A DNA stretch of 64,000 bases from Salisapilia sapeloensis CBS 127946 (Eukaryota; Protista; Oomycota), in assembly GCA_023334545.1 (NCBI GenBank), contig JAADVB010000059.1, positions 1 through 64,000 on the forward strand. The letters run 5' to 3'. A model generated the notes under the pieces. It had not been told where the DNA came from. It made no database searches and saw only the letters and a program-made list of their open reading frames with translations. The translations under genes and the position numbers were made by a program. Shown piece by piece: positions 1-64,000 of this stretch. Positions within the stretch are counted from its first letter, which is position 1. Every line of letters begins with the position of its first letter.

Positions 1-1774
1 GCGCCGACCTTTTCATGGTTCTTGTAAGCAGACAAGTCGACGGATCCGCCAGACAAGACCACAAGGATGATCGGAAGCTTACTAGCAGCAATAGCATGCT
101 CAATAAGCTGCGTCTGGTAACCTGGAAGACGAATGTGCGTACGGTCGTGCTCCTCCCTCTCCTGTGCTTGATTCAAACCTACGAAGACAACTACTCGTTC
201 CGCTTGACGAGAGATCTCAACTGCCTTGTTGAAGTTCGGAATCGACTCGTAGCCGATACCACAAGCTTCCGAGTGCTCGACATGCTTCACGTAGTCGGAG
301 ATACCGTCCAACGGTGTCTTGATGAAAGCAGGGATACCAAAGTAGTTTGCTAGCATCTCTTGACTGGCATTCAGATGCGGACCAATCAATGCCAATGGTG
401 CGTCGCTGGTAAAGGCATCCACTTCCAGTGGCAAGGTATTGTCTTCATTCTTAAGAAGCACCATACTTTGACGAGCTGCTTGTAGGGCCAATGCTCGGTG
501 CTCGGGCGTATCAATATCCTTTGTCGAGATATCACCGAAAGGCTGCTTTCCCTTTTCAAACATCCCAAGACGCATCTGGACTTTAACGAGACGCTTCAGA
601 GCAGTGTCGATCATGTCTCGCGTCACGATACCGTCTGCCACGGCCTTTGGCAAGTGCTTGCTTAGGAAACTACCGCAGTTGAGATCCATACCAGCATTCA
701 ATGCCGCTGCACAAGTGTGAGCCGGGGACTGTGTGTAGTGGTGGTTGTAGATGATATCTGCCACGGCTTCACAATCAGATGTAATGTATCCGTCGAGCCC
801 CCACGTGTCTCGAACAATGTCCGTCAAGAGATGCTTGTCAGCACAGGCAGGAATGCCATTAACCGCATTATAGCTGCACATGACAGAGCTGACATGACCT
901 TCTGTAACGCATTTCTCAAAGGCAGGCATGTACGTGTCAGCAGTATCACGCTTGGACACAATAGCATCAAACTCATGTCGCTGGGATTCTTGACTGTAGG
1001 CTGAAAAATGTTTGCAGCAAGCAGACACTTTCAAGAAGCCACTATCCGATCCTTCGACCTTCGGAGCTTCACCTTGTAACGCTCGCACATAGATCGAACC
1101 GTATTCGCTGGTCAGCAACGGATCCTCTCCTGACGTTTTCGTTTGAATATTTGCGATCAGATATGAGATGTAGGGAATAAATAATAAATACACATACCTG
1201 GCGTTTCCTGTCCTCGACCCCATCGCGGATCACGAAAGATGTTGATATTGGGTGTCCAGAAGGTCAGCCCGGATGTCTTGGAGTTGTAGAAAGCTCTATA
1301 TGGTCATCAGCTGTTAGGTACAGTTTGATTGCGATGGGTTAAAAAAATATGGCCGTACCGCCCTTCTGTGGACACTGCGATACCAATCTCTTGGAAGAGC
1401 GTGCGGTTGAAAGAAGATGAGAGACCAATGATTTGTGGAAAGCTCGTTGCGAACGGCGTCACATCTTCTTCGAAAGTAACTGCCGGCGAATGAGCAACAC
1501 CATGGAGCGCTTCGCCCCACCACATGTACGGCGGAAGTTTGACGCTTTTCGCTTCGGAGGCGCGATCGATGAGCATTCCTACCGCCTCCTGAAGCGGGAT
1601 TCGAGACACCAAATCACTCACGCGGACATCCATCGACTGCGAAGAGTCACAAAACGGAAGGTCGGAGATATCAGGGTCATTGCAGACGCCATCCGAGAAG
1701 GAGGGTGCGTGCGTCGAAGGATTGCTTTGGAGCGATAGCGCCGACAACACTGCGTTGCGCACTGGAAGCAGCAT
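1..1774 (-). CDS. Glycoside hydrolase family 3, beta-xylosidase-like, probably secreted; multi-exon, 3' end runs off the window start
   Basis: Exon 1 has [10 protein letters not shown] and ATSFPQII. After introns at about 1295-1357 and 1130-1199 the spliced frame reads [36 protein letters not shown], then CCKHF and [10 protein letters not shown], all GH3 motifs. First ATG is at 1774 (the ORF track starts at a TTG at 1816). Confidence 0.9.
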
Positions 1775-2255
1775 AATGGAAAATGACCTCGAGCTTGCGG
1801 CGACGGATCCTGACAATCATCACAGAGGGTACCAAGAGGCGAAAAGAATCACCACGAGCAGTTAGTTGTCTAATCTTACAAGTGCGGATCTTTGAACTTC
1901 AATCACGCGAGTTTGATGTGATCGAACTTGAAGAGGAGTTGGCGTCGTTTCCACATAAATGATGGATGTCTGGGTTCAGCTGGAAAAGGATGGATGTGTA
2001 CCTGTGAAATTTTAGTCGGCACGACGAAACTATCTCTCCGGCCTGTAACTGTTCACAGTCCAACGTAGGATGGCCAGTTCACCCGAAAAGGCGCATGCCG
2101 ACGATTCCGATCGAAGGTAGGCTGACTAGTCAAGAGAACGCGGCTTCTCCCGCATCAGTTGACCATCGTTCCATCTGGGCGAGTATGAATCGAATGGAAT
2201 CACGATCCTTCAAGACGACTGGAGAAAGGAGAGAACAGAGAGCTCACATCTCAAT

Positions 2256-3536
2256 TTGCTCCCGTCACACAAAGAGAAACGTAGTCCATCAAGAGACTGG
2301 GATCCCATGGCGACTGTCTCGCACCTCGGATTCCACCCAAGAACCCGCAAATTGTCTTTTGCGACGCCACACATACCTGCTTCCCACAAAATGCGACCGA
2401 AAGGAATGCTTGTTGTTGCGCCGGGTGCCAAGCCGCAGGCTAAGAACCACCGCTTCTTCCAAATGTGCGGATCTCCCATTCGAACGGCCAAGTTGCATGC
2501 GACGTCCTCAACGAGCACTGCTATTGCCAACTATGCAACACCGTCGTCGGATGTACTAGACTCGACGGACTACTCCACCTTTAATTATCAGACACTGCGC
2601 TCGGGCGATGAAATGCCCGCGACGCGTGCGAGGTCGGTGTCTGCGCAAGAGTTTCTATCGACAGAAGCCGTGTGTTCCGTGAACGACATGCCGTCGATGG
2701 GAGAAACGGAAGAGGAGGGCGTGGATTCATTCAGCATTCGTATGGAAGACGTCCAACTGGGCAAAGTCATTGGGGAAGGAGCCTTTGGAAAAGTGTATCA
2801 GGCCCAATATTGCGGCCAGCGAGTTGCTGTCAAAGTACTCTTGCGCCAAGACTTGAGTAATGCTGTGCTCAAGGAGTTCGAATCCGAAGCACGCATCATG
2901 CGAGTACTACAGCACCCGAACATCTGCCGACTGCTAGGTGCCTGTCTGCGTCCGCAACAGCGGGCACTTGTCCTGGAGCTAGTTGCTCGTGGTTCCTTGT
3001 GGGAAGTGTTGCGGACCGCGACACCGGAAGAATTGACGACGCGACGTCGCATTCAATTCGCACTGGACGCCGCCCAAGGCATGAAGTATTTACATTCGTT
3101 CAATCCACCCATCCTACATCGGGATATGAAGTCACCCAATCTACTTGTCGAAGAGGACTTGACACTGAAGCTTTCCGACTTTGGACTGTCCCGTGTCAAG
3201 GCGCAAATTCAAACCATGACCGGGAATACCGGCACGGTGCAGTGGATGGCACCGGAAGTTCTCGGCAATCGCAAGTACACAGAGAAAGCAGACGTTTTCT
3301 CGTTTGCGATCGTATTGTGGGAAATTTTTTCGCAGCAATGCCCGCACCAAGGGATGACGCAAATTCAAGCAGCCTTAGGTGTCCTTAACCACGATTTGCG
3401 TCCGGCCGTACCACGTGATTGTCCTCGCGTCGTTTCGCGATTGATGCGTGCCTGTTGGATTCGAGAGCCGAATCTCCGTCCGTCATTTATTGAAATTGTA
3501 CGTGTGTTGGAAGCAACGCTTCGGACCCTTCGCTAA
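2256..3536 (+). CDS. Tyrosine-kinase-like (Raf/MLK-type) Ser/Thr protein kinase; 5' end uncertain
   Basis: Complete kinase motif set: IGEGAFGKVY, VAVK, HRDMKSPN, DFG, GTVQWMAPE, DVFSF. The first in-frame ATG is 2307. The frame is open from 2163 and upstream ATGs at 2070 and 2095 suggest a possible short first exon. Confidence 0.9.
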   Translation: MLPSHKEKRSPSRDWDPMATVSHLGFHPRTRKLSFATPHIPASHKMRPKGMLVVAPGAKPQAKNHRFFQMCGSPIRTAKLHATSSTSTAIANYATPSSDVLDSTDYSTFNYQTLRSGDEMPATRARSVSAQEFLSTEAVCSVNDMPSMGETEEEGVDSFSIRMEDVQLGKVIGEGAFGKVYQAQYCGQRVAVKVLLRQDLSNAVLKEFESEARIMRVLQHPNICRLLGACLRPQQRALVLELVARGSLWEVLRTATPEELTTRRRIQFALDAAQGMKYLHSFNPPILHRDMKSPNLLVEEDLTLKLSDFGLSRVKAQIQTMTGNTGTVQWMAPEVLGNRKYTEKADVFSFAIVLWEIFSQQCPHQGMTQIQAALGVLNHDLRPAVPRDCPRVVSRLMRACWIREPNLRPSFIEIVRVLEATLRTLR

Positions 3537-3894
3537 GTATACATGAAGCTGCAGGGCCTAGTACCAGGTCACAAGTAGCGCCACGTCGAGTAAGAAAGAA
3601 ATATATTGCAAAAATGTCTTTTAAAGATTGAAATGGTACATCATTGGTTCACTGATTACGCTTGGACTTCTATACCTCACTTAACCTCCGATCGCTTCTT
3701 CCCTCTTCCACACTACTACTGGCTGCGACTCACCCACGGTGCCTAGTGTCCAGTTGAGTTGATTTGAAAGAGTGCTGTGGGTAAATCAAGTGAGAAAGGC
3801 ACAGAGCAAATCAGCAGGTGGTAACACGAGTGTCGCGGATTCTCCTAAGCGTCCGCCTAGCATCGGCTGTGGGTAGTTCCTGAATCAGTGAAAC

Positions 3895-6102
3895 ATGTCA
3901 AGACAATCGGCGATGGCGCCAATGGGAGCTCCCATGAATGATCTCATGCGCACGGTGTGTACGCTTAGTCGCGCCTGCGTCATGGAACAGAATACGATAC
4001 GTGACCAGCGGATTATCGACACGTTGGAAACTCAAGCGACAGCGATTTTACGTCGTCGTCGATGCACCAACAAGACACCGCCGTTTACATTCCCATCTGA
4101 AAAGGCATCGACTAAACGTCGAAAGCTATCTTCCGACAGTGACGAAGGTGAGACGTACCAATCGACCACCACGTCGACACACAAAAAGGTCCATTCGAAC
4201 GTGAACAAAGTCAAAGACAATCAGCCTCCTATATCCGCTCCTGCTGCCTTGTACTACAAAGGCCAGAGGTGCGATCATAACATGGAAAACGAGTCGGAGA
4301 TGGCAAATTCCGTCGCATCGACAAGTACTTTAGAAAGCGAAGATCAATGGGATGAGGAAGCAAACCATAGTCAGCTGCACAATAACCAGGGTTTGGAGGA
4401 CTGTCAGCCTATCGATGAAGAGGCAGAGCACTTGTTCGATGACGACGTGAATGCCTTAGGTGTCCCTGGTGCCACACGACCTCGGCGATTAAGGCGAACA
4501 TCGAGTGGATGGGTGAACGATTCAAAGCCTCAAGTAATTCCAGAAGATGAGAATACGGATGATGACAGTTTACCCGACATACCTCGTCCACCCCTCTCTG
4601 CTTCCTCAGCTCTAGCTGCTCAGTCTTCTACTGACGTCGTTGTCAACGTCTTGCAGTCTATATTGCATCAGAACAATAGTCTAGAGACAAGTCGTATCGA
4701 TCGCAACCAAATCGCCACGCTCGTGGCACACTACCAGCGTCAGCATTCTTTGGATGCAGATCTACTTACCAACTTACAAGATCGTGCACGACGGTTGGAA
4801 ACGAAAGACTTGACTAGTGATACGCCTCCAAAGGAAAGACAGTCTGTAAAGTCGATCGTTGGTCGATTCGAGGGTCTTGCAGTATCCAAAAACGGTAGTC
4901 GAGTGAAACAAGCTAGACAAGTGGAGAGTGAGGATGTTGCTACTCAATTGCAGGACAAGGAGAAAGAGCTTGTTGATTTATTACAGCGAGTGCAGGTTGC
5001 TAGCTCAGATGTCGCTTCCAATGTCAACGGATCACAGGAGCGTCAAGAGCCAGCTAAGCATCTAAGCAAGCGGCGTTCAACGAGCAACAGTCGTTCTTCT
5101 GAGCGTAAAACGGATGGCCTTCGGAAGAATCAAGCGCATCAGAAAGCGGAGATGAAAAAGCTGAAAGCGGCAGTGAAAGAAAGAGACAAAGAGATCTGTC
5201 ATCTCTACCTCCAGCTCTCTGCAAAGAAGAAGCTGGTGCAGGAAATTACGAAAGCCTTTGTCAATCAAATTGAGATTGTCACTGACAATGCGATTATGGC
5301 TAAGCCGTCCCCTCCAGTACCAGCCCCATCACCTGCTGTACCAGCTCCTGATATGGAGATGCAAATGTTTTTATTCCGAAGTGTCGTCGAGAAACAACGC
5401 AAAGTGGAGGAACTGAATGTCGCCTTGGAACAGATGGAGGAAGAAGTGCTTCGAGTGGAGCAGGAACTCGAGTCGAAGGAAGCGGAGAATGCGCAGCTGA
5501 GACAGAGTCGAGAACTACTGAGTGAGAGCGTTCGGACGGCCAATGCGCAGGTGGTGCGACTGCAATCTGCTATGGAGAGTGACGATGAGGAAAGCAAGGA
5601 GAGTGAGACAGAGAGACGAGGGGCAAGTCGCTTTTCCGCTGAACGACTAGACATGACGCCTAATGACGAAGAGTCACCACTTGTGCAGACGCACAAGCGC
5701 CGGCATAGTTTGACACAAGTGGAAAGCCAGTGGAGTTACTCTGGTAGTGAAGATGGAGAGGACGACCAGGATCGACTGAGCTTCTCGACAGCTGATCTCC
5801 GACGTAGTTCCATGAGACTGGATGGCGTTTTAGACTACCTTCGTCCAAGTCGATTAAGTCTTCCAGAATGGAAATCTGGAAACGGTGAGGCTAAGAGTCG
5901 GCGCACCTCGATGTTTTCGATATTAAAGGGCGAACGCGTGAGTATCGAGGAGGAGAAAACTGGATCCGAGACTGGCGATGAGCTGCGGAATGGCCATACT
6001 TTCATAAGCACTGCTGCAAGTTACTGTTCATCTGCATCGTCAGACGACTTAGACATAATGGAAATGCTTCATTGTCGAGAGATGAAAAAGAAAAATATAT
6101 AA
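3895..6102 (+). CDS. Uncharacterised 735-aa protein, Ser-rich disordered regions plus long coiled coils
   Basis: Long uninterrupted ORF with heptad-rich segments (LQDKEKELVDLLQRV; KVEELNVALEQMEEEVLRVEQELESKEAENAQL). No catalytic motif recognised. Confidence 0.8.
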   Translation: MSRQSAMAPMGAPMNDLMRTVCTLSRACVMEQNTIRDQRIIDTLETQATAILRRRRCTNKTPPFTFPSEKASTKRRKLSSDSDEGETYQSTTTSTHKKVHSNVNKVKDNQPPISAPAALYYKGQRCDHNMENESEMANSVASTSTLESEDQWDEEANHSQLHNNQGLEDCQPIDEEAEHLFDDDVNALGVPGATRPRRLRRTSSGWVNDSKPQVIPEDENTDDDSLPDIPRPPLSASSALAAQSSTDVVVNVLQSILHQNNSLETSRIDRNQIATLVAHYQRQHSLDADLLTNLQDRARRLETKDLTSDTPPKERQSVKSIVGRFEGLAVSKNGSRVKQARQVESEDVATQLQDKEKELVDLLQRVQVASSDVASNVNGSQERQEPAKHLSKRRSTSNSRSSERKTDGLRKNQAHQKAEMKKLKAAVKERDKEICHLYLQLSAKKKLVQEITKAFVNQIEIVTDNAIMAKPSPPVPAPSPAVPAPDMEMQMFLFRSVVEKQRKVEELNVALEQMEEEVLRVEQELESKEAENAQLRQSRELLSESVRTANAQVVRLQSAMESDDEESKESETERRGASRFSAERLDMTPNDEESPLVQTHKRRHSLTQVESQWSYSGSEDGEDDQDRLSFSTADLRRSSMRLDGVLDYLRPSRLSLPEWKSGNGEAKSRRTSMFSILKGERVSIEEEKTGSETGDELRNGHTFISTAASYCSSASSDDLDIMEMLHCREMKKKNI

Positions 6103-6683
6103 TTTGTACTGATATCTGTATCTGCGTATTTGGACATTCAAGTTGATTGGGAAGATAGTTCAAGACATGTCGTATCCGAGTGCTGTTTTCTCGTCTATAC
6201 AGTCGTTTGTTTCATTGGGGGTGAATGCGCAGGTTGGAAGAAAGAAGTATCGTTGGTGGCTTGCTACAGTGTTTACATGTTCAACGCGCCTACGGTCAAG
6301 ACGCATTTATTCATCAGATAAATAGACACCCAGAAAATAAAACTGCTAGTCCTGCATTCGTGTCTCTACGCTCAGTATCCCGCATCCAGTGACAAGATTT
6401 TCAAGTCTTGTAATGATAGAAGGCCCAATGAAGGCTTCTAATACTCTTTGGATTGCTTTCTTTTGGCTCTGCAAGCCGACACTAGCAAGAGTTTACTATG
6501 TACACACCATTCATATAAGCTTCGCTGCAAACCTAAATACTAGTCCAAGATAAGATTAGCAGCCAAGATCTCGTAGGAGGGAAGTCATGATCTACAGGAT
6601 CAGATGTACCGTGATGGAAACTTCGAAATTTATTTTACTTGGCGTAATTTATATGCAACAGAACTACACAACAAAGTGTGAAA

Positions 6684-7953
6684 ATGGTTTTGGCGGCATT
6701 GACAGCCGAAGATGCAGCACTAACTCGCTTCAGCGGCTACTTTTCTGTCGGACTAGACGAGTACAAGGTCGTGATTGATGGCGTCGAGTATGACGCACAA
6801 TCCAATATCAAATTTGCGGGCGCTAGCATCTTGGCTGAACCAGCTTTGCAGCAATTGCTCGAACCACACATTGACACACTCAAGGTATCTAGCTCATGCC
6901 AGTAACAATTAACTACCTACTTATGCCTTAAATGGAACCTAGGTCCGAATGCAGCAAGCTTCTTCTGTTGATGATCTTGTATTCGAGTTGCAGGAACTCG
7001 TATCGATCTGTCAGCAAGGCAAAAGCGGTGGACTTACAGCACCAACAATTGATTCGTCGTCGCTTCTACCAACTGACTACTACACCTTTTTAATGGAAGA
7101 GATAGAAACCATTGGATGGGACCATCTAGTGCAACTTAGTGACGACTTGCGTTCCGTAGAGCTGCAGACGGTAGACTCTTCCAATCGGAAGCACTCCATT
7201 CGCCTCACAATATCATCACCAGGCTCCACACGCTCGTTACCACAATGCTCAGTGGATGCACCAGACACTTTTGAGCTATATAGTCCTAGTGACATGACTC
7301 TCAGTCGACGACCTACATATGGAGCAATTTCTTTCCAAGAAATTTTATCTCAGTTCGATGCGTTTTTAGAAAAGTTCCAATCGTTTTGGGAAGTTATGGA
7401 CGACATTGACGCAAATTGCTGCGTCCTAGAGCCACAACATCCTACTCGAGCTTCCTCTCGTCGTCGACTTGCACTTGCTAAGCATGCTTCTGTGCAAATA
7501 CAAATTCTGGATCCGACACAACCTCGTTCTCGTTGTGAGCTCAGCTTCTTCGGCAGTGACGCTACGATCGGAGGATGGCGTCAGCGATGGAGTGAAGGTG
7601 CTCACACGTGGAATGACACGATGCTTGTTCGGTCGAACCTTGAGGACATCCTTGGCATCCGATTCCCAGCTCCGACGCACCATAAAGCAGACGAATTTGC
7701 AGTTGAGTGTGGCATCTGCTACTGCTACCGTCTCAACGTCGACACTGACCAATCGAGTCATCAAAACGAAAACAAAGAAGAGACTGTGATTCCAGATCGG
7801 ATGTGTGAGAATGCGAGGTGCAACCGTCCATTCCATGAAAAGTGCCTATTTGAATGGCTCAAGGCACTCCCGACAGCTCGTCGATCCTTCAGTACTGTCT
7901 TTGGCGAATGTCCATACTGCCGTGAAGTCATAAGTGCCAAACTCGTTACATGA
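6684..7953 (+). CDS. FANCL: Fanconi anemia E3 ubiquitin ligase FANCL (2 exons; intron 6895-6942)
   Basis: DRWD-like segment (FWEVMDDIDANCCVLEP...RRLAL) and the FANCL-type C-terminal RING ECGICY...CENARCNRPFHEKCLFEWL...VFGECPYC. The GT-AG intron joins the two ORF-track pieces in frame. Confidence 0.92.
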
Positions 7954-8083
7954 ATTGATTGTAGAAAGCAATGAATGTATTATCTCGATTTGCTTCACAT
8001 CAACCATTCTGTCAGTAGGAAGTATCTATTCGTTCGTTTCAGGTCGAGCAAAAATAATAGCTACATCTACGCACTGTGCTAGC

Positions 8084-9904
8084 TTACTCATCGCGTTTAC
8101 GCCCACGCGATCGACGGGACTGGTCCCGACGGTACGGATGCGAACGCTCTCCACGACGTCTAGGCTTGGCGTCCGAACCGTATCGACTCGGCATCGTGTC
8201 TCCACTTTCAAGTGCATTCCGACCGCCCTGTTGACGAGGTGCAGCGCGGTCGCGACGGCCGCGAGAGCCTCTCTCATGGTACTTTTTGTTAGCTTTCTCC
8301 GGAGGAAAGTCGTCGTCCGTGGCTTTGCGAAGCAGTAACCTCCACTTGCCAGCATCAGAAGCTCCAGAGCTGGCGATTGGGAAGGCCCAATGCCATCCTG
8401 ATCTGTTAAAGGCATCATCCGGAACTTCTTCCTCCATCGCATTATCACCTTCCGTCGGCTCCTCTGCATCTCCCATCTCCACATCCTCTGCTTCTGGCTT
8501 GACGTCACTTTCATCTACCTTCTTCCTCGTCTGTGGTTCAATTGGCTGACTCAATGCGATAAGAGCTCGTCCGGCCGTGAACGGATCCTCAAACACGACG
8601 GTACAAGAACTGTCGTTGAGCCATTCGACATACGACGGTCCGTAGCCTTCAAAGTAGCTCAACACGTCTTTCGTACGCACACGTTGGAAGTGGGAGTCAG
8701 GCGAGTAAAGGTGCAATGCGTCCGTCCTAGCCTCCATATTCTCTTTCACATCCATTCGCTCGCCTTTTACTTTTTCCGACGCTGGTGTAAGTTCCACTTG
8801 TCCCAATTCCGCTTTTCCACCGACACGCGTCTCTTCAGCTGAAAGACCGAACTTGACCGCTCGTTCCGCCATCTTCTCTTTCGACGATTGCATCTCCTGC
8901 CACTCTTCTTGCGACATGCCATCACGCATTGCTTGTGCTGTTTCGGTTGAAAAATCCACAGCGAAGGATGGCGTTTGAAAACGCTCCATCCGCTGCGCTC
9001 GTTTCTTCTTTTCTTCTTCACTCGTCATGTCAAATCCAGTCACGAAGCCAGGTTGCGTCCGACCCGAACGCTGCAATTGACGAATGAGCTTGGGGTCTAC
9101 GAATTCCTTGACAGAAGGAGGGATGAAAGTGGACGCTTCAGAAGCTCCAAAGCGTTCAAATCGACGACGAGCAGTCTCAACTGCTTCCTTGTAAGAATTG
9201 TGCTGCTCTGGCGTTAGCAGATCCGACGATCCGGTGGGTTCCTCACGCACAATGACACGTGGAGTTAAAGTGCTAGCATCTACTACCGGGAGATTGCCAT
9301 TCTCGTCCTTCATTAGACTCTTAACGCGTAAGTTTCGATACGTGACGGGCGTATCCCATGTCGTGATACTCGCTCGTGAGAGCTGCTCGACAGCATCTTG
9401 AGCCTCTGAATCGCAGCATACAGCCAGTGGATCCTCTCCGACGTCAGATCCAATGCCGACTGCGATGTAATTACCACTCATAGCCACCCAGTACGGAATA
9501 AAATCACTGCGAGAGCATGTTCGACCAGTGAAGGCTCGATTAAGCTCCACCTCTTTTGCTCCCTTTTGCGCAATTGGCGTCGCATTCTTACGTACAATGA
9601 CCTCCGTATTCCCTGTTCCTCCAATGACAATTTCGTATCTCCACGAAACCTTCGCTTTCGTCGTCGTTTCGTCCGATTCAGTCGGTACGACAGCTCCCAA
9701 TCCGACACGTAGATCTTCCTGTGCCGTGGCTTCAAACTGAACAATGAAAGCAGCTACGCTAGGCTGTTCTGAAGTGCCATCTGTGTCCATGAACATAACG
9801 TCGTTCGCCTCAGCCTCATCCCAACGCCGGAAGCGCCCATGGTTCGGCCCAACAGTCTGCTCAGTAGCCATTGCGGTATTTGTTGTATGGCGAGTTGGTT
9901 GCAT
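8084..9904 (-). CDS. NCBP3-like (nuclear cap-binding protein 3) domain protein with an N-terminal farnesoic-acid-O-methyltransferase-like beta domain
   Basis: ALHLY...TKDVLSYFEGYGPSYVEWLNDSSCTVVF matches the NCBP3/DUF2414 motif. YEIVIGGTGNTEVIVRK...YWVAMSGNYIAVG resembles Methyltransf_FA. Arg-rich basic C-tail. Confidence 0.75.
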   Translation of the reverse strand: MQPTRHTTNTAMATEQTVGPNHGRFRRWDEAEANDVMFMDTDGTSEQPSVAAFIVQFEATAQEDLRVGLGAVVPTESDETTTKAKVSWRYEIVIGGTGNTEVIVRKNATPIAQKGAKEVELNRAFTGRTCSRSDFIPYWVAMSGNYIAVGIGSDVGEDPLAVCCDSEAQDAVEQLSRASITTWDTPVTYRNLRVKSLMKDENGNLPVVDASTLTPRVIVREEPTGSSDLLTPEQHNSYKEAVETARRRFERFGASEASTFIPPSVKEFVDPKLIRQLQRSGRTQPGFVTGFDMTSEEEKKKRAQRMERFQTPSFAVDFSTETAQAMRDGMSQEEWQEMQSSKEKMAERAVKFGLSAEETRVGGKAELGQVELTPASEKVKGERMDVKENMEARTDALHLYSPDSHFQRVRTKDVLSYFEGYGPSYVEWLNDSSCTVVFEDPFTAGRALIALSQPIEPQTRKKVDESDVKPEAEDVEMGDAEEPTEGDNAMEEEVPDDAFNRSGWHWAFPIASSGASDAGKWRLLLRKATDDDFPPEKANKKYHERGSRGRRDRAAPRQQGGRNALESGDTMPSRYGSDAKPRRRGERSHPYRRDQSRRSRGRKRDE

Positions 9905-10090
9905 CTTTATGCATTGATTCTATCTTTTTTCTTATCCACTTGAGCAACTTGCTTTCTGTATGAAGAAGTCATAAAGATACACCATCTTTGTTGTTGGACC
10001 ATCGGTCATTTTACCTGTCGTCTCGAAATATGACGCTACTTTCTAAAATTTCGATGTTGAGCGCATAAAAAGGACTTGGACAACAAACTT

Positions 10091-10104
10091 TCATTCCTAA
10101 TTCT
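10091..10104 (+). promoter_or_regulatory. Oomycete-type Inr+FPR core promoter element upstream of FAM136A
   Basis: TCATTCCTAATTCT lies 21 nt before the ATG at 10126 and fits the oomycete TCATTYYNNAWTTY consensus. Confidence 0.55.
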
Positions 10105-10125
10105 GACGCAATTTGATCCAGCGAA

Positions 10126-10603
10126 ATGGCCGAGCAAAAGATGAACGATGCCGTTAAGGCGATGATGGACCGTCTCGACAAGTCTACCTTGCGTACGATG
10201 CAAAAGGATTCGTACCTGTGCAGTGCCAAGTGCTTTGACAATGCCAACTGGTCTGCGGAGCAAATGCAAGGCTGTGTCGAGCGATGCCAGAACCCGATGC
10301 AGCAGGTGCAGCAGTACATGCAGCAGGAGATGGAGAGCTTCCAGGTATGAGAGACCTTGACTATAGATTCCTACCCTAGTACTTACTTTATACGTCTGAT
10401 AGAACCGCCTGCAGCGCTGTGCGATGGACTGCCAAGACCGTGCCAAGGACTCGCTGCCAAGTGGCAATCCGAGCGAAAGTGAGATGGCTAAAGTGCAAAG
10501 CGACATGGAAAAGTGTGTTAGCACTTGTGTCGACTCGCACATCAAGCTGCTTCCGAACCTTGAGAAGCGTATCACGGACACTGTGAAGCAATCCCAGCAG
10601 TAG
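10126..10603 (+). CDS. FAM136A: FAM136A/DUF842 family Cys-rich mitochondrial protein (2 exons; intron 10345-10402)
   Basis: Spliced product ...YLCSAKCFD...CVERC...QQEMESFQNRLQRCAMDCQD...CVSTCVDSHIKLLPNL shows the twin CX3C pattern typical of DUF842. Confidence 0.9.
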
Positions 10604-10705
10604 AAGACACTAAATCATCATAGAGATTGTTCGTCTTATAAGTCGCTAAGCTATTGTACGTTGTGGATTCTATCGATCGCAAAGAAGGGTTGTCGCAGAC
10701 AAACT

Positions 10706-11774
10706 CTATAGGGACGTAGTGGTCCCTTCCGCAGGTTGACATTTCTCCTGCTCTCTCTTTCTCGCCAACTTTTCTCGCCTCGCATCACGTCGGCGTAAGA
10801 ACCACTCATACGTTCCGTATCCAAGGAAGTAGAGAGAGATATGGAATCCGAGGAGGAAGACGTACAAGAATAGGCACGGCGTAGAGATGACGCCACAGAT
10901 GATCAGGGGAATGTAAACAACATGATAGAGGCTGTCCGACGTGTAGTATGGTAGATCTAGAAGGAAGATGGCAAACGATGCGTACACGGCCTGCACAGCA
11001 AACTTCAAAGTGCCTACAACAAAAGTTCACGAGTTAAATCTCGTGAGACTTGTCTTTGGTATGGATTAACATACCGGTGCAGGCAATAGTGAAGAACTGG
11101 GCATAGTTTGCTTGGCCGACACAATTCTGTAGCCTATTCCAATACCATTTTATATGTCATTGATCCGTGCTTTCTAGATGATATACAAGATGTACCAAGT
11201 GCAGTGATGGTCAAGACCGGGGATATACTTGCGGCACACAGAGCAGTAGCGTGTCTTCTCCCAACGAGACCCATCCAGTCGCATACCAAACCAACCTCCA
11301 GACTATACATGCTGTTAATGCGCGTATTCGATGGTCTATGAGAAGAGACTCACGGCTGGGACAATGGAAGGGTCGATCCGTTCGCACGAGATCCAAGCAG
11401 CTACAAGGAGGACTGTGGTTGGAATATGGATGCCCAGTGCTATGACTGTCTATAATGCAAGGTAGATGAGCTCATTATTTATAAAGCATTGACTGCAGGA
11501 AGCGTACCACAAAAAAAGTGTTGGAGGAATGATGCGTATCCACCTTGTATAGCACCAAAATAGACACCACGTAAAAGCATACTGCCGAAATTGAATGGCA
11601 TAGCCACGTAAAGACTTGGTCCTTTGAAAACGGGCGTTCAAATCCATTCACTCGGACATGGCCCGGCGGTCTCGACTCTTCATCCTCCGGTACACGAGAC
11701 TGCTGGGTGTCCTCTACTGCATTTCCATTCTCCTGCGGAAGTGTGACACACACATTCTCTGATGCAACATCCAT
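10706..11774 (-). CDS. DHHC palmitoyl S-acyltransferase (multi-exon)
   Basis: A frame not shown in the ORF track (about 11195-11270) reads RYCSVCRKYIPGLDHHCTW, followed after an intron by LQNCVGQANYAQFF. N-terminal RVNGFERPFSKDQ, TM helices and a C-terminal TYEW motif. Confidence 0.9.
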
Positions 11775-11805
11775 GGTCCTTTGGAGCTAGTAAAATGCTG
11801 AAAGA

Positions 11806-14343
11806 ATGGAAATGGACAGCCTCTTCCTCGCCGATACGGTGGATTTTGCTAGGTATCGGTATGGGTTCATTTCTCAGACTTGGAATTTGTATGGAAGCTC
11901 ACAAATGGCTGAAAAGACCACCAATGGAAAGGGTAGTGGAGACACTCGTCTCCAGTGGCTGCGACGGATAAATGACGCGGTCAGTACTGCCACTAGGCAA
12001 GTCTTCCAGTCGGCACCATCCGTGCAACGCAATAGGCGCTTTGGATTGACTGGAAATGCACCGAAATTACCAGAACTGGAGCCGATTTTGGAGCTAGTCC
12101 GGTTTCCATCCACTTGTGTAACTGGCAAGAAACGTAAGCGACACATTCGCTTCGTTCGAGATATTCTGAGAGATCCTAAAGTGCAATGGCTTAGTCGAAG
12201 TTCCATTGAAAGTGGTGTATGCAATGCTTTGTGCCGAGAGCTACTATCTTATGTCGAAAATGCTCGAAGTCAGGAGCAGGAAGCAGATGTAGCACACGGT
12301 GATGCTGTGGCTGCAATGATCTGCCATATCATACTCGATTCATTGCTGTCTACGTGTGACAACTTGATGGGCAAATGTAGTGTACCATGTCAGTGGAAGT
12401 TCCTGGAGAAACCTCCGTTTCATGCCATGCCGTGTTTCTCACGATGGGAGACACTGCTTCCACTACTACAACGTTTAGCTGTCGAGGAACCTGCTATATT
12501 GGATCAAGTTGTCCAGTGCTACACTGTCGTCCCAATGGCCAAGGTCAATTGCTACTTTGCACATGCATACGGATTATGTCGGTTACTTGAGACGCTCGCA
12601 GCTACCGACAGCGATCTACATTCCCAGCATGCACAAACCTCCAGTACCATCCTTTCGTTTATTATCAATAAGCGAGTGCTTCGGATCGTACAAGAAGAAG
12701 ATGAACTCTCTGATTCGACCGCAAGTTTTGACGATTTACTTTTCTCGAAATTCTTTCACTACTTACAAAACTACTTGGTCATCTCCAAGACAGCAAAAAA
12801 CATTGCATCCCAGGCGCTCGTAAGCTCACTCGTTTCCACGCTGAAAACAAGTACATTCTCAATGTCAAAGACGATGCGAATCCGATGCGGCTACTTTGCA
12901 ACTACAGCCTGCATCCAAATAAGTGAATTCCCGTCTCTGATGATAGAGCAGGTACTCGCTATGGTCGATGCAAGAGGTGAGGGCGAAGAGGATGCAGCAT
13001 CTAGCAAGCAATTAGCAATCCTTGGATTTCTATCCAATCTCTGCGCCCACGTAGATAACATTGAGCTGGCAAATATCTTCCAGGTGCTCCAGAGCATCCT
13101 CGCATGCTACCAGCAAAAGCAGATAGACGAACAGACCAGACTCGCGTTTTTGTTCTTGATACTATATGTAGCTGTCCATCGCTACAAGCTACTTCCACCT
13201 CCAGCTGTATTTAATGAAGACAATGACTTCCAAGTACAAGCGAGTATTCGAGCATTACAATTGCAACGAACAAAGTTTCAGGACCACGTCCTCGTCTACG
13301 TCGAATACGAGGACTTCTACCTCATGCCAGTTCATTGGATGCAAATCTTTTGGCAGCACTGGTTCCTATTGCTAGACGCAGACATCCAGTCATTCCTACG
13401 TGATGCGATTGCATTCCAAGTTGACAGGACGACTAATGTTCAGACGCCAAAGAGAGCATGGAAACATGTCTTACGTCTCTTACCACTACGTAAGCATTTG
13501 CATCCTGCATCTGTCAACCTTGGCAAAATCATCTACCCTCACCTTGTCCAACCCGTTCCTTTCGAGCCACTCTCAAGCAATCCAGAGATGCAGTCGAGAA
13601 AGCATTTTATACAGCAGGAGTGTAAGCGACAGCTGAAGCGAAGGCGAGTCGAGACTTTTGAAACGGAGGAAGAAATGACGCGGAAATTGAACGTTCTACT
13701 GCTTCCAGACATAATGGAGCGTGTTTGCTCCTACCTGACGGCCAAGCGATTGTGTCGAATGTCTCTCGTTTCACGTGACTTTTATCCGATTGTACAGAAC
13801 CCGCAAGTATGGAAGCACGTGTGGTTTCAACTGACGAAAGACTTTCCAGTGGTGTGTCACCACGGTCCGTGTTACGTACATGATTGGAAGGAGATGTATA
13901 AAGAGCGTCTTCGATCTGTATCCAAGCTGCGTAAAGGACCGCTCGTGAGCCGAAGGAAGCCTGTGCATGCAACAACTGATAGTGCTTTCGATTCATCAAG
14001 TGACCCAAATCAACGGCGGCTGTGGAAGATCTGTACAGTATGCGGATGTAATCGTATTCTTTCAACTCCTACCAAGTTACTAGACCATTTAGAAGTGCAT
14101 GAGCAGTTCACTTGCACAGACGAATCTTGCCGTGCGTCGTTTACGTCTAAAAAGCTTTGGACAGAACATATCAAATCCAATCACACGTTAAAGGAGATGG
14201 ATGCGGCGAAGCAAACGAAGGATGACAGTGGGAAGTTCTTGTGTGGTTTTCCAGGTTGCAAGAAAGTATATACATCCGTCCTGTGGCTTCAAAAGCATCG
14301 AGAGAAACAAGGACATTTCGCAAGCGAAGAGACGAACGAATAG
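11806..14343 (+). CDS. Large protein with a central-to-C-terminal F-box and three C2H2 zinc fingers
   Basis: F-box LLLPDIMERVCSYLTAKRLCRMSLVSRDF...W. Fingers CTVCGC...HLEVH, CTDESC...HIKSNH and CGFPGC...HREKQGH. Intronless 845 aa. Confidence 0.85.
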   Translation: MEMDSLFLADTVDFARYRYGFISQTWNLYGSSQMAEKTTNGKGSGDTRLQWLRRINDAVSTATRQVFQSAPSVQRNRRFGLTGNAPKLPELEPILELVRFPSTCVTGKKRKRHIRFVRDILRDPKVQWLSRSSIESGVCNALCRELLSYVENARSQEQEADVAHGDAVAAMICHIILDSLLSTCDNLMGKCSVPCQWKFLEKPPFHAMPCFSRWETLLPLLQRLAVEEPAILDQVVQCYTVVPMAKVNCYFAHAYGLCRLLETLAATDSDLHSQHAQTSSTILSFIINKRVLRIVQEEDELSDSTASFDDLLFSKFFHYLQNYLVISKTAKNIASQALVSSLVSTLKTSTFSMSKTMRIRCGYFATTACIQISEFPSLMIEQVLAMVDARGEGEEDAASSKQLAILGFLSNLCAHVDNIELANIFQVLQSILACYQQKQIDEQTRLAFLFLILYVAVHRYKLLPPPAVFNEDNDFQVQASIRALQLQRTKFQDHVLVYVEYEDFYLMPVHWMQIFWQHWFLLLDADIQSFLRDAIAFQVDRTTNVQTPKRAWKHVLRLLPLRKHLHPASVNLGKIIYPHLVQPVPFEPLSSNPEMQSRKHFIQQECKRQLKRRRVETFETEEEMTRKLNVLLLPDIMERVCSYLTAKRLCRMSLVSRDFYPIVQNPQVWKHVWFQLTKDFPVVCHHGPCYVHDWKEMYKERLRSVSKLRKGPLVSRRKPVHATTDSAFDSSSDPNQRRLWKICTVCGCNRILSTPTKLLDHLEVHEQFTCTDESCRASFTSKKLWTEHIKSNHTLKEMDAAKQTKDDSGKFLCGFPGCKKVYTSVLWLQKHREKQGHFASEETNE

Positions 14344-14400
14344 AGACTTCTATTTTTATCATTCAGACTTTGTTCTTCCTGTCTATACGAATTGTGCACA

Positions 14401-15730
14401 ATGCAAGCTAGTCTTCCTGACCCGACGACTACAAGAGATGTCATATACGCGGCAGTTTTCCGCATGAACCGACCACTGGACAAACAGGAAGTGAATCGCA
14501 TTTGTGACTATTTGGTGACGTAGGATACTGGTTCTTTCCTTCGCCGTCTAGTTGTATAACGAAGGTAATTTGGCTCATGTAGCAAACACTGGTTTCAGAC
14601 TGCCTATGACCTACGTGTTGCAAGATCCACGCACGAATGGCAAAGGTATGTAGCTAACATCTTACTAGATGTTTATTGCAGAAACGTTATTCGTGTACAG
14701 TTTGGAAATACCACTACGACTGAAGATTGCCATTCAAGAAGTGCTAGATGAAGCACATCCGGCGACTTCCATAGACCCAAATACATGCCAGGAACCGGTA
14801 GAACAGGAGCAACAGGCTTGTGCAAATACGGACGGAACAGGCGAATGGATCTACTCGCCAGACTATGGATGGTACTATCAGTATCCTGACCACACTATCT
14901 GGTACGGTGAAACTTCTACCGGAACGGAAGGCTATTACCAGTACTATAGTGATGCAAGTGACAGTCTACACTCTGCTTCTGCACAGTCGTCTCCTTCACG
15001 GTCTCCTCTTCGTACCGCCGTGACAGATGATTCCGTGACCAAGGAAGGACATTGGGACAATTGGGACCTAGGACAATGGAAAAATAGTCAGGATGAAGAT
15101 ACTCTACCTGATCATCAGTGTCTTGCAGTTGCACCTACACATGTTGACTCGATACAAACGAATGTGGAGCCGAGTAACACTTCCGAGTCGACCACGACGC
15201 CTATACAGAGTGATCAGGCCCAAACGACTTTGCAACCAGTTTCTGATTCGACATGGAGTTGTTCACAGTGCACATTTGTGAATTCAATGGATGAATCCTT
15301 TTGTGACGCATGCTACAACCACATCTCACTCTCCGTCGATCTCGATGGCGACTCTGTAAGTATTCCGTATCACAAAGTCTTGGCACGAACACAGTCACTA
15401 CCGAGTTATAGCGTTGCATTGGAAAGTGATGATATGCCTCCTCCTTCTCCGGCACCCACGGAAAACCTTTACCCACAAATTTACCCGTCTGCACCGCCAC
15501 TTGAGTTGTTCAACGGACAAGTGACTGAAGTAGACGGTGGTAATCGTCGATCATCTTTGTTCAAGACCAAGAGCTTGTGTGAACAACACGTGAAGCCCGT
15601 CGAATCTAACATGGACTACCTAGCTATGGCATTTAATCGTCCACCATCGCCCGTGAAGGGTACACAAAGCACAGTCAATGCAGTAGCAACTGATGCAAAG
15701 CATCAAACGAAACGAAAGCTTTTTAGCTAA
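14401..15730 (+). CDS. RanBP2-type zinc-finger protein with Tyr-rich and Ser/Pro-rich regions (3 exons)
   Basis: WSCSQCTFVNSMDESFCDAC is a RanBP2/NZF finger. Two upstream exons from ATG 14401 (MQASLPDPTTTRDVIYAAVF...CDYL | LYNEGNL...NGK | ETLFVYS) splice in frame through GT-AG introns. Confidence 0.75.
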
Positions 15731-16157
15731 TGAATAAAGGAGATTAAAATGAAGCAGCAAGGATATCATAACACGTCTACTTTCTTTCCATTCCTTCGTG
15801 CAACTGCATTTGCATGCACGCTTTGTTCGATCTAGGATCCTCCATCTATTTCCGCTATCTTCAAGTTGCTTTCCAACATCATAGAAAGAAGATAAATATA
15901 GTCATACTCTCCGTTATAGCTACCTCTACATCCTTTACCATCTCTCTGTATCTACCTAAGACTCTTCTACATCTAAATCCTCTTCTTCAAAATAGCCATG
16001 GGTCGACCACCAGCTCTACCTCGAACTAAATGCCCGACCTTCACTCGCCAAACCTCGTTCTCAGTATATGTTGTAAACTTCAGCCTTTTCCGAACCAAAC
16101 CAACAATTCCTCCTAAGTTTCCTCATAAATCAAGAATCCCCGTGCGACGCAAGCGTG

Positions 16158-19100
16158 ATGGGGGTCAAGGGTCTCCAGACCTTTTGCTTCAACCACGAGG
16201 ATGAGCTATCGACTTTCCTCGACAAGATCTCCAACGTCACGCTTGCCGTCGACTACGATGGTTTCGTCAACTACTTGTGTGAACGTCTGTACGTAGCTGC
16301 TGCCACGGAAAGCGGGCTTTCGTCTCGCGCCTGGTTGCTCTTCGGTGGATGTCCTGACCGGCTTGAAGCGTGGATCACGACGTGGCTCAATGCTATGAAG
16401 AAGCAAGATATTAGTCTCATCTTTGTCCGTGACCCACCACGTTGTTTCGGTGGAGAAGCACAGGCGCATCGAAAAGGATGGACGTGGGTGGACCGAAATG
16501 CGCAAAAGAACAAGCGTGTTGCGAAACTAGTAGATCAGTTATTCTCGTCAGCGTCTGGGGAAATGTGCATGACCACGAGCAACGTCAAGGAGACTGAAAA
16601 TTTATTACATGGCGCGAATGGCGTATTTCCTTTTGCTAGCGAAAAGCTGCGTGGCACTTTGATGAAGCACGGTATTTCCGTCCGCCTTGCTCAACGTGAA
16701 GCAGATGAAGATCTAGCTCAACTCGTACGGACCGATAAGGCGTATGCAGTGCTTGGTCAGGACTCGGATTTCTTTTGCATGCCATCTGTTCGATACATCC
16801 CTTTTAGCTACATTGAGGTGCCGATGATGCACTCTGAGAGTCCTCCAAAAGCACGTATCTTCTATTCTACCATTTTAGCGCAGGCGCTTGGACTGGAGGA
16901 CAAGCAGCTCGTGGATCTCGCAATCGTTTGTGGCAATGACTTTACGCCTCCGATCGATGAAGAGTTTGGTCTTGCCAAAAAACTCGACTTCCCAGACCCA
17001 CGACCAACTAGATACGTGGATCCAATGGATGCGGCGGAATGGATTCGAGAGCACGGGTCTATCTGTCAGCACTTCCTATTGCCTATTTTGGAAACGCAAG
17101 CACCTGGTGTCATGACGGCTTTGTTCGAAATCTATCGTTTCTACGGGCAAGAAGACTTTTTCATGGAAAATTGCCCCGATCCGTCGGTACTACGGCCGGT
17201 GCAATTATCCAAGAAAAAGCGCAAAAGCTACTCGAGCCTTATTAACAACTTTAACTACCCTCTCATGGCTTTCGACGTCATTGAATCCAAGAACCGGCGA
17301 CTTTCGTCCAAGTACGACCCGCTCCAAGTCCATCCGTCGGCGGACGTTGGTAATAACTGGGTCGATCTACTTGCACCGGTGCGTAAGATGTTTTATTCTA
17401 CATTAAATGCCAGTCACGTCACGGAGATCGACACACGATCGGACGGTAGTAGAACGGTCGATGTGAAGATACCGAAATACCTTCAAAACTTTTTAAAACT
17501 GCCAATGGGCCAACGCTCTGGCAAAGCTCTCAATGACGTCCTTCGATCGATGGTCCTAAAAGAACTTTATGGGAACCCGAATGGCGTCGGTCCAGCCCAG
17601 TCGTTGACAGATATGTTTGGAAACCCGAATAAGAATGGCTTGGTCACGCGTACATTTGCCTACGCACTGCTGTTATTAATCAAGTGTGCCCCCTTGGACA
17701 TTGATGGCAGTCCACTAGTAACTGGTCGACGCATGGACCTGCTCTTAATTACGTCCATCGTTTGTGTGCACTCCAAGTCTGTTACTCAACGCGGTAACCA
17801 CGCTCCAAAGAACCCACCGACGCTTTTATCGGACAATCAAGTTCAGTGGGGAGATGCCGCAGTCGTTGCAGGATATATTGAGCTTTTAAGACTCGTCTAC
17901 TACATGCGCATTGTTCTTGGAGAAAAGATGCCTCCAAACGCCGGCTGCGCATCGTACTTTTCCTCTGAAGTCTTTGCCAAAGTGGCATCTACTGCAGAAC
18001 TAGCACGAGATATGTCACGTAGCAAGTCGGTTAGCTTTGAAAAGAAAGAGTTACGTATCATATTGGAAGAATTCAAGCCGCAGCTACAGATGTCGGTTGC
18101 CAATATAGCAAGTCTGTACTCCAACATTCGTGCTTCAATGGACAAAATGGTGAAATTGATGCCAAAGAAAGATCCGATTGCACAAGTCACGTCCAAACTA
18201 GATGCGATGCAACTACACGAGTCGAGTGAGAATAGTTCCGAGATGGATGCTTCCATCTCGGATGTTCCATCTACGCCAACTTCCACCAAATTATCTCCTA
18301 TCCATACGTCGCCATCCACTTCGGAAACTAGTCAGACTCCATCTCGGATGTCAAGTCTCATCCCTTCATCTGTCACCAAGAGGACATCTGCGAAAACTTC
18401 GTCTCCATCTCCAACTGCACAAACTCCTTCGCCAACATTAAGAGCACCGTCTGCAGAAATTATCAATCAGTCTCCGACTGCAGCCATGGAAGACAAGCTT
18501 TCTTCTCCCGATGAAAACGTTTCGGAAGAGCTTGCACCCACTCCACATGCCGAAAAAGATCTCACAGGTCTTATCAAAACGCTACCTGTGTATGCTCACC
18601 GACAGGAGATCATCGATACAGTATCCAAGAACCAATTGACGGTCATCCAGGGTGAAACTGGATGTGGTAAAAGCACGAGCGTTCCGCAATTCTTGTACGA
18701 TGCGTGGACGGAACGGAACCAATCTGTGAATGTGTATGTGACGCAACCTCGTCGTATCGCTGCCATCGAACTCGCATCGACTGTCGCCAAGATGCGGAAG
18801 AACAATAAGCAAGGGGAGGATGGAAAGCTTGGTAGCACGATTGGTTACCGTATTGGTCAGAAACAGGTCGTGTCGTCCAAGACCAAGATCACGTATGTCA
18901 CGACAGGGTACATGGTAGAACGTCTGATCCACAATGCCGAATCCCTTCAGTCCGTCACGCACATTGTTCTCGATGAAGTCCATGAACGCAGCATGGATGT
19001 CGACTTGCTCCTCCTTCTCCTGCGCCTAAACGCTGCCAATTACCCCAATCTCCGCCTCGTCATCATGTCTGCTACCATGGACGCACGAGTGATCGTAAAA

Positions 19101-21671
19101 TACTTTAAGCAGCATCTGGCTGCTCCCCTCCTCCGCGCAAAGCCTTTATTCGTCGGAACGAAATTGTATCCGGTCGAATATGTTTTCTTAGATAAGCTAA
19201 AGCAGTACTTCCCAGAGATGGCTCGATCTTATGGCAAGAAAATTAATGAAGTGACGAACCATTGCGGAAAGCTCGTGAGCCAAAACGCAATGGCAGGAAG
19301 TGACGTGGCGCGTCAAGCGATTTCGAAGACACATCAAGCGCAGCTTGAATTGATTCCACATATGGTGCGCAGTCTTATCGAGAAGCATCGTCAGGATAAA
19401 GACCATCGGCTGCCGGAATCGCAGTGTATCCTCATCTTTGTCCCTGGCATCAACAGCATCAATACGCTATACGAGACGCTGTCTCCCATGACGCCGAGGT
19501 ACAATGGCGAGCCTGTCCGACTGCTCGTCCTCCACTCTGGTATTGAGCTCGAGAACCAGGAAGAAGCGTTCCAAGTGCACTCTGGTCGAGCGACGAAGAT
19601 TGTGCTATCGACAAACATTGCCGAGAGTAGTGTGACGATCCCAGATGTTACGCATGTGATTAATTGCGGCGTGGAAAAGAATATTGAAATGCCCAACGCT
19701 GGTAGTAGTCATGCAGAAGTGCTAGTGGACGCCTGGTGTTCTCGAGCGTCCGCTAAGCAACGCTCTGGTCGTGCTGGACGTGTCATGCCAGGCACTGCCT
19801 TCCATCTCATGCCGGAAGAGTTCTTCACCAAGTGTCTAGCCGAGTACTCGACGCCTGAGATCTTGCGTAAGCCCCTTGATCGAACGATTTTGCTATTGAA
19901 AGCCAAGATGAAGGATTATGGTATCCCGAGTGATCTCTTAGCCGAGACACTGAATGCGCCGAGTAAGCAAAATGTCGCTGGTGCATACAGACTGTTGGCT
20001 CGACATGAAGCGTTGGATAGTGACATCGAGACGAAGGCGGAGATGACTCGCTTTGGTGAATTCGTATGCCACATCCCGTTGAGCCTAGAGCTCTGTCGAT
20101 TGTTGATGACAGGTATGTTCGTATCGACAAAGGAGGAAAAAAGTAGTAAGCAAAGCTCTTGGAGGATACTACTGCACACTGTCATTCTCGTAGCTATCCT
20201 ATCAGCTGAAGATCTCTTCACGAAACCGTCGTTCTACCACGCACACAGTCCTTCTAGCTACATGGAAGACATGAAAGAAAATTTAGCTGCGAAGATGGGT
20301 CTGGATAAAGGTGAGTGGAGTGAACCACTATCTATGTGGGCATTCTATTGCCAGATCTTGAGCACGAAACCGAAGGGATTGCAGGATCGTAGGTGGAAGA
20401 TTGCCTTGACGAAGAACTGCATCTCCCATCGTCGTTTCCAGACACTCAACTTTATAGTATCAGACATTTGTGGTCGACTGGTGAGACTCGCGAGGCGAGA
20501 GGAAGGCCGGTTTGGTCAGATGCTGGATGAAGGAGCGGTCAAGATGCTCGGGAAGCTCGAGAACTATGCTTCCTCTCAGAATGCATCCGACCCGCAGCTC
20601 GTGCAAATGGCAAAGAAAGCGTTGCAGACCAACGGGGATGGACGACAGATCACACAAGCACTTCGGTTCCTCATCGTGCATAACTTTGATGAAAACTTGA
20701 TCGTCGGCAAATTCCAACCGTCGAATGCGAAGAAGTCACAAAGTGATACAGAGGAAGCGACGTTGAAACTAGGCAAGGAAGAAGCTGCGAGCTTTGCTTC
20801 GTTAAAGAGTGGGGAGAAGATGTATATGTTTGATCAGCTAGCAACGCAAGAGGAGAATGTCATCAAGGCAGTGCAAGAACAACCGACGAAAATCCGAATT
20901 ACATTCAAGGCCAATCCTCCGACGTCATCGGATATCGCGCCAGAATTTGCACTCCCGTCATTACCTATCTCTCTCTTGCACTATGTTGTCGAGAAGGGCT
21001 TCCCCGTCAACCTCGGACGAGTCGTCTCGCAGGATACGGAGCACAGTCATCGCTTCCGACTGGGAGAGACGTCGACGTGCAAAGTGACGTGGTCGCCGGT
21101 TGCCAAGCAGGGCAGTGTCTACACTACAAGTCGGAGTCTATTTGGTCTGCCGCTGCGTAACTCGGAGGCGACGCAGAAGAAGCAGGCACAGACGCAGTTC
21201 CGAGCTGTGTATGCCGAACGGACGTATCTTGGTGACGAGTCCAAGATGCATGCTGGTAAATGCACGTTGCTGCCGTCGGGTTCGGCAGGCTACTTTCCCA
21301 TCTTGCTGCTACTGACGGCGCGTCGTGGCAAGGGAGTGTTCATCCACGTTGGACAGACGACTGGACAGATTCTGGCTGTGACATTGAATGCTGTCACCAC
21401 TGCGACGATGCCGAAGGGGTATGCACTGGATTGTTCAGTGCTGGATCCAATCAATACCTGCCGTCAAGCACTATCGGACTCTTTCAATGCGAACTCGGAG
21501 TCGGACCGATTGGCCATGGAGCACATCCTTGCATTCACCGACGATGCCAACTACGTCGTGAAGAAATCCGAAGATACATTCAAGATGGTTAAGCTCAATA
21601 TGGCAGGTAGACCAGCAAGTAAGGAGGGTGAGGAGACATTTGAGAGTCGATACCCTCCCTTCGTGGGTTAA
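16158..21671 (+). CDS. Fusion of an XPG/Asteroid/FAM120-like PIN nuclease domain with a DEAH/RHA-family (TDRD9/Spindle-E-like) RNA helicase
   Basis: PIN part: MGVKGL, AVDYDG, FVRD, READEDL, GQDSDFF, CGNDF. Helicase part: GETGCGKST, TQPRRIAA, IGYRIG, DEVHERS, MSAT, IFVPG, STNIAESSVTIPDV, QRSGRAGR, plus an HA2-like segment. Single intronless ORF. Confidence 0.9.
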   Translation: MGVKGLQTFCFNHEDELSTFLDKISNVTLAVDYDGFVNYLCERLYVAAATESGLSSRAWLLFGGCPDRLEAWITTWLNAMKKQDISLIFVRDPPRCFGGEAQAHRKGWTWVDRNAQKNKRVAKLVDQLFSSASGEMCMTTSNVKETENLLHGANGVFPFASEKLRGTLMKHGISVRLAQREADEDLAQLVRTDKAYAVLGQDSDFFCMPSVRYIPFSYIEVPMMHSESPPKARIFYSTILAQALGLEDKQLVDLAIVCGNDFTPPIDEEFGLAKKLDFPDPRPTRYVDPMDAAEWIREHGSICQHFLLPILETQAPGVMTALFEIYRFYGQEDFFMENCPDPSVLRPVQLSKKKRKSYSSLINNFNYPLMAFDVIESKNRRLSSKYDPLQVHPSADVGNNWVDLLAPVRKMFYSTLNASHVTEIDTRSDGSRTVDVKIPKYLQNFLKLPMGQRSGKALNDVLRSMVLKELYGNPNGVGPAQSLTDMFGNPNKNGLVTRTFAYALLLLIKCAPLDIDGSPLVTGRRMDLLLITSIVCVHSKSVTQRGNHAPKNPPTLLSDNQVQWGDAAVVAGYIELLRLVYYMRIVLGEKMPPNAGCASYFSSEVFAKVASTAELARDMSRSKSVSFEKKELRIILEEFKPQLQMSVANIASLYSNIRASMDKMVKLMPKKDPIAQVTSKLDAMQLHESSENSSEMDASISDVPSTPTSTKLSPIHTSPSTSETSQTPSRMSSLIPSSVTKRTSAKTSSPSPTAQTPSPTLRAPSAEIINQSPTAAMEDKLSSPDENVSEELAPTPHAEKDLTGLIKTLPVYAHRQEIIDTVSKNQLTVIQGETGCGKSTSVPQFLYDAWTERNQSVNVYVTQPRRIAAIELASTVAKMRKNNKQGEDGKLGSTIGYRIGQKQVVSSKTKITYVTTGYMVERLIHNAESLQSVTHIVLDEVHERSMDVDLLLLLLRLNAANYPNLRLVIMSATMDARVIVKYFKQHLAAPLLRAKPLFVGTKLYPVEYVFLDKLKQYFPEMARSYGKKINEVTNHCGKLVSQNAMAGSDVARQAISKTHQAQLELIPHMVRSLIEKHRQDKDHRLPESQCILIFVPGINSINTLYETLSPMTPRYNGEPVRLLVLHSGIELENQEEAFQVHSGRATKIVLSTNIAESSVTIPDVTHVINCGVEKNIEMPNAGSSHAEVLVDAWCSRASAKQRSGRAGRVMPGTAFHLMPEEFFTKCLAEYSTPEILRKPLDRTILLLKAKMKDYGIPSDLLAETLNAPSKQNVAGAYRLLARHEALDSDIETKAEMTRFGEFVCHIPLSLELCRLLMTGMFVSTKEEKSSKQSSWRILLHTVILVAILSAEDLFTKPSFYHAHSPSSYMEDMKENLAAKMGLDKGEWSEPLSMWAFYCQILSTKPKGLQDRRWKIALTKNCISHRRFQTLNFIVSDICGRLVRLARREEGRFGQMLDEGAVKMLGKLENYASSQNASDPQLVQMAKKALQTNGDGRQITQALRFLIVHNFDENLIVGKFQPSNAKKSQSDTEEATLKLGKEEAASFASLKSGEKMYMFDQLATQEENVIKAVQEQPTKIRITFKANPPTSSDIAPEFALPSLPISLLHYVVEKGFPVNLGRVVSQDTEHSHRFRLGETSTCKVTWSPVAKQGSVYTTSRSLFGLPLRNSEATQKKQAQTQFRAVYAERTYLGDESKMHAGKCTLLPSGSAGYFPILLLLTARRGKGVFIHVGQTTGQILAVTLNAVTTATMPKGYALDCSVLDPINTCRQALSDSFNANSESDRLAMEHILAFTDDANYVVKKSEDTFKMVKLNMAGRPASKEGEETFESRYPPFVG

Positions 21672-21804
21672 ATAGGTACTTTGGTACGAGAATGAACGTC
21701 TATCTTTTCCATCTAACTACATTCCGCTTCGTCTTCATGACCTGTCAATTCGTGATGTCGCGCGTAATCAAGTGGATTGACCTGTCTCATTTCTGAAATA
21801 GACC

Positions 21805-22623
21805 ATGATTGGGATTGCTGGAGGCGCCGGACCTGCGGCTGGTATTCTGCTGCAGCAGACGATTTTGAACCAGACCAAGAGTCACGGACGAGACCAAGGT
21901 CACCTGCCAGTGACGCATATATCTAGACCGGCGGACATTGCAGAGCGTGTGAGCTACTTGCTGCCCACGGAGGATGGCAAACCGCGAGGTGAGAGTCCCG
22001 CAATCGGCATGGCAAAGACGTTTAAGTTGCTACGTGCGACGGCCGAGGCTTCGGATGAGCCACTGGTTGTCGGCGTCGCATGCTGTACGTTCCACGCGAA
22101 ACGGACGTGGAAAGAGTTTTGCGACTTGATCGAGTTCGACAATCTCGTCCACGCCTCACCGTCTGTCAAGTGCCTAAACATTGTCGACGAGACCATCCAC
22201 TTCATTAGACAAGAGCTGCCTTCGTGCAAGAAAGTGGGCATTCTCTCGACGACTGGCACGCGCATCGCTGGCGTGTTCGAAGATATTGAAGCTGCTGGCT
22301 TTGCCATCACCCAAGTCCCGGAGTCCATGCAAAGCGAAGTGCAGGACACGATTTCCAATCCCGAGTGGGGCATCAAGAGCTGTGCACCGAACACAAACCA
22401 GCGATGCATTGACAATTGTAAAAAGTTTGCTCGTCAGCTCATCGCTGATGGTGCCGACATCATCGTCTTAGGTTGCACGGAACTTCCGTTTGGTTTCCAA
22501 GCAAGCACAAGTGATGAAGTACCGCTGTTCGAAGGAGCAAGACTCCTTGATCCGATGGTTCCTCTCGCTCGTGCGCTTATACGAGAGACGGACCCGACGA
22601 AGCTGAAACCACTTCCAACATAG
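21805..22623 (+). CDS. Aspartate/glutamate racemase family protein (cofactor-independent, two-cysteine type)
   Basis: MIGIAGGAGPAAG (compare GILGGMGP), ACCTFHA (compare PCNTAH), KVGILSTTGT, IVLGCTELP. Intronless. Confidence 0.88.
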   Translation: MIGIAGGAGPAAGILLQQTILNQTKSHGRDQGHLPVTHISRPADIAERVSYLLPTEDGKPRGESPAIGMAKTFKLLRATAEASDEPLVVGVACCTFHAKRTWKEFCDLIEFDNLVHASPSVKCLNIVDETIHFIRQELPSCKKVGILSTTGTRIAGVFEDIEAAGFAITQVPESMQSEVQDTISNPEWGIKSCAPNTNQRCIDNCKKFARQLIADGADIIVLGCTELPFGFQASTSDEVPLFEGARLLDPMVPLARALIRETDPTKLKPLPT

Positions 22624-22679
22624 AATATCCAAAACGAATGAAGAAAATCATGTTCGATCAAACTACCCATACAATCGAC

Positions 22680-25600
22680 CTACTCAAAGTCACTGTCGTC
22701 ACCATCCTCCATCTCTTCAAATTCGCTACTGTGCCCACCATCATCCTCGTCGCTCACCAAGTCCGTGTACACGACAGGTTTCTTCGCTCGACCTGCTCGT
22801 CGAGGTGCAATCGGCGCAACCTCCTCCACTTCTTCTTCACTGCCACTCTCCTGCTTCTTGCTAGCAGGCTTTGACTTTGGTTTTGCTTGACTCTTCGAAC
22901 CATTCGCCTTCGTGCCATTCGCCTTCGCACCATTTGCTGGAGCTTTCTTAGGCGTGTTGCTCGGTCGCTTGGCAAGTCGTTCCGCCAACGACAAGTTCTC
23001 CACTTCCTCTTCTGAAGACTCTTTCATAGGCTCTTCCTTCAGCTCTTCCTTTGCTTCTTCCTTCGGTTTAGCTTCAAAGAAGTTTGCGATGCTCGACTTG
23101 GTTTTTGGAGCAGCAGGAGGCTTGGGCTTCGCCGTCATCTTTGGTTTTGCCGCTGTCTTGGGCTTCGCAGGCGATTTCGGTTTCGCCGGTGCTCTCCGTT
23201 TCTTCGGTCTCTCTTCATAGTCCGAGTCTTCACCATCCTTCTTCCGCTTCGTCTTCTTCGGACGCACCTTTTGCACCTTGGACTGCATTTCGACTCGTGT
23301 TTCCTCCGTCTCGACAATCATCTGCTCAAGCTTTTCCAAATCATTCAGCCATAGACTATCTACCGCCGTCGCATCCAACTCGGCATACTCTCTTCGTCTC
23401 TCTTCCACCTCCGACTTGAGTTTATCGACTCTTTCCTTGGTCAAACTCCAGATCTTTAACGACAGCAAGTAATCGTATCCCTTGGCAGCTTCCCCTACAT
23501 CCGTCTCATCATCACTTGACTCCGACTCCTCCTTCTTACTACTCGCCTGGGATTTGATCTGGTCGTAGCCTTCGTCCAGAAGCTGTTGCAAGATATCTTC
23601 TCGCTTCCGATTGCTCACGATCATCTGACCTTCTACGACTGCAAGCACGAAGCGAGCTTTATTCGACAGCAACTTGATTTGGAACGCTAGCTTACTTAGC
23701 ATTGATTCCTTCCGCTTCGCATAAAAGTCCAGACGCAAGTCGTAGAACTCATCAATGACTTCATGCGGGTTCTTGTACTTTTGAATCTGTCCTTCATGAT
23801 CAAACATGTGCATATTGGACGTCGATAATGTCGTTTCGAGTTTAAATTGCTTGATAATACCACCTGGAGCTTCCCGAATCGACTTGAGTCGATTCGGATC
23901 CAATGTCAACGTAAAGAGGACTTTGCTTTCTGTATGATTCTCCTTGAACTCTTTCACCACTTCCTTCTCCACCAGTGATTCTAAAAACGTCTTGTATGGT
24001 TGTGTCCACGTACGAATGGGTAACTCGGTGATCACGAGTGTACTCTCATCCGGTTCTTCATAAGTGCCTTGGACGACGAATGTCTTGCCGCCATCTCGGT
24101 TATTCGTCGGCTTGGCAAAGATCTGACCAGAGAAACCACGATACCAAGGTACAAGTTCCTCCATCTCTTCTCCCTTCAACTTCTTTCTCAAGTTTGCAAT
24201 CAAGTCTAATGGGTTGTAGTTCGGGATGGTGCACGACCAACCTGTACCAATACCTTCATTCCCGTTCACGAGTGCCATGGGGATCACTGGCATGAACCAT
24301 TCCGGCTCAATCGTTTCTCCATCTTCTTGTAGATGGTTTAGGATGTCGTTATCTAACGGATCAAAGATACAGCGAGAGAGTTGCTCGAGGTTTGTGAAAA
24401 TATAACGCGGACTAGCGGCATCTCGTCCGCCCATCAAACGCGTACCGAATTGACCGTTCGGAGACAAGAGATGGATGTTGTTGCTACCTACAAAGTCTTG
24501 TGCCATGTTCACGATCGTCGCGTGAAGACTATTCTCGCCGTGATGGTACGCAGTGTGCTCTGCGACGTAACCAGCGAGCTGTGCGACCTTGATCTCGACC
24601 TTTAAATTGCGTTTAAAGCATGCGTACAACACCTTCCGTTGGGACGGTTTAAACCCATCAACAACGCTCGGAATCGATCGCAAGTTGTCTGCCATGGAAA
24701 AGAGGATGAGCTCTTTGTTCACAAAGTCCGCGTACGGGATTTCGCTCACGTCGTGGTCAATATGATCGCCCAAAGTGTATCCACGCAGCCAATCCTTGCG
24801 TTCCTCCACGCGCTTCTTACTGAAAGCCATATCGATCGAGTCTCCATCCGCTTCTTCACCATACACAAAGTCGATCTGATGCTTGCCCAAGTCGGAAAAG
24901 TACTCTTTCGCCTCGGCATTGGAGCTCGTACCGAGACCTTTATAGTACTTGATTTTCCATCCACGTCCGTGATTCGTACTCTCACGCCATGCTTCGTACT
25001 CTGGCATGGTAAAGAACACTTTCTTCTGCGTACCTTTAGTGCATTTGACAATCGGCGTAATAAACTCTTGCAAAAAGCCTTCGATACGTAGCAAGGATGG
25101 CCAAAAGTGATGGATAAAGTTGATCACGAGACCTTTGATGTGGCTACCGTCGTGATCTTGATCTGTCATCACCATCAAGTGACCATATCGCAGACTCTTC
25201 GTGTTGTCGTACGTCTCGCCGACCCTCAGTCCGAGGATCTTGATCAAGTTCTGGATCTCTGCGTTTTCCATAATCTGCTTATGACTCGCTTCTCGAACGT
25301 TCAAAAGCTTTCCACGGAGAGGGAAGACACCGTACTTGTCTCTACCGACGACTGCCAAACCACCAACAGCAGTACTCTTGGCTGAGTCCCCTTCCGTCAG
25401 AATCAACGTACATTCTTTTCCTTTAGCTGTGCCAGCCCAATTCGCATCATCCAGCTTCGGGATACCAAGTAGCTTGACTTTGCGACCACTGCTGCCACCC
25501 TTTCGGCGTAGTGCAGCGGTTTGTTTAAACTCGGCAAAAGAAAGAATGCGATCCACAATGCCACTTTTTGCGATTTTTTTCATAAATCCATCGCTCAAAG

Positions 25601-27063
25601 TATACGTCGATCCAAATGAATTCGGACGAGTCGTAAGTGTTTCCTTGGTCTGAGAGTCAAAAGCTGGATTCTCGATCAAGGCATTTACGTACACCATGAG
25701 ATGATTTTTAATATACGAAGGTTTGACGCCGTCATTCTTCTTCTTCACGGCAGCACTGAGCTTGGCTGTGATCTGGTCTGTGATATAGTTCACGTGCTGT
25801 CCGCCTTTCGTGGTACAAATGCCGTTCACAAAGCTGATTTGTTGGAAACTGTCGTCACTAAGTGCAACTCCGACTTGCCATCTCTCACCCGGCTTGTCGA
25901 AGAACACCTCGGGTTCACTATTTGAGGCGTCTCCAGATTTTGTGCCACTTGGAGAAGGATACATCTTTACATACTCTGCAAACGTACGCACAGGCACGAG
26001 TTCACCGTTCAAGTAGACCTTGAGCGACTTATCAGATACGCCAGCAATATCGTAAACGCGCTTTTTAAAGAGCGCAATGATATCTCTATCCAGCTTGTCC
26101 ATTTGGAAACGCTCCAGATCGGGTTTGAATGAAATGCAAGTGTAATCCTTTTTAGACCACGAAGTGATCTTCGGCTTGTTAATCTTCCCCATATTGTCCG
26201 TAAAAACTTGCTTGTACTTGAGTTGGTTGCTCTTGTCTGCTGTCTCTACGGTGAATTCTGTCGAAAAAATATTCGCAAGCTTTGCACCATATCCATTCCG
26301 TCCTCCCGTTGTCTTCTTCTGCTTGTCGTTAAAATTGCTGCCCGTAAGCAAGTTACCAAAGATAAGCTCTGGCACATACACTTTGTGCTCTTTGTGCATG
26401 ACGACTGGGATACCGCTACCATTATTCCAAACAGAAATGCGATTATCCTCAGAACTAATGTCCACTTTCAAAGTGTTCATCGTCTTGTCGCGTTGCTTAT
26501 TATCGTACGCATTGACAATAATTTCGTCAAAAATCTTGTACAAACCAGGGATCTACACGTACATCGAGCACTTAGTCATAAGCGATCAACCAATTATTTA
26601 AGCAATACTTACAAACGTGATCTTTCGGTATTCCATCTTCTTACTTTCATCGTCAAAGACCCACATGTCCTGTGTCACGTGCTCCGTCGACCCAACGTAC
26701 GTGTCCGGTCGCAAGAGAATGTGTTCGATAGGAGTCTTCTTCTGGTAGATTTCCTCTACACTTTGCCCATTCTCGTCTACGCCAGTACCATCCATGGCGT
26801 CATCTTCATCGTCACCACTCGACTGCTTGCTACCACCCGTTTTCTTACTCGTAGCACCAGTCAACGTCGTCTGCTTTGTCTTAGCCGGAGCTTTCTTTTT
26901 CGCAGGCTGCTTCTTTGGTGGAGGAGATGCCTCGTAGTCGCTCACATCCTCCTCTCCGTCCGACGAGATTTCGTATGCCTACGTTCACATATCACAAGGT
27001 CATATATACAGCTATAGGGTAGAACTACAATGTAGGTTAGAGGTATACCTCTTCAGAATCCAT
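22680..27063 (-). CDS. TOP2: DNA topoisomerase II (3 exons: 27063-27049, 26978-26613, 26552-22680)
   Basis: IEHILLRPDTYVGS, KIFDEIIVNAYDN, GGRNGYGAKL, LILTEGDSA, PLRGKLLN, MTDQDHDGSHIKGL, YYKGLGTS, AASPRYIF (catalytic Tyr), and a Lys-rich C-tail. Confidence 0.98.
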
Positions 27064-27120
27064 GGATACCCTGTCAAGTAGATCGGACGATGCTGCGGTA
27101 CTTGCGCCAACTGCAACGTT

Positions 27121-27145
27121 TTCAAAATGCGGCGCGTAGTTCAAA
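27121..27145 (-). promoter_or_regulatory. Candidate CDE/CHR cell-cycle elements upstream of TOP2
   Basis: The minus strand reads TTTGAA CTA CGCGCC GCAT TTTGAA: two CHR hexamers, one preceded by a GC box at the classic 4-nt spacing, about 60 nt upstream of the TOP2 ATG. Confidence 0.4.
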
Positions 27146-27288
27146 TTTATAAAGTGGGTTTAAATTAGTAGTAGGAAAAGGTACCTTTACTATATGAATT
27201 TGACGGATGCAAGAGCAGAATAGAATGATAGTGGAGCAATTTAGTTTAGATGATAAGATCATGAAGCGTCGTGATAAGAATCGAAGCA

Positions 27289-30200
27289 TGACGCTGAAAA
27301 GCTTTTGGACGACATCCTTTTGCTTTGCGCTCTTCGTTTCCTGTACGCTTTATATGCCTTTGTATGGAGAAGAGGATGTGACTTCTATGCTGTATTCGTC
27401 GAGTCGATGCACAGAAGTGTCTCGAACGAACGCATGCCGAAATTATGAACGTTGCAAGGAAACTCATCGATGTGCACGAGGAGTGGAAGGTATATTCCTT
27501 TTGAATGGTCTTCATTTTTTCGATTAATCAGTTTTGTACGTAGAGTATCGTATAAGAGAAGCACAACTTCATAGTTATACTAATCAATATCCTGGAGGAC
27601 AGCAACATGCAATCGCTTTATCGAGCGATTTTGAAGATTGGAAAGCTGGATCGCATCAGTGGGACATTACGCGAGGTAAAGAACGCTATAGTGACTATCT
27701 TATACACTGCAAATAATGCTTCGGACTTGCATTAGTAGACAAAACGAGTGCTTCTACCCATCTCATGGGCTGGGATACATATTCCTTCCCCTTGATCGGA
27801 TCTCTGGAGCTATCGAAAGGTTACCTTCTATTTGACACGGATACAGCCCAGCTATCTGGCGACATGACACTGAATGGAACTATTGCTAAGACAAGAAACG
27901 GTACCCTGGTGACTGTTTTCAACTTTCTCACAGTTTATCTCGGTCCTGATGTCCGAGTACGATTCAAAGGGCACAACGCGATCGCCATTTTGTCTCGCAG
28001 TAGTATGCTTATAAACACCGACATGAAAGTACGCCCAGGGACACTAGGAGGCTTTCCTGGTGGCGGCTATGTCGGTTATGATGCTACTAATAACAATCGA
28101 AATGGACCAGGAAGTTCAAATGTACGAGTGTACGTGGAAACCTTGTCGACATATGCTACCCATGTACCAGAAGTGCAAGAGATTGAAACAATCGTTGGTG
28201 AAGGCCAGCGATTAGGAGGCTATTTTAGATTATTAGATCATACATCCAGTCTATCAACGTCAAGAATCGATTACGATACGAACGCTGAAACTCTTGAACA
28301 TATTCTGGAGACTGCATTTTCAAATATTGGACAGATACATGTTCATCAGGAACGTGAAGAGGGTGAAATCTGGTCAGAAGTTGGACGCCTATGGAGAATC
28401 ACGTTTTTAACCGCAGTGGGTAATGTACCTCAGCTCCAAGTGGAAAGTAAACTGACAGGAATTGGTGCGGATGTATTGACAAGAACAATACGGGAAGGAA
28501 ACCAACTTGGAGGGACATTTCAGCTGCAGTTTCTAAACAAAATAACGAGGCCGCTTGCACATGATGTCAGTGCTCATGACCTTCGTAGTGCTCTTTTACA
28601 AGACTTTCCATTCCTTGTGGACGCAAAAGCTACCAGGACAGATCCATTATCCAGTTGTAATCAAGGATCCACTCTTCCTGATCAAAGGGCAGTATCGACA
28701 ATGTCCATTTTACAAGATGCTCTTCTTTATCCATCTAATTGGACTACCCCATCCAAGCAACTAGTGTATGATCCAGAAAGTCTAAAACGCTACCAGGACA
28801 GAGTTTGTTCAAATGGCCGTGGGGGAGCGGATGGGTATGTATGGAAACTTCAGTTGTGGACAAGAGTCGGTAGCAAGTCTTCAACGAGTCCAAAGGCTGA
28901 TGCTTATGGTCAAATAGACGCTGTAGAAGAGCTACGTGTCGTCGACAGTGGCCTAAGTGGAGAAGGAGCACTAGCAGAAGTAGTTCATTCGGGCGCATTT
29001 ACTTTATCTTTCGGTGGTGGTGGTGCTTCTTTTACAAATACAGGTGGGAACGGATACATTCATGCCCAAATGGATGTAAGAGAGATCTATGCAGATCGAT
29101 ATATTTCGGATTTAATTGCCGGTAGTGGTGGGAGTGGAGGCGGGACAGAGCCTTTGGACATGTACCCTCTTCTACAACCGCCACTAGGAGGTGCTGGCGC
29201 TGGAGCTATGCTACTATCTGCTGTAAACGATGTTGTCATTGGGTCTCACGGGCGTATTCAAGTAAATGGTGGTAATGGTATGTCCTCCGCAAATGCTGGA
29301 GGCGGAGGCTCAGGTGGTACCATTCTCATCGTGAGCCAAGGTACTGTCAGCCACCATGGCTCAATACAAGCCGTTGGAGGGCATGGTGGCACTTCATCTT
29401 TGCCTTCTACATCAACTTCTCATAGATATGCAGGCGGTGGTGGAAGTGGAGGTAGGATCGCCATCTACGCGCAAAGCTACTCTGCATGGGGTGAAGGTAC
29501 TCTTGAACTCAATGGTGGATCTTCACAAGACTTGTCACAAAGTGGAGGTAGAGGGACATTGTATATCCATGTGCAGACAAACCTTGCGTATCGTGTAGAT
29601 CCTACCATAGGTGCTGCCGGAACGTTTAAATCACTTTTGGTTAGTGGTGCCGAATCCTATCAGTATGGAAAAGAGGGTTCTTTAGATGGCATGAATCAAA
29701 TGAGCTTAAATGGACCAAGATATCGTATCGACAATGACACACATCGCCGACCGACTCGGATATCATATTTTGTTCGCATCGGGAATTTTGATCATGGCAA
29801 CATTGGTTCCAATCGCGGTGCACTCTTTGGTGTCCATCGAGGTTACGATGATGCTGATAAGGAGGGAGAAGAACTGTTGGTTGGAATTGCTATTGTCAAT
29901 GGAAACTTTGTATACGAGTCGAACACATTTGGATGGCCGCGACGCGTCTTTCAGCGAAAGATAGAGCCTAAGAGATGGTATAAGGTTGACGTGTACCTTA
30001 ATTGGGACTTGCACCACTACTCTATTTACCTAAACGATGTTCTTAAAGTCTATCAGACTCGATTTGACGGAGAGCAAGTATCAGCTATTAGTCTAAATAA
30101 CTTTCATCCGATGTCTATTTGGTGGGATGAAATTTATGTCGGTGAAAGCTTCTTGATGAACTTTGTCTGTCCATCCGTGTCACTCTTCCCCTCTTCTATT

Positions 30201-33200
30201 GAGACGCTCGATGAAACACTTCGAGTTCCTTATCGACGATTGCGAAAGTTGTGGAAGGAGAATACTTATGGACCAGAAACGTCGTTTCATCCGATGTCGA
30301 AGCATGAAAGTCACTTATCTCAACAAGAAGTTTATCAGTATGACACGAGTGGTCAAGTAGCTTTTGACGGAGAAGAGCATTATGCATTTCTAAACGATAT
30401 TAAAGAATTTGAAGAGGAAATAGAAAGTGATGACGACCAAAGTGAAGCTGTGACGAGAGCAGAAATGATGTTTGTTGATAACTTTCCATCCGACGCAACC
30501 ATCGTTATACCACTTGAAACTGGAATGGATTACACGACACTGAATGCAGATCGCTCGTACAATACGAAGACAGCATACACACAATTAAATCGTTCTCGTA
30601 TCTATTGGTATTCAGAAGTTTACAACGAAACCCTGGGAATTGGAGGTGTCGGTGCTTGTTCAACGATGGATTACCAAGACTGGCGAAATGAAGGCATCAT
30701 GCTCCATTTTGACAACCTTACCGATCCCTTTGGCGATGTGTTAAGCCACACTCTTGTCGCTGACCGACCAAAAGCTATTTACAATCCCAAGACAAAGAAA
30801 TTTGTGCTGTGGTTTCATGTCGATACAATTGAAAACACAATAGGCCTTGCAGGTGTTGCTACAAGCAAACTTCCAAACGGACCCTTTCGCTTCCAGCGTA
30901 GCATGTACCCGACGGCCCCACTGGAATCACCTGGTGGTCAATCAATTAATGAGACTCGTGATCAAACAATTGCACTTGTACCATTGCATCACCCGTCAAA
31001 AGACATTCCATCGACAGCATATCTCATCCGGACGTATTTTAAGACAGTCGAGTATTGGTTACCACGTCCAGTGATGGATCCACTTTGGGAAAGCGTGAAA
31101 GCAGCGGATGGGTCAATTGACTTTTCATTAAACTACCATCGAGCAGTGCATCATGAAGGTTACGACGATCCGGACGACATCTACCTTCAACGATGGCGGA
31201 TGGAAGGTGTGCCTTGGGCAGTGGTCTGCTGTGCAATAACGAATCTGACTGATTGCTTGACGATAACAGAAGTACCGAATGCCACCCATCCGAACGTTTG
31301 TCCTGATGATCATTCGAAGAAGATGAAAATACTTGGTCAAGCTCAGACGGCATCGCAAGCTTCCACTCGATACTTGGACCCTAACGATCCGTACAATAGC
31401 ATATATCGTCCAAACTCTGTCCCATCTTATACAACATGGGGAGCTCAAGTGTATAAAGTCAAAACTTGGAGAGGAACGTACTTTGACGCACTTAGCACGA
31501 ACATTACAAAGTACGTTTTCGATCGATATGCAAGTGAGAGGCGTCGAATACAAGTAGCAAATGATCCTACGATACCATATGAATACTTTGATCCATCACC
31601 ACCGACATTTATACCAACAAATGACGTTGAAATACTCGATCTCATGTTTGGAAACTTGGGAGTACCAATTACCAGTGAATTCCAGGCTGCTCATTCCTCT
31701 CCAGATCTCGCTGAAATCGATCCCAATGAAGATGGAAAGATCACTTCGTACGAGGTTGCAATGTTAGAGAAGAAGCTAGAGAATAAGGAGCTTGCGAAGC
31801 ATGTGGTTGAAGCACTTTTATACGATTTTGAAAAGATGAAATGGAATCAAATTCATGCATTAGATGTCAACAACGATGGAGAGATTACTTTCAGCGAATT
31901 TGAAGCGTGGGTTGGAATGGACCCAAATCTTTTATTCGATCAATATGACCTAGACAAGAATGGATATCTGGATGAGAATGAGCTATCTCGCTTCCTGTGG
32001 GATCGGCAACTCCCACGCATCGACACGGCGATCATCCTTCTCGATCCGTCATTTGATGGGAGAGTGTACTATAGTCGATTTTTGGCTATTGTCCGTGACT
32101 TTCCCGATTTTATCTATCGGCAATATGACTTTGACAACTCGGAAACATTGACACAAGACGAAATTGACTTGATCGCAAAAGATTTAGGCGCTCCATTCGC
32201 GATACCTGGTAAGCTTGAAGCTTTGAAAGATGCATCCATCCATGCTATTCATAAAGAGGACTACAAACGTTGGTTTAGTGCGACAACGAGTTTACTAGCA
32301 GGGGAGCGAAACTATTTAAAGGTCGATAATGCTGTCCATGCTACAAAACCTGACAGTCTCGTCGGTCCAATGCAAGTGGTCGAAAGACGTCGGGCAAAGT
32401 ACGTTGGTATAAGCAGATTAAGTGAGGACTATTTGGATGTGGAAAAAGTGATCGAAGAGATTGAAGGCGACTTTGAAGGTGGTCGAGACGACTTACTTCA
32501 GTACTTTGCGTTTGCCCAAGATCTCTTTGGTCTCACTGAGCTGTCTGTAGTATCTCTGGGTGCAGATGATAACTTAATTCAAGATTATGGTCATACGTAC
32601 CGACAGTCGCTATCACCTTCGGATCTACATAATCGCGCGTCATATTGGAATGGGAGGTATTGGGAAGGTCGTCCAGCAGCTCCTGCACTCTTTACATACG
32701 GTTCCCAGTGTCTGCATGTAGCAGGCGTGGATGCTGAAGATTTAGGTTGCTTACCATGCCTTACTCGGTCACCTTACGTGACGTCAACAATCGAAGAGTA
32801 TGAATCAGTTAGTCGAGGTACTGGCCATTGCGACGGATACAAGGAACTTGATGCATACTTGAAACAATTTGATCAACAAGTTGCCATCCAGCTCCAATAC
32901 CAGCAATCTTCACGCTTTGGACCGCAAGGCTTACAACCACACTACTCACCATGCTGGAACCAATCCCAATTCTATCCTTGCGACGTGCACAAAGTACTGG
33001 AAGGAGATATTGGTGGCAGTCTTTCAGACAACTTAGTCACGACAGAGTACAATCTTGCTTGGCAACGCCATCCGAATAGCATCGGTTCATCTCAAAAGAT
33101 CCGTGCTGGAGATGGCCAGAAGGAGTCGATTGGACCATCATTTCGAGAAAGATTTCCGAGTCGAAATCGAGCCATGGGTGATGAAGAAACCTTGGATACA

Positions 33201-33254
33201 ACTGTGGTTTATCAGCCAGATCAATATGAAGATTCGCTTGGCGGTGGTACTTGA
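27289..33254 (+). CDS. Giant secreted protein: Gly-rich repeats, two oomycete-type repeat modules, lectin-like beta domain, GH43_24-like propeller interrupted by 5 EF-hands
   Basis: Signal-like MTLKSFWTTSFCFALFVSC. Two short 5' exons splice into the 1829-aa ORF. GH43-like IYWYSE, DRPKAIYNPKTKKFVLWFH, AGVATS...GPF, RDQT and later ISRLSEDYL. EF loops DPNEDGKITSYE, DVNNDGEITFSE, DLDKNGYLDENE, DPSFDGRVYYSR, DFDNSETLTQDE. Confidence 0.8.
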
Positions 33255-33763
33255 GAAACTACTTTACTGAGGAATGATAGGATCATTTTTCCAAGTTACC
33301 ATATCATGACTCGCATTTACAGATAGTGTTACAATCGTTTATTGCCGTGCTTGTGTTTGTAGATTCAATGAAGTTACCACGTGCCTTATAAAGCGACTAG
33401 ATTCATTCAAAATTGGCATGAAAGATGTGACCATAACGCTTGGAAGTATATGTTAATGGTTGGAAACTCTGAACGAGTGAAAAGTTGGAACATAAGATTG
33501 CGGGATGGATCTTTGTAACGGAATAACGATCTCAGACTGGCGACAAGCGAAGAGGCACTCGCCAGATCTCTGGATTAACATGCAATTTACGACGACAGTT
33601 ACTAAAGATCGATTTGTGTCTGGTCATGACTTATTGAACGCCTCTTCGTCTGATACCTGGAAAGATTTTAGTGGCGGGTCCTGGTGTTGCTCATTGCTTA
33701 CTTTTAAACAATAGCGATAAACGCCAACTTCCACCTACTTCTTCATCCGAGCATCTCGCCAGC

Positions 33764-35910
33764 ATGAGAAGAGATAGTGACGCCAGTGAAGACAGCGTCA
33801 ATGTCGACGATAGCTATGCTTCATCCCAAGTTGTTCCGACGATTTCATCCGCACGAGCATCGTACCAATACAGTTTCCAATGCATCGATAGCTCTCGAGG
33901 AAGTGCTGTCAATGTTTCACGGCAATCACTCGACCCGAGTTTGACACGCAAGTCGAACGATGTATTTATTCGTGGCTCACTTGCTGGAAAGCAGATCGAA
34001 AAGATCCCACTTGCATCTACTGGCATACCGGAGCGACCGAAAGACTATAAAGGTCGAATTCGGGTAAGCATTATTTACTTATACATACAATCCAAATGTC
34101 CATAGCATTCATTTACATTGGTTATATTCATAGACATGGCCAGGCGTCCTCCTTTTCCTGCTTCTATTTTGTGGAGCAATTTTTTCAATCTATTACCAAG
34201 GCTTGAAAGCCTACAACGCTCGTGTCGAACGCGTTCAGCAGTATGAAAAGCGTCGCTTTAGTGGAACGAGCATTACTGGTGGGAAGACGACTACAGATGA
34301 AATTATTGGAGGTGAACTGATCTCTGATGACGGAGCGATTGGCAATCCAAATGAGTATCCGGATGAAGGTGCGTTATCCACACTATTTGTTGACGATACG
34401 AATGTTCATGTATTGCACGCACAGAATGTGAGCTTCCAGATTACCAAAGCAAAGATGGTCATGTCGTTGCTGTATCCGAGAATGGGACTGAAGTGCCGAT
34501 CAAGATCAAAGGCATTAACTGGTACGTTTACTTCCTGTATATTCGTCATTTATCCCATTAAGCTCATATACTTTCGACGCTAGGTTCGGCATGGAAACGT
34601 ACGGGATAAGTGTTTATATTCTATCGTCATGCGATACTCACTTGTGGTTATGATTACATAGAGGCACTGTTGTACCGCTTGGATTGTGGTCTAACAGCGA
34701 TAACGGAACGACGCTATATCAAATTGCTCGATTCTTATCCACGAACAAGTTTAATGGCGTTCGTCTGCCAGTGTGTGTGGATTACTTGCTTAAAAACACC
34801 AAGCCACCCCTCGGGCTCGTCAACAGCTACGAGAATCGTGCGCTTTCCATGAAGAATTACATGTCGATGCTTCAAAGTATTATTAAAGCGTTTGCTTTCC
34901 GACGGATTGGTGTTCTAATATCCATGCATACACTCACAAGCAGTGACCATGGTGAAGTATGGTTTGACGAAGAGATCAGTGAAGACGACTTCTTGGACTC
35001 GATTGACGTTCTGACGAAAGGACTTTGCAGTGAAGAGTATTTCAATATCATGGGTATCGACTTGAAGAACGAACCGTATGGAGCTACGTGGGGCGATGGG
35101 ACAGACATTGACTATAAAGCTGGTGCGGAACGTATTGCGAATCGGATGCTCGAGGGATGTCCACAATGGATGGGCTTCGTCGAAGGCATTAATGGCGCTC
35201 ATTCCGTCGAGATTGACGGTACAGTGTTCGACTACTACGACTGGTACCTTATGAACGCTATGACAAAAACGTGCAGTTGGGTTAAGCATATGTGATATGT
35301 AGGTATGGAGGAGGATTACAGCCAGCCAAGGAAGACCCATTGAAATTCGACATTAAAAACAAAATCGTCTACGCGCCTCATTACTACAACTCTGGAGGTA
35401 TCTCCTGTGTGATAACTCAATGTAAATGCTTGGGATTTAACCTGCTGTATGATAGTGTACCCACAAGATTATTTGTACGAGTCCTTAAGTGGAGAAGAGT
35501 TTGTTGAGCTCGATGATGCCACATTACGCTCGAGAATTAAAGGCACGATGGATCACATGTTTGGCTTTTTGGCATCGGAAACAGGTCCAGCAGTGATGCT
35601 TGGTGAGTTTGGAGGTTTGTATGCGAAGGACTTGCATCCAAAGAAGACGACACAACGCTGCACGGATTTCCAGATCGAAGTCATCAAGCAACCAGGATGG
35701 GCTGGAGGTTTCGTCTGGAGTTTAAATCCAGAGAGTGCGTATCAGTACAATCCAGTCACACCAGGACATTATACCGAAGGTGTCTTGGAAGACGACTGGT
35801 TGAGCGCAGATGATGTCTTTTTAAAAGGTATGGAGGCGATGGACGATATGGATAACCTCGTCCCATTCCCATGCTTCCCGAAGAAGTCTAAATCCTCGTC
35901 CAAAGATTGA
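33764..35910 (+). CDS. Type II membrane-anchored glycoside hydrolase family 5 (endo-glucanase-like), multi-exon with a 15-nt micro-exon
   Basis: TM segment WPGVLLFLLLFCGAIFSIYY. Spliced KIKGINWFGMET. Catalytic DLKNEP (acid/base) and MLGEFGG (nucleophile). YAPHYY and WSLNPES also present. Confidence 0.92.
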
Positions 35911-36086
35911 GTTCAAAGCGAGGACGTACGAGATTGATGCATTAAATCCAAGTTTAAAACTTTTTCCGACTAACTTTGCTCGTTTTTCTTGTGCACGGAT
36001 GATGTCTTCTGTATTTAGCATCAGACGAATAAGCTGGCCCAAAGTAGCTTTAGCAATCGGATTGGATAAGTTCAAAAGATTGTATT

Positions 36087-36460
36087 CTAGTTTTGACTCG
36101 GGTCAGGTTTGGCAACGCCTCCTTTCGGTCCACGAATACGCGTGCGCATATCGAGTTGACCACGCTTGCACTCAAAGTATGCTAGTCGCATAGACTATTC
36201 ACAAGAATGAATAGAGTTAGACTGATTACAAACACATGGAAGGAACTCGCAACGCTAAAAGCTACTACTGTGTCTATGCAATCACAGACACAGCACCTAA
36301 TAGTCGTATCGGTCCAATGATAAAGTCGTACCTGGCACTCGTGTTGATATTCGTTCATTTTAAGGCATTCCTTGAGCGAGCGTGTGCCATCGGCCATGCA
36401 TTCGCCTTCCATCATGCACTCTTGCAGCGCAATCGCCATGTCACGACAGGATTTGCCCAT
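36087..36460 (-). CDS. COA5: Cytochrome c oxidase assembly factor COA5/Pet191 (2 exons)
   Basis: MGKSCRDMAIALQECMMEGECM...LKEC...ECQ | SMRLAYFECKRGQLDMRTRIRG gives the twin CX9C pattern and the conserved CKRGQxDMRxR tail. Confidence 0.88.
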
Positions 36461-36795
36461 TTTCTTGATTCTTGTCTGCTGTGCTTGTCAATTCGGTACA
36501 AAAGCGAGCTTTTGGTGCGATGTATTAATTTGGACCAGCATTAACGGAAATAATAAAGTGAACTACTTCGGAATATCTATTGCGTATGATGCATTTGATC
36601 TACTTTCAGACTCTGGTCTAGTAGAAACTCTAATATCTGTATCCATTCGAAATAACCATAGAATGGGGTATACAAGTCTGAATGGACGCGATATGGGACG
36701 ATGAAAAGTCGGGCACGAGATGCGTGCTTTCAAGAGTCGTACGAGGATTACCTGGAGGTGCGTAGCAAGTTGCTACGAAGTCGATTAAGCAACTG

Positions 36796-37623
36796 ATGCA
36801 GATTGGACATGAAGTTAATACGTGCAAGCTTTTATCTGGTAATGGAGCGTATACTTTGCAGGCACTCTTAGGTGTCATTGCCGTTGGTACACTATGGTAC
36901 AAACGCCAGGTCGAACGGCCACGACGGCCACTCGAGATATGGGCACTTGACGTCAGCAAGCAGACAATAGGGGTGCGTTGGTATATCGCATTCGCATGAG
37001 CAAACACTAACATGTTGAATAATGCACCGTTAGGCATTCTTTGCGCACATGCTCAATTTGTTGGTCGCCACGGAGTTTCCACCTGTGACGGACGAATGTG
37101 CTTGGTACTTTATCAACTTTGTTGGTGACTGCACCATCGGTACATTGATCAGTATCCTGTTGCTACGATGGTTGGAAGAACTCGCTGAGTCTTGGAATTG
37201 GAAGCGAATCCAAGAAAGTGGGAATTATGGTACCCCACCTTGCTATCGGTACACAAACTTTTCAGTCGATTTTAACTGCATCACGTGTATTTATTATTGG
37301 TGTTATTTACGTGCAATAGAACATGGTGGTGTCAACTACTAGCGTGGATTGGGATTATCATCATCACCAAAAGCGTTGTGGTATTAATTATCCTAGCAAC
37401 ATCAACGAGACTTGGAGCGTTCAGCGAAATCCTATTCACACCACTTCGTGATCATCCATTCGCAAAACTACTTTTAGTTTTGATAATATGTCCAAGTTTC
37501 TTCAACGTTGTACAGTTCTGGATCCAAGACAGCTTCCTCAAGAAAGATGCGAGTATCCAAGCACCACACTACCTCGGAGATGGCGTCGACAACACCCTCG
37601 CAACTCGGCTACTTATAGACTAG
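36796..37623 (+). CDS. STIMATE/TMEM110 family multi-pass membrane protein (multi-exon)
   Basis: CKLL...QALLG...LWYKRQVERPRRPLEIWALDVSKQ, AHMLNL, DECAWYFINF..DCTIG, WWCQLLAW, FFNVVQFWIQDSFLK. Confidence 0.88.
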
Positions 37624-37738
37624 ATATACGCTTGAAATATACTATTTTGCAACCATCTTGTCATGATATATATGTGGACCACAACAACCTCCACATCTTC
37701 AAGGCGAATGCACAAGCCATTTCCTCTCTTTTGGTAGT

Positions 37739-38095
37739 ATGCTCCGAAGTATCCTACGTACTCCCGTCCGTTCGTCTGCTTTAACAACTCGCTTCTCTCG
37801 CACTATGAGCTCTGCTGCTGATAAAAAGTACTACGTCCTCCGATACGAGTACGTTCCAGATATCCTGGAGAAACGCGGCCCCTTCCGTCCAGAGCACTTG
37901 CGGCTAGCACAAGAGGGAAAGCAAGCTGGACACATTGTCATGGGTGGAGCTTTCCCAGACCCGTCTGACTCTGCCATGTTCATCTTCCGAACCGACAACA
38001 AACAACTGATTGAAGACTTTGCTCAGAACGATCCGTACGTGAAAAACGGTCTTGTTCCGTCCTACTCGATCCGTGAATGGACTGTCGTGATCTAA
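37739..38095 (+). CDS. YCII-related domain protein with a probable mitochondrial presequence
   Basis: Arg/Ser-rich, acid-free N-terminus. YYVLRYEYVPDILEKRGPFRPEHL, GGAF, FAQNDPYVKNGLV, IREW. Confidence 0.88.
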   Translation: MLRSILRTPVRSSALTTRFSRTMSSAADKKYYVLRYEYVPDILEKRGPFRPEHLRLAQEGKQAGHIVMGGAFPDPSDSAMFIFRTDNKQLIEDFAQNDPYVKNGLVPSYSIREWTVVI

Positions 38096-38142
38096 CACCC
38101 AAACCGAGTTCCATTTGAACACCTTACAATGTCTAGTCTACC

Positions 38143-40350
38143 CTACGATTCTTGTCTTCCCTTCCCACTGGCTGTTCGTTGGATCTGATTTAATATATGC
38201 AAACTCCGCTTGGAAGCACGTACCGACTTCTTTGGTCCGGTCGCCTGTCGTACAGGTGTGAATCCACTATGCCCCGCTGGCATGACCGACCTCGCTTTCA
38301 ACCAATGCACTGATTCACTCGCACTCGTCTTTCCTTCCGATACTTGTTGTCGACTCCGTTTTCGATTCTTCGGTGTCTCGTACCCTTCTTTCCTTTTCCG
38401 AATTTCAGGAGATGCAAAAGGCGTTTCTTCACGAGGTTTAATCGGGAAGAAACCAATCTCATAAGAGTCAAAGAATGCGAGGTCATCCATGTGCTCCAAG
38501 ATCTCCTGGAAACTAGGACGTACGCCCCATGCCGTGCACTTGAGAAACAAACTACAGAACGGACCTAGCTTGCGTTTCATGGCGTCTGGGAGGGAAGTGA
38601 CGACGACGTCTTCCAACGACTGATGTAGCTTTCTTGTCTCTGTGTGATGAGATGGTACGACGTCGCCAACCAGTAGTCGAAATAAGATCTCTCGAGCAAA
38701 CGAACCGACATCACAGTTCTTATAAAAGCTAAAGTCTCCCATCAGGACGTCCTTCGGCTCTGACGATGGTAATTGGACACGCCCAAGATCCGAGAGTTTC
38801 ATCAAAGGTGCCCACTCCCTTTCATATCCTTTCGGAGGCATCTGGAGCAGGATATTTCGACATGCGAGGTCGCCATGGGCTACATTCAAGTCGTCATGAA
38901 GCACGACGAGAGGCTCACAGATCTGTTTAAGTATCGTCCGCGTCTCTTCTATTGAAAAAGTCACGATCTTCCGCTTCGAACGGCTTATATGATCTCCATC
39001 CGGTCGTCCGTATCGACGCAAGTAGTCACTTAATTTACAATCCAACACTTCGAGAGCGATGCATGTATGGTCGATGGCGTCACAAGCTCCGAGACACTGG
39101 ACAAATCCTCGCGTGTTCCGTACGCGACGTAAATAATGCAATTCCACGGCACTCCGATGCTTGGCTTCTTGCGTGGACGTCGTGTCTGTGCTCTTACTAC
39201 ATTTCAACGCTACTTTCTGTCCTCGAACAACACAAGCACGCACTCGTCCGTCTGTTCCTTCGCCATACACTCCACCAGTGTATTCTGCATCGAGACTACA
39301 ATTAAACAGACCTACATCTTGGATGACTGACGTAGATGTAAACGCATCGGACGTGCAGATACTATTGGACTCCTCCTGTGACGCTTTTGTCGCAAATGTA
39401 CCTGGCTCTGATACCTGACTACTTTCCACTTCATCCTTCCATTCTTCCTCTTCTTCTTTCTTCTCTTCGTCTGCTTCATCCTGCTTAGCAGGTCCATCCT
39501 TTTCGTCCTTTGCCAATGTCTCTTCGTCCATTAAGGACTGCGTTTTACTCACAGCGGAAGAGTGGGATAAAGCTGGTGAGATGGACGACAATGGACGCTT
39601 TCCATCTACACGTGTATCGTGCGTAGGCATAGGAGGTGGCGAGTATAAAGCTGGAGGAGCATTCATACGCTCTTGTAGTTTCTGGTTGTACTTGATATTC
39701 CGCTGCATCTGGTGCCAAACTGCCGAGTCTACTTGTAAGACTGGAGAAGCCTTTTCAGGAGAAAAAGAGATCATGCGTTTACTCGTTGTATCTTGTGTCT
39801 TGAGTGGCACAGAAGCAGAGGAACTGCTTTGAGCGATTGGACGCTTTACCTTTGTTTTCTTCACAGGAGCTGTGATTTCCCCTGCTAATGTATCCTTCTC
39901 TGGTGTCGGAATACGCACGGATGGAGATTCTATTGCTGCCTGTGTAGTAGCTTTCAAACGACAAGAGGAGCTGGACGATTCTTCTTCTTCCATATACTGT
40001 TCTTCTTTCTCTTCTTCTTCTTCTTCATCTACTTCCTGCTCTTCCTCTTCTTGCTCTTCCTCTTCTTGCTCTTTTTCCATTTCCTCCTCTCTGTTTATTT
40101 CTGCATTATTGGCTTCCACAGACTCTGAATCAACCTCTTGGTCTGAAACCTTCTCTGCATCTTTCGGATTCACAGACGCGACATTTGCTGTCTTCGCAGC
40201 CTTGATCACCTGCAACTCGGCCGACCTCTTCGCACGTGTAATGCGTCGGTATTTCGATCGAACCTCTTCAATGGCAGCAGGAGCTTTCCGCAATCGAGCT
40301 TCACGTAACTTTTCCGTCTCTACCCTTGTCTTGGACCTCGTTCTTCGCAT
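38143..40350 (-). CDS. Atypical protein kinase with a long acidic/disordered N-terminus
   Basis: YGEGTDG, VALK, HGDLACRN, KLSDLG, CDVGSF, RPSFQEI. No APE motif. Several S/T-P-x-K/R sites. Confidence 0.8.
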   Translation of the reverse strand: MRRTRSKTRVETEKLREARLRKAPAAIEEVRSKYRRITRAKRSAELQVIKAAKTANVASVNPKDAEKVSDQEVDSESVEANNAEINREEEMEKEQEEEEQEEEEQEVDEEEEEEKEEQYMEEEESSSSSCRLKATTQAAIESPSVRIPTPEKDTLAGEITAPVKKTKVKRPIAQSSSSASVPLKTQDTTSKRMISFSPEKASPVLQVDSAVWHQMQRNIKYNQKLQERMNAPPALYSPPPMPTHDTRVDGKRPLSSISPALSHSSAVSKTQSLMDEETLAKDEKDGPAKQDEADEEKKEEEEEWKDEVESSQVSEPGTFATKASQEESNSICTSDAFTSTSVIQDVGLFNCSLDAEYTGGVYGEGTDGRVRACVVRGQKVALKCSKSTDTTSTQEAKHRSAVELHYLRRVRNTRGFVQCLGACDAIDHTCIALEVLDCKLSDYLRRYGRPDGDHISRSKRKIVTFSIEETRTILKQICEPLVVLHDDLNVAHGDLACRNILLQMPPKGYEREWAPLMKLSDLGRVQLPSSEPKDVLMGDFSFYKNCDVGSFAREILFRLLVGDVVPSHHTETRKLHQSLEDVVVTSLPDAMKRKLGPFCSLFLKCTAWGVRPSFQEILEHMDDLAFFDSYEIGFFPIKPREETPFASPEIRKRKEGYETPKNRKRSRQQVSEGKTSASESVHWLKARSVMPAGHSGFTPVRQATGPKKSVRASKRSLHILNQIQRTASGKGRQES
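39961..40100 (-). repeat. Low-complexity GAA/GAG tract encoding poly-Glu (and a Ser run) in the atypical kinase
   Basis: The plus strand is a TTC/TCC-rich run; the translation is EEEMEKEQEEEEQEEEEQEVDEEEEEEKEE. Confidence 0.8.
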
Positions 40351-40400
40351 ACTGACGCTGTCAATCGCTCGTAAGAGAGAGAATCGATCACCTCGTGCCT

Positions 40401-40436
40401 TTCAAATGCGATAAAACGCGGGAACAACTTGGCGCG
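40401..40436. promoter_or_regulatory. Candidate CHR plus two E2F-like sites in the divergent promoter between the atypical kinase and RRP43
   Basis: TTCAAA (40401-40406), CGCGGGAA (40417-40424; TTCCCGCG on minus) and TTGGCGCG (40429-40436) within 36 nt. Confidence 0.4.
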
Positions 40437-40544
40437 AGTGCACATATACTTTATTCCAGTGAATAAGGATTGATGTGGTGTACCTTAATTCATGTGTCTG
40501 TACACGACGCTTCCAGCACACAGCTACTAAACCACTGGAAGACG

Positions 40545-41568
40545 ATGACAGAGCTTCAGTTCACTCCAGACGTGTACAAGAAACTTTTTCCACAAGAGTA
40601 CCTTGCCAAGTGCTTGGAGAATGGGGTACGACCGGATGGACGGAAGATGGAAACGCCTCGGCCGGTAGAACTCAAGACAAACGTCGTTTCAACGGCCAAT
40701 AGCTCCAGCCTTGTCAAACTAGGCCACACGGCGGTCGTCGCTGGGACGAAATTGGCAGTCGCGACACCTGCAGTGGATACGCCAGACCAAGGAGAGATTG
40801 GTATGTATTTCCTGTATCGATGTAGAGATATTGGATCGTGATTGTAACGAGAGTTTATCTGGAATAGTCATCCAAGTCCACCTGACACCACTATGCTCTT
40901 CCAAATTCAGTATTGGACGTCCGCCTGCAGAAGCACATGATATTGCCAGCTATCTCACGCGTATCGTCAATGGGTATGTCAATATTGAGATTGAAAGCTG
41001 TCGATCCGACTTTAACAACTAGAATCGATAGGTCTCGCGTCGTCGAAATGTCCGATTTGGGCATTGAAAAGGGAAAGTCTGCATGGCGAGTCATGCTCGA
41101 CGTCTATTGCATCGACCATGACGGTAACGTCTATGACGCCGCCCTGATGTCCGTCATGGCTGCCCTCCGTTCCCTTGAGCTACCTGCTGTTTCCATCAAC
41201 GACAGTGACCACATCGTCTCCATCAATCCTGGTACGTCGTCAATCCCAAAGAGTATTCGTATCTATGGTAACTTACGGCGTAAAATGTAGATGGCACGCC
41301 AACTCGACTGCCTATGCAACACGAGGCATATTCGACATCTTTTGCCACTTTCAATGGCAAGCTTGTGGTTGATCCTACAAGCCAAGAAGAGCAACTCGCG
41401 ACATCTTCTTTCTCTTTATCTTATACGACCAAGGGTTTCCTCTGCAGTGTCCGTAAGCCTGGTGGCACACCCATTGAGGCGTCAACACTTGAGAAATGTA
41501 TGACAACAGCCAAACGTAGAACTGTTCAATGCGCACAGCATGTTGAGGAGCACTTTGTAGCAAACTGA
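40545..41568 (+). CDS. RRP43: Exosome complex RNase PH-like subunit RRP43/EXOSC8 (multi-exon)
   Basis: YKKLFPQEYLAKCLENGVRPDGR, SSLVKLGHTAVVAG, VHLTPLCSSKF, LGIEKGKSAWRVMLDVYCIDHDGNVYDA, VVDPTSQEE. Confidence 0.9.
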
Positions 41569-41795
41569 TCTAGAGAAACTATAAAGAACATCTTTTCGGT
41601 ATCCTAGACCCTTCATATCCATCGCCTCCAAGCAGAAACGTAGCCAACATCAGAAAATTAAGCTCTTTATCAGATCAGATTTGGTTTTAGTATGTGTGCA
41701 GCATTGTCCAGAAATGAAAGAGCCTGGTCTATCGAAGCTGCATTCGCATTCGATTCATCCTGTGGCTTCCGGTACCCCTCCCACGAAGCGTCAGC

Positions 41796-43421
41796 ATGTA
41801 CGGATCGATCGACGACTCCATGTACGGATTCCAGAGACCGATGCAATCTACTCCGGATGATCGTCCGCGAAGGAGAGCGATAAAACCCATCGCTTTCACG
41901 GCATCGATCATTGCCACCCTCCTTGTGCTCACAGCCGTCACCAAGCACACGACCAGTAGCAGTGATACACCACTACGTATCGATCCTGCTACAACGAAAG
42001 AGCATCACCATAAAAGCGCAGTGATCTCATCGAACAAGGACGTCGTACCAGACGATCAAGTCACCTTTGTTCCAGGCTTCGGCCAGCCTCTTGAGACACA
42101 GGTATTCGCTCTTCCACTGTTTAACATGTGCTATCCCACTGATCAAGATGTGTAATAGTATGCTGGACTAGCAATGGTGAATCCAGACCACGGCGGCGAC
42201 CTCTTCTATTGGTTCTTCGAGACGTCTGGCGTCAAGTCGCAAGACACGCCACTCTTGCTTTGGTTTAATGGAGGTCCGGCAGCTTCCTCCATGACAGGTA
42301 TGTTGACTGAGAATGGTCCGTATCGGATCCAGTCGAACGGAACGCTAGCCTCTCACCCATTCTCGTGGACGAATGTCGGTCACATGCTCTTCATCGACCA
42401 GCCAGTCGGCACTGGGTACTCGACTGTCAAAGACGATGATGGGTACGTGAACAACGAAGAGGAGATGGCAGATCAAGTGTACAAAGCTCTTCAAGTCTTT
42501 TTTAAAAAGCATCCAGAATACTTGTCCAATCCGTTATATGTTTGTGGCGAAAGCTATGCTGGCAAGTACGTCCCGTACATCTCCAACCGCATCCACAGAC
42601 AGAATGAAATCGTACAGCAGCAACAAATGAATCCGAATGGCGAGACTGGTGACCTATACCTCCATTTCTACGGCCTAGCGATCGGCAATGGTCTCATCTG
42701 GCCAGTCCTTCAAACACGTTCCGTTCCGGACTATGCTATCTCTCTAGGTCTCATCGATTCGCAAGAGTATGAGCGAGCAAACTCTCAGATTAGTGTCTGT
42801 GAAGAGTTGCATCGACAGGGAAAGCAGGTGGAAGCGTTTAAATGGTGTCGAGCTGCCATTGATGAAATCTATGAAAGTGCTGGAAACCCTTTCATCTATG
42901 ACATTCGAGAGCACAATCCCAATCTCTTTGACGATATCTCCAAGAGTCTGTCGACGTACTTTAACGACAAGGCAGTCCGTCAAGCTCTACACGTTCCAGC
43001 GGATCGACAGTGGCAGTCAATTGATGGCGGCGCGTACGACCCAACGTCGGCGGACATCCCTCCTGTCGTCCAACATTTTACGCAAGACGAGATATTGGAT
43101 GTCCCGATTGATATCCTTCGAGATTTGTTAAACAACTACCGAGTGCTCTTTTATGCTGGAAACATGGACGGATCGACTTGTAACAATCTCGGCGTCGCTC
43201 GTATCATCGATCGACTCGCGTGGGAAGGCACACCCAAGTACCGTGCTGCACCTCGTATGCCATGGCGCATGGACGGCGATGTCGTCGGACTGGCGAAAGC
43301 GACTGGTAATATGAGTTTCGTCGTGGTCACCAACTCTGGGCATCTCGTACCTCGCGATCAACCAGCCGCCGCTCTGGACATGATGCGTCGGTTTGTCCAG
43401 GAAGAATCGTTTGCGACCTAA
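41796..43421 (+). CDS. Serine carboxypeptidase S10 with an N-terminal membrane anchor (intron about 42102-42158)
   Basis: [38 protein letters not shown] (nucleophile Ser), GNMD, SGHLVP (catalytic His). Confidence 0.93.
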
Positions 43422-43559
43422 TGTTGGTCATCAAGTGTTTCCATCGACATGCTCATGGGAGTACATTGTTGATAAAAGGATCTTGCATCGACATTGGTTT
43501 AAACGAAAAAAGAAATGAAACTTGTTGCTACTTCCTACACCATTTAATTCGATCGAGAG

Positions 43560-44642
43560 TTAATTCAAAATCGACGACAACGCATACGGATTCGACTTGA
43601 CATTTTGGACGCGGGATTCTTGACCGAGTGATAGGAGTGTCTCGACGGCACTTGATTGTTCTGTCTTTCGCACCTTGAGGTTATCCGAATCAGACAAGTG
43701 AGAGGAGCAGAGACCCCCTTTCTTTGCGCGAGCACTGCACCCGCTGAGTTTACATCGGCGGCCACCGCCGTGGCTATAGCATAAGCCGCCACTTTCGGCA
43801 CTGCTTTTGCATCCGTCCATACGACATCGACGTCCGCCACCGTGGCGTTTGCACAAGTCGCGACTAACGGCTCCGTTGGAACAACCTTCGATACGACATC
43901 GTCGACCGCCACCATGGCTGTAACAGAAACCTCGACTGCGGGAACTGTTCTTGCACATGGGAAAGTCACACTTCTTCGGATAAACATGGCGTTTGGTGCT
44001 TGGAGGTGTGAACGACGTGAACTCTCGCCAGTCGTCTGCCATGCTAGCAGATCTTGTCGTCGGTCTGGAAATGTCGTCTTGACTCGTACTTGAAGTGCAC
44101 TCACTCTCGCTCCGATACAGAGTCGGTTTTTCTTCGCTCCTGCCACGATCATTGTGAGGTGGTAACAAGGGCGCTCGAGGTAAAGGAGATGCAGTGTACA
44201 CTGGCGTGTGGGTACGGTGGTGCTGGGTCGGACCGTTAGTTGCATACGATGGATTCGGCATCGTTGGGTCGCTCATATACGGAGATTTGAACGCGTCACT
44301 TGTGAACGGCGACTCGTTCGTCTCGTAGGAGAGGACGCCGTATCTGCTCATCTCGAACTTGGGCGGGGTTTCCAATACCATTCTAGCTGGCGTGTCGGAA
44401 CCCACTCTCGCGGATGTAACGTACGATTGGAGAGCTGGGGGTGGAGATAGCACATCTAAATTGGAGGATGGGAACTTGGTTGTAGTACGTGTCGGTTGTA
44501 CTGCTCCCGGGGAAGTCGTTGTCGTAGCGTCGGAGACGAGAGCGATACCATTGAGATCGTGCGTCGGTGGTGCCGTTTCGTTGAGTAGGTAGACCATGGT
44601 GCTTTCGTCGTGCTCTTTTGCGAGATATCTTTCCGATCTCAT
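43560..44642 (-). CDS. Oomycete-type WRKY19-like zinc-finger (Cx4C...Cx2HGGG repeat) putative transcription factor
   Basis: Tandem repeats CDFPMC..RSRGFCYSHGGG, CRIEGC..VSRDLCKRHGGG, CRMDGC..ESGGLCYSHGGG, CKLSGC..KKGGLCSSH. First ATG is 44642 (the track's start at 44717 is a GTG). Confidence 0.85.
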   Translation of the reverse strand: MRSERYLAKEHDESTMVYLLNETAPPTHDLNGIALVSDATTTTSPGAVQPTRTTTKFPSSNLDVLSPPPALQSYVTSARVGSDTPARMVLETPPKFEMSRYGVLSYETNESPFTSDAFKSPYMSDPTMPNPSYATNGPTQHHRTHTPVYTASPLPRAPLLPPHNDRGRSEEKPTLYRSESECTSSTSQDDISRPTTRSASMADDWREFTSFTPPSTKRHVYPKKCDFPMCKNSSRSRGFCYSHGGGRRCRIEGCSNGAVSRDLCKRHGGGRRCRMDGCKSSAESGGLCYSHGGGRRCKLSGCSARAKKGGLCSSHLSDSDNLKVRKTEQSSAVETLLSLGQESRVQNVKSNPYALSSILN

Positions 44643-45144
44643 GGTGCCTCGTTCTGCTCGAAGAGGCTGAGATGTGTAAATGAATCGTTGACGCGAGAGA
44701 GAAGGAGAGATGGGCACCTTCGAAAAGTCCTTGGGACAGAAACGAGGCTTTGGCTGCTTTGTACTCTCATCAACACGAGATATTTGCTTTCGTGATCAGA
44801 TGCAAGTGTTTTCCATACGTCTAGATGAATCTGACTCAGCGCGATGGAGGCAGCGAAAGTCGATTTTCAAAATAAAACGCGGGCGTGGAAGTGGGGTTTA
44901 AATAGAAGAATGTCGTTGGAGACCATCACTGATATGAAAGCATCTCCTCGACAGAAAGGAGGCTGCTGTAGAGTTGACCTGAGCAGGGTCTTCGTTCGAC
45001 ATATGATTCGTCGGCGGATGTGTGGGCCAGCACCAGCTCGTGCGGATGTGTAGCCGTTTGCAACTTGATTCGTCGTCAACACTGCAACTTTCCGCTTGGG
45101 AATGAACGCCCTATGCGACCCTCCTTTTTAATCTAATCCTGTAG

Positions 45145-45742
45145 ACGAAGTTTCCTGTCAAGTTAAAACTTGGTGCATGGGATGGAAACTGAATGTAGAG
45201 GCTATGTCCGAGCATGACAGGTCGTTGACTGTTAGATTCTTCAGTGAAGTGTTCATTTTGTTGTAGAGATATCACGTGCTATGCACTGTATACTAGAATG
45301 GCGTGTCAAGGAAATTGTGGAGCAGACAGGCTGGTGCGAGCAGCAATCAACCCGTTCAAGACGGTATACGAATGTACACCGCCTCGAACCCCCTGACGCA
45401 TCCCGTGGCAACGTGGACGATAGTTCAAACTGCTGTCAATGTGAAACCTATCGATGAGTAGGGAACACATCCATACGCCGAAATGCTCTATCAGTCCGTA
45501 TTTCTCTCTGTAGGGACTTGGCAAGACCCCAATTCCTTGAACCGCAGACATGTCATCTCGGAACTTGCAAGGTCATCGTCTCATGTCAAGTATTCCAATT
45601 GATTGGCATAAATAGTAAATTACGTCTCGCCATTCGTGGAAAACATACAGTCGCACAAAGTATGCACGTTCTAAATACCTTCGTTATTTATAACACCAAA
45701 ACGGAAATAAAACGAGAACAACTTCGCACGGAAGGACGATAA
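45145..45742 (+). CDS. Possible cryptic multi-exon gene of unknown product
   Basis: Candidate GT-AG introns 45221-45266, 45374-45423 and 45458-45513 keep one frame open (EVSCQVKTWCMGWKLNVEAMSEHDRDITCYALYTRMACQG...FKTVYEFQTAVNVKPIDEDLARPQF). No family recognised and both ends are uncertain. Confidence 0.35.
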
Positions 45743-45803
45743 AGTGCCTTCACTTGCGACTGCATTGGCGCTCTTTTCAGCAGTCTAAGCACTCGTCACG
45801 CAC

Positions 45804-47031
45804 ATGTCCAGCACCATGAACCGCAACGTCCGGCCAGAGAATGTCGAGTTCACCGTCAAAGTACGTACGGCTCTATAAATGACCTGTACGCCATCTCATG
45901 TAAAACGAATAGGCTGAGGAAGACCTCGTGCTCACAGGGCAGCAGCGGTCAATCGTACGTGTGCCAGCGAACAACATGTACTCTTGTCTGATGCAAAAAA
46001 CACAACGCTTTTCCTCTCTCTTTCGGCACTACAGCAAGCACCACGGTCTCCCTCGTGAGTCCCTCGACTTTTTCTTTACGGTACACACCCACCTTTTTCC
46101 TCTTTTGACTTCTTCTCATGTCGCTTCATAGGATCGACTCGATGCAGAAGACTCTCCTGACTCTGTACACTTACAAAAGGTACGACTCAACTACATGTAC
46201 CCACTAACACCGGAAGCTTAATTCACTCGTAGAACGACATTATCACTGTCCGTCGACGTACCTGCACTTCCGCCATGACGATGCCAGCGATTACAGACGA
46301 TGACTACTTTACTGCTATGCGGCAACTTTATTTCGTACGTCCTGTATGTGCACTCAAAACCTCTACCAAGTGGTAAGCAATCGAATAGAGTGAAGAAGGA
46401 AGCGATGTAGTCTTGGAAGTCGGCCCGGAGAAAAAGGTTCTACGTGCCCATCGCCTCATTCTTTGCAGTCGTAGCGAAATCTTTCGTGCGATGCTCAAGC
46501 CAGGAAGTATGCGCGAAAGCGAGGATGGTGTCATTCGCATGGAAGACTGTAGTCCAGACATGGTGTCCAAGATGCTCGAATACATTTACTCGAACCGTGT
46601 CGCGGACATTGAAGATCTTACTTCCATCGTACGTCTCCTACTTGCTAGCTACCGGATCGTATAAACTAACTTGTCTGCTGTAGCAATTGGTGGATCTCTT
46701 GACATTAGCCGATCAGTACTTACTTCCAGCGCTGAAGCAACTATGTGAGGCTGCAGCAATGAAAGCTGTTGGCATTGGCAACGTTGGTCGCTTCTTGTCT
46801 GCAGCAGAGAACTTCCGGGCGATGTTTTTGAAAGACTATTGTATCACCTACGTCATGGAGCACTTGCAGGAGCTTATTGACGATGAAAACTTTAAAATGG
46901 AAGTGGAAGAGTGTCCGTCCATGGCGCTGACGATCCTTCGTGCATCGACCAAGTCATCCACAATATCCGTCGAGCCTCCAGTCTCGAAGAGGAGACGGCT
47001 GAATATGCCGTTTGATGACGACACATACTAG
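45804..47031 (+). CDS. SUMO/Rad60-SLD-like ubiquitin-fold domain fused to a BTB/POZ-BACK domain (multi-exon)
   Basis: Ubl part: MQKTQRFSSLFRHYSKHHGLPRESLDFFF...DRLDAEDSPDSVHL...NDIITV. BTB part: SDVVLEVG...AHRLILCSRSEIFRAM...MLEYIYS...LLTLADQYLLPALKQLCE. C-terminal KRRR. Confidence 0.85.
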
Positions 47032-47134
47032 CTCTTGTCGTCGACTAGCCTATTTAAATCCTACGTTTCCTTTGCACGCTGTACTTTAACGTCGCAGTAC
47101 ACAATCAATGCAGTTTGCTTCTCAAAAAAGAATT

Positions 47135-49480
47135 TTAGTCTTCATGTGATTCAAATGCAAAGCTACCAAACTCGTCATTCCAGTCTCGATACAAGGCCAA
47201 GTCTTTCGACGATACGCTCGGTCGGACCTAGCTAACCATAAGACATGAGAAACAATATATAAAAGAGAAGACATACACTTCGAAGTGCAGAGTGGAAGTC
47301 GGGGAGTTCAATTGGTCGGACAGAATCTGCATCCATTGTGCGAATATCTGTGACGCTACGGATCGGACCCATGGCTGCTTCCGTGCACAGAGATCTCACG
47401 TCTGCTCCAGAGTAACCTACCAACTATACATCAGTGTCGTCCGTGTAATTGGAGATAGAGGAATATACCCTTGGTTTTATCTGCAATGGATTTGATGTCA
47501 TCTTCGGATAAGTTGTGCTTGTTGTTCTTAAGCAGTCGAGCCGTGAGCTCCAGTCGAGGCTCGAGCGATGGTAGTGGGATGTACAGCCGTTTGACGAATC
47601 GTCGTCGAGCTGCTTCATCTAGTTCCTGAGGACGGTTCGTCGCGCCGACTACAAGGACAACGTCCGATGCTTTCGTACCAGCTCCATCCAACTGAACGAG
47701 GAACTCGGTCTTGATCCGTCGACTCGCCTCATTATCTTCCGAACTGCGTTGCGTCAAAAGCGAATCGATTTCGTCAATGAAGATCACGGAAGGCTGCTTG
47801 ACAGACGCTACGGCGAACAACGTACGCACGAGTTTCTCTCCTTCTCCAATCCACTTACTTGTCAAGGAACTCGCGGAGATACTAAAGAACGTCGCACCAG
47901 ACTGGTTTGCTATCGCCTTCCCGATCAGGGTTTTACCTGTTCCCGGTGGACCGAAGAGAAGAAGTCCTTTTGGCAGGGCACGTAAACCAGTGAAGATGTC
48001 TGGTCGAGCCATGGGCCAAATGACGAGCTCATTGACACATTTCTTTGCGAATGACAGTCCGGCAATGTCGTCGAAGGACACTGGGTCGCTGTTATCGACG
48101 ATCTCCATCTCGATTTTACTTACCAGCTCTGGATCACAAGATTTTAATCGAGGATCGACGTCTTCTGCTGATGGATCAGTGTCTTCTTTCGTCTTTGATC
48201 GACTGGATGACTTTGTTGACTTAGATCCACCTACAGGAGACACAAACTTTCTTGATACGGCAGATGTGTCGAGATTGTACGCATCGGTAGGGTCATCATC
48301 ATCAGAATGGCTTGGACCGAGTAAGACGTTGGCGTTTACAGGGTGATAGACCCCACGTTTTGGTTGTCCCATACTATTCCGCCGATTGGACTTCTTTGGT
48401 TCATCCTTTTCATCTTCATACCGACCATTCCGTCGATCCGTCTGATGTATAATATGTAAGTGGAAGGTGAAAGAGTGCATATACTAGTTGTAGTACCTGT
48501 AGCTGCTGTCCAGCTGTACGAAAAGGGTTTCCTTGTCCACGGTCGTTGCGATCATGTGCCGGTGTCGGATTCATACTTCGTCTAGGAGCCTTATGGACAG
48601 GCATTTCCTCGTCGTCCGAGTCTGTTCGAGGTGTCTTCTTTCGTAGTAAAGAGGCAAGAGAAGTTGGGTTGGACGCGACCGCATTTTCATCTTGTGCTGG
48701 ACGTGATCGAGCAGGTTCTTCGCTCATACGAACGTGCTCATAAGGTTCGTTCTGCTTACTAGCTTGAATAGAGTGTGCCGTTACTTCCGTTGCAATTCCT
48801 GCTAAAGGATGTGTAGGTTTGGCTGTAGATGTCGAGCTAGATGATGGAAGCGGCTCGGAGGGTGGCTCTTTCGCAGTTAAAAAGTTAAATGGGAAAAAGG
48901 AAAAGGATAGTGGCTCGGGAACTTCTTCTGAAGCAGAGGTAACTTCGTCCGCTTGCTCTTGACTGTTTGTATGCTACGCACAACGTTTAACACTATTATC
49001 ATACATAGTCATCCTCATACTGATATACCGGTTGTGATGCCGATGACGCAGTTATTTCTTCCTGTATACGATCAAGCGTGGCAACAGGTGCTCCCGACCA
49101 TCGATGCCGATTCTTTTCACGAAGTTTACGTCGTCTTGCTAAGAGTTGCTCATCTAAACTTGACCCCGCGCTATCACGTTGCCTCTGTAGCTGCACTATA
49201 ATATTCATTCCACAAGTAAGCAAGCAAATAAACCTAGATCAAATATATAAAGCAACACACTAGTCCCTCTACAACTCCACTATCTACTGTATCAATGCAA
49301 ATGCTTTCACGTACCGTAGTTGGCGGTATGTCGGCGACGCAACAGCTTTGCTGTCCCTGTTTCAGGTGTCCCAAGACAGATTGCAGCATCCAAGTGGTTG
49401 ATCAAGTCCCACTCTGTGTCCATATCAATGTCATCGTCTTTCATGCGCTTAGCATAAGCATCTTCATGTGCATGCGCCAT
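47135..49480 (-). CDS. FIGNL1: Fidgetin-like 1 AAA+ ATPase (multi-exon)
   Basis: DDIAGL..AK...[60 protein letters not shown], and a last exon [21 protein letters not shown]. The N-terminal [16 protein letters not shown] resembles the FIGNL1 N-terminus. Confidence 0.9.
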
Positions 49481-49606
49481 GCCGGAAATTGGCGGCAACG
49501 TTTGTTGTCTCGATTTTGACCACTCCACTTCACTATTGTACAATTTCAATTTACTTTTTGTAAGTGTTAAACACTTTCGAGGAACAATTTACGGACACAA
49601 GTTGAG

Positions 49607-51157
49607 ATGAGGTGTCTACGACCGTCTCGTCCCTTCTACAGAGCTTTTAACTGCTTCTACAGTGGTGGCAGGCTATATAGTCTATTTGGTGGTGGAAAGA
49701 AACCTACCTCTGGTCCTGTATTGACCCAATCCGATGGTTATGCGCTATTTCCAGAGGAGACACACTGCCTTCTAGGTGTGAATGGCAGTGGGAAGTCGAA
49801 GTTTCTGCAAGAATTGCAGCAGACGTCCACTGTATCTTCATCTGGAACACGCAAAACAGTGCATGTATCCCCAATCAGCTTGGACACGCATCGAGAATTC
49901 CTAAAAACGGATGGCGACAGAATTCTTGCAGATGTACTAGGCGGCGTGTCCTCCCCTGACACGAGAGACATCCTCGTACGCTTAGGCTTGTTTCCAATTT
50001 GGAAATCCAGAATTAGGCATCTGTCAACGGGTGAAATTCGAAAGGCGTTGCTCGCAAGAGAGCTACTAAGAAATCCTAAAGTCGACGTCTTGTTGCTTGA
50101 TCAACCATTTGACGGATTGGATGTCAAGGCACGAGGACAATTACAGCATCTTCTGGAGCAAACTTCCAAGGGCTTTACGAGACTACTGGTGGATACTGGT
50201 GGAAAAAATCTTGCGAACGCATATAAAACGCAGTTAGTACTCGTTGTGAATCGCATCGAGCACGCCACATCCTCCAAATTTTTAACGCATGCTGTCTTTC
50301 TGCCAAAGTCTGAGAGTGAGGATGACACGTACGCTACAGATATTGTAGCGTATTCACCGCAAAAGAATATGCAGTTACAGATACAGGACTTTTTCGAACA
50401 AGAACAAAGTAAGAGTTGGGCTGGCAAACGAGCGATGAGCAGTTCAGAATTGACTGGTCTCGTCTCTTCTTTATATGCAGATGCAAGGGATACGTCCCGT
50501 CCTGCAGTCGAATTTGTTGGTCTGAGTATTGCTTATGGTGACCGTACACTTCTTGATGATCTCCATTTCAGTCGTTCTCGAAAGGAACATTGGGCATTAT
50601 TAGGTCCGAATGGATCTGGTAAAAGTTCACTCATGCGTGTCTTGACGCAGATGCCTGGCCACGGACACATCGGTGGAGACATGTTTATAAATGGCATGAA
50701 GGCGGATGACACGGAGATCGACGGAATGGTTGAAATGGTATCAACGGATCAACATATCAAACTTCTAGAGCGTAGTCTCTCAGACACATCCTTAACTGCC
50801 AGTCGTCTTATCGAGGAGAAGGCTGCATCTGTTGAAAAGGCAGAAATTGCAAGTGATCTTTTCGCACTTGATACTAATCTCTTGTCTCGGTCGTTCACGT
50901 CATTGTCCAATGGAGAACAGCGCCTCGTCATGATCGCTCGAGCCATCGCCGCATGTCCAGAGGTGCTCGTCCTTGACGAAATTACGCACGGACTCGATCC
51001 TTATAATCGACAGCATGTTCTCCAAGTGATCAATACGATCGGTACGCATGCATCTCATGCCGTGCATTTGATCTTAATCACACATCATGACGATGAGATC
51101 GTTCCTTGCTTCCAAGATGTTTTCGAAATTCAAGACACGACATTGCACAAACGATAG
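49607..51157 (+). CDS. Soluble dual-NBD ABC ATPase, ModF-like, with a probable mitochondrial presequence
   Basis: NBD1: GVNGSGKS, LSTGE, LLLDQPFDGLD. NBD2: WALLGPNGSGKS, LSNGEQRLVMIARA, VLDE, ITHH. No TM helices. Intronless. Confidence 0.88.
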   Translation: MRCLRPSRPFYRAFNCFYSGGRLYSLFGGGKKPTSGPVLTQSDGYALFPEETHCLLGVNGSGKSKFLQELQQTSTVSSSGTRKTVHVSPISLDTHREFLKTDGDRILADVLGGVSSPDTRDILVRLGLFPIWKSRIRHLSTGEIRKALLARELLRNPKVDVLLLDQPFDGLDVKARGQLQHLLEQTSKGFTRLLVDTGGKNLANAYKTQLVLVVNRIEHATSSKFLTHAVFLPKSESEDDTYATDIVAYSPQKNMQLQIQDFFEQEQSKSWAGKRAMSSSELTGLVSSLYADARDTSRPAVEFVGLSIAYGDRTLLDDLHFSRSRKEHWALLGPNGSGKSSLMRVLTQMPGHGHIGGDMFINGMKADDTEIDGMVEMVSTDQHIKLLERSLSDTSLTASRLIEEKAASVEKAEIASDLFALDTNLLSRSFTSLSNGEQRLVMIARAIAACPEVLVLDEITHGLDPYNRQHVLQVINTIGTHASHAVHLILITHHDDEIVPCFQDVFEIQDTTLHKR

Positions 51158-51204
51158 AGGTTTAAAAAAGAAAACAAGTGTGTTGTTGCTCTCGTTTCTA
51201 ATGT

Positions 51205-52689
51205 CTACTTGGCGTACGGACAGTCGACGCCGTTCATCTCGACATAGACCGACTTGAGCTGCGTCCACGAGTCGGCGCCGGCAAGTCCGTTCTCACGGCC
51301 GAGACCAGACTTCTTGTAGCCACCCCATGGTGTCTCCACGGGCGAAAGGTTGTAGTTGTTGATCCACGTCGTACCAGCCTGTAGATCGGCAATGACTCGG
51401 TGGGCACGCTGCAAGTCACGCGTGAAGACACCAGCAGAAAGACCGTAAATGGTGTCGTTGGCGCGCGCAACCACCTCCTCTTCATCATCAAATGGTAGGA
51501 CCGTCATGACCATACCAAAGATCTCTTCCTTGACAATCGTCATCTCATCTTTGCAGTCGACAAAGATCGCTGGTGTCAAGAAGTATCCGTTTTTGAGCTC
51601 CTCCGACGGAACCACACGCTGTCCTCCCCCAGGTAATAGCGTTGCTCCTTCATCCTGACCGATCTGGATGTACTGCTGCACCTTTTCCATGTGCTTCTTG
51701 TGGACCATCGGTCCGATCTCCGTCGACTCGTCCAACGGATTGCCAATCTTCATCTTTAACGTACGCTCTTGCAACCTTTCGACGAACTTGTCAAAGATGT
51801 TGCGGTGGACGAACACACGCGTACCATTGGAGCAGACTTCTCCGGACGAGAACCAATTGGCCATCATGGCACCCGATACAGCTTCTTCAAGATCCGCATC
51901 TTCAAACACGAGCAAAGGCGATTTTCCACCCAACTCCATCGTCGCTTTCTTTAAATCCCTCGCAGCGGCTTCGTACACCTTTGTACCCGTGGCTTTGGAT
52001 CCGGTGAATGACACCTTGGCGATTTTCTCATGCTCCGACAAGGCTTGGCCGGTGGATCCAGCACCCAGGACGACATTGAACACACCTTCTGGTACGCCAG
52101 CTTCCACAAGCGCTTCTCCAAACTTCAAAGCCGTCAACGGCGTCTCTTCCGACGGCTTAAAGACCATCGAGTTACCGAAAGCGAGAGCAGGTGCTGCTTT
52201 CCAAGCGGCGCTTTGCAACGGATAGTTCCAAGCACCGATGCCAGCCGTGACACCCAGCGGTTCACGACGAGTGTAAGCCCAGCTACCACCCGGCATGTCG
52301 AGCATCTGTCCTCCAACGGACGGCACGACACCACCATAGTAGTTGAGGCAGTCAGTGGCACTTAGGATGTCCGTCGTGGTCGTTTCAGCAATAGGGCGAC
52401 CAGTGTCAATGGTCTCTAGCTTTGCAAGTTCATCCGTATTGGCCGTAAGAATGTCCGCAGCACGACGTAGGATAGCACCACGTTCCGTGGGCGAGTATTT
52501 CTTCCATTTGAGCTGTCCTTCGGCAGCAGCGTCGATGGCATCAGATACGGTCGAAGCGTCCGCTGGCGTGAACGTCGTTTCCGGCTTGTCCGTCCACGCG
52601 TTCATTAGCGTGATCGCCTCCGATGAGGATGCGGAAGCGACGTACTTGCCGCCAATGTAATTTTTCACAGTCCGAAGTGCTTTGCTCAT
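51205..52689 (-). CDS. Betaine aldehyde dehydrogenase (BetB/ALDH9-like)
   Basis: RREPLGVTAGIGAWNYPLQ, KPSEETP, SFTGS, MELGGKSP (catalytic Glu), FSSGEVCSNGTRVFV (catalytic Cys), EEIFG, GGYKKSG.GRENG. Confidence 0.93.
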   Translation of the reverse strand: MSKALRTVKNYIGGKYVASASSSEAITLMNAWTDKPETTFTPADASTVSDAIDAAAEGQLKWKKYSPTERGAILRRAADILTANTDELAKLETIDTGRPIAETTTTDILSATDCLNYYGGVVPSVGGQMLDMPGGSWAYTRREPLGVTAGIGAWNYPLQSAAWKAAPALAFGNSMVFKPSEETPLTALKFGEALVEAGVPEGVFNVVLGAGSTGQALSEHEKIAKVSFTGSKATGTKVYEAAARDLKKATMELGGKSPLLVFEDADLEEAVSGAMMANWFSSGEVCSNGTRVFVHRNIFDKFVERLQERTLKMKIGNPLDESTEIGPMVHKKHMEKVQQYIQIGQDEGATLLPGGGQRVVPSEELKNGYFLTPAIFVDCKDEMTIVKEEIFGMVMTVLPFDDEEEVVARANDTIYGLSAGVFTRDLQRAHRVIADLQAGTTWINNYNLSPVETPWGGYKKSGLGRENGLAGADSWTQLKSVYVEMNGVDCPYAK

Positions 52690-52916
52690 GCTTAGTCGAT
52701 GGTGAAAATGGAAAATGATCGAATCTTGTACTACTTTTGTGTACGTCTGGCCAGACGTCTCATAATATCACCCACTTTACGTGTTTAGTCCACCGTACTG
52801 CGTGTTGCAAGTCACGCAATGAATGGCGCTACTTTTTTCAGACTTGTATGCGTTTTACATGCCAATATGCAGAATAAAGTGAATATGAATGCAAGTTTTG
52901 ATTGTCGACAAGTAAG

Positions 52917-55040
52917 ATGGCACAGCGGACCATGGCAGCTTCTTCCGCTTCACAGGTACCTTTATGTCTCTTTCAATCGTCTGGGTAGATAGCTGATAGT
53001 AATGGTATGGATAGAATTCACTGGCGAGGATACAAGAGGAGAATCAGCGTCTACGAAAGGAATTGGGCGATGTGCAAATGCACAAGTCTTTGATTGAAGA
53101 CAGTTTACGCAAGAAGGAAAATGAGATTTTCGATATGCATCTTTCTGTATGTACGCTCGAGTACGAATTGAATTCGCGGCAGCCTGCAGAAGGTCCTAAA
53201 GTTGAAACACTGCAAAGTCAGCTCAACTTTGCTACCAACCAACTGACGGAAGCCAAGCGAGATAATCGATTGTTAAAGGCACAGGTGCAAAAGGAAAAAG
53301 CTTTGAGATCGGAGAGTAATAGGCAGAAGGCACAGGAAAAGTTGCGGTCGAGAAAGCGAAAAGCGACTTCCAGTGCAGACATAAGCTCAACCCAAGCACC
53401 ATCTCAAGCATCGTCCGAAATACCGACACTAGGAACGCAACGTCCTCCTCAGTCACAGCTTCACTCTACAGCTACTGCGTCACAGGAAAAAGAACAAGAC
53501 AGTCACTTTGATGAGGTATTCTACTATTACATCATTCATCAGTTTCCGTCTAACGGTAGGGTGACAGGAGAATGCTCGAGTGATTGCAAGTCTGCTAAGC
53601 AGTCCATCGCATGATCTGCTGACCTTACTATGTGGTCAAGACGAAAACAAGAGTGCTGACCCCACACCGCTATCTTCCAACCGACAGGAGATGCTACTGC
53701 ACTCGTTTGCCTCGACAGAAGCGTCCATGAGCTTTGCCAATTCATCCAGGTACGATACTCGACATGAAAGCACGCTCGGCACTAGTCGTGGCATGAATGA
53801 TTCTTCCATCCAGGAGTCTGTAGAGCAGAACTCGTCCATGTTTCTATCTCAGAGCATACCACAGCACCCTTCCAACGTCCAGTCTTCTTTACAGAAACTA
53901 CAAACTATATCTCCACCTGCGCGTTCTCGTTTCATGGACAAACAATCAAAGTCTCTCTTCTTCATTCTAGGCGACATGGCAGGAGGTGGTGTCAAAGCAA
54001 CAGCTCTCTTGCCGATTTTGACAGCGTACTTGGAAGTGGAGAATGATGCCGACGCGGTTATAATCGCCACAGTGACACGTCTACTTTCCTCTTTAATCTC
54101 TGAATGTGAATGCGTTCGAAGTTTCTTGCTCCAGAAGGCTGGGTCATACGTCCATCGAGGCATTCATCGTCGACATCGGTCAGGGATCTTCACAAACCAA
54201 CGCCACATCTCAGTCACATCAGCTCGTCAAGACATTCTTGTCCACAACGATGACATGAGCTTTATGGATGAAGCTATTGTGTCGAAAGACCGCGCACACT
54301 TGCGTGAACGACTTCACGCAGCTCTTGGGAGTGCTCTTCGTCGACACGTGAAGAGCTCACCTATCGTCGTAGAAAATATTCTGATGGTCATTCGGAATCT
54401 TGTGGAGCACAGTCCTACGTGGTATGAACAGGCAGACTTGCATTGGATCCTTGGAGACCATCTACTTGAAACGGTACTTATGTGTGATCCAAAACTTGGA
54501 CTCGGTATCCAAGTGGAAGCCATTGGTCTTTTGCATGGGTTACTACGCTGTTCGTGGATGGTGTCGAAAGTCACTAGTACCTGCACACGCTCCGACTTGC
54601 TGCATGCCATTGTCAAGTTACTTGATCACACAGTTGCGTCTTTGGCTAATGGAGATTTCATGCTACTACGTCAGGCACAGAAGCAAGCTTTGAGCGTTTT
54701 GCATGCTTTCGTCAAAGCGGATGGAGAGCAAGGCGTGCGCTTTATCATCCAGCGGACGCCAGGACTCGTGAAGCGGGTCGTGAGATTCATTGAAAAGGAG
54801 ACAAGGGAGATGGATGCTCTATCTGTGGGTGCGGACGGCGGGATGGCGTACCAACTAGTAGCTACTGCGGTAGAGTTATTAGTAGCAGTTGAACCCCATG
54901 TCGAGCTCGAAGCGACACTTCACGATACTAAATTAATCACTGCCTTGCGGTCTCTCGCACATAAACTCCATCGAATGGAAGATGACGATAAGAAGCATTG
55001 GCAGTGGATGGGAAAAGAGTTGGAACGAGCGTTGCATTAA
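52917..55040 (+). CDS. Uncharacterised protein: N-terminal coiled coil, SQ/TQ-rich linker, C-terminal HEAT/ARM-like helices (3 or more exons)
   Basis: ATG 52917 exon (MAQRTMAASSASQ) splices to the coiled-coil ORF 53063-53514, then an intron leads to ORF 53580-55040 of Leu-rich amphipathic helices. Confidence 0.7.
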
Positions 55041-55249
55041 GAATGAAAGTTGCTTTGAAACGAGATGGTCGTCTATGCATTTGCAGTTTGGATCAGGTGA
55101 CGCTACCACCTGTCGTTATTCCTGTTGTCACAACCAACGACGTGGGTGAGACCTGCAGGACGAGTTGTAGACGACATTTTTCCATACCCAGCACTGGCTC
55201 CACTTGTCTTTACGGCAAATTTTGGGCAAAGACGAAGAAATAAGAGAGG

Positions 55250-57183
55250 ATGGGACGAACGTGGAGGTTGGCGTTCTTCGCTAGCATGCTGCTTTTTGCT
55301 GCCATTAGAAATGCGAGTGGACAGTCAGGTAGGCGCATGTATCTTTATTGGGCGTTTTGGCATGGATGTGAACTCACCGAGTACATGATGCAGACTGCTT
55401 CGACCTACCCGTCTTGGTGTTCTCGAATTTGCCAGCGGAAAGCTCCGAGACAGCTTCTATCCAAGTGATGTATCAAAACAGTAGCGAACGGAATTGTTTT
55501 ACCAGTAGCTTGTACATGACCGGACCCTTGGCTACGATCTCTAAAAGTAAAGTCGAGTCCGAGGAACTGCTATTGCGTTTTAATTCCACTACTGCCCTCT
55601 TGGATCTACCACCAAGCACTTCGTTCGTTCTGGAGAACCTTGGCAACGTGGACGATAGTTTAATTCGAGAGTCATTCAGCCAACAACTTTTCCGTAAGGC
55701 TGGACACTTTGCTCCACAGAACCAGCATGTGCTGGTATTCACCTCCGACGGCAATGATCACCCGCAATACCACGGACTATTTCTAATCTCCCAGGGAATC
55801 TCCTTTGCGTCTGAAAACGCGTTGAACCTCGACGTCCTGGATAATACTTGTCAAGACGACGAATTGAGTGGCGGATGGGCTTGGCGATTTCCGTCATCTC
55901 CTTCCGATATTGGATATTCTGCCAACGTACTTCAGGACAAATATGAAGCCATGTTCGGTGGCAAGTCTCGCCCGATCATGCTGCACCCACCGCCTTCGAT
56001 GTTGACCCAGACGATGCGAAACTACTTTGTCGATGCACGCACAGGACCATTGCCTCAGCTCTATCGGTTCCTGTACGACAACATGACAAGTCCAGATGAT
56101 ATTGACCGTCACCTCGATCTGCTTTCCTTTGCAGACTTTTTCCTCCTCTCTGAGCTTGCCAATAATCCATCTTCATATCAATCAGGTAGCTACTTTTATA
56201 AAAATCGAGGAACACCGATTCAAATCGGATCGCACCATCATTGGGGACGCTTTTATCCAAAGCAGAACGTCAAAGACCAAAGTTGGCAATACCAGCAATC
56301 GATCTTTTGGAAACGATTGACTTGTAACTACCGATTCGCCGCCTTTGTGCAGCAACGGTGGGCTGAGTTGAGGCAGGACAAGTGGAGTGATCAAGAATTA
56401 AGTCAGGACATTACTCGCATGACTCGAGTACTTCGTCAAGGCTTAAACCATACTGGTATTCATTCAAATGATTCGAATATCGAGGCAGAAATCTTGCTTC
56501 ACAGATCCAATTTGGACGAGGGTATCGATGAACTTCTACAAGCAGTAGCTAGTAGAGTAGCGTGGATCGACAGTCATATTGCTAAACTCTTTCGGTCACT
56601 CAACAGCGACACGTGTGGTTCAGCTGGAGCACTACCGCGCTTCAACTGTGCGCACAAAAGCGATGATGATGGATGTCTGTATAATCCAAAAGCATATGCC
56701 TTGTCAGTGCGACCTGCTACCTTGCATACTGCTTCATTCCAGTCAACATGCTCTAGCCATGCTGAAAAGGGTGCGCTAGAAGCTGCTTCGATCGACTCGT
56801 GCTGGATGCCAATCGCTGATTATCTCCAGAACAGCGCATTGACTCCATTCTGTTCCGGCCATGGATCTTGTCCACCAGGTCCGAATGCCATCTGCGTCTG
56901 CTCCAATAAAAGCTCACTAGCCGACTGTAGTGCAGTAGACAGCTATGATGATGCGAATGAAACTCATCCAACTGCTGAGCACGAGTCCATGCAACCAGTG
57001 AAGGAAGACATGGCACCAGACTGGTCGTTTTTCCTCATCATAGCAGGAGCATTTGGCGTGTCTGTACTCATTTCCCAGCAACGTCGACAACGTATCGAGG
57101 AACGGAATCGCGTGGAAATGGATCGACAAAATCGCAGACGTGATCGACGTCGAGCACGGGCTGCTCAATACGGGACCATGTAG
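55250..57183 (+). CDS. CotH-like (probably pseudo-kinase) surface protein with signal peptide, EGF-like module and C-terminal TM helix (intron about 55329-55393)
   Basis: Signal peptide MGRTWRLAFFASMLLFAAIRNASG. CotH-like LPVLVF, DDSLIRESFSQQLFRKAGHFAP, YHGLFL, LDLLSFADFFLLSELANN, YFYK, FWKRL...VQQRWAELR. EGF-like CSGHGSC...CVC..KSSLADC. TM WSFFLIIAGAFGVSVLI. Confidence 0.78.
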
Positions 57184-57255
57184 CTTCCTTCTTGTATACA
57201 ACGAAATCCAATGCACAAACTTTTTTACATGATACTATTGTTCATGCGTTTTTAT

Positions 57256-58598
57256 CTACACGAGTACGACTTCCATCTTCCGTTCACTCTCGGTTTCATC
57301 CAGCGAGCCACTACTCCTCCGTCGCATCGGGTGTCTATCAAAAGGATCTTCTTCCGACTCGAAAATCGTGTCTTCATCTTCACTATGCTTGGCAACAGGA
57401 GCATACTTTACATCCTTTTGGATCGTATCCAGGTCACCCTCACCAACCTTGTCATCCCCACTGTGATAGTTTTTAATGACAGAGTACGTGATCATCCCCG
57501 TGGTTGCGACGATGAGTCCAGCAATATTAATCGGGAGCAAGATATCGTTAAAGACGAGGACGGCCAAGAGTACTTGAGTGACATCTTTGAAACTACCAGC
57601 GATACCGAGCGATAGAGCAGACGTCTTTTTGACAAGTGCAATCTCCACGAAGATCAGACCAAAGGCGAGTGTACCACTGAATACAATGGAAGCGATACAC
57701 ACGGCGAATAATTCTCCATCATGGAGAAATTTGGATCCGATCAGACTAGGGCCGTCTAGAACAGCAGCTATTGGCACGAGGCCTAGTGCACTCGCTGGAG
57801 CAATGTAATAGACGACCGCAAGGATCCGGTAGGAAGTCGATAAGGAGTCATTCTTGGGCAGTTGTTGGAGTAGAGATTGAGTGAGTACCCACCGCAAGGA
57901 GCCTAGCATCGCTGCAATCAGTACCATCGAAAACCCTTTTAAACTAAACTGTGTCGATCCGTAGCTAGTTAATGCGATTCCAACGGAAATCAATACGACA
58001 ACCGACGTGAGTCTCCAGGATGGATCTTGATGGCCAAGTGTAAAGGAGAAAAGCAAGTTCCTATTCGATCTTTAATATGAGTTCATGATATGTTTATGGA
58101 GAGTATGTACCAGACATTGGTGCTGGATTTCGTGATGGTGTAGAGAGTCACCGTGATGAATAGAAACGAGAGGTTTGAAAGCATGATATCAAGAGCAGTG
58201 CTCAGTCCAATTGGTACAGCTAATCTCCAGTAAGTCTTTGTCGGAAGAGGATCGATCGGTGATGACCACCATGCTAGTCGAGATAAGATCCATTTGAGCA
58301 TCATGTGCAAGCAAGTGACTGTCGTGGCATATGGAAACCCTCCACCGGCCCACACACCAAAGAACCATTTGTTAAACAGTGTCATACTGATACTGATGCT
58401 GTACCAAAGCACGATCAGGTGTGCGACATCAAGGGCTAGCTGCAGCTTCGCGTGGCTCTGTTTATCCACGACTCGTGATGCAACTTTCAGTGCAAACGAT
58501 AGTGTCAAGAAGGAGCAGCCCATGATGACGAGCGCTTCTGTTTTGTCCGTAGGTGCATGGAGCTCATCCTCGGCGCTCGATGCGTCGAGCATGCCCAT
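57256..58598 (-). CDS. Triose-phosphate/nucleotide-sugar transporter family (SLC35C2-like), 2 exons
   Basis: WYSISISMTLFNKW, FPYATTVTCLH, LDIMLSNLSFLFITVTLYTITKSS, GSLRWVLTQ, KKTSALSLGIAGSFKD; multiple TM helices. Confidence 0.9.
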
Positions 58599-59199
58599 AT
58601 CACTCGGGCGTTCAATAGTTGCAGTTGTGTTTTAGCAACAGATTCGTTGCAATCTAGGAATTCATCGCCTGTCCATCCTGAAAGGTCGTTAGCTCGTGAC
58701 GCTGATTGCGTGGTACGGAGTTCATGAGCGAGGACTAGGAGTATCCGATCTGGAATGCATAGTCTCTACTTGAACTTGACGCAGCTGATGATCATAAGCT
58801 CAAGATACATTCGCGTGCCTTTACGTACGTATCCATTCTCGAACTTGTTCGTCCTCTACCTTCAACATGAAAGGGTCTGCTCAGCAGAAGGCGGACTCAC
58901 GTACCTCTGGAAAATGCATGTCGACGGATTATTTCTGGCGATACGTGCGCGAATGTGTGTCGTATTCGCTCGCAGTGTTCCAAGAATAAATAACTGATAA
59001 AATCAAGTGGCCAGTGCCTTAAATTCTTGTGCGAGTTGAAAGTTGTCGCAACGTCTTGCCTCTGGTCGTAGCCATTTTCGCTTTCTGGGTTCTTTACGTC
59101 AGCCTCCAGTACCAACTCGGATCGTTTCGTTGTTGGGTTAGCACCTCTGGATTTCCTTTACTACCATAATCAAATTTGCCGATAAGAGCTTGCACGAAA

Positions 59200-60129
59200 A
59201 TGCCTGCAGCCTACCCAACACCAGCAGGATCACGACGATATGGCCGTATACCTGCTCGAAACGACATTATCCATCGAACCAAATGCGTACCCGTCGGCGA
59301 TATGCTAAAAACGTCTTCTGATAATCTACTCCCACTCGAGCTTCGTATCCTTTCACCGACAATGATAAATGGTCGAGCAGTCTACACATGCCAAGTCACA
59401 AGTCGACAGACCGGGCAAGAGTTTCAAGTACATCACCACTACTCCGATTTTCGAAATTTTGCGCTCCAAATCCAAGAAGACTGGACTTGCCATGAATTCA
59501 TGAGATGCAATGGAGCTTGTGAAGCGATCCAAGACTTTCTCCGACTCGAGTTTCCATCCCGACTATGGGTTCTTTCCAATACACGTGGGATGCTCCGAAG
59601 ACGCCGTCAGTCATTAGAGCAAGTTTTTACAAATTTACTTCGCATCGTCCTGCGATTTGGAAACACAATGATGTGTCTTCATGCTCGTCAACACCTGCCG
59701 ACCAACCTCTTTGATTTCCTGGGCGTCACAGAAAGCCAATGCCAGCGATCACTAGTAGAGACTTACATCGATGGCATTCAACCAAAGATTAGAGCAAGCT
59801 CTATTTCAAATGCATCCACCGTATCTGCCACGATCGACTTACCAACCTCGAACCAAACGAATATGGACTGCCACAACGACACTTGTGTCGTCTGCTACGA
59901 CAATCTAGAAGACGAAAACGACGTCGTCACGACCTTGAAGTGCGGTCATGCTTTCCATCGTAGCTGTGTTTTCGAATGGCTTAAGCTCAATCTCCACTGT
60001 CCAATCTGCCGAGTCCCTGTTGTGCATTCTCTCGTCGCCGTATGCTGCCGTCCTCGAGGCCGGATTATCTGGTGGCTGGATGACTATGAAAAGAGCTTGC
60101 TAGACTTTGAATTAAAACAAGTAAACTAG
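59200..60129 (+). CDS. PX-domain plus RING-H2 E3 ligase-like protein
   Basis: PX-like YTCQV...HHHYSDFRNF...FPSR...RRRQSLEQVF. RING-H2 CVVC...LKCGHAFHRSCVFEWL....CPICR. Confidence 0.85.
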   Translation: MPAAYPTPAGSRRYGRIPARNDIIHRTKCVPVGDMLKTSSDNLLPLELRILSPTMINGRAVYTCQVTSRQTGQEFQVHHHYSDFRNFALQIQEDWTCHEFMRCNGACEAIQDFLRLEFPSRLWVLSNTRGMLRRRRQSLEQVFTNLLRIVLRFGNTMMCLHARQHLPTNLFDFLGVTESQCQRSLVETYIDGIQPKIRASSISNASTVSATIDLPTSNQTNMDCHNDTCVVCYDNLEDENDVVTTLKCGHAFHRSCVFEWLKLNLHCPICRVPVVHSLVAVCCRPRGRIIWWLDDYEKSLLDFELKQVN

Positions 60130-60160
60130 TTCATTATTCGCAACGAGTACTTGCATTGGA

Positions 60161-61467
60161 CTAATTCGTTTCGTCCTTATGATTCTTCAAAATGACTTCA
60201 ATTTTATCTGCGAGCTCCACTGCTGACGGTCGCTGCGCCGGATTATGCTGCCACGCATCTCTCACGACATCCTGCATCTCCTTTGGAAAGCTTTCCATCT
60301 CATCCACAGGAGGTCGCATTCCCTTTTGCACAGCTTCATACACGTCAGTTCGTGCCATGTCTTCAAACGGTTTATTACGCGATCCGATGGACCAGATCAC
60401 GACGGCGACACTGTATACATCGAGTTTCTCATCCAGAGGCTGGAATGCAAACTCTTCTGGAGACCTCCACTTGCCTTTTGCCACCGGTGTGATCGGATGA
60501 CACTTTGGGCCAGTGTACAACCCGTCTGGACTACGTCGAGGACCCGCATATTTGAGTCTGTTAAAGTCGTTTAGCAGCAAACGCCCGTTGGCATCCACGA
60601 GAAACTGTCTTGGCTGGAGATCTGTGTGGGTGAACGGACCTCCTTTGGCTGCATGTAGCTGTGCAACACCCTTTGCAGCGTCCAAGGCAAGTTCCAAGGA
60701 TCTTCGAGGTGAAATTTCTACCTGGCTTTCAAATAAGAGGTCGTCTAAATTAGTCGGAACGTAGTCGACGACGACTGTGGTATTGCACCACCCAACGAGT
60801 GACACGATGTTTGGTGCGTCTCGAATGCTAAAGGTGGCTGCAGCCTCTTGAACGTGTCTTGGAAGGATGTCCGTACGATTAAGCAAGTGGTCCTTGACTT
60901 TCTTAATAGCAATCTCTCTCCCTATTTTAATATACTTGAGTACCACTTCGTACATAATTTGGATAGAGGATCGTACCTTGCCACTTCGAGTGATAAACTT
61001 CTCGCCAAAAGCCTTCTCCAAGATATTCGCCTAAAGCGAGTTCATCGATGTTATCACAATTGATATCCAACTCTTCTGGCTTGAACATGCTAACGACATT
61101 CGCAAAATCGCATCCTTTCTATCCTCCACTACGTTATGCTGCATTGAGTAATCATAAAAGCAGTAAATCGTACCTGTTTCTTATACGTCTCCGGTTTTAA
61201 GAACCACGGAAGCTCGCTAGTTTTCTTCATAACCTTCTCGGGCTTCTTTCGTAGTTTGGGTGATTCCTGAGGCTGGATGAAAGCTGGGTTCGATGCAGTG
61301 GCATGCCCATCACCGGACTTGAGCAGCGATAGAAGACCTTCATCCCGGTGTTGCACGATCACCGTGAGCATAGACAGGTTCCAACCCAGTAGCAGCAAGA
61401 TTGCAGCTGCAGCGCATTTCCCAAGTACGTTCAGTCGAGTATCGTACTCCCGTCCTCGCCGCGACAT
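60161..61467 (-). CDS. Type II membrane protein kinase resembling the VLK/PKDCC-POMK secretory-pathway kinases (3 exons)
   Basis: N-terminal TM CAAAAILLLLGWNLSMLTVIV. Spliced exon 2 gives INCDNIDELALGEYLGEGFWREVY, then AIKK, NIVSLVGWC, HTDLQPRQFL, LNDFNR, WRSPEE, DVYS. Confidence 0.8.
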
Positions 61468-61589
61468 CCTGCTCCTTCGACCTCCACGTGATATGGCTTC
61501 ACAATCCCTTATCCAATCGCCGGGAATTAAAAGTCGATTTTCTACCAATCCTCATCCGGAAGAGCAAGAAAAGCGAAAGATTGATCGTC

Positions 61590-63713
61590 ATGCTATCACT
61601 GCCGCCTTACGACTTACGCATTCGCCATCATTCGAACCAAGCGACGCCTTCTTTATCTCAACTTGTTGCTGAAAGAGAGTATCGAGGAAATGGCGAGCAA
61701 ATAGGTCGACGTATGCACGGTCACGGTGCAATGATTCGTCGCCTGCGATGCGAAGCGGTCTTGGACGGCCATGCTGGATGTGTCAACCATCTTTGTTGGA
61801 ATCAAAACGGTACGCTCTTAGCGTCAGGCTCTGACGACCAAAAGCTAGTTGTCTGGGACTACGCCACCTGTAAACAACGTGATACGATCAACACAGGTCA
61901 TCATCTCAACATCTTCGCGACGTGCTTTGTGCCTGGATCAGACGACCATGTCATTGCGTCGGGTGCAATGGACAACGAAGTTCGCATCCACTACGCTCCT
62001 TTCCGAGACGACAGTACGCGAGTGTTCAACGCACATTATGGTCGCGTGAAAGACATCGGGAGTCATCCAGCTCTTCCAAACATCTTTTACAGCGTCGGTG
62101 AAGACGCGCAAGTGTGTCAATTCGACCTCCGATCACTACCGACTGGACGTAATGCTACAGATAGTTCTGGTATGGTGATCAATTTAGGCAAAAGCAGACA
62201 AGGTCGAAGTGTGCGTGGAATGGCCATGGACATGCATCCACTCGATCCGACAAAGATAGCCGTTGCGTGTGGAGACTTTTACACACGCTTGTACGACCGC
62301 CGGATGCTTCGTATCTCCAATTATACATCCGATATGAGTCGATTACGAAGATCGAGTGCTTCTCAAGAAGAGCTGAGTGAAGCAACACAACCTGTAGAGG
62401 TGTTTGCTCCTCCTCATCTACATTACGACATGTATAATGACGAGACCATCAAACGTGATCATGACCGATGTCATGGCACAAGTATCTCGTTTAATAAAGA
62501 CGGGACGGAACTGCTCGCAAACTACCATAGTGACCACATCTACTTGTATCGCGTGAATGGCGGTCCAAAGCTCGAAGACCAAGACTTTACGACGAACCAT
62601 CGAGGGTTGGTTCCATTCTGGAAGTATGGCAAACGCATGGATGAGAACAGTCTGTACGCACATCTATCCTCGCAAGAGGTACAGACTTGCTATCAACGTG
62701 GGATGGAAGCTTTTGAAAGTACCCGCATCTCCGATGCGATTGCTTATTTCAATAAAGCATGCAGTGCTAAAGTCTTTGGCGATATGGACGTGTCTTTCCA
62801 ACGAGATGTCTATCATCAATGTGCCAAAGCTTACTTACAACGCGCTTGGAATGCAGATGTATACCTCGCTTGTGTCTATTGCAAACGTGCTTTGGTCATT
62901 AGTAGATACGACCGACTCGTGTATTTGACGTACATCGAGGCGTTGAATAAAGATAAACGCACGACGCAGAGCATTCGTTGTGCTAGGGCTTATGCCGAAG
63001 GGTTTCCAGAACATGCAGACGATGTAGAAGAGTACATTCAATCGAGTGATCCGGAGCCACGACAGCAGACGGCAGAGGATGAGGAGGACAATGACGATGA
63101 CGATGACGATGAGCAAGAGGAAGAGGAAGAGGAAGAGGAAGAGGAAGAGGAAGAAGAGAATATTCATGATGAAGACTCGTCCGATGGAGAGTATGAGATG
63201 GCGGAAGATGTGGTCTTGCCGGAGAGAGACGATGGATTCTACGATGGACATCAAATGGGAGAAGACTTGTTACCGAATACGAACGTCTTGAAGCGGTATA
63301 TGGGCTATTGCAACGTCCAGACAGATATCAAGGAAGCAAACTTCTTTGGTCGAAACGACGAGTTTATCGTCGCTGGAAGTGATGACGGACGTGCGATCAT
63401 CTGGGATAAGAAGACTGGACAAGTGATCTCGGCGTTGCATGCAGACGAAGATATCGTGAATTGTGTCCGGCCTCATCCAACTGATGCGTGTTTGGCGACG
63501 AGTGGTATTGAAAACGTTGTACGACTATGGAAACCGACAGCTGGTGAGGATATGACTCCAAGTAGAGACGAACTGGACGAGATGGTGGAGCGGAATCAAT
63601 CACAGATGGGTGATGAGCTCGGAGGCTACTTCGGTAGCATCAATCCGAATCTCGTGCGTCTTATATTTGAAGGCGGAGAAGGTGAAGAGCGAGTACAATG
63701 TCCGACGCAATGA
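61590..63713 (+). CDS. WD40/TPR DCAF-type CUL4-DDB1 substrate receptor (WDTC1/DCAF6/DCAF8-like)
   Basis: RRLRCEAVLDGHAGCVNHLCWNQNGTLLASGSDD, FDLR and YDRR (DxR), a central TPR-like helical segment, and a C-terminal YMGYCNVQTDIKEANFFG...VAGSDDG...ADEDIVNCVRPHP. Confidence 0.88.
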   Translation: MLSLPPYDLRIRHHSNQATPSLSQLVAEREYRGNGEQIGRRMHGHGAMIRRLRCEAVLDGHAGCVNHLCWNQNGTLLASGSDDQKLVVWDYATCKQRDTINTGHHLNIFATCFVPGSDDHVIASGAMDNEVRIHYAPFRDDSTRVFNAHYGRVKDIGSHPALPNIFYSVGEDAQVCQFDLRSLPTGRNATDSSGMVINLGKSRQGRSVRGMAMDMHPLDPTKIAVACGDFYTRLYDRRMLRISNYTSDMSRLRRSSASQEELSEATQPVEVFAPPHLHYDMYNDETIKRDHDRCHGTSISFNKDGTELLANYHSDHIYLYRVNGGPKLEDQDFTTNHRGLVPFWKYGKRMDENSLYAHLSSQEVQTCYQRGMEAFESTRISDAIAYFNKACSAKVFGDMDVSFQRDVYHQCAKAYLQRAWNADVYLACVYCKRALVISRYDRLVYLTYIEALNKDKRTTQSIRCARAYAEGFPEHADDVEEYIQSSDPEPRQQTAEDEEDNDDDDDDEQEEEEEEEEEEEEEENIHDEDSSDGEYEMAEDVVLPERDDGFYDGHQMGEDLLPNTNVLKRYMGYCNVQTDIKEANFFGRNDEFIVAGSDDGRAIIWDKKTGQVISALHADEDIVNCVRPHPTDACLATSGIENVVRLWKPTAGEDMTPSRDELDEMVERNQSQMGDELGGYFGSINPNLVRLIFEGGEGEERVQCPTQ
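63085..63160 (+). repeat. GAT/GAC and GAGGAA short tandem repeats encoding a poly-Asp/poly-Glu tract
   Basis: gatgacgatgacgatgag followed by (gaggaa)n; translates as DDDDDDEQEEEEEEEEEEEEE. Confidence 0.85.
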
Positions 63714-63860
63714 AATGTTTTTATATGAAACTAAGTATACTTCTTCAACATAACTTCAGCATACTATTATGTACATAAAACCTACTAATTAGCGCAAAAC
63801 GCTATTAATTCATACTAAATTTGAATGGCTGCGCGTCGAGGCCGCTCGCGCCATTCGAGT

Positions 63861-63874
63861 TCATTTTCGAATTG
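63861..63874 (+). promoter_or_regulatory. Inr/FPR-like core promoter, possibly of the next gene beyond the window
   Basis: TCATTTTCGAATTG follows a GC-rich CGCG patch and a TTTGAA hexamer in otherwise AT-rich DNA. Confidence 0.35.
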
Positions 63875-64000
63875 ACCAGCAAGGTAGCTAGTGCCTCACT
63901 TGTATGCGATGAAGACATCTATTAGAAATATTGTCAGATTAGAGTTGCTGAACAGGGGTAGTAGCCTGGTTGTCGAAAACTCTAATTCGGAGCATACTAT

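What the first reader, a model, noticed from the sequence alone, without database searches (positions are those of the whole stretch)
16158..21671. PIN/XPG-like nuclease fused to a TDRD9/Spindle-E-like DEVH RNA helicase: candidate one-polypeptide RNA unwinding and cleavage machine
Seen in sequence: one intronless 1837-aa ORF. It starts MGVKGL and retains the acidic residues of the XPG/FEN-like PIN fold: AVD at about 16248, FVRD, EAD at about 16698, DSD at about 16758, and the H3TH-like CGNDF at about 16930. A Ser/Thr/Pro-rich linker follows, then a complete DEAH/RHA helicase (Walker A about 18651, DEVH about 18971, SAT, QRSGRAGR about 19758, HA2-like) and a roughly 400-aa unrecognised C-terminus. 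Established knowledge: Asteroid/FAM120 PIN proteins are normally stand-alone, and TDRD9/Spn-E and plant DExH8 helicases work in small-RNA or transposon silencing with Tudor or CCCH partners rather than a PIN domain. Inference: this may be a lineage-specific silencing or RNA-surveillance effector. I do not know of a characterised protein with this architecture.
Basis: partly seen in the sequence, partly recalled or inferred. Interest (0 to 1): 0.85.

Follow-up and report, generated by a model that had tools for sequence, protein, structure and literature searches.

The report
Ancient flap-nuclease plus Spindle-E-like helicase fusion

Summary
Window 16158-21671 (+) is one uninterrupted 1837-aa ORF, and every motif sits at the stated coordinates.

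- **aa 1-345:** a FEN/XPG-superfamily 5' nuclease. All seven acidic residues and the arch Lys/Arg are conserved in 99 of 100 full-length family members. Its closest stand-alone relative is FAM120B/SAN1.
- **aa 346-690:** a confidently folded helical domain with no recognisable relative.
- **aa 691-800:** a Ser/Thr/Pro-rich linker.
- **aa 801-1242:** a complete DExH helicase core.
- **aa 1243-1837:** It models as a divergent winged-helix/ratchet/OB tail most like Spindle-E and DHX36.

A maximum-likelihood tree puts the helicase core in a clade of PIN-helicases that is sister to animal Spindle-E/TDRD9 (support 100/99), not with DHX29/DHX57 or DHX36.

The fusion is not lineage-specific. It occurs throughout oomycetes and in a sponge, a choanoflagellate, a malawimonad, a jakobid, a glaucophyte, a green alga and many marine eukaryote contigs.

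I found no paper describing it. The most likely mechanism is inferred, not shown: 3'-to-5' unwinding exposes a 5' end or flap, which the tethered nuclease cuts. Whether the substrate is RNA or DNA/R-loops is open.

The parts
16158..21671 (+). Complete intronless CDS, 1837 aa plus stop: a PIN(FEN/SAN1-like) nuclease fused to a DExH helicase
   Evidence: Full-length colinear orthologs at 37-50% identity.
16158..17192 (+). aa 1-345: FEN/XPG-superfamily 5'-nuclease domain. Catalytic D32, D92, E181, D183, D202, D204, D261; arch K106 and R113; H3TH-like GNDF.
   Evidence: Pfam XPG_I above cut-off. Profile vs PDB: FEN1 4e-11, EXO1, XPG, GEN1. AF2 pLDDT 88. Foldseek top hits FEN1/EXO1/Rad2. Catalytic residues present in 99/100 fusions. 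hhalign to FAM120B prob 99.1.
17193..18227 (+). aa 346-690: mostly helical middle domain with no recognisable relative. Its first ~80 residues are shared across the wider family; the rest is oomycete-specific.
   Evidence: High-confidence AF2 model. No Pfam or PDB sequence hit. The 'mid' HMM hits oomycete orthologs strongly, Saprolegniales/Albugo weakly, and only two unnamed short contigs besides.
18228..18557 (+). aa 691-800: Ser/Thr/Pro-rich, variable-length, presumably disordered linker
   Evidence: 51% S+T+P. pLDDT below 50 from aa 693. Length varies between orthologs.
18558..19883 (+). aa 801-1242: DExH (DEAH/RHA) helicase core, RecA1 and RecA2, with motifs I, Ia, Ib, II (DEVH), III (SAT), V and VI (QRSGRAGR)
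   Evidence: Pfam DEAD and Helicase_C. PDB: DHX29 1.8e-69, Spindle-E 1.5e-65, DHX9, DHX36. Motifs conserved in about 95-100% of 100 fusions. Phylogeny.
19884..21668 (+). aa 1243-1837: divergent winged-helix / ratchet (HA2-like) / OB-like tail plus further beta-rich C-terminal subdomains
   Evidence: AF2 pLDDT 75.6, pTM 0.83. Foldseek: Spindle-E 6.8e-7 (TMq 0.49), DHX36, DHX29, DHX37, MLE. Sub-threshold HA2_C at one consistent position in 22/26 orthologs. HA2_C above cut-off in the Gefionella member.

Best explanation
The gene encodes a real, conserved, two-enzyme protein. It is a 3'-to-5' DExH translocase/helicase of the Spindle-E-related lineage, joined by a flexible ~110-aa linker to an N-terminal FEN1/SAN1-type metal-dependent 5' nuclease. 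Shown here: both active sites are complete and almost invariant across about 100 family members from several eukaryotic supergroups. The fusion is therefore old and under selection as an enzyme pair. Inferred mechanism: the helicase loads on a 3' single-stranded tail and moves 3'-to-5'. That peels the complementary strand away starting from its 5' end. The resulting free 5' end or 5' flap is what FEN-superfamily nucleases thread through their helical arch and cut. ATP-driven unwinding would thus feed the displaced strand to the tethered nuclease. I favour an RNA or RNA-containing duplex as substrate (structured RNA, dsRNA, RNA:DNA hybrid). That implies a role in RNA surveillance or silencing-type genome defence, because the motor's nearest characterised relatives are RNA helicases. 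This last step is the least certain.
For: The ORF and motifs are verified. In the nuclease, all seven acidic residues plus K106 and R113 are invariant in A2 and present in 99/100 full fusions, including 47/47 non-oomycete members, apart from one K-to-R at K106. The profile aligns K106/R113 with FEN1 K93/R100. The AF2 model is confident and its Foldseek top hits are FEN1 and EXO1. The nearest stand-alone relative is FAM120B, an active 5' exonuclease on ssDNA and 5' flaps that works with the helicase SETX (PMC6030175). In the helicase, all motifs are conserved and the C-terminal tail folds like Spindle-E/DHX36 tails. The tree places it sister to Spindle-E/TDRD9 at 100/99. The same domain order recurs in oomycetes, sponge, choanoflagellate, malawimonad, jakobid, glaucophyte and chlorophyte proteins, and in single transcripts. 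The 3'-to-5' polarity of DEAH/RHA helicases and the 5'-end threading of FEN nucleases are established knowledge of those families.
Against: There is no biochemical, expression or genetic data for any member. Substrate type is not determinable from sequence. SAN1 acts on DNA, and DHX36 and DHX9 also act on DNA G-quadruplexes and R-loops. Coupling of the two activities on one substrate is inferred only from the fusion. The long flexible linker would also allow independent action. Several alveolate and euglenid sequences inside the clade lack the PIN domain in the available models, so the helicase can evidently function without it. The tree sampled only insect Spindle-E and lacked YTHDC2, DHX30 and vertebrate TDRD9.
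Confidence: 0.55

Rival explanations
1. It is a DNA-repair or R-loop enzyme: a built-in version of the SAN1-senataxin partnership. The helicase would unwind RNA:DNA hybrids or DNA structures, and the nuclease would trim the resulting 5' ssDNA flap. The role would be in cross-link repair or transcription-replication conflict repair rather than RNA silencing.
For: The nearest stand-alone relative of the nuclease domain is FAM120B/SAN1: hhalign prob 99.1 and 30% identity over 220 columns; 80 bits for FAM120B against 45 bits for FEN1. [quoted passage not shown] An H3TH-like duplex-binding motif (GNDF) is retained. Related DExH helicases such as DHX36 and DHX9 are known to act on DNA G4s and R-loops (established knowledge).
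Against: The helicase core is sister to Spindle-E/TDRD9, an RNA-pathway helicase. Homology to FAM120B stops at the nuclease domain, and the FAM120B C-terminal region needed for its activity is absent. FAM120A and Mkt1, relatives in the same superfamily, are RNA-associated. There are no localisation data.
Confidence: 0.3
2. The N-terminal PIN-like domain is a non-catalytic RNA- or protein-binding adaptor, as proposed for Mkt1 or FAM120A. The protein would then be simply an RNA helicase with an unusual targeting module.
For: Several FEN-like PIN proteins have lost catalysis and act as adaptors (Mkt1: PMC7026591, PMC12345631). Some clade members appear to lack the domain altogether.
Against: All seven acidic residues and the arch Lys/Arg are kept in 99/100 members across very deep divergences, while the rest of the domain falls to about 20% identity. 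That pattern is expected for an active enzyme, not for a scaffold.
Confidence: 0.1
3. The ORF is an assembly or annotation artefact joining two genes, or the helicase is an ordinary DHX29/DHX57-type translation helicase that happens to lie next to a nuclease gene.
For: DHX29 is the best-scoring PDB sequence hit, 238 bits against 225 for Spindle-E. One ortholog carries the automated name of the S. pombe DHX29-like protein.
Against: The frame is continuous with no stop over 5.5 kb. The same order and spacing occur in more than 50 oomycete proteins, in unrelated eukaryotes and in single transcriptome contigs. The tree separates the clade from DHX29/DHX57 with 100/99 support.
Confidence: 0.02

Closest known systems
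SAN1 / FAM120B (senataxin-associated nuclease 1)
   Same: FEN-superfamily N-terminal nuclease domain with the MGVxGL start and seven acidic residues. It is 30% identical over about 220 columns. It works functionally with a helicase (SETX) on 5' ssDNA flaps (PMC6030175).
   Different: SAN1 is stand-alone and binds an SF1 helicase in trans. Here the nuclease is fused to an SF2 DExH helicase. No homology extends beyond aa ~267, so the FAM120B C-terminal region is absent.
Spindle-E / TDRD9
   Same: Sister clade of the helicase core, support 100/99. Best structural match of the C-terminal tail: 9nhs_G, E 6.8e-7, TMq 0.49. DEVH motif II.
   Different: No Tudor domain was detected in this protein or in the sponge, choanoflagellate, malawimonad or jakobid members. 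Spindle-E has no PIN domain. Spindle-E acts with PIWI proteins, which oomycetes lack (my own knowledge, not tested here). Forcing Spindle-E into one clade with the two holozoan PIN-helicases is rejected, p-AU 0.0015.
FEN1 / EXO1 / XPG (Rad2 family)
   Same: Same fold and same catalytic constellation, including the equivalents of arch K93/R100 and the H3TH motif.
   Different: Only about 15-17% identity. No PCNA-type partner motifs were examined. A ~345-aa helical extension and a helicase are added.
Other nuclease-helicase fusions (Dna2, WRN, Cas3, Dicer, archaeal Hef, bacterial PhoH2 PIN-ATPase)
   Same: The same logic: a motor and a nuclease in one polypeptide. PhoH2 also pairs a PIN-type RNase with an RNA helicase-like ATPase (PMC5499597).
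   Different: The nuclease folds differ (PD-(D/E)XK, DEDD, HD, RNase III, XPF), or it is a VapC-type PIN. The helicase families also differ. I found no example of a FEN-type nuclease joined to a DEAH/RHA helicase.
DHX29 / DHX57 / DHX36
   Same: Comparable pairwise scores to the helicase core, about 265-275 bits and 33-36% identity. Similar WH/ratchet/OB tail.
   Different: They fall in separate, well-supported clades. Their accessory domains (UBA/RWD/zinc finger, DSM, dsRBD) are absent here.

Membership tests
FEN/XPG (Rad2) superfamily 5' nucleases (FEN-like group of PIN-like domains) | Seven conserved active-site carboxylates | tested here: met
   D32, D92, E181, D183, D202, D204 and D261 align with FEN1 D34, D86, E158, E160, D179, D181 and D233. 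They are invariant in A2 and present in 99/100 fusions.
FEN/XPG (Rad2) superfamily 5' nucleases (FEN-like group of PIN-like domains) | Helical arch/gateway carrying a conserved Lys and Arg | tested here: met
   K106 and R113 align with FEN1 K93/R100. Helices are predicted at aa 106-128 and 140-154. Lys is conserved in 98/100 and Arg in 99/100.
FEN/XPG (Rad2) superfamily 5' nucleases (FEN-like group of PIN-like domains) | Overall fold and Pfam XPG_I match | tested here: met
   XPG_I scores 30-32 bits against a cut-off of 24.9. Foldseek top 50 are FEN1, EXO1, Rad2 and XPG, E down to 1e-7, TM (target) 0.5-0.63.
FEN/XPG (Rad2) superfamily 5' nucleases (FEN-like group of PIN-like domains) | Metal-dependent 5' nuclease activity | not testable with these tools
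   Needs biochemistry.
FAM120 / SAN1 | Nuclease domain closest to FAM120 among stand-alone proteins | tested here: met
   The best named stand-alone hit of the A2 profile is 'constitutive coactivator of PPAR-gamma' at 80 bits. hhalign prob 99.1, E 1.6e-18.
FAM120 / SAN1 | FAM120-type central and C-terminal regions | tested here: not met
   The hhalign match ends at aa 267, with nothing beyond.
Asteroid (Pfam XPG_I_2) | Match to PF12813 | tested here: not met
   No PF12813 hit for the window protein even at E<=1. Only sub-threshold hits appear in Albugo and one unnamed ortholog.
DEAH/RHA (DExH) helicases | Helicase motifs I, Ia, Ib, II (DExH), III, V, VI | tested here: met
   All are present, invariant in orthologs, and about 95-100% conserved in 100 fusions.
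DEAH/RHA (DExH) helicases | C-terminal winged-helix, ratchet (HA2) and OB-fold domains | tested here: met
   Met at the structure-prediction level: Foldseek to Spindle-E, DHX36, DHX29, DHX37 and MLE over about 540-580 columns. Sequence evidence is weak: HA2_C is sub-threshold in 22/26 orthologs and OB_NTP_bind is not detected.
TDRD9 / Spindle-E | Helicase core groups with TDRD9/Spindle-E | tested here: met
   It is the sister clade at 100/99, not nested inside Spindle-E. Sampling was limited to insect Spindle-E.
TDRD9 / Spindle-E | C-terminal Tudor domain | tested here: not met
   No PF00567 in the window protein, its orthologs, or the Sycon, Salpingoeca, Gefionella or Andalucia members.
TDRD9 / Spindle-E | Acts in the PIWI/piRNA pathway | not testable with these tools
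   By my own knowledge oomycetes have AGO-clade Argonautes only. This was not examined here.
DHX29 / DHX57 | Helicase core falls inside the DHX29/DHX57 clade | tested here: not met
   DHX57 plus DHX29-like form their own clade, separated from the PIN-helicase plus Spindle-E clade.

The most novel reading that the evidence does not exclude
The PIN-helicase family would be a very old, possibly LECA-age, self-contained 'unwind-and-cut' effector of RNA-based genome defence, and the closest surviving relative of the ancestor of the animal piRNA helicase Spindle-E/TDRD9. On this reading, animals kept the motor, swapped the cis nuclease for a Tudor domain, and outsourced cleavage to PIWI and trans-acting nucleases. 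Oomycetes and many protists would still use the original one-polypeptide machine, for example against transposons or viral or double-stranded RNA.
Probability: 0.15. Interest if true: 0.85.

Novelty: new variant of a known kind. Interest (0 to 1): 0.62.

Why it matters
Nuclease-helicase fusions such as Dna2, WRN, Cas3 and Dicer are central machines of genome maintenance and defence. This one pairs two well-understood catalytic modules in a combination that I found described nowhere. Its absence from the literature may be because it is missing from the standard model organisms: among named hits I saw no fungal, land-plant, arthropod or vertebrate member. It is nevertheless conserved, with both active sites intact, in oomycete plant and animal pathogens, a sponge, a choanoflagellate and several deep protist lineages. 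It also gives the animal piRNA helicase Spindle-E/TDRD9 a non-animal sister family. And it turns the SAN1-senataxin nuclease-plus-helicase partnership into a Rosetta-stone-type fusion. Both links are directly testable with recombinant protein and with knockouts in tractable oomycetes.

Tried and rejected
1. Exact-sequence look-ups of the window protein and of a neighbouring protein found nothing. The source species stays unidentified. It is an oomycete of the Phytophthora/Pythium side, about 63-65% identical in the helicase core to its closest orthologs.
2. Profile searches of the C-terminal 595 aa against PDB sequences gave only marginal hits: Spindle-E 4e-4 and DHX29 1e-3, covering the first ~110 residues. 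The structure prediction was needed to recognise the tail.
3. The middle domain (aa 346-690) has no Pfam, PDB-sequence or FAM120B counterpart. The Foldseek list for the 700-aa model was filled by FEN-domain matches, so the middle domain could not be searched alone.
4. The idea that Spindle-E arose from the holozoan PIN-helicases was tested. Forcing Spindle-E, Sycon and S. urceolata into one clade was rejected, p-AU 0.0015. That constraint also forced the two holozoan rows together, so it is a harsh test.
5. Assignment to DHX29 on the basis of the best PDB score was rejected by the tree.
6. Literature searches for the architecture returned nothing relevant. They covered the PIN superfamily classification, XPG+DEAH+oomycete, Phytophthora silencing helicases, Spindle-E origin, Spindle-E+Phytophthora, and Pfam-name co-occurrence.
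7. Genomic context is ordinary housekeeping and gives no functional hint: topoisomerase II, an Asp/Glu racemase and an F-box/C2H2 protein.
Full report
**Observation.** The window holds one uninterrupted ORF at 16155..21671 on the + strand. Its first ATG is at 16158, one codon after the upstream stop, giving 1837 aa. Pfam reports XPG_I at aa 172-261 (30.3 bits, cut-off 24.9), DEAD at 814-977 and Helicase_C at 1088-1209. GC content of the gene (0.49-0.51) is close to that of its surroundings. Neighbouring ORFs are ordinary eukaryotic genes packed tightly: topoisomerase II, an Asp/Glu racemase and an F-box/C2H2 protein.

**Orthologs and gene model.** A whole-length search found about 40 full-length proteins of 1815-2061 aa at 37-50% identity with the same Pfam trio. 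They come from Phytophthora, Peronospora, Hyaloperonospora, Bremia, Plasmopara, Peronosclerospora, Globisporangium, Pythium and Lagenidium. They align colinearly from the first to the last residue. The single-ORF gene model is therefore correct, and the source is an oomycete. The exact protein is not in the collection.

**N-terminal nuclease.**
- In an alignment of 30 oomycete and 7 distant N-termini, the invariant columns are M1, G2, G5, D32, D92, K106, R113, P158, E181, A182, D183, D202, D204, D261 and Y326.
- A profile of this alignment hits FEN1 (4e-11), EXO1, Rad2/XPG and GEN1 in the PDB. It aligns K106/R113 with FEN1 K93/R100 and GNDF with the H3TH GSDY.
- The AlphaFold model of aa 1-700 is confident: pLDDT 88.2, pTM 0.89. 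Its best structural matches are FEN1, EXO1, Rad2 and XPG.
- Across 100 proteins that carry a complete N-domain and a near-complete helicase (53 oomycete-like, 47 others), each of the seven carboxylates, K106 and R113 is present in 98-99 of 100. This is the signature of an active enzyme.
- The nearest stand-alone relative found is FAM120B, annotated 'constitutive coactivator of PPAR-gamma'. The organism name is cut off in the output at 'Festuc...'. It scores 80 bits. hhalign gives probability 99.1 and 30% identity, but only over aa 1-267.
- FAM120B is SAN1, a 5' exonuclease for ssDNA and 5' flaps. Its D90A mutant is inactive, and it binds the helicase senataxin (PMC6030175).
- The Asteroid model XPG_I_2 does not match the window protein.

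**Middle domain and linker.** Residues 346-690 fold confidently into a mainly helical domain with no detectable relative. Residues 691-800 are 51% Ser/Thr/Pro, vary in length between orthologs and are predicted disordered.

**Helicase.**
- All DExH motifs are present and conserved.
- The best PDB sequence matches are DHX29 (1.8e-69), Spindle-E (1.5e-65), DHX9, DHX36 and MLE. The match ends near aa 1321.
- The remaining C-terminus gives only marginal sequence hits.
- Its model (pLDDT 75.6, pTM 0.83) matches the WH/ratchet/OB tails of Spindle-E (E 6.8e-7, TMq 0.49), DHX36, DHX29, DHX37 and MLE.
- HA2_C is sub-threshold at one consistent position in 22 of 26 orthologs. It is above cut-off in the Gefionella member.
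- The 'unrecognised' C-terminus is therefore a divergent standard DEAH/RHA tail plus extra beta-rich subdomains.

**Distribution.**
- An exhaustive profile search with the N-terminal alignment found 4301 proteins at E<=1e-3 and 149 at E<=1e-30.
- Of the best 150 cluster representatives, 95 carry the nuclease domain followed by a DExH helicase. The rest are mostly short fragments.
- Named members outside the first set:
  - other oomycetes: Albugo laibachii and A. candida, Saprolegnia parasitica and S. diclina, Aphanomyces invadans, A. euteiches and A. stellatus, Thraustotheca, Pythium insidiosum and Nothophytophthora;
  - outside oomycetes: Sycon ciliatum (sponge, also in its NCBI genome annotation), Salpingoeca urceolata (choanoflagellate), Gefionella okellyi (malawimonad), Andalucia godoyi (jakobid), Cyanophora paradoxa (glaucophyte), Cymbomonas tetramitiformis (green alga) and MMETSP transcripts.
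- Several of these are single transcriptome contigs, which shows one mRNA in those species.
- The fusion is therefore ancient or at least very widely spread. It is not lineage-specific.
- Among named hits I saw no fungal, land-plant, arthropod or vertebrate member. This is an observation on the lists returned, not a proof of absence.

**Phylogeny of the helicase core.**
- A region-restricted search returned named DHX57, Spindle-E/TDRD9 and DHX29-like proteins, all at about 264-275 bits.
- I built an IQ-TREE tree (LG+C20+F+G4 by PMSF; 81 rows, 515 columns; DHX34 as outgroup; four very long-branched rows left out).
- It recovers a clade of all PIN-helicases plus some protist sequences without a PIN domain (100/99). 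This clade is sister to insect Spindle-E/TDRD9 (100/100), and the joint clade has 100/99 support.
- DHX36 plus dsRBD-bearing DHX9-like helicases, and DHX57 plus DHX29-like helicases, are separate clades. The quick tree agrees.
- Caveats: only insect Spindle-E was sampled, and YTHDC2, DHX30 and vertebrate TDRD9 were not available.
- Forcing Spindle-E together with the sponge and choanoflagellate PIN-helicases is rejected, p-AU 0.0015.
- Dinoflagellate, Vitrella, Euglena and Diphylleia sequences inside the clade lack the PIN domain in the available models. This reflects either real losses or truncated models.

**Mechanism.**
- Shown: there are two intact, co-conserved catalytic modules in fixed order, joined by a flexible tether.
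- Established knowledge: DEAH/RHA helicases translocate 3'-to-5' on single strands. FEN-superfamily nucleases act on free 5' ends or flaps threaded through the helical arch.
- Inference: a motor moving 3'-to-5' on one strand peels the partner strand from its 5' end. This generates the nuclease's preferred substrate, so the protein would unwind and cut the displaced strand.
- RNA versus DNA cannot be decided here. The motor's relatives favour RNA. The nuclease's nearest characterised relative, SAN1, favours ssDNA and R-loop-linked repair. I give the RNA-centred reading a modest edge.

**Comparison and novelty.** Motor-nuclease fusions are a known kind of machine: Dna2, WRN, Cas3, Dicer, Hef and PhoH2. 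SAN1-senataxin is a known nuclease-helicase partnership in trans. A FEN-type nuclease fused to a DEAH/RHA helicase is, as far as my searches reach, undescribed. Databases do list the domain trio automatically. I rate it a new variant of a known kind.

**Verdict.** The domain identities and the Spindle-E affinity are right. 'Lineage-specific' is wrong. The silencing function is untested.

Noticed in passing
window 27765-33254 (+): A second very long uninterrupted ORF of 1829 aa. Its only Pfam matches are EF-hand pairs near aa 1317-1411, and the rest is unannotated.
   Followed up: partly
window 22680-26543 (-): Topoisomerase II ORF: HATPase_c, DNA_gyraseB, Toprim, TOPRIM_C and DNA_topoisoIV. 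The ORF starts inside the ATPase domain at profile position 7, so the true start probably lies upstream, behind an intron or an earlier start codon. Its 3' end lies only 56 bp from the 3' end of the convergent Asp/Glu-racemase gene at 21805-22623.
   Followed up: no
window 8084-9904 (-) and 11806-14343 (+): A protein combining a Methyltransf_FA-like region with an NCBP3/RNA-binding domain, and an 845-aa protein with an F-box plus a weak C2H2 zinc finger.
   Followed up: no
P0307 (Lagenidium giganteum, 1012 aa): A second Lagenidium protein with the helicase core and C-terminal tail of this family but no nuclease or middle domain. It groups with the full-length Lagenidium fusion in the tree. It is either a PIN-less paralog or a truncated gene model.
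   Followed up: partly
P0324 (Symbiodinium 'spn-E'), P0333/P0356 (Biecheleria and kin), P0340 (Vitrella), P0323 (Euglena gracilis), P0325 (Diphylleia): Sequences nested inside the PIN-helicase clade that lack the PIN domain in the available models. This suggests repeated loss of the nuclease, or N-terminally incomplete models.
   Followed up: partly
P0319 (ocean contig, 1663 aa) and P0312 (Biecheleria cincta, 2383 aa): Related helicase cores with other N-terminal partners. P0319 has an R3H domain (PF01424). P0312 has an RtcB-type domain (PF01139) and what looks like two helicase cores. The motor has evidently been recombined with different RNA-handling modules.
   Followed up: no
P0020 (Phytophthora lilii, 2330 aa) and P0044 (P. 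cactorum, 3007 aa): Database gene models of the ortholog that are fused to neighbouring genes. P0020, for example, carries an N-terminal P-type ATPase piece (PF16209). These are probably annotation chimeras, unlike the clean ORF in this window.
   Followed up: no
window 17208-17225 (aa 351-356, KKKRKS): A short basic cluster resembling a classical nuclear localisation signal at the start of the middle domain. Orthologs keep a looser K-rich patch here. It is too weak to use as evidence for localisation.
   Followed up: no
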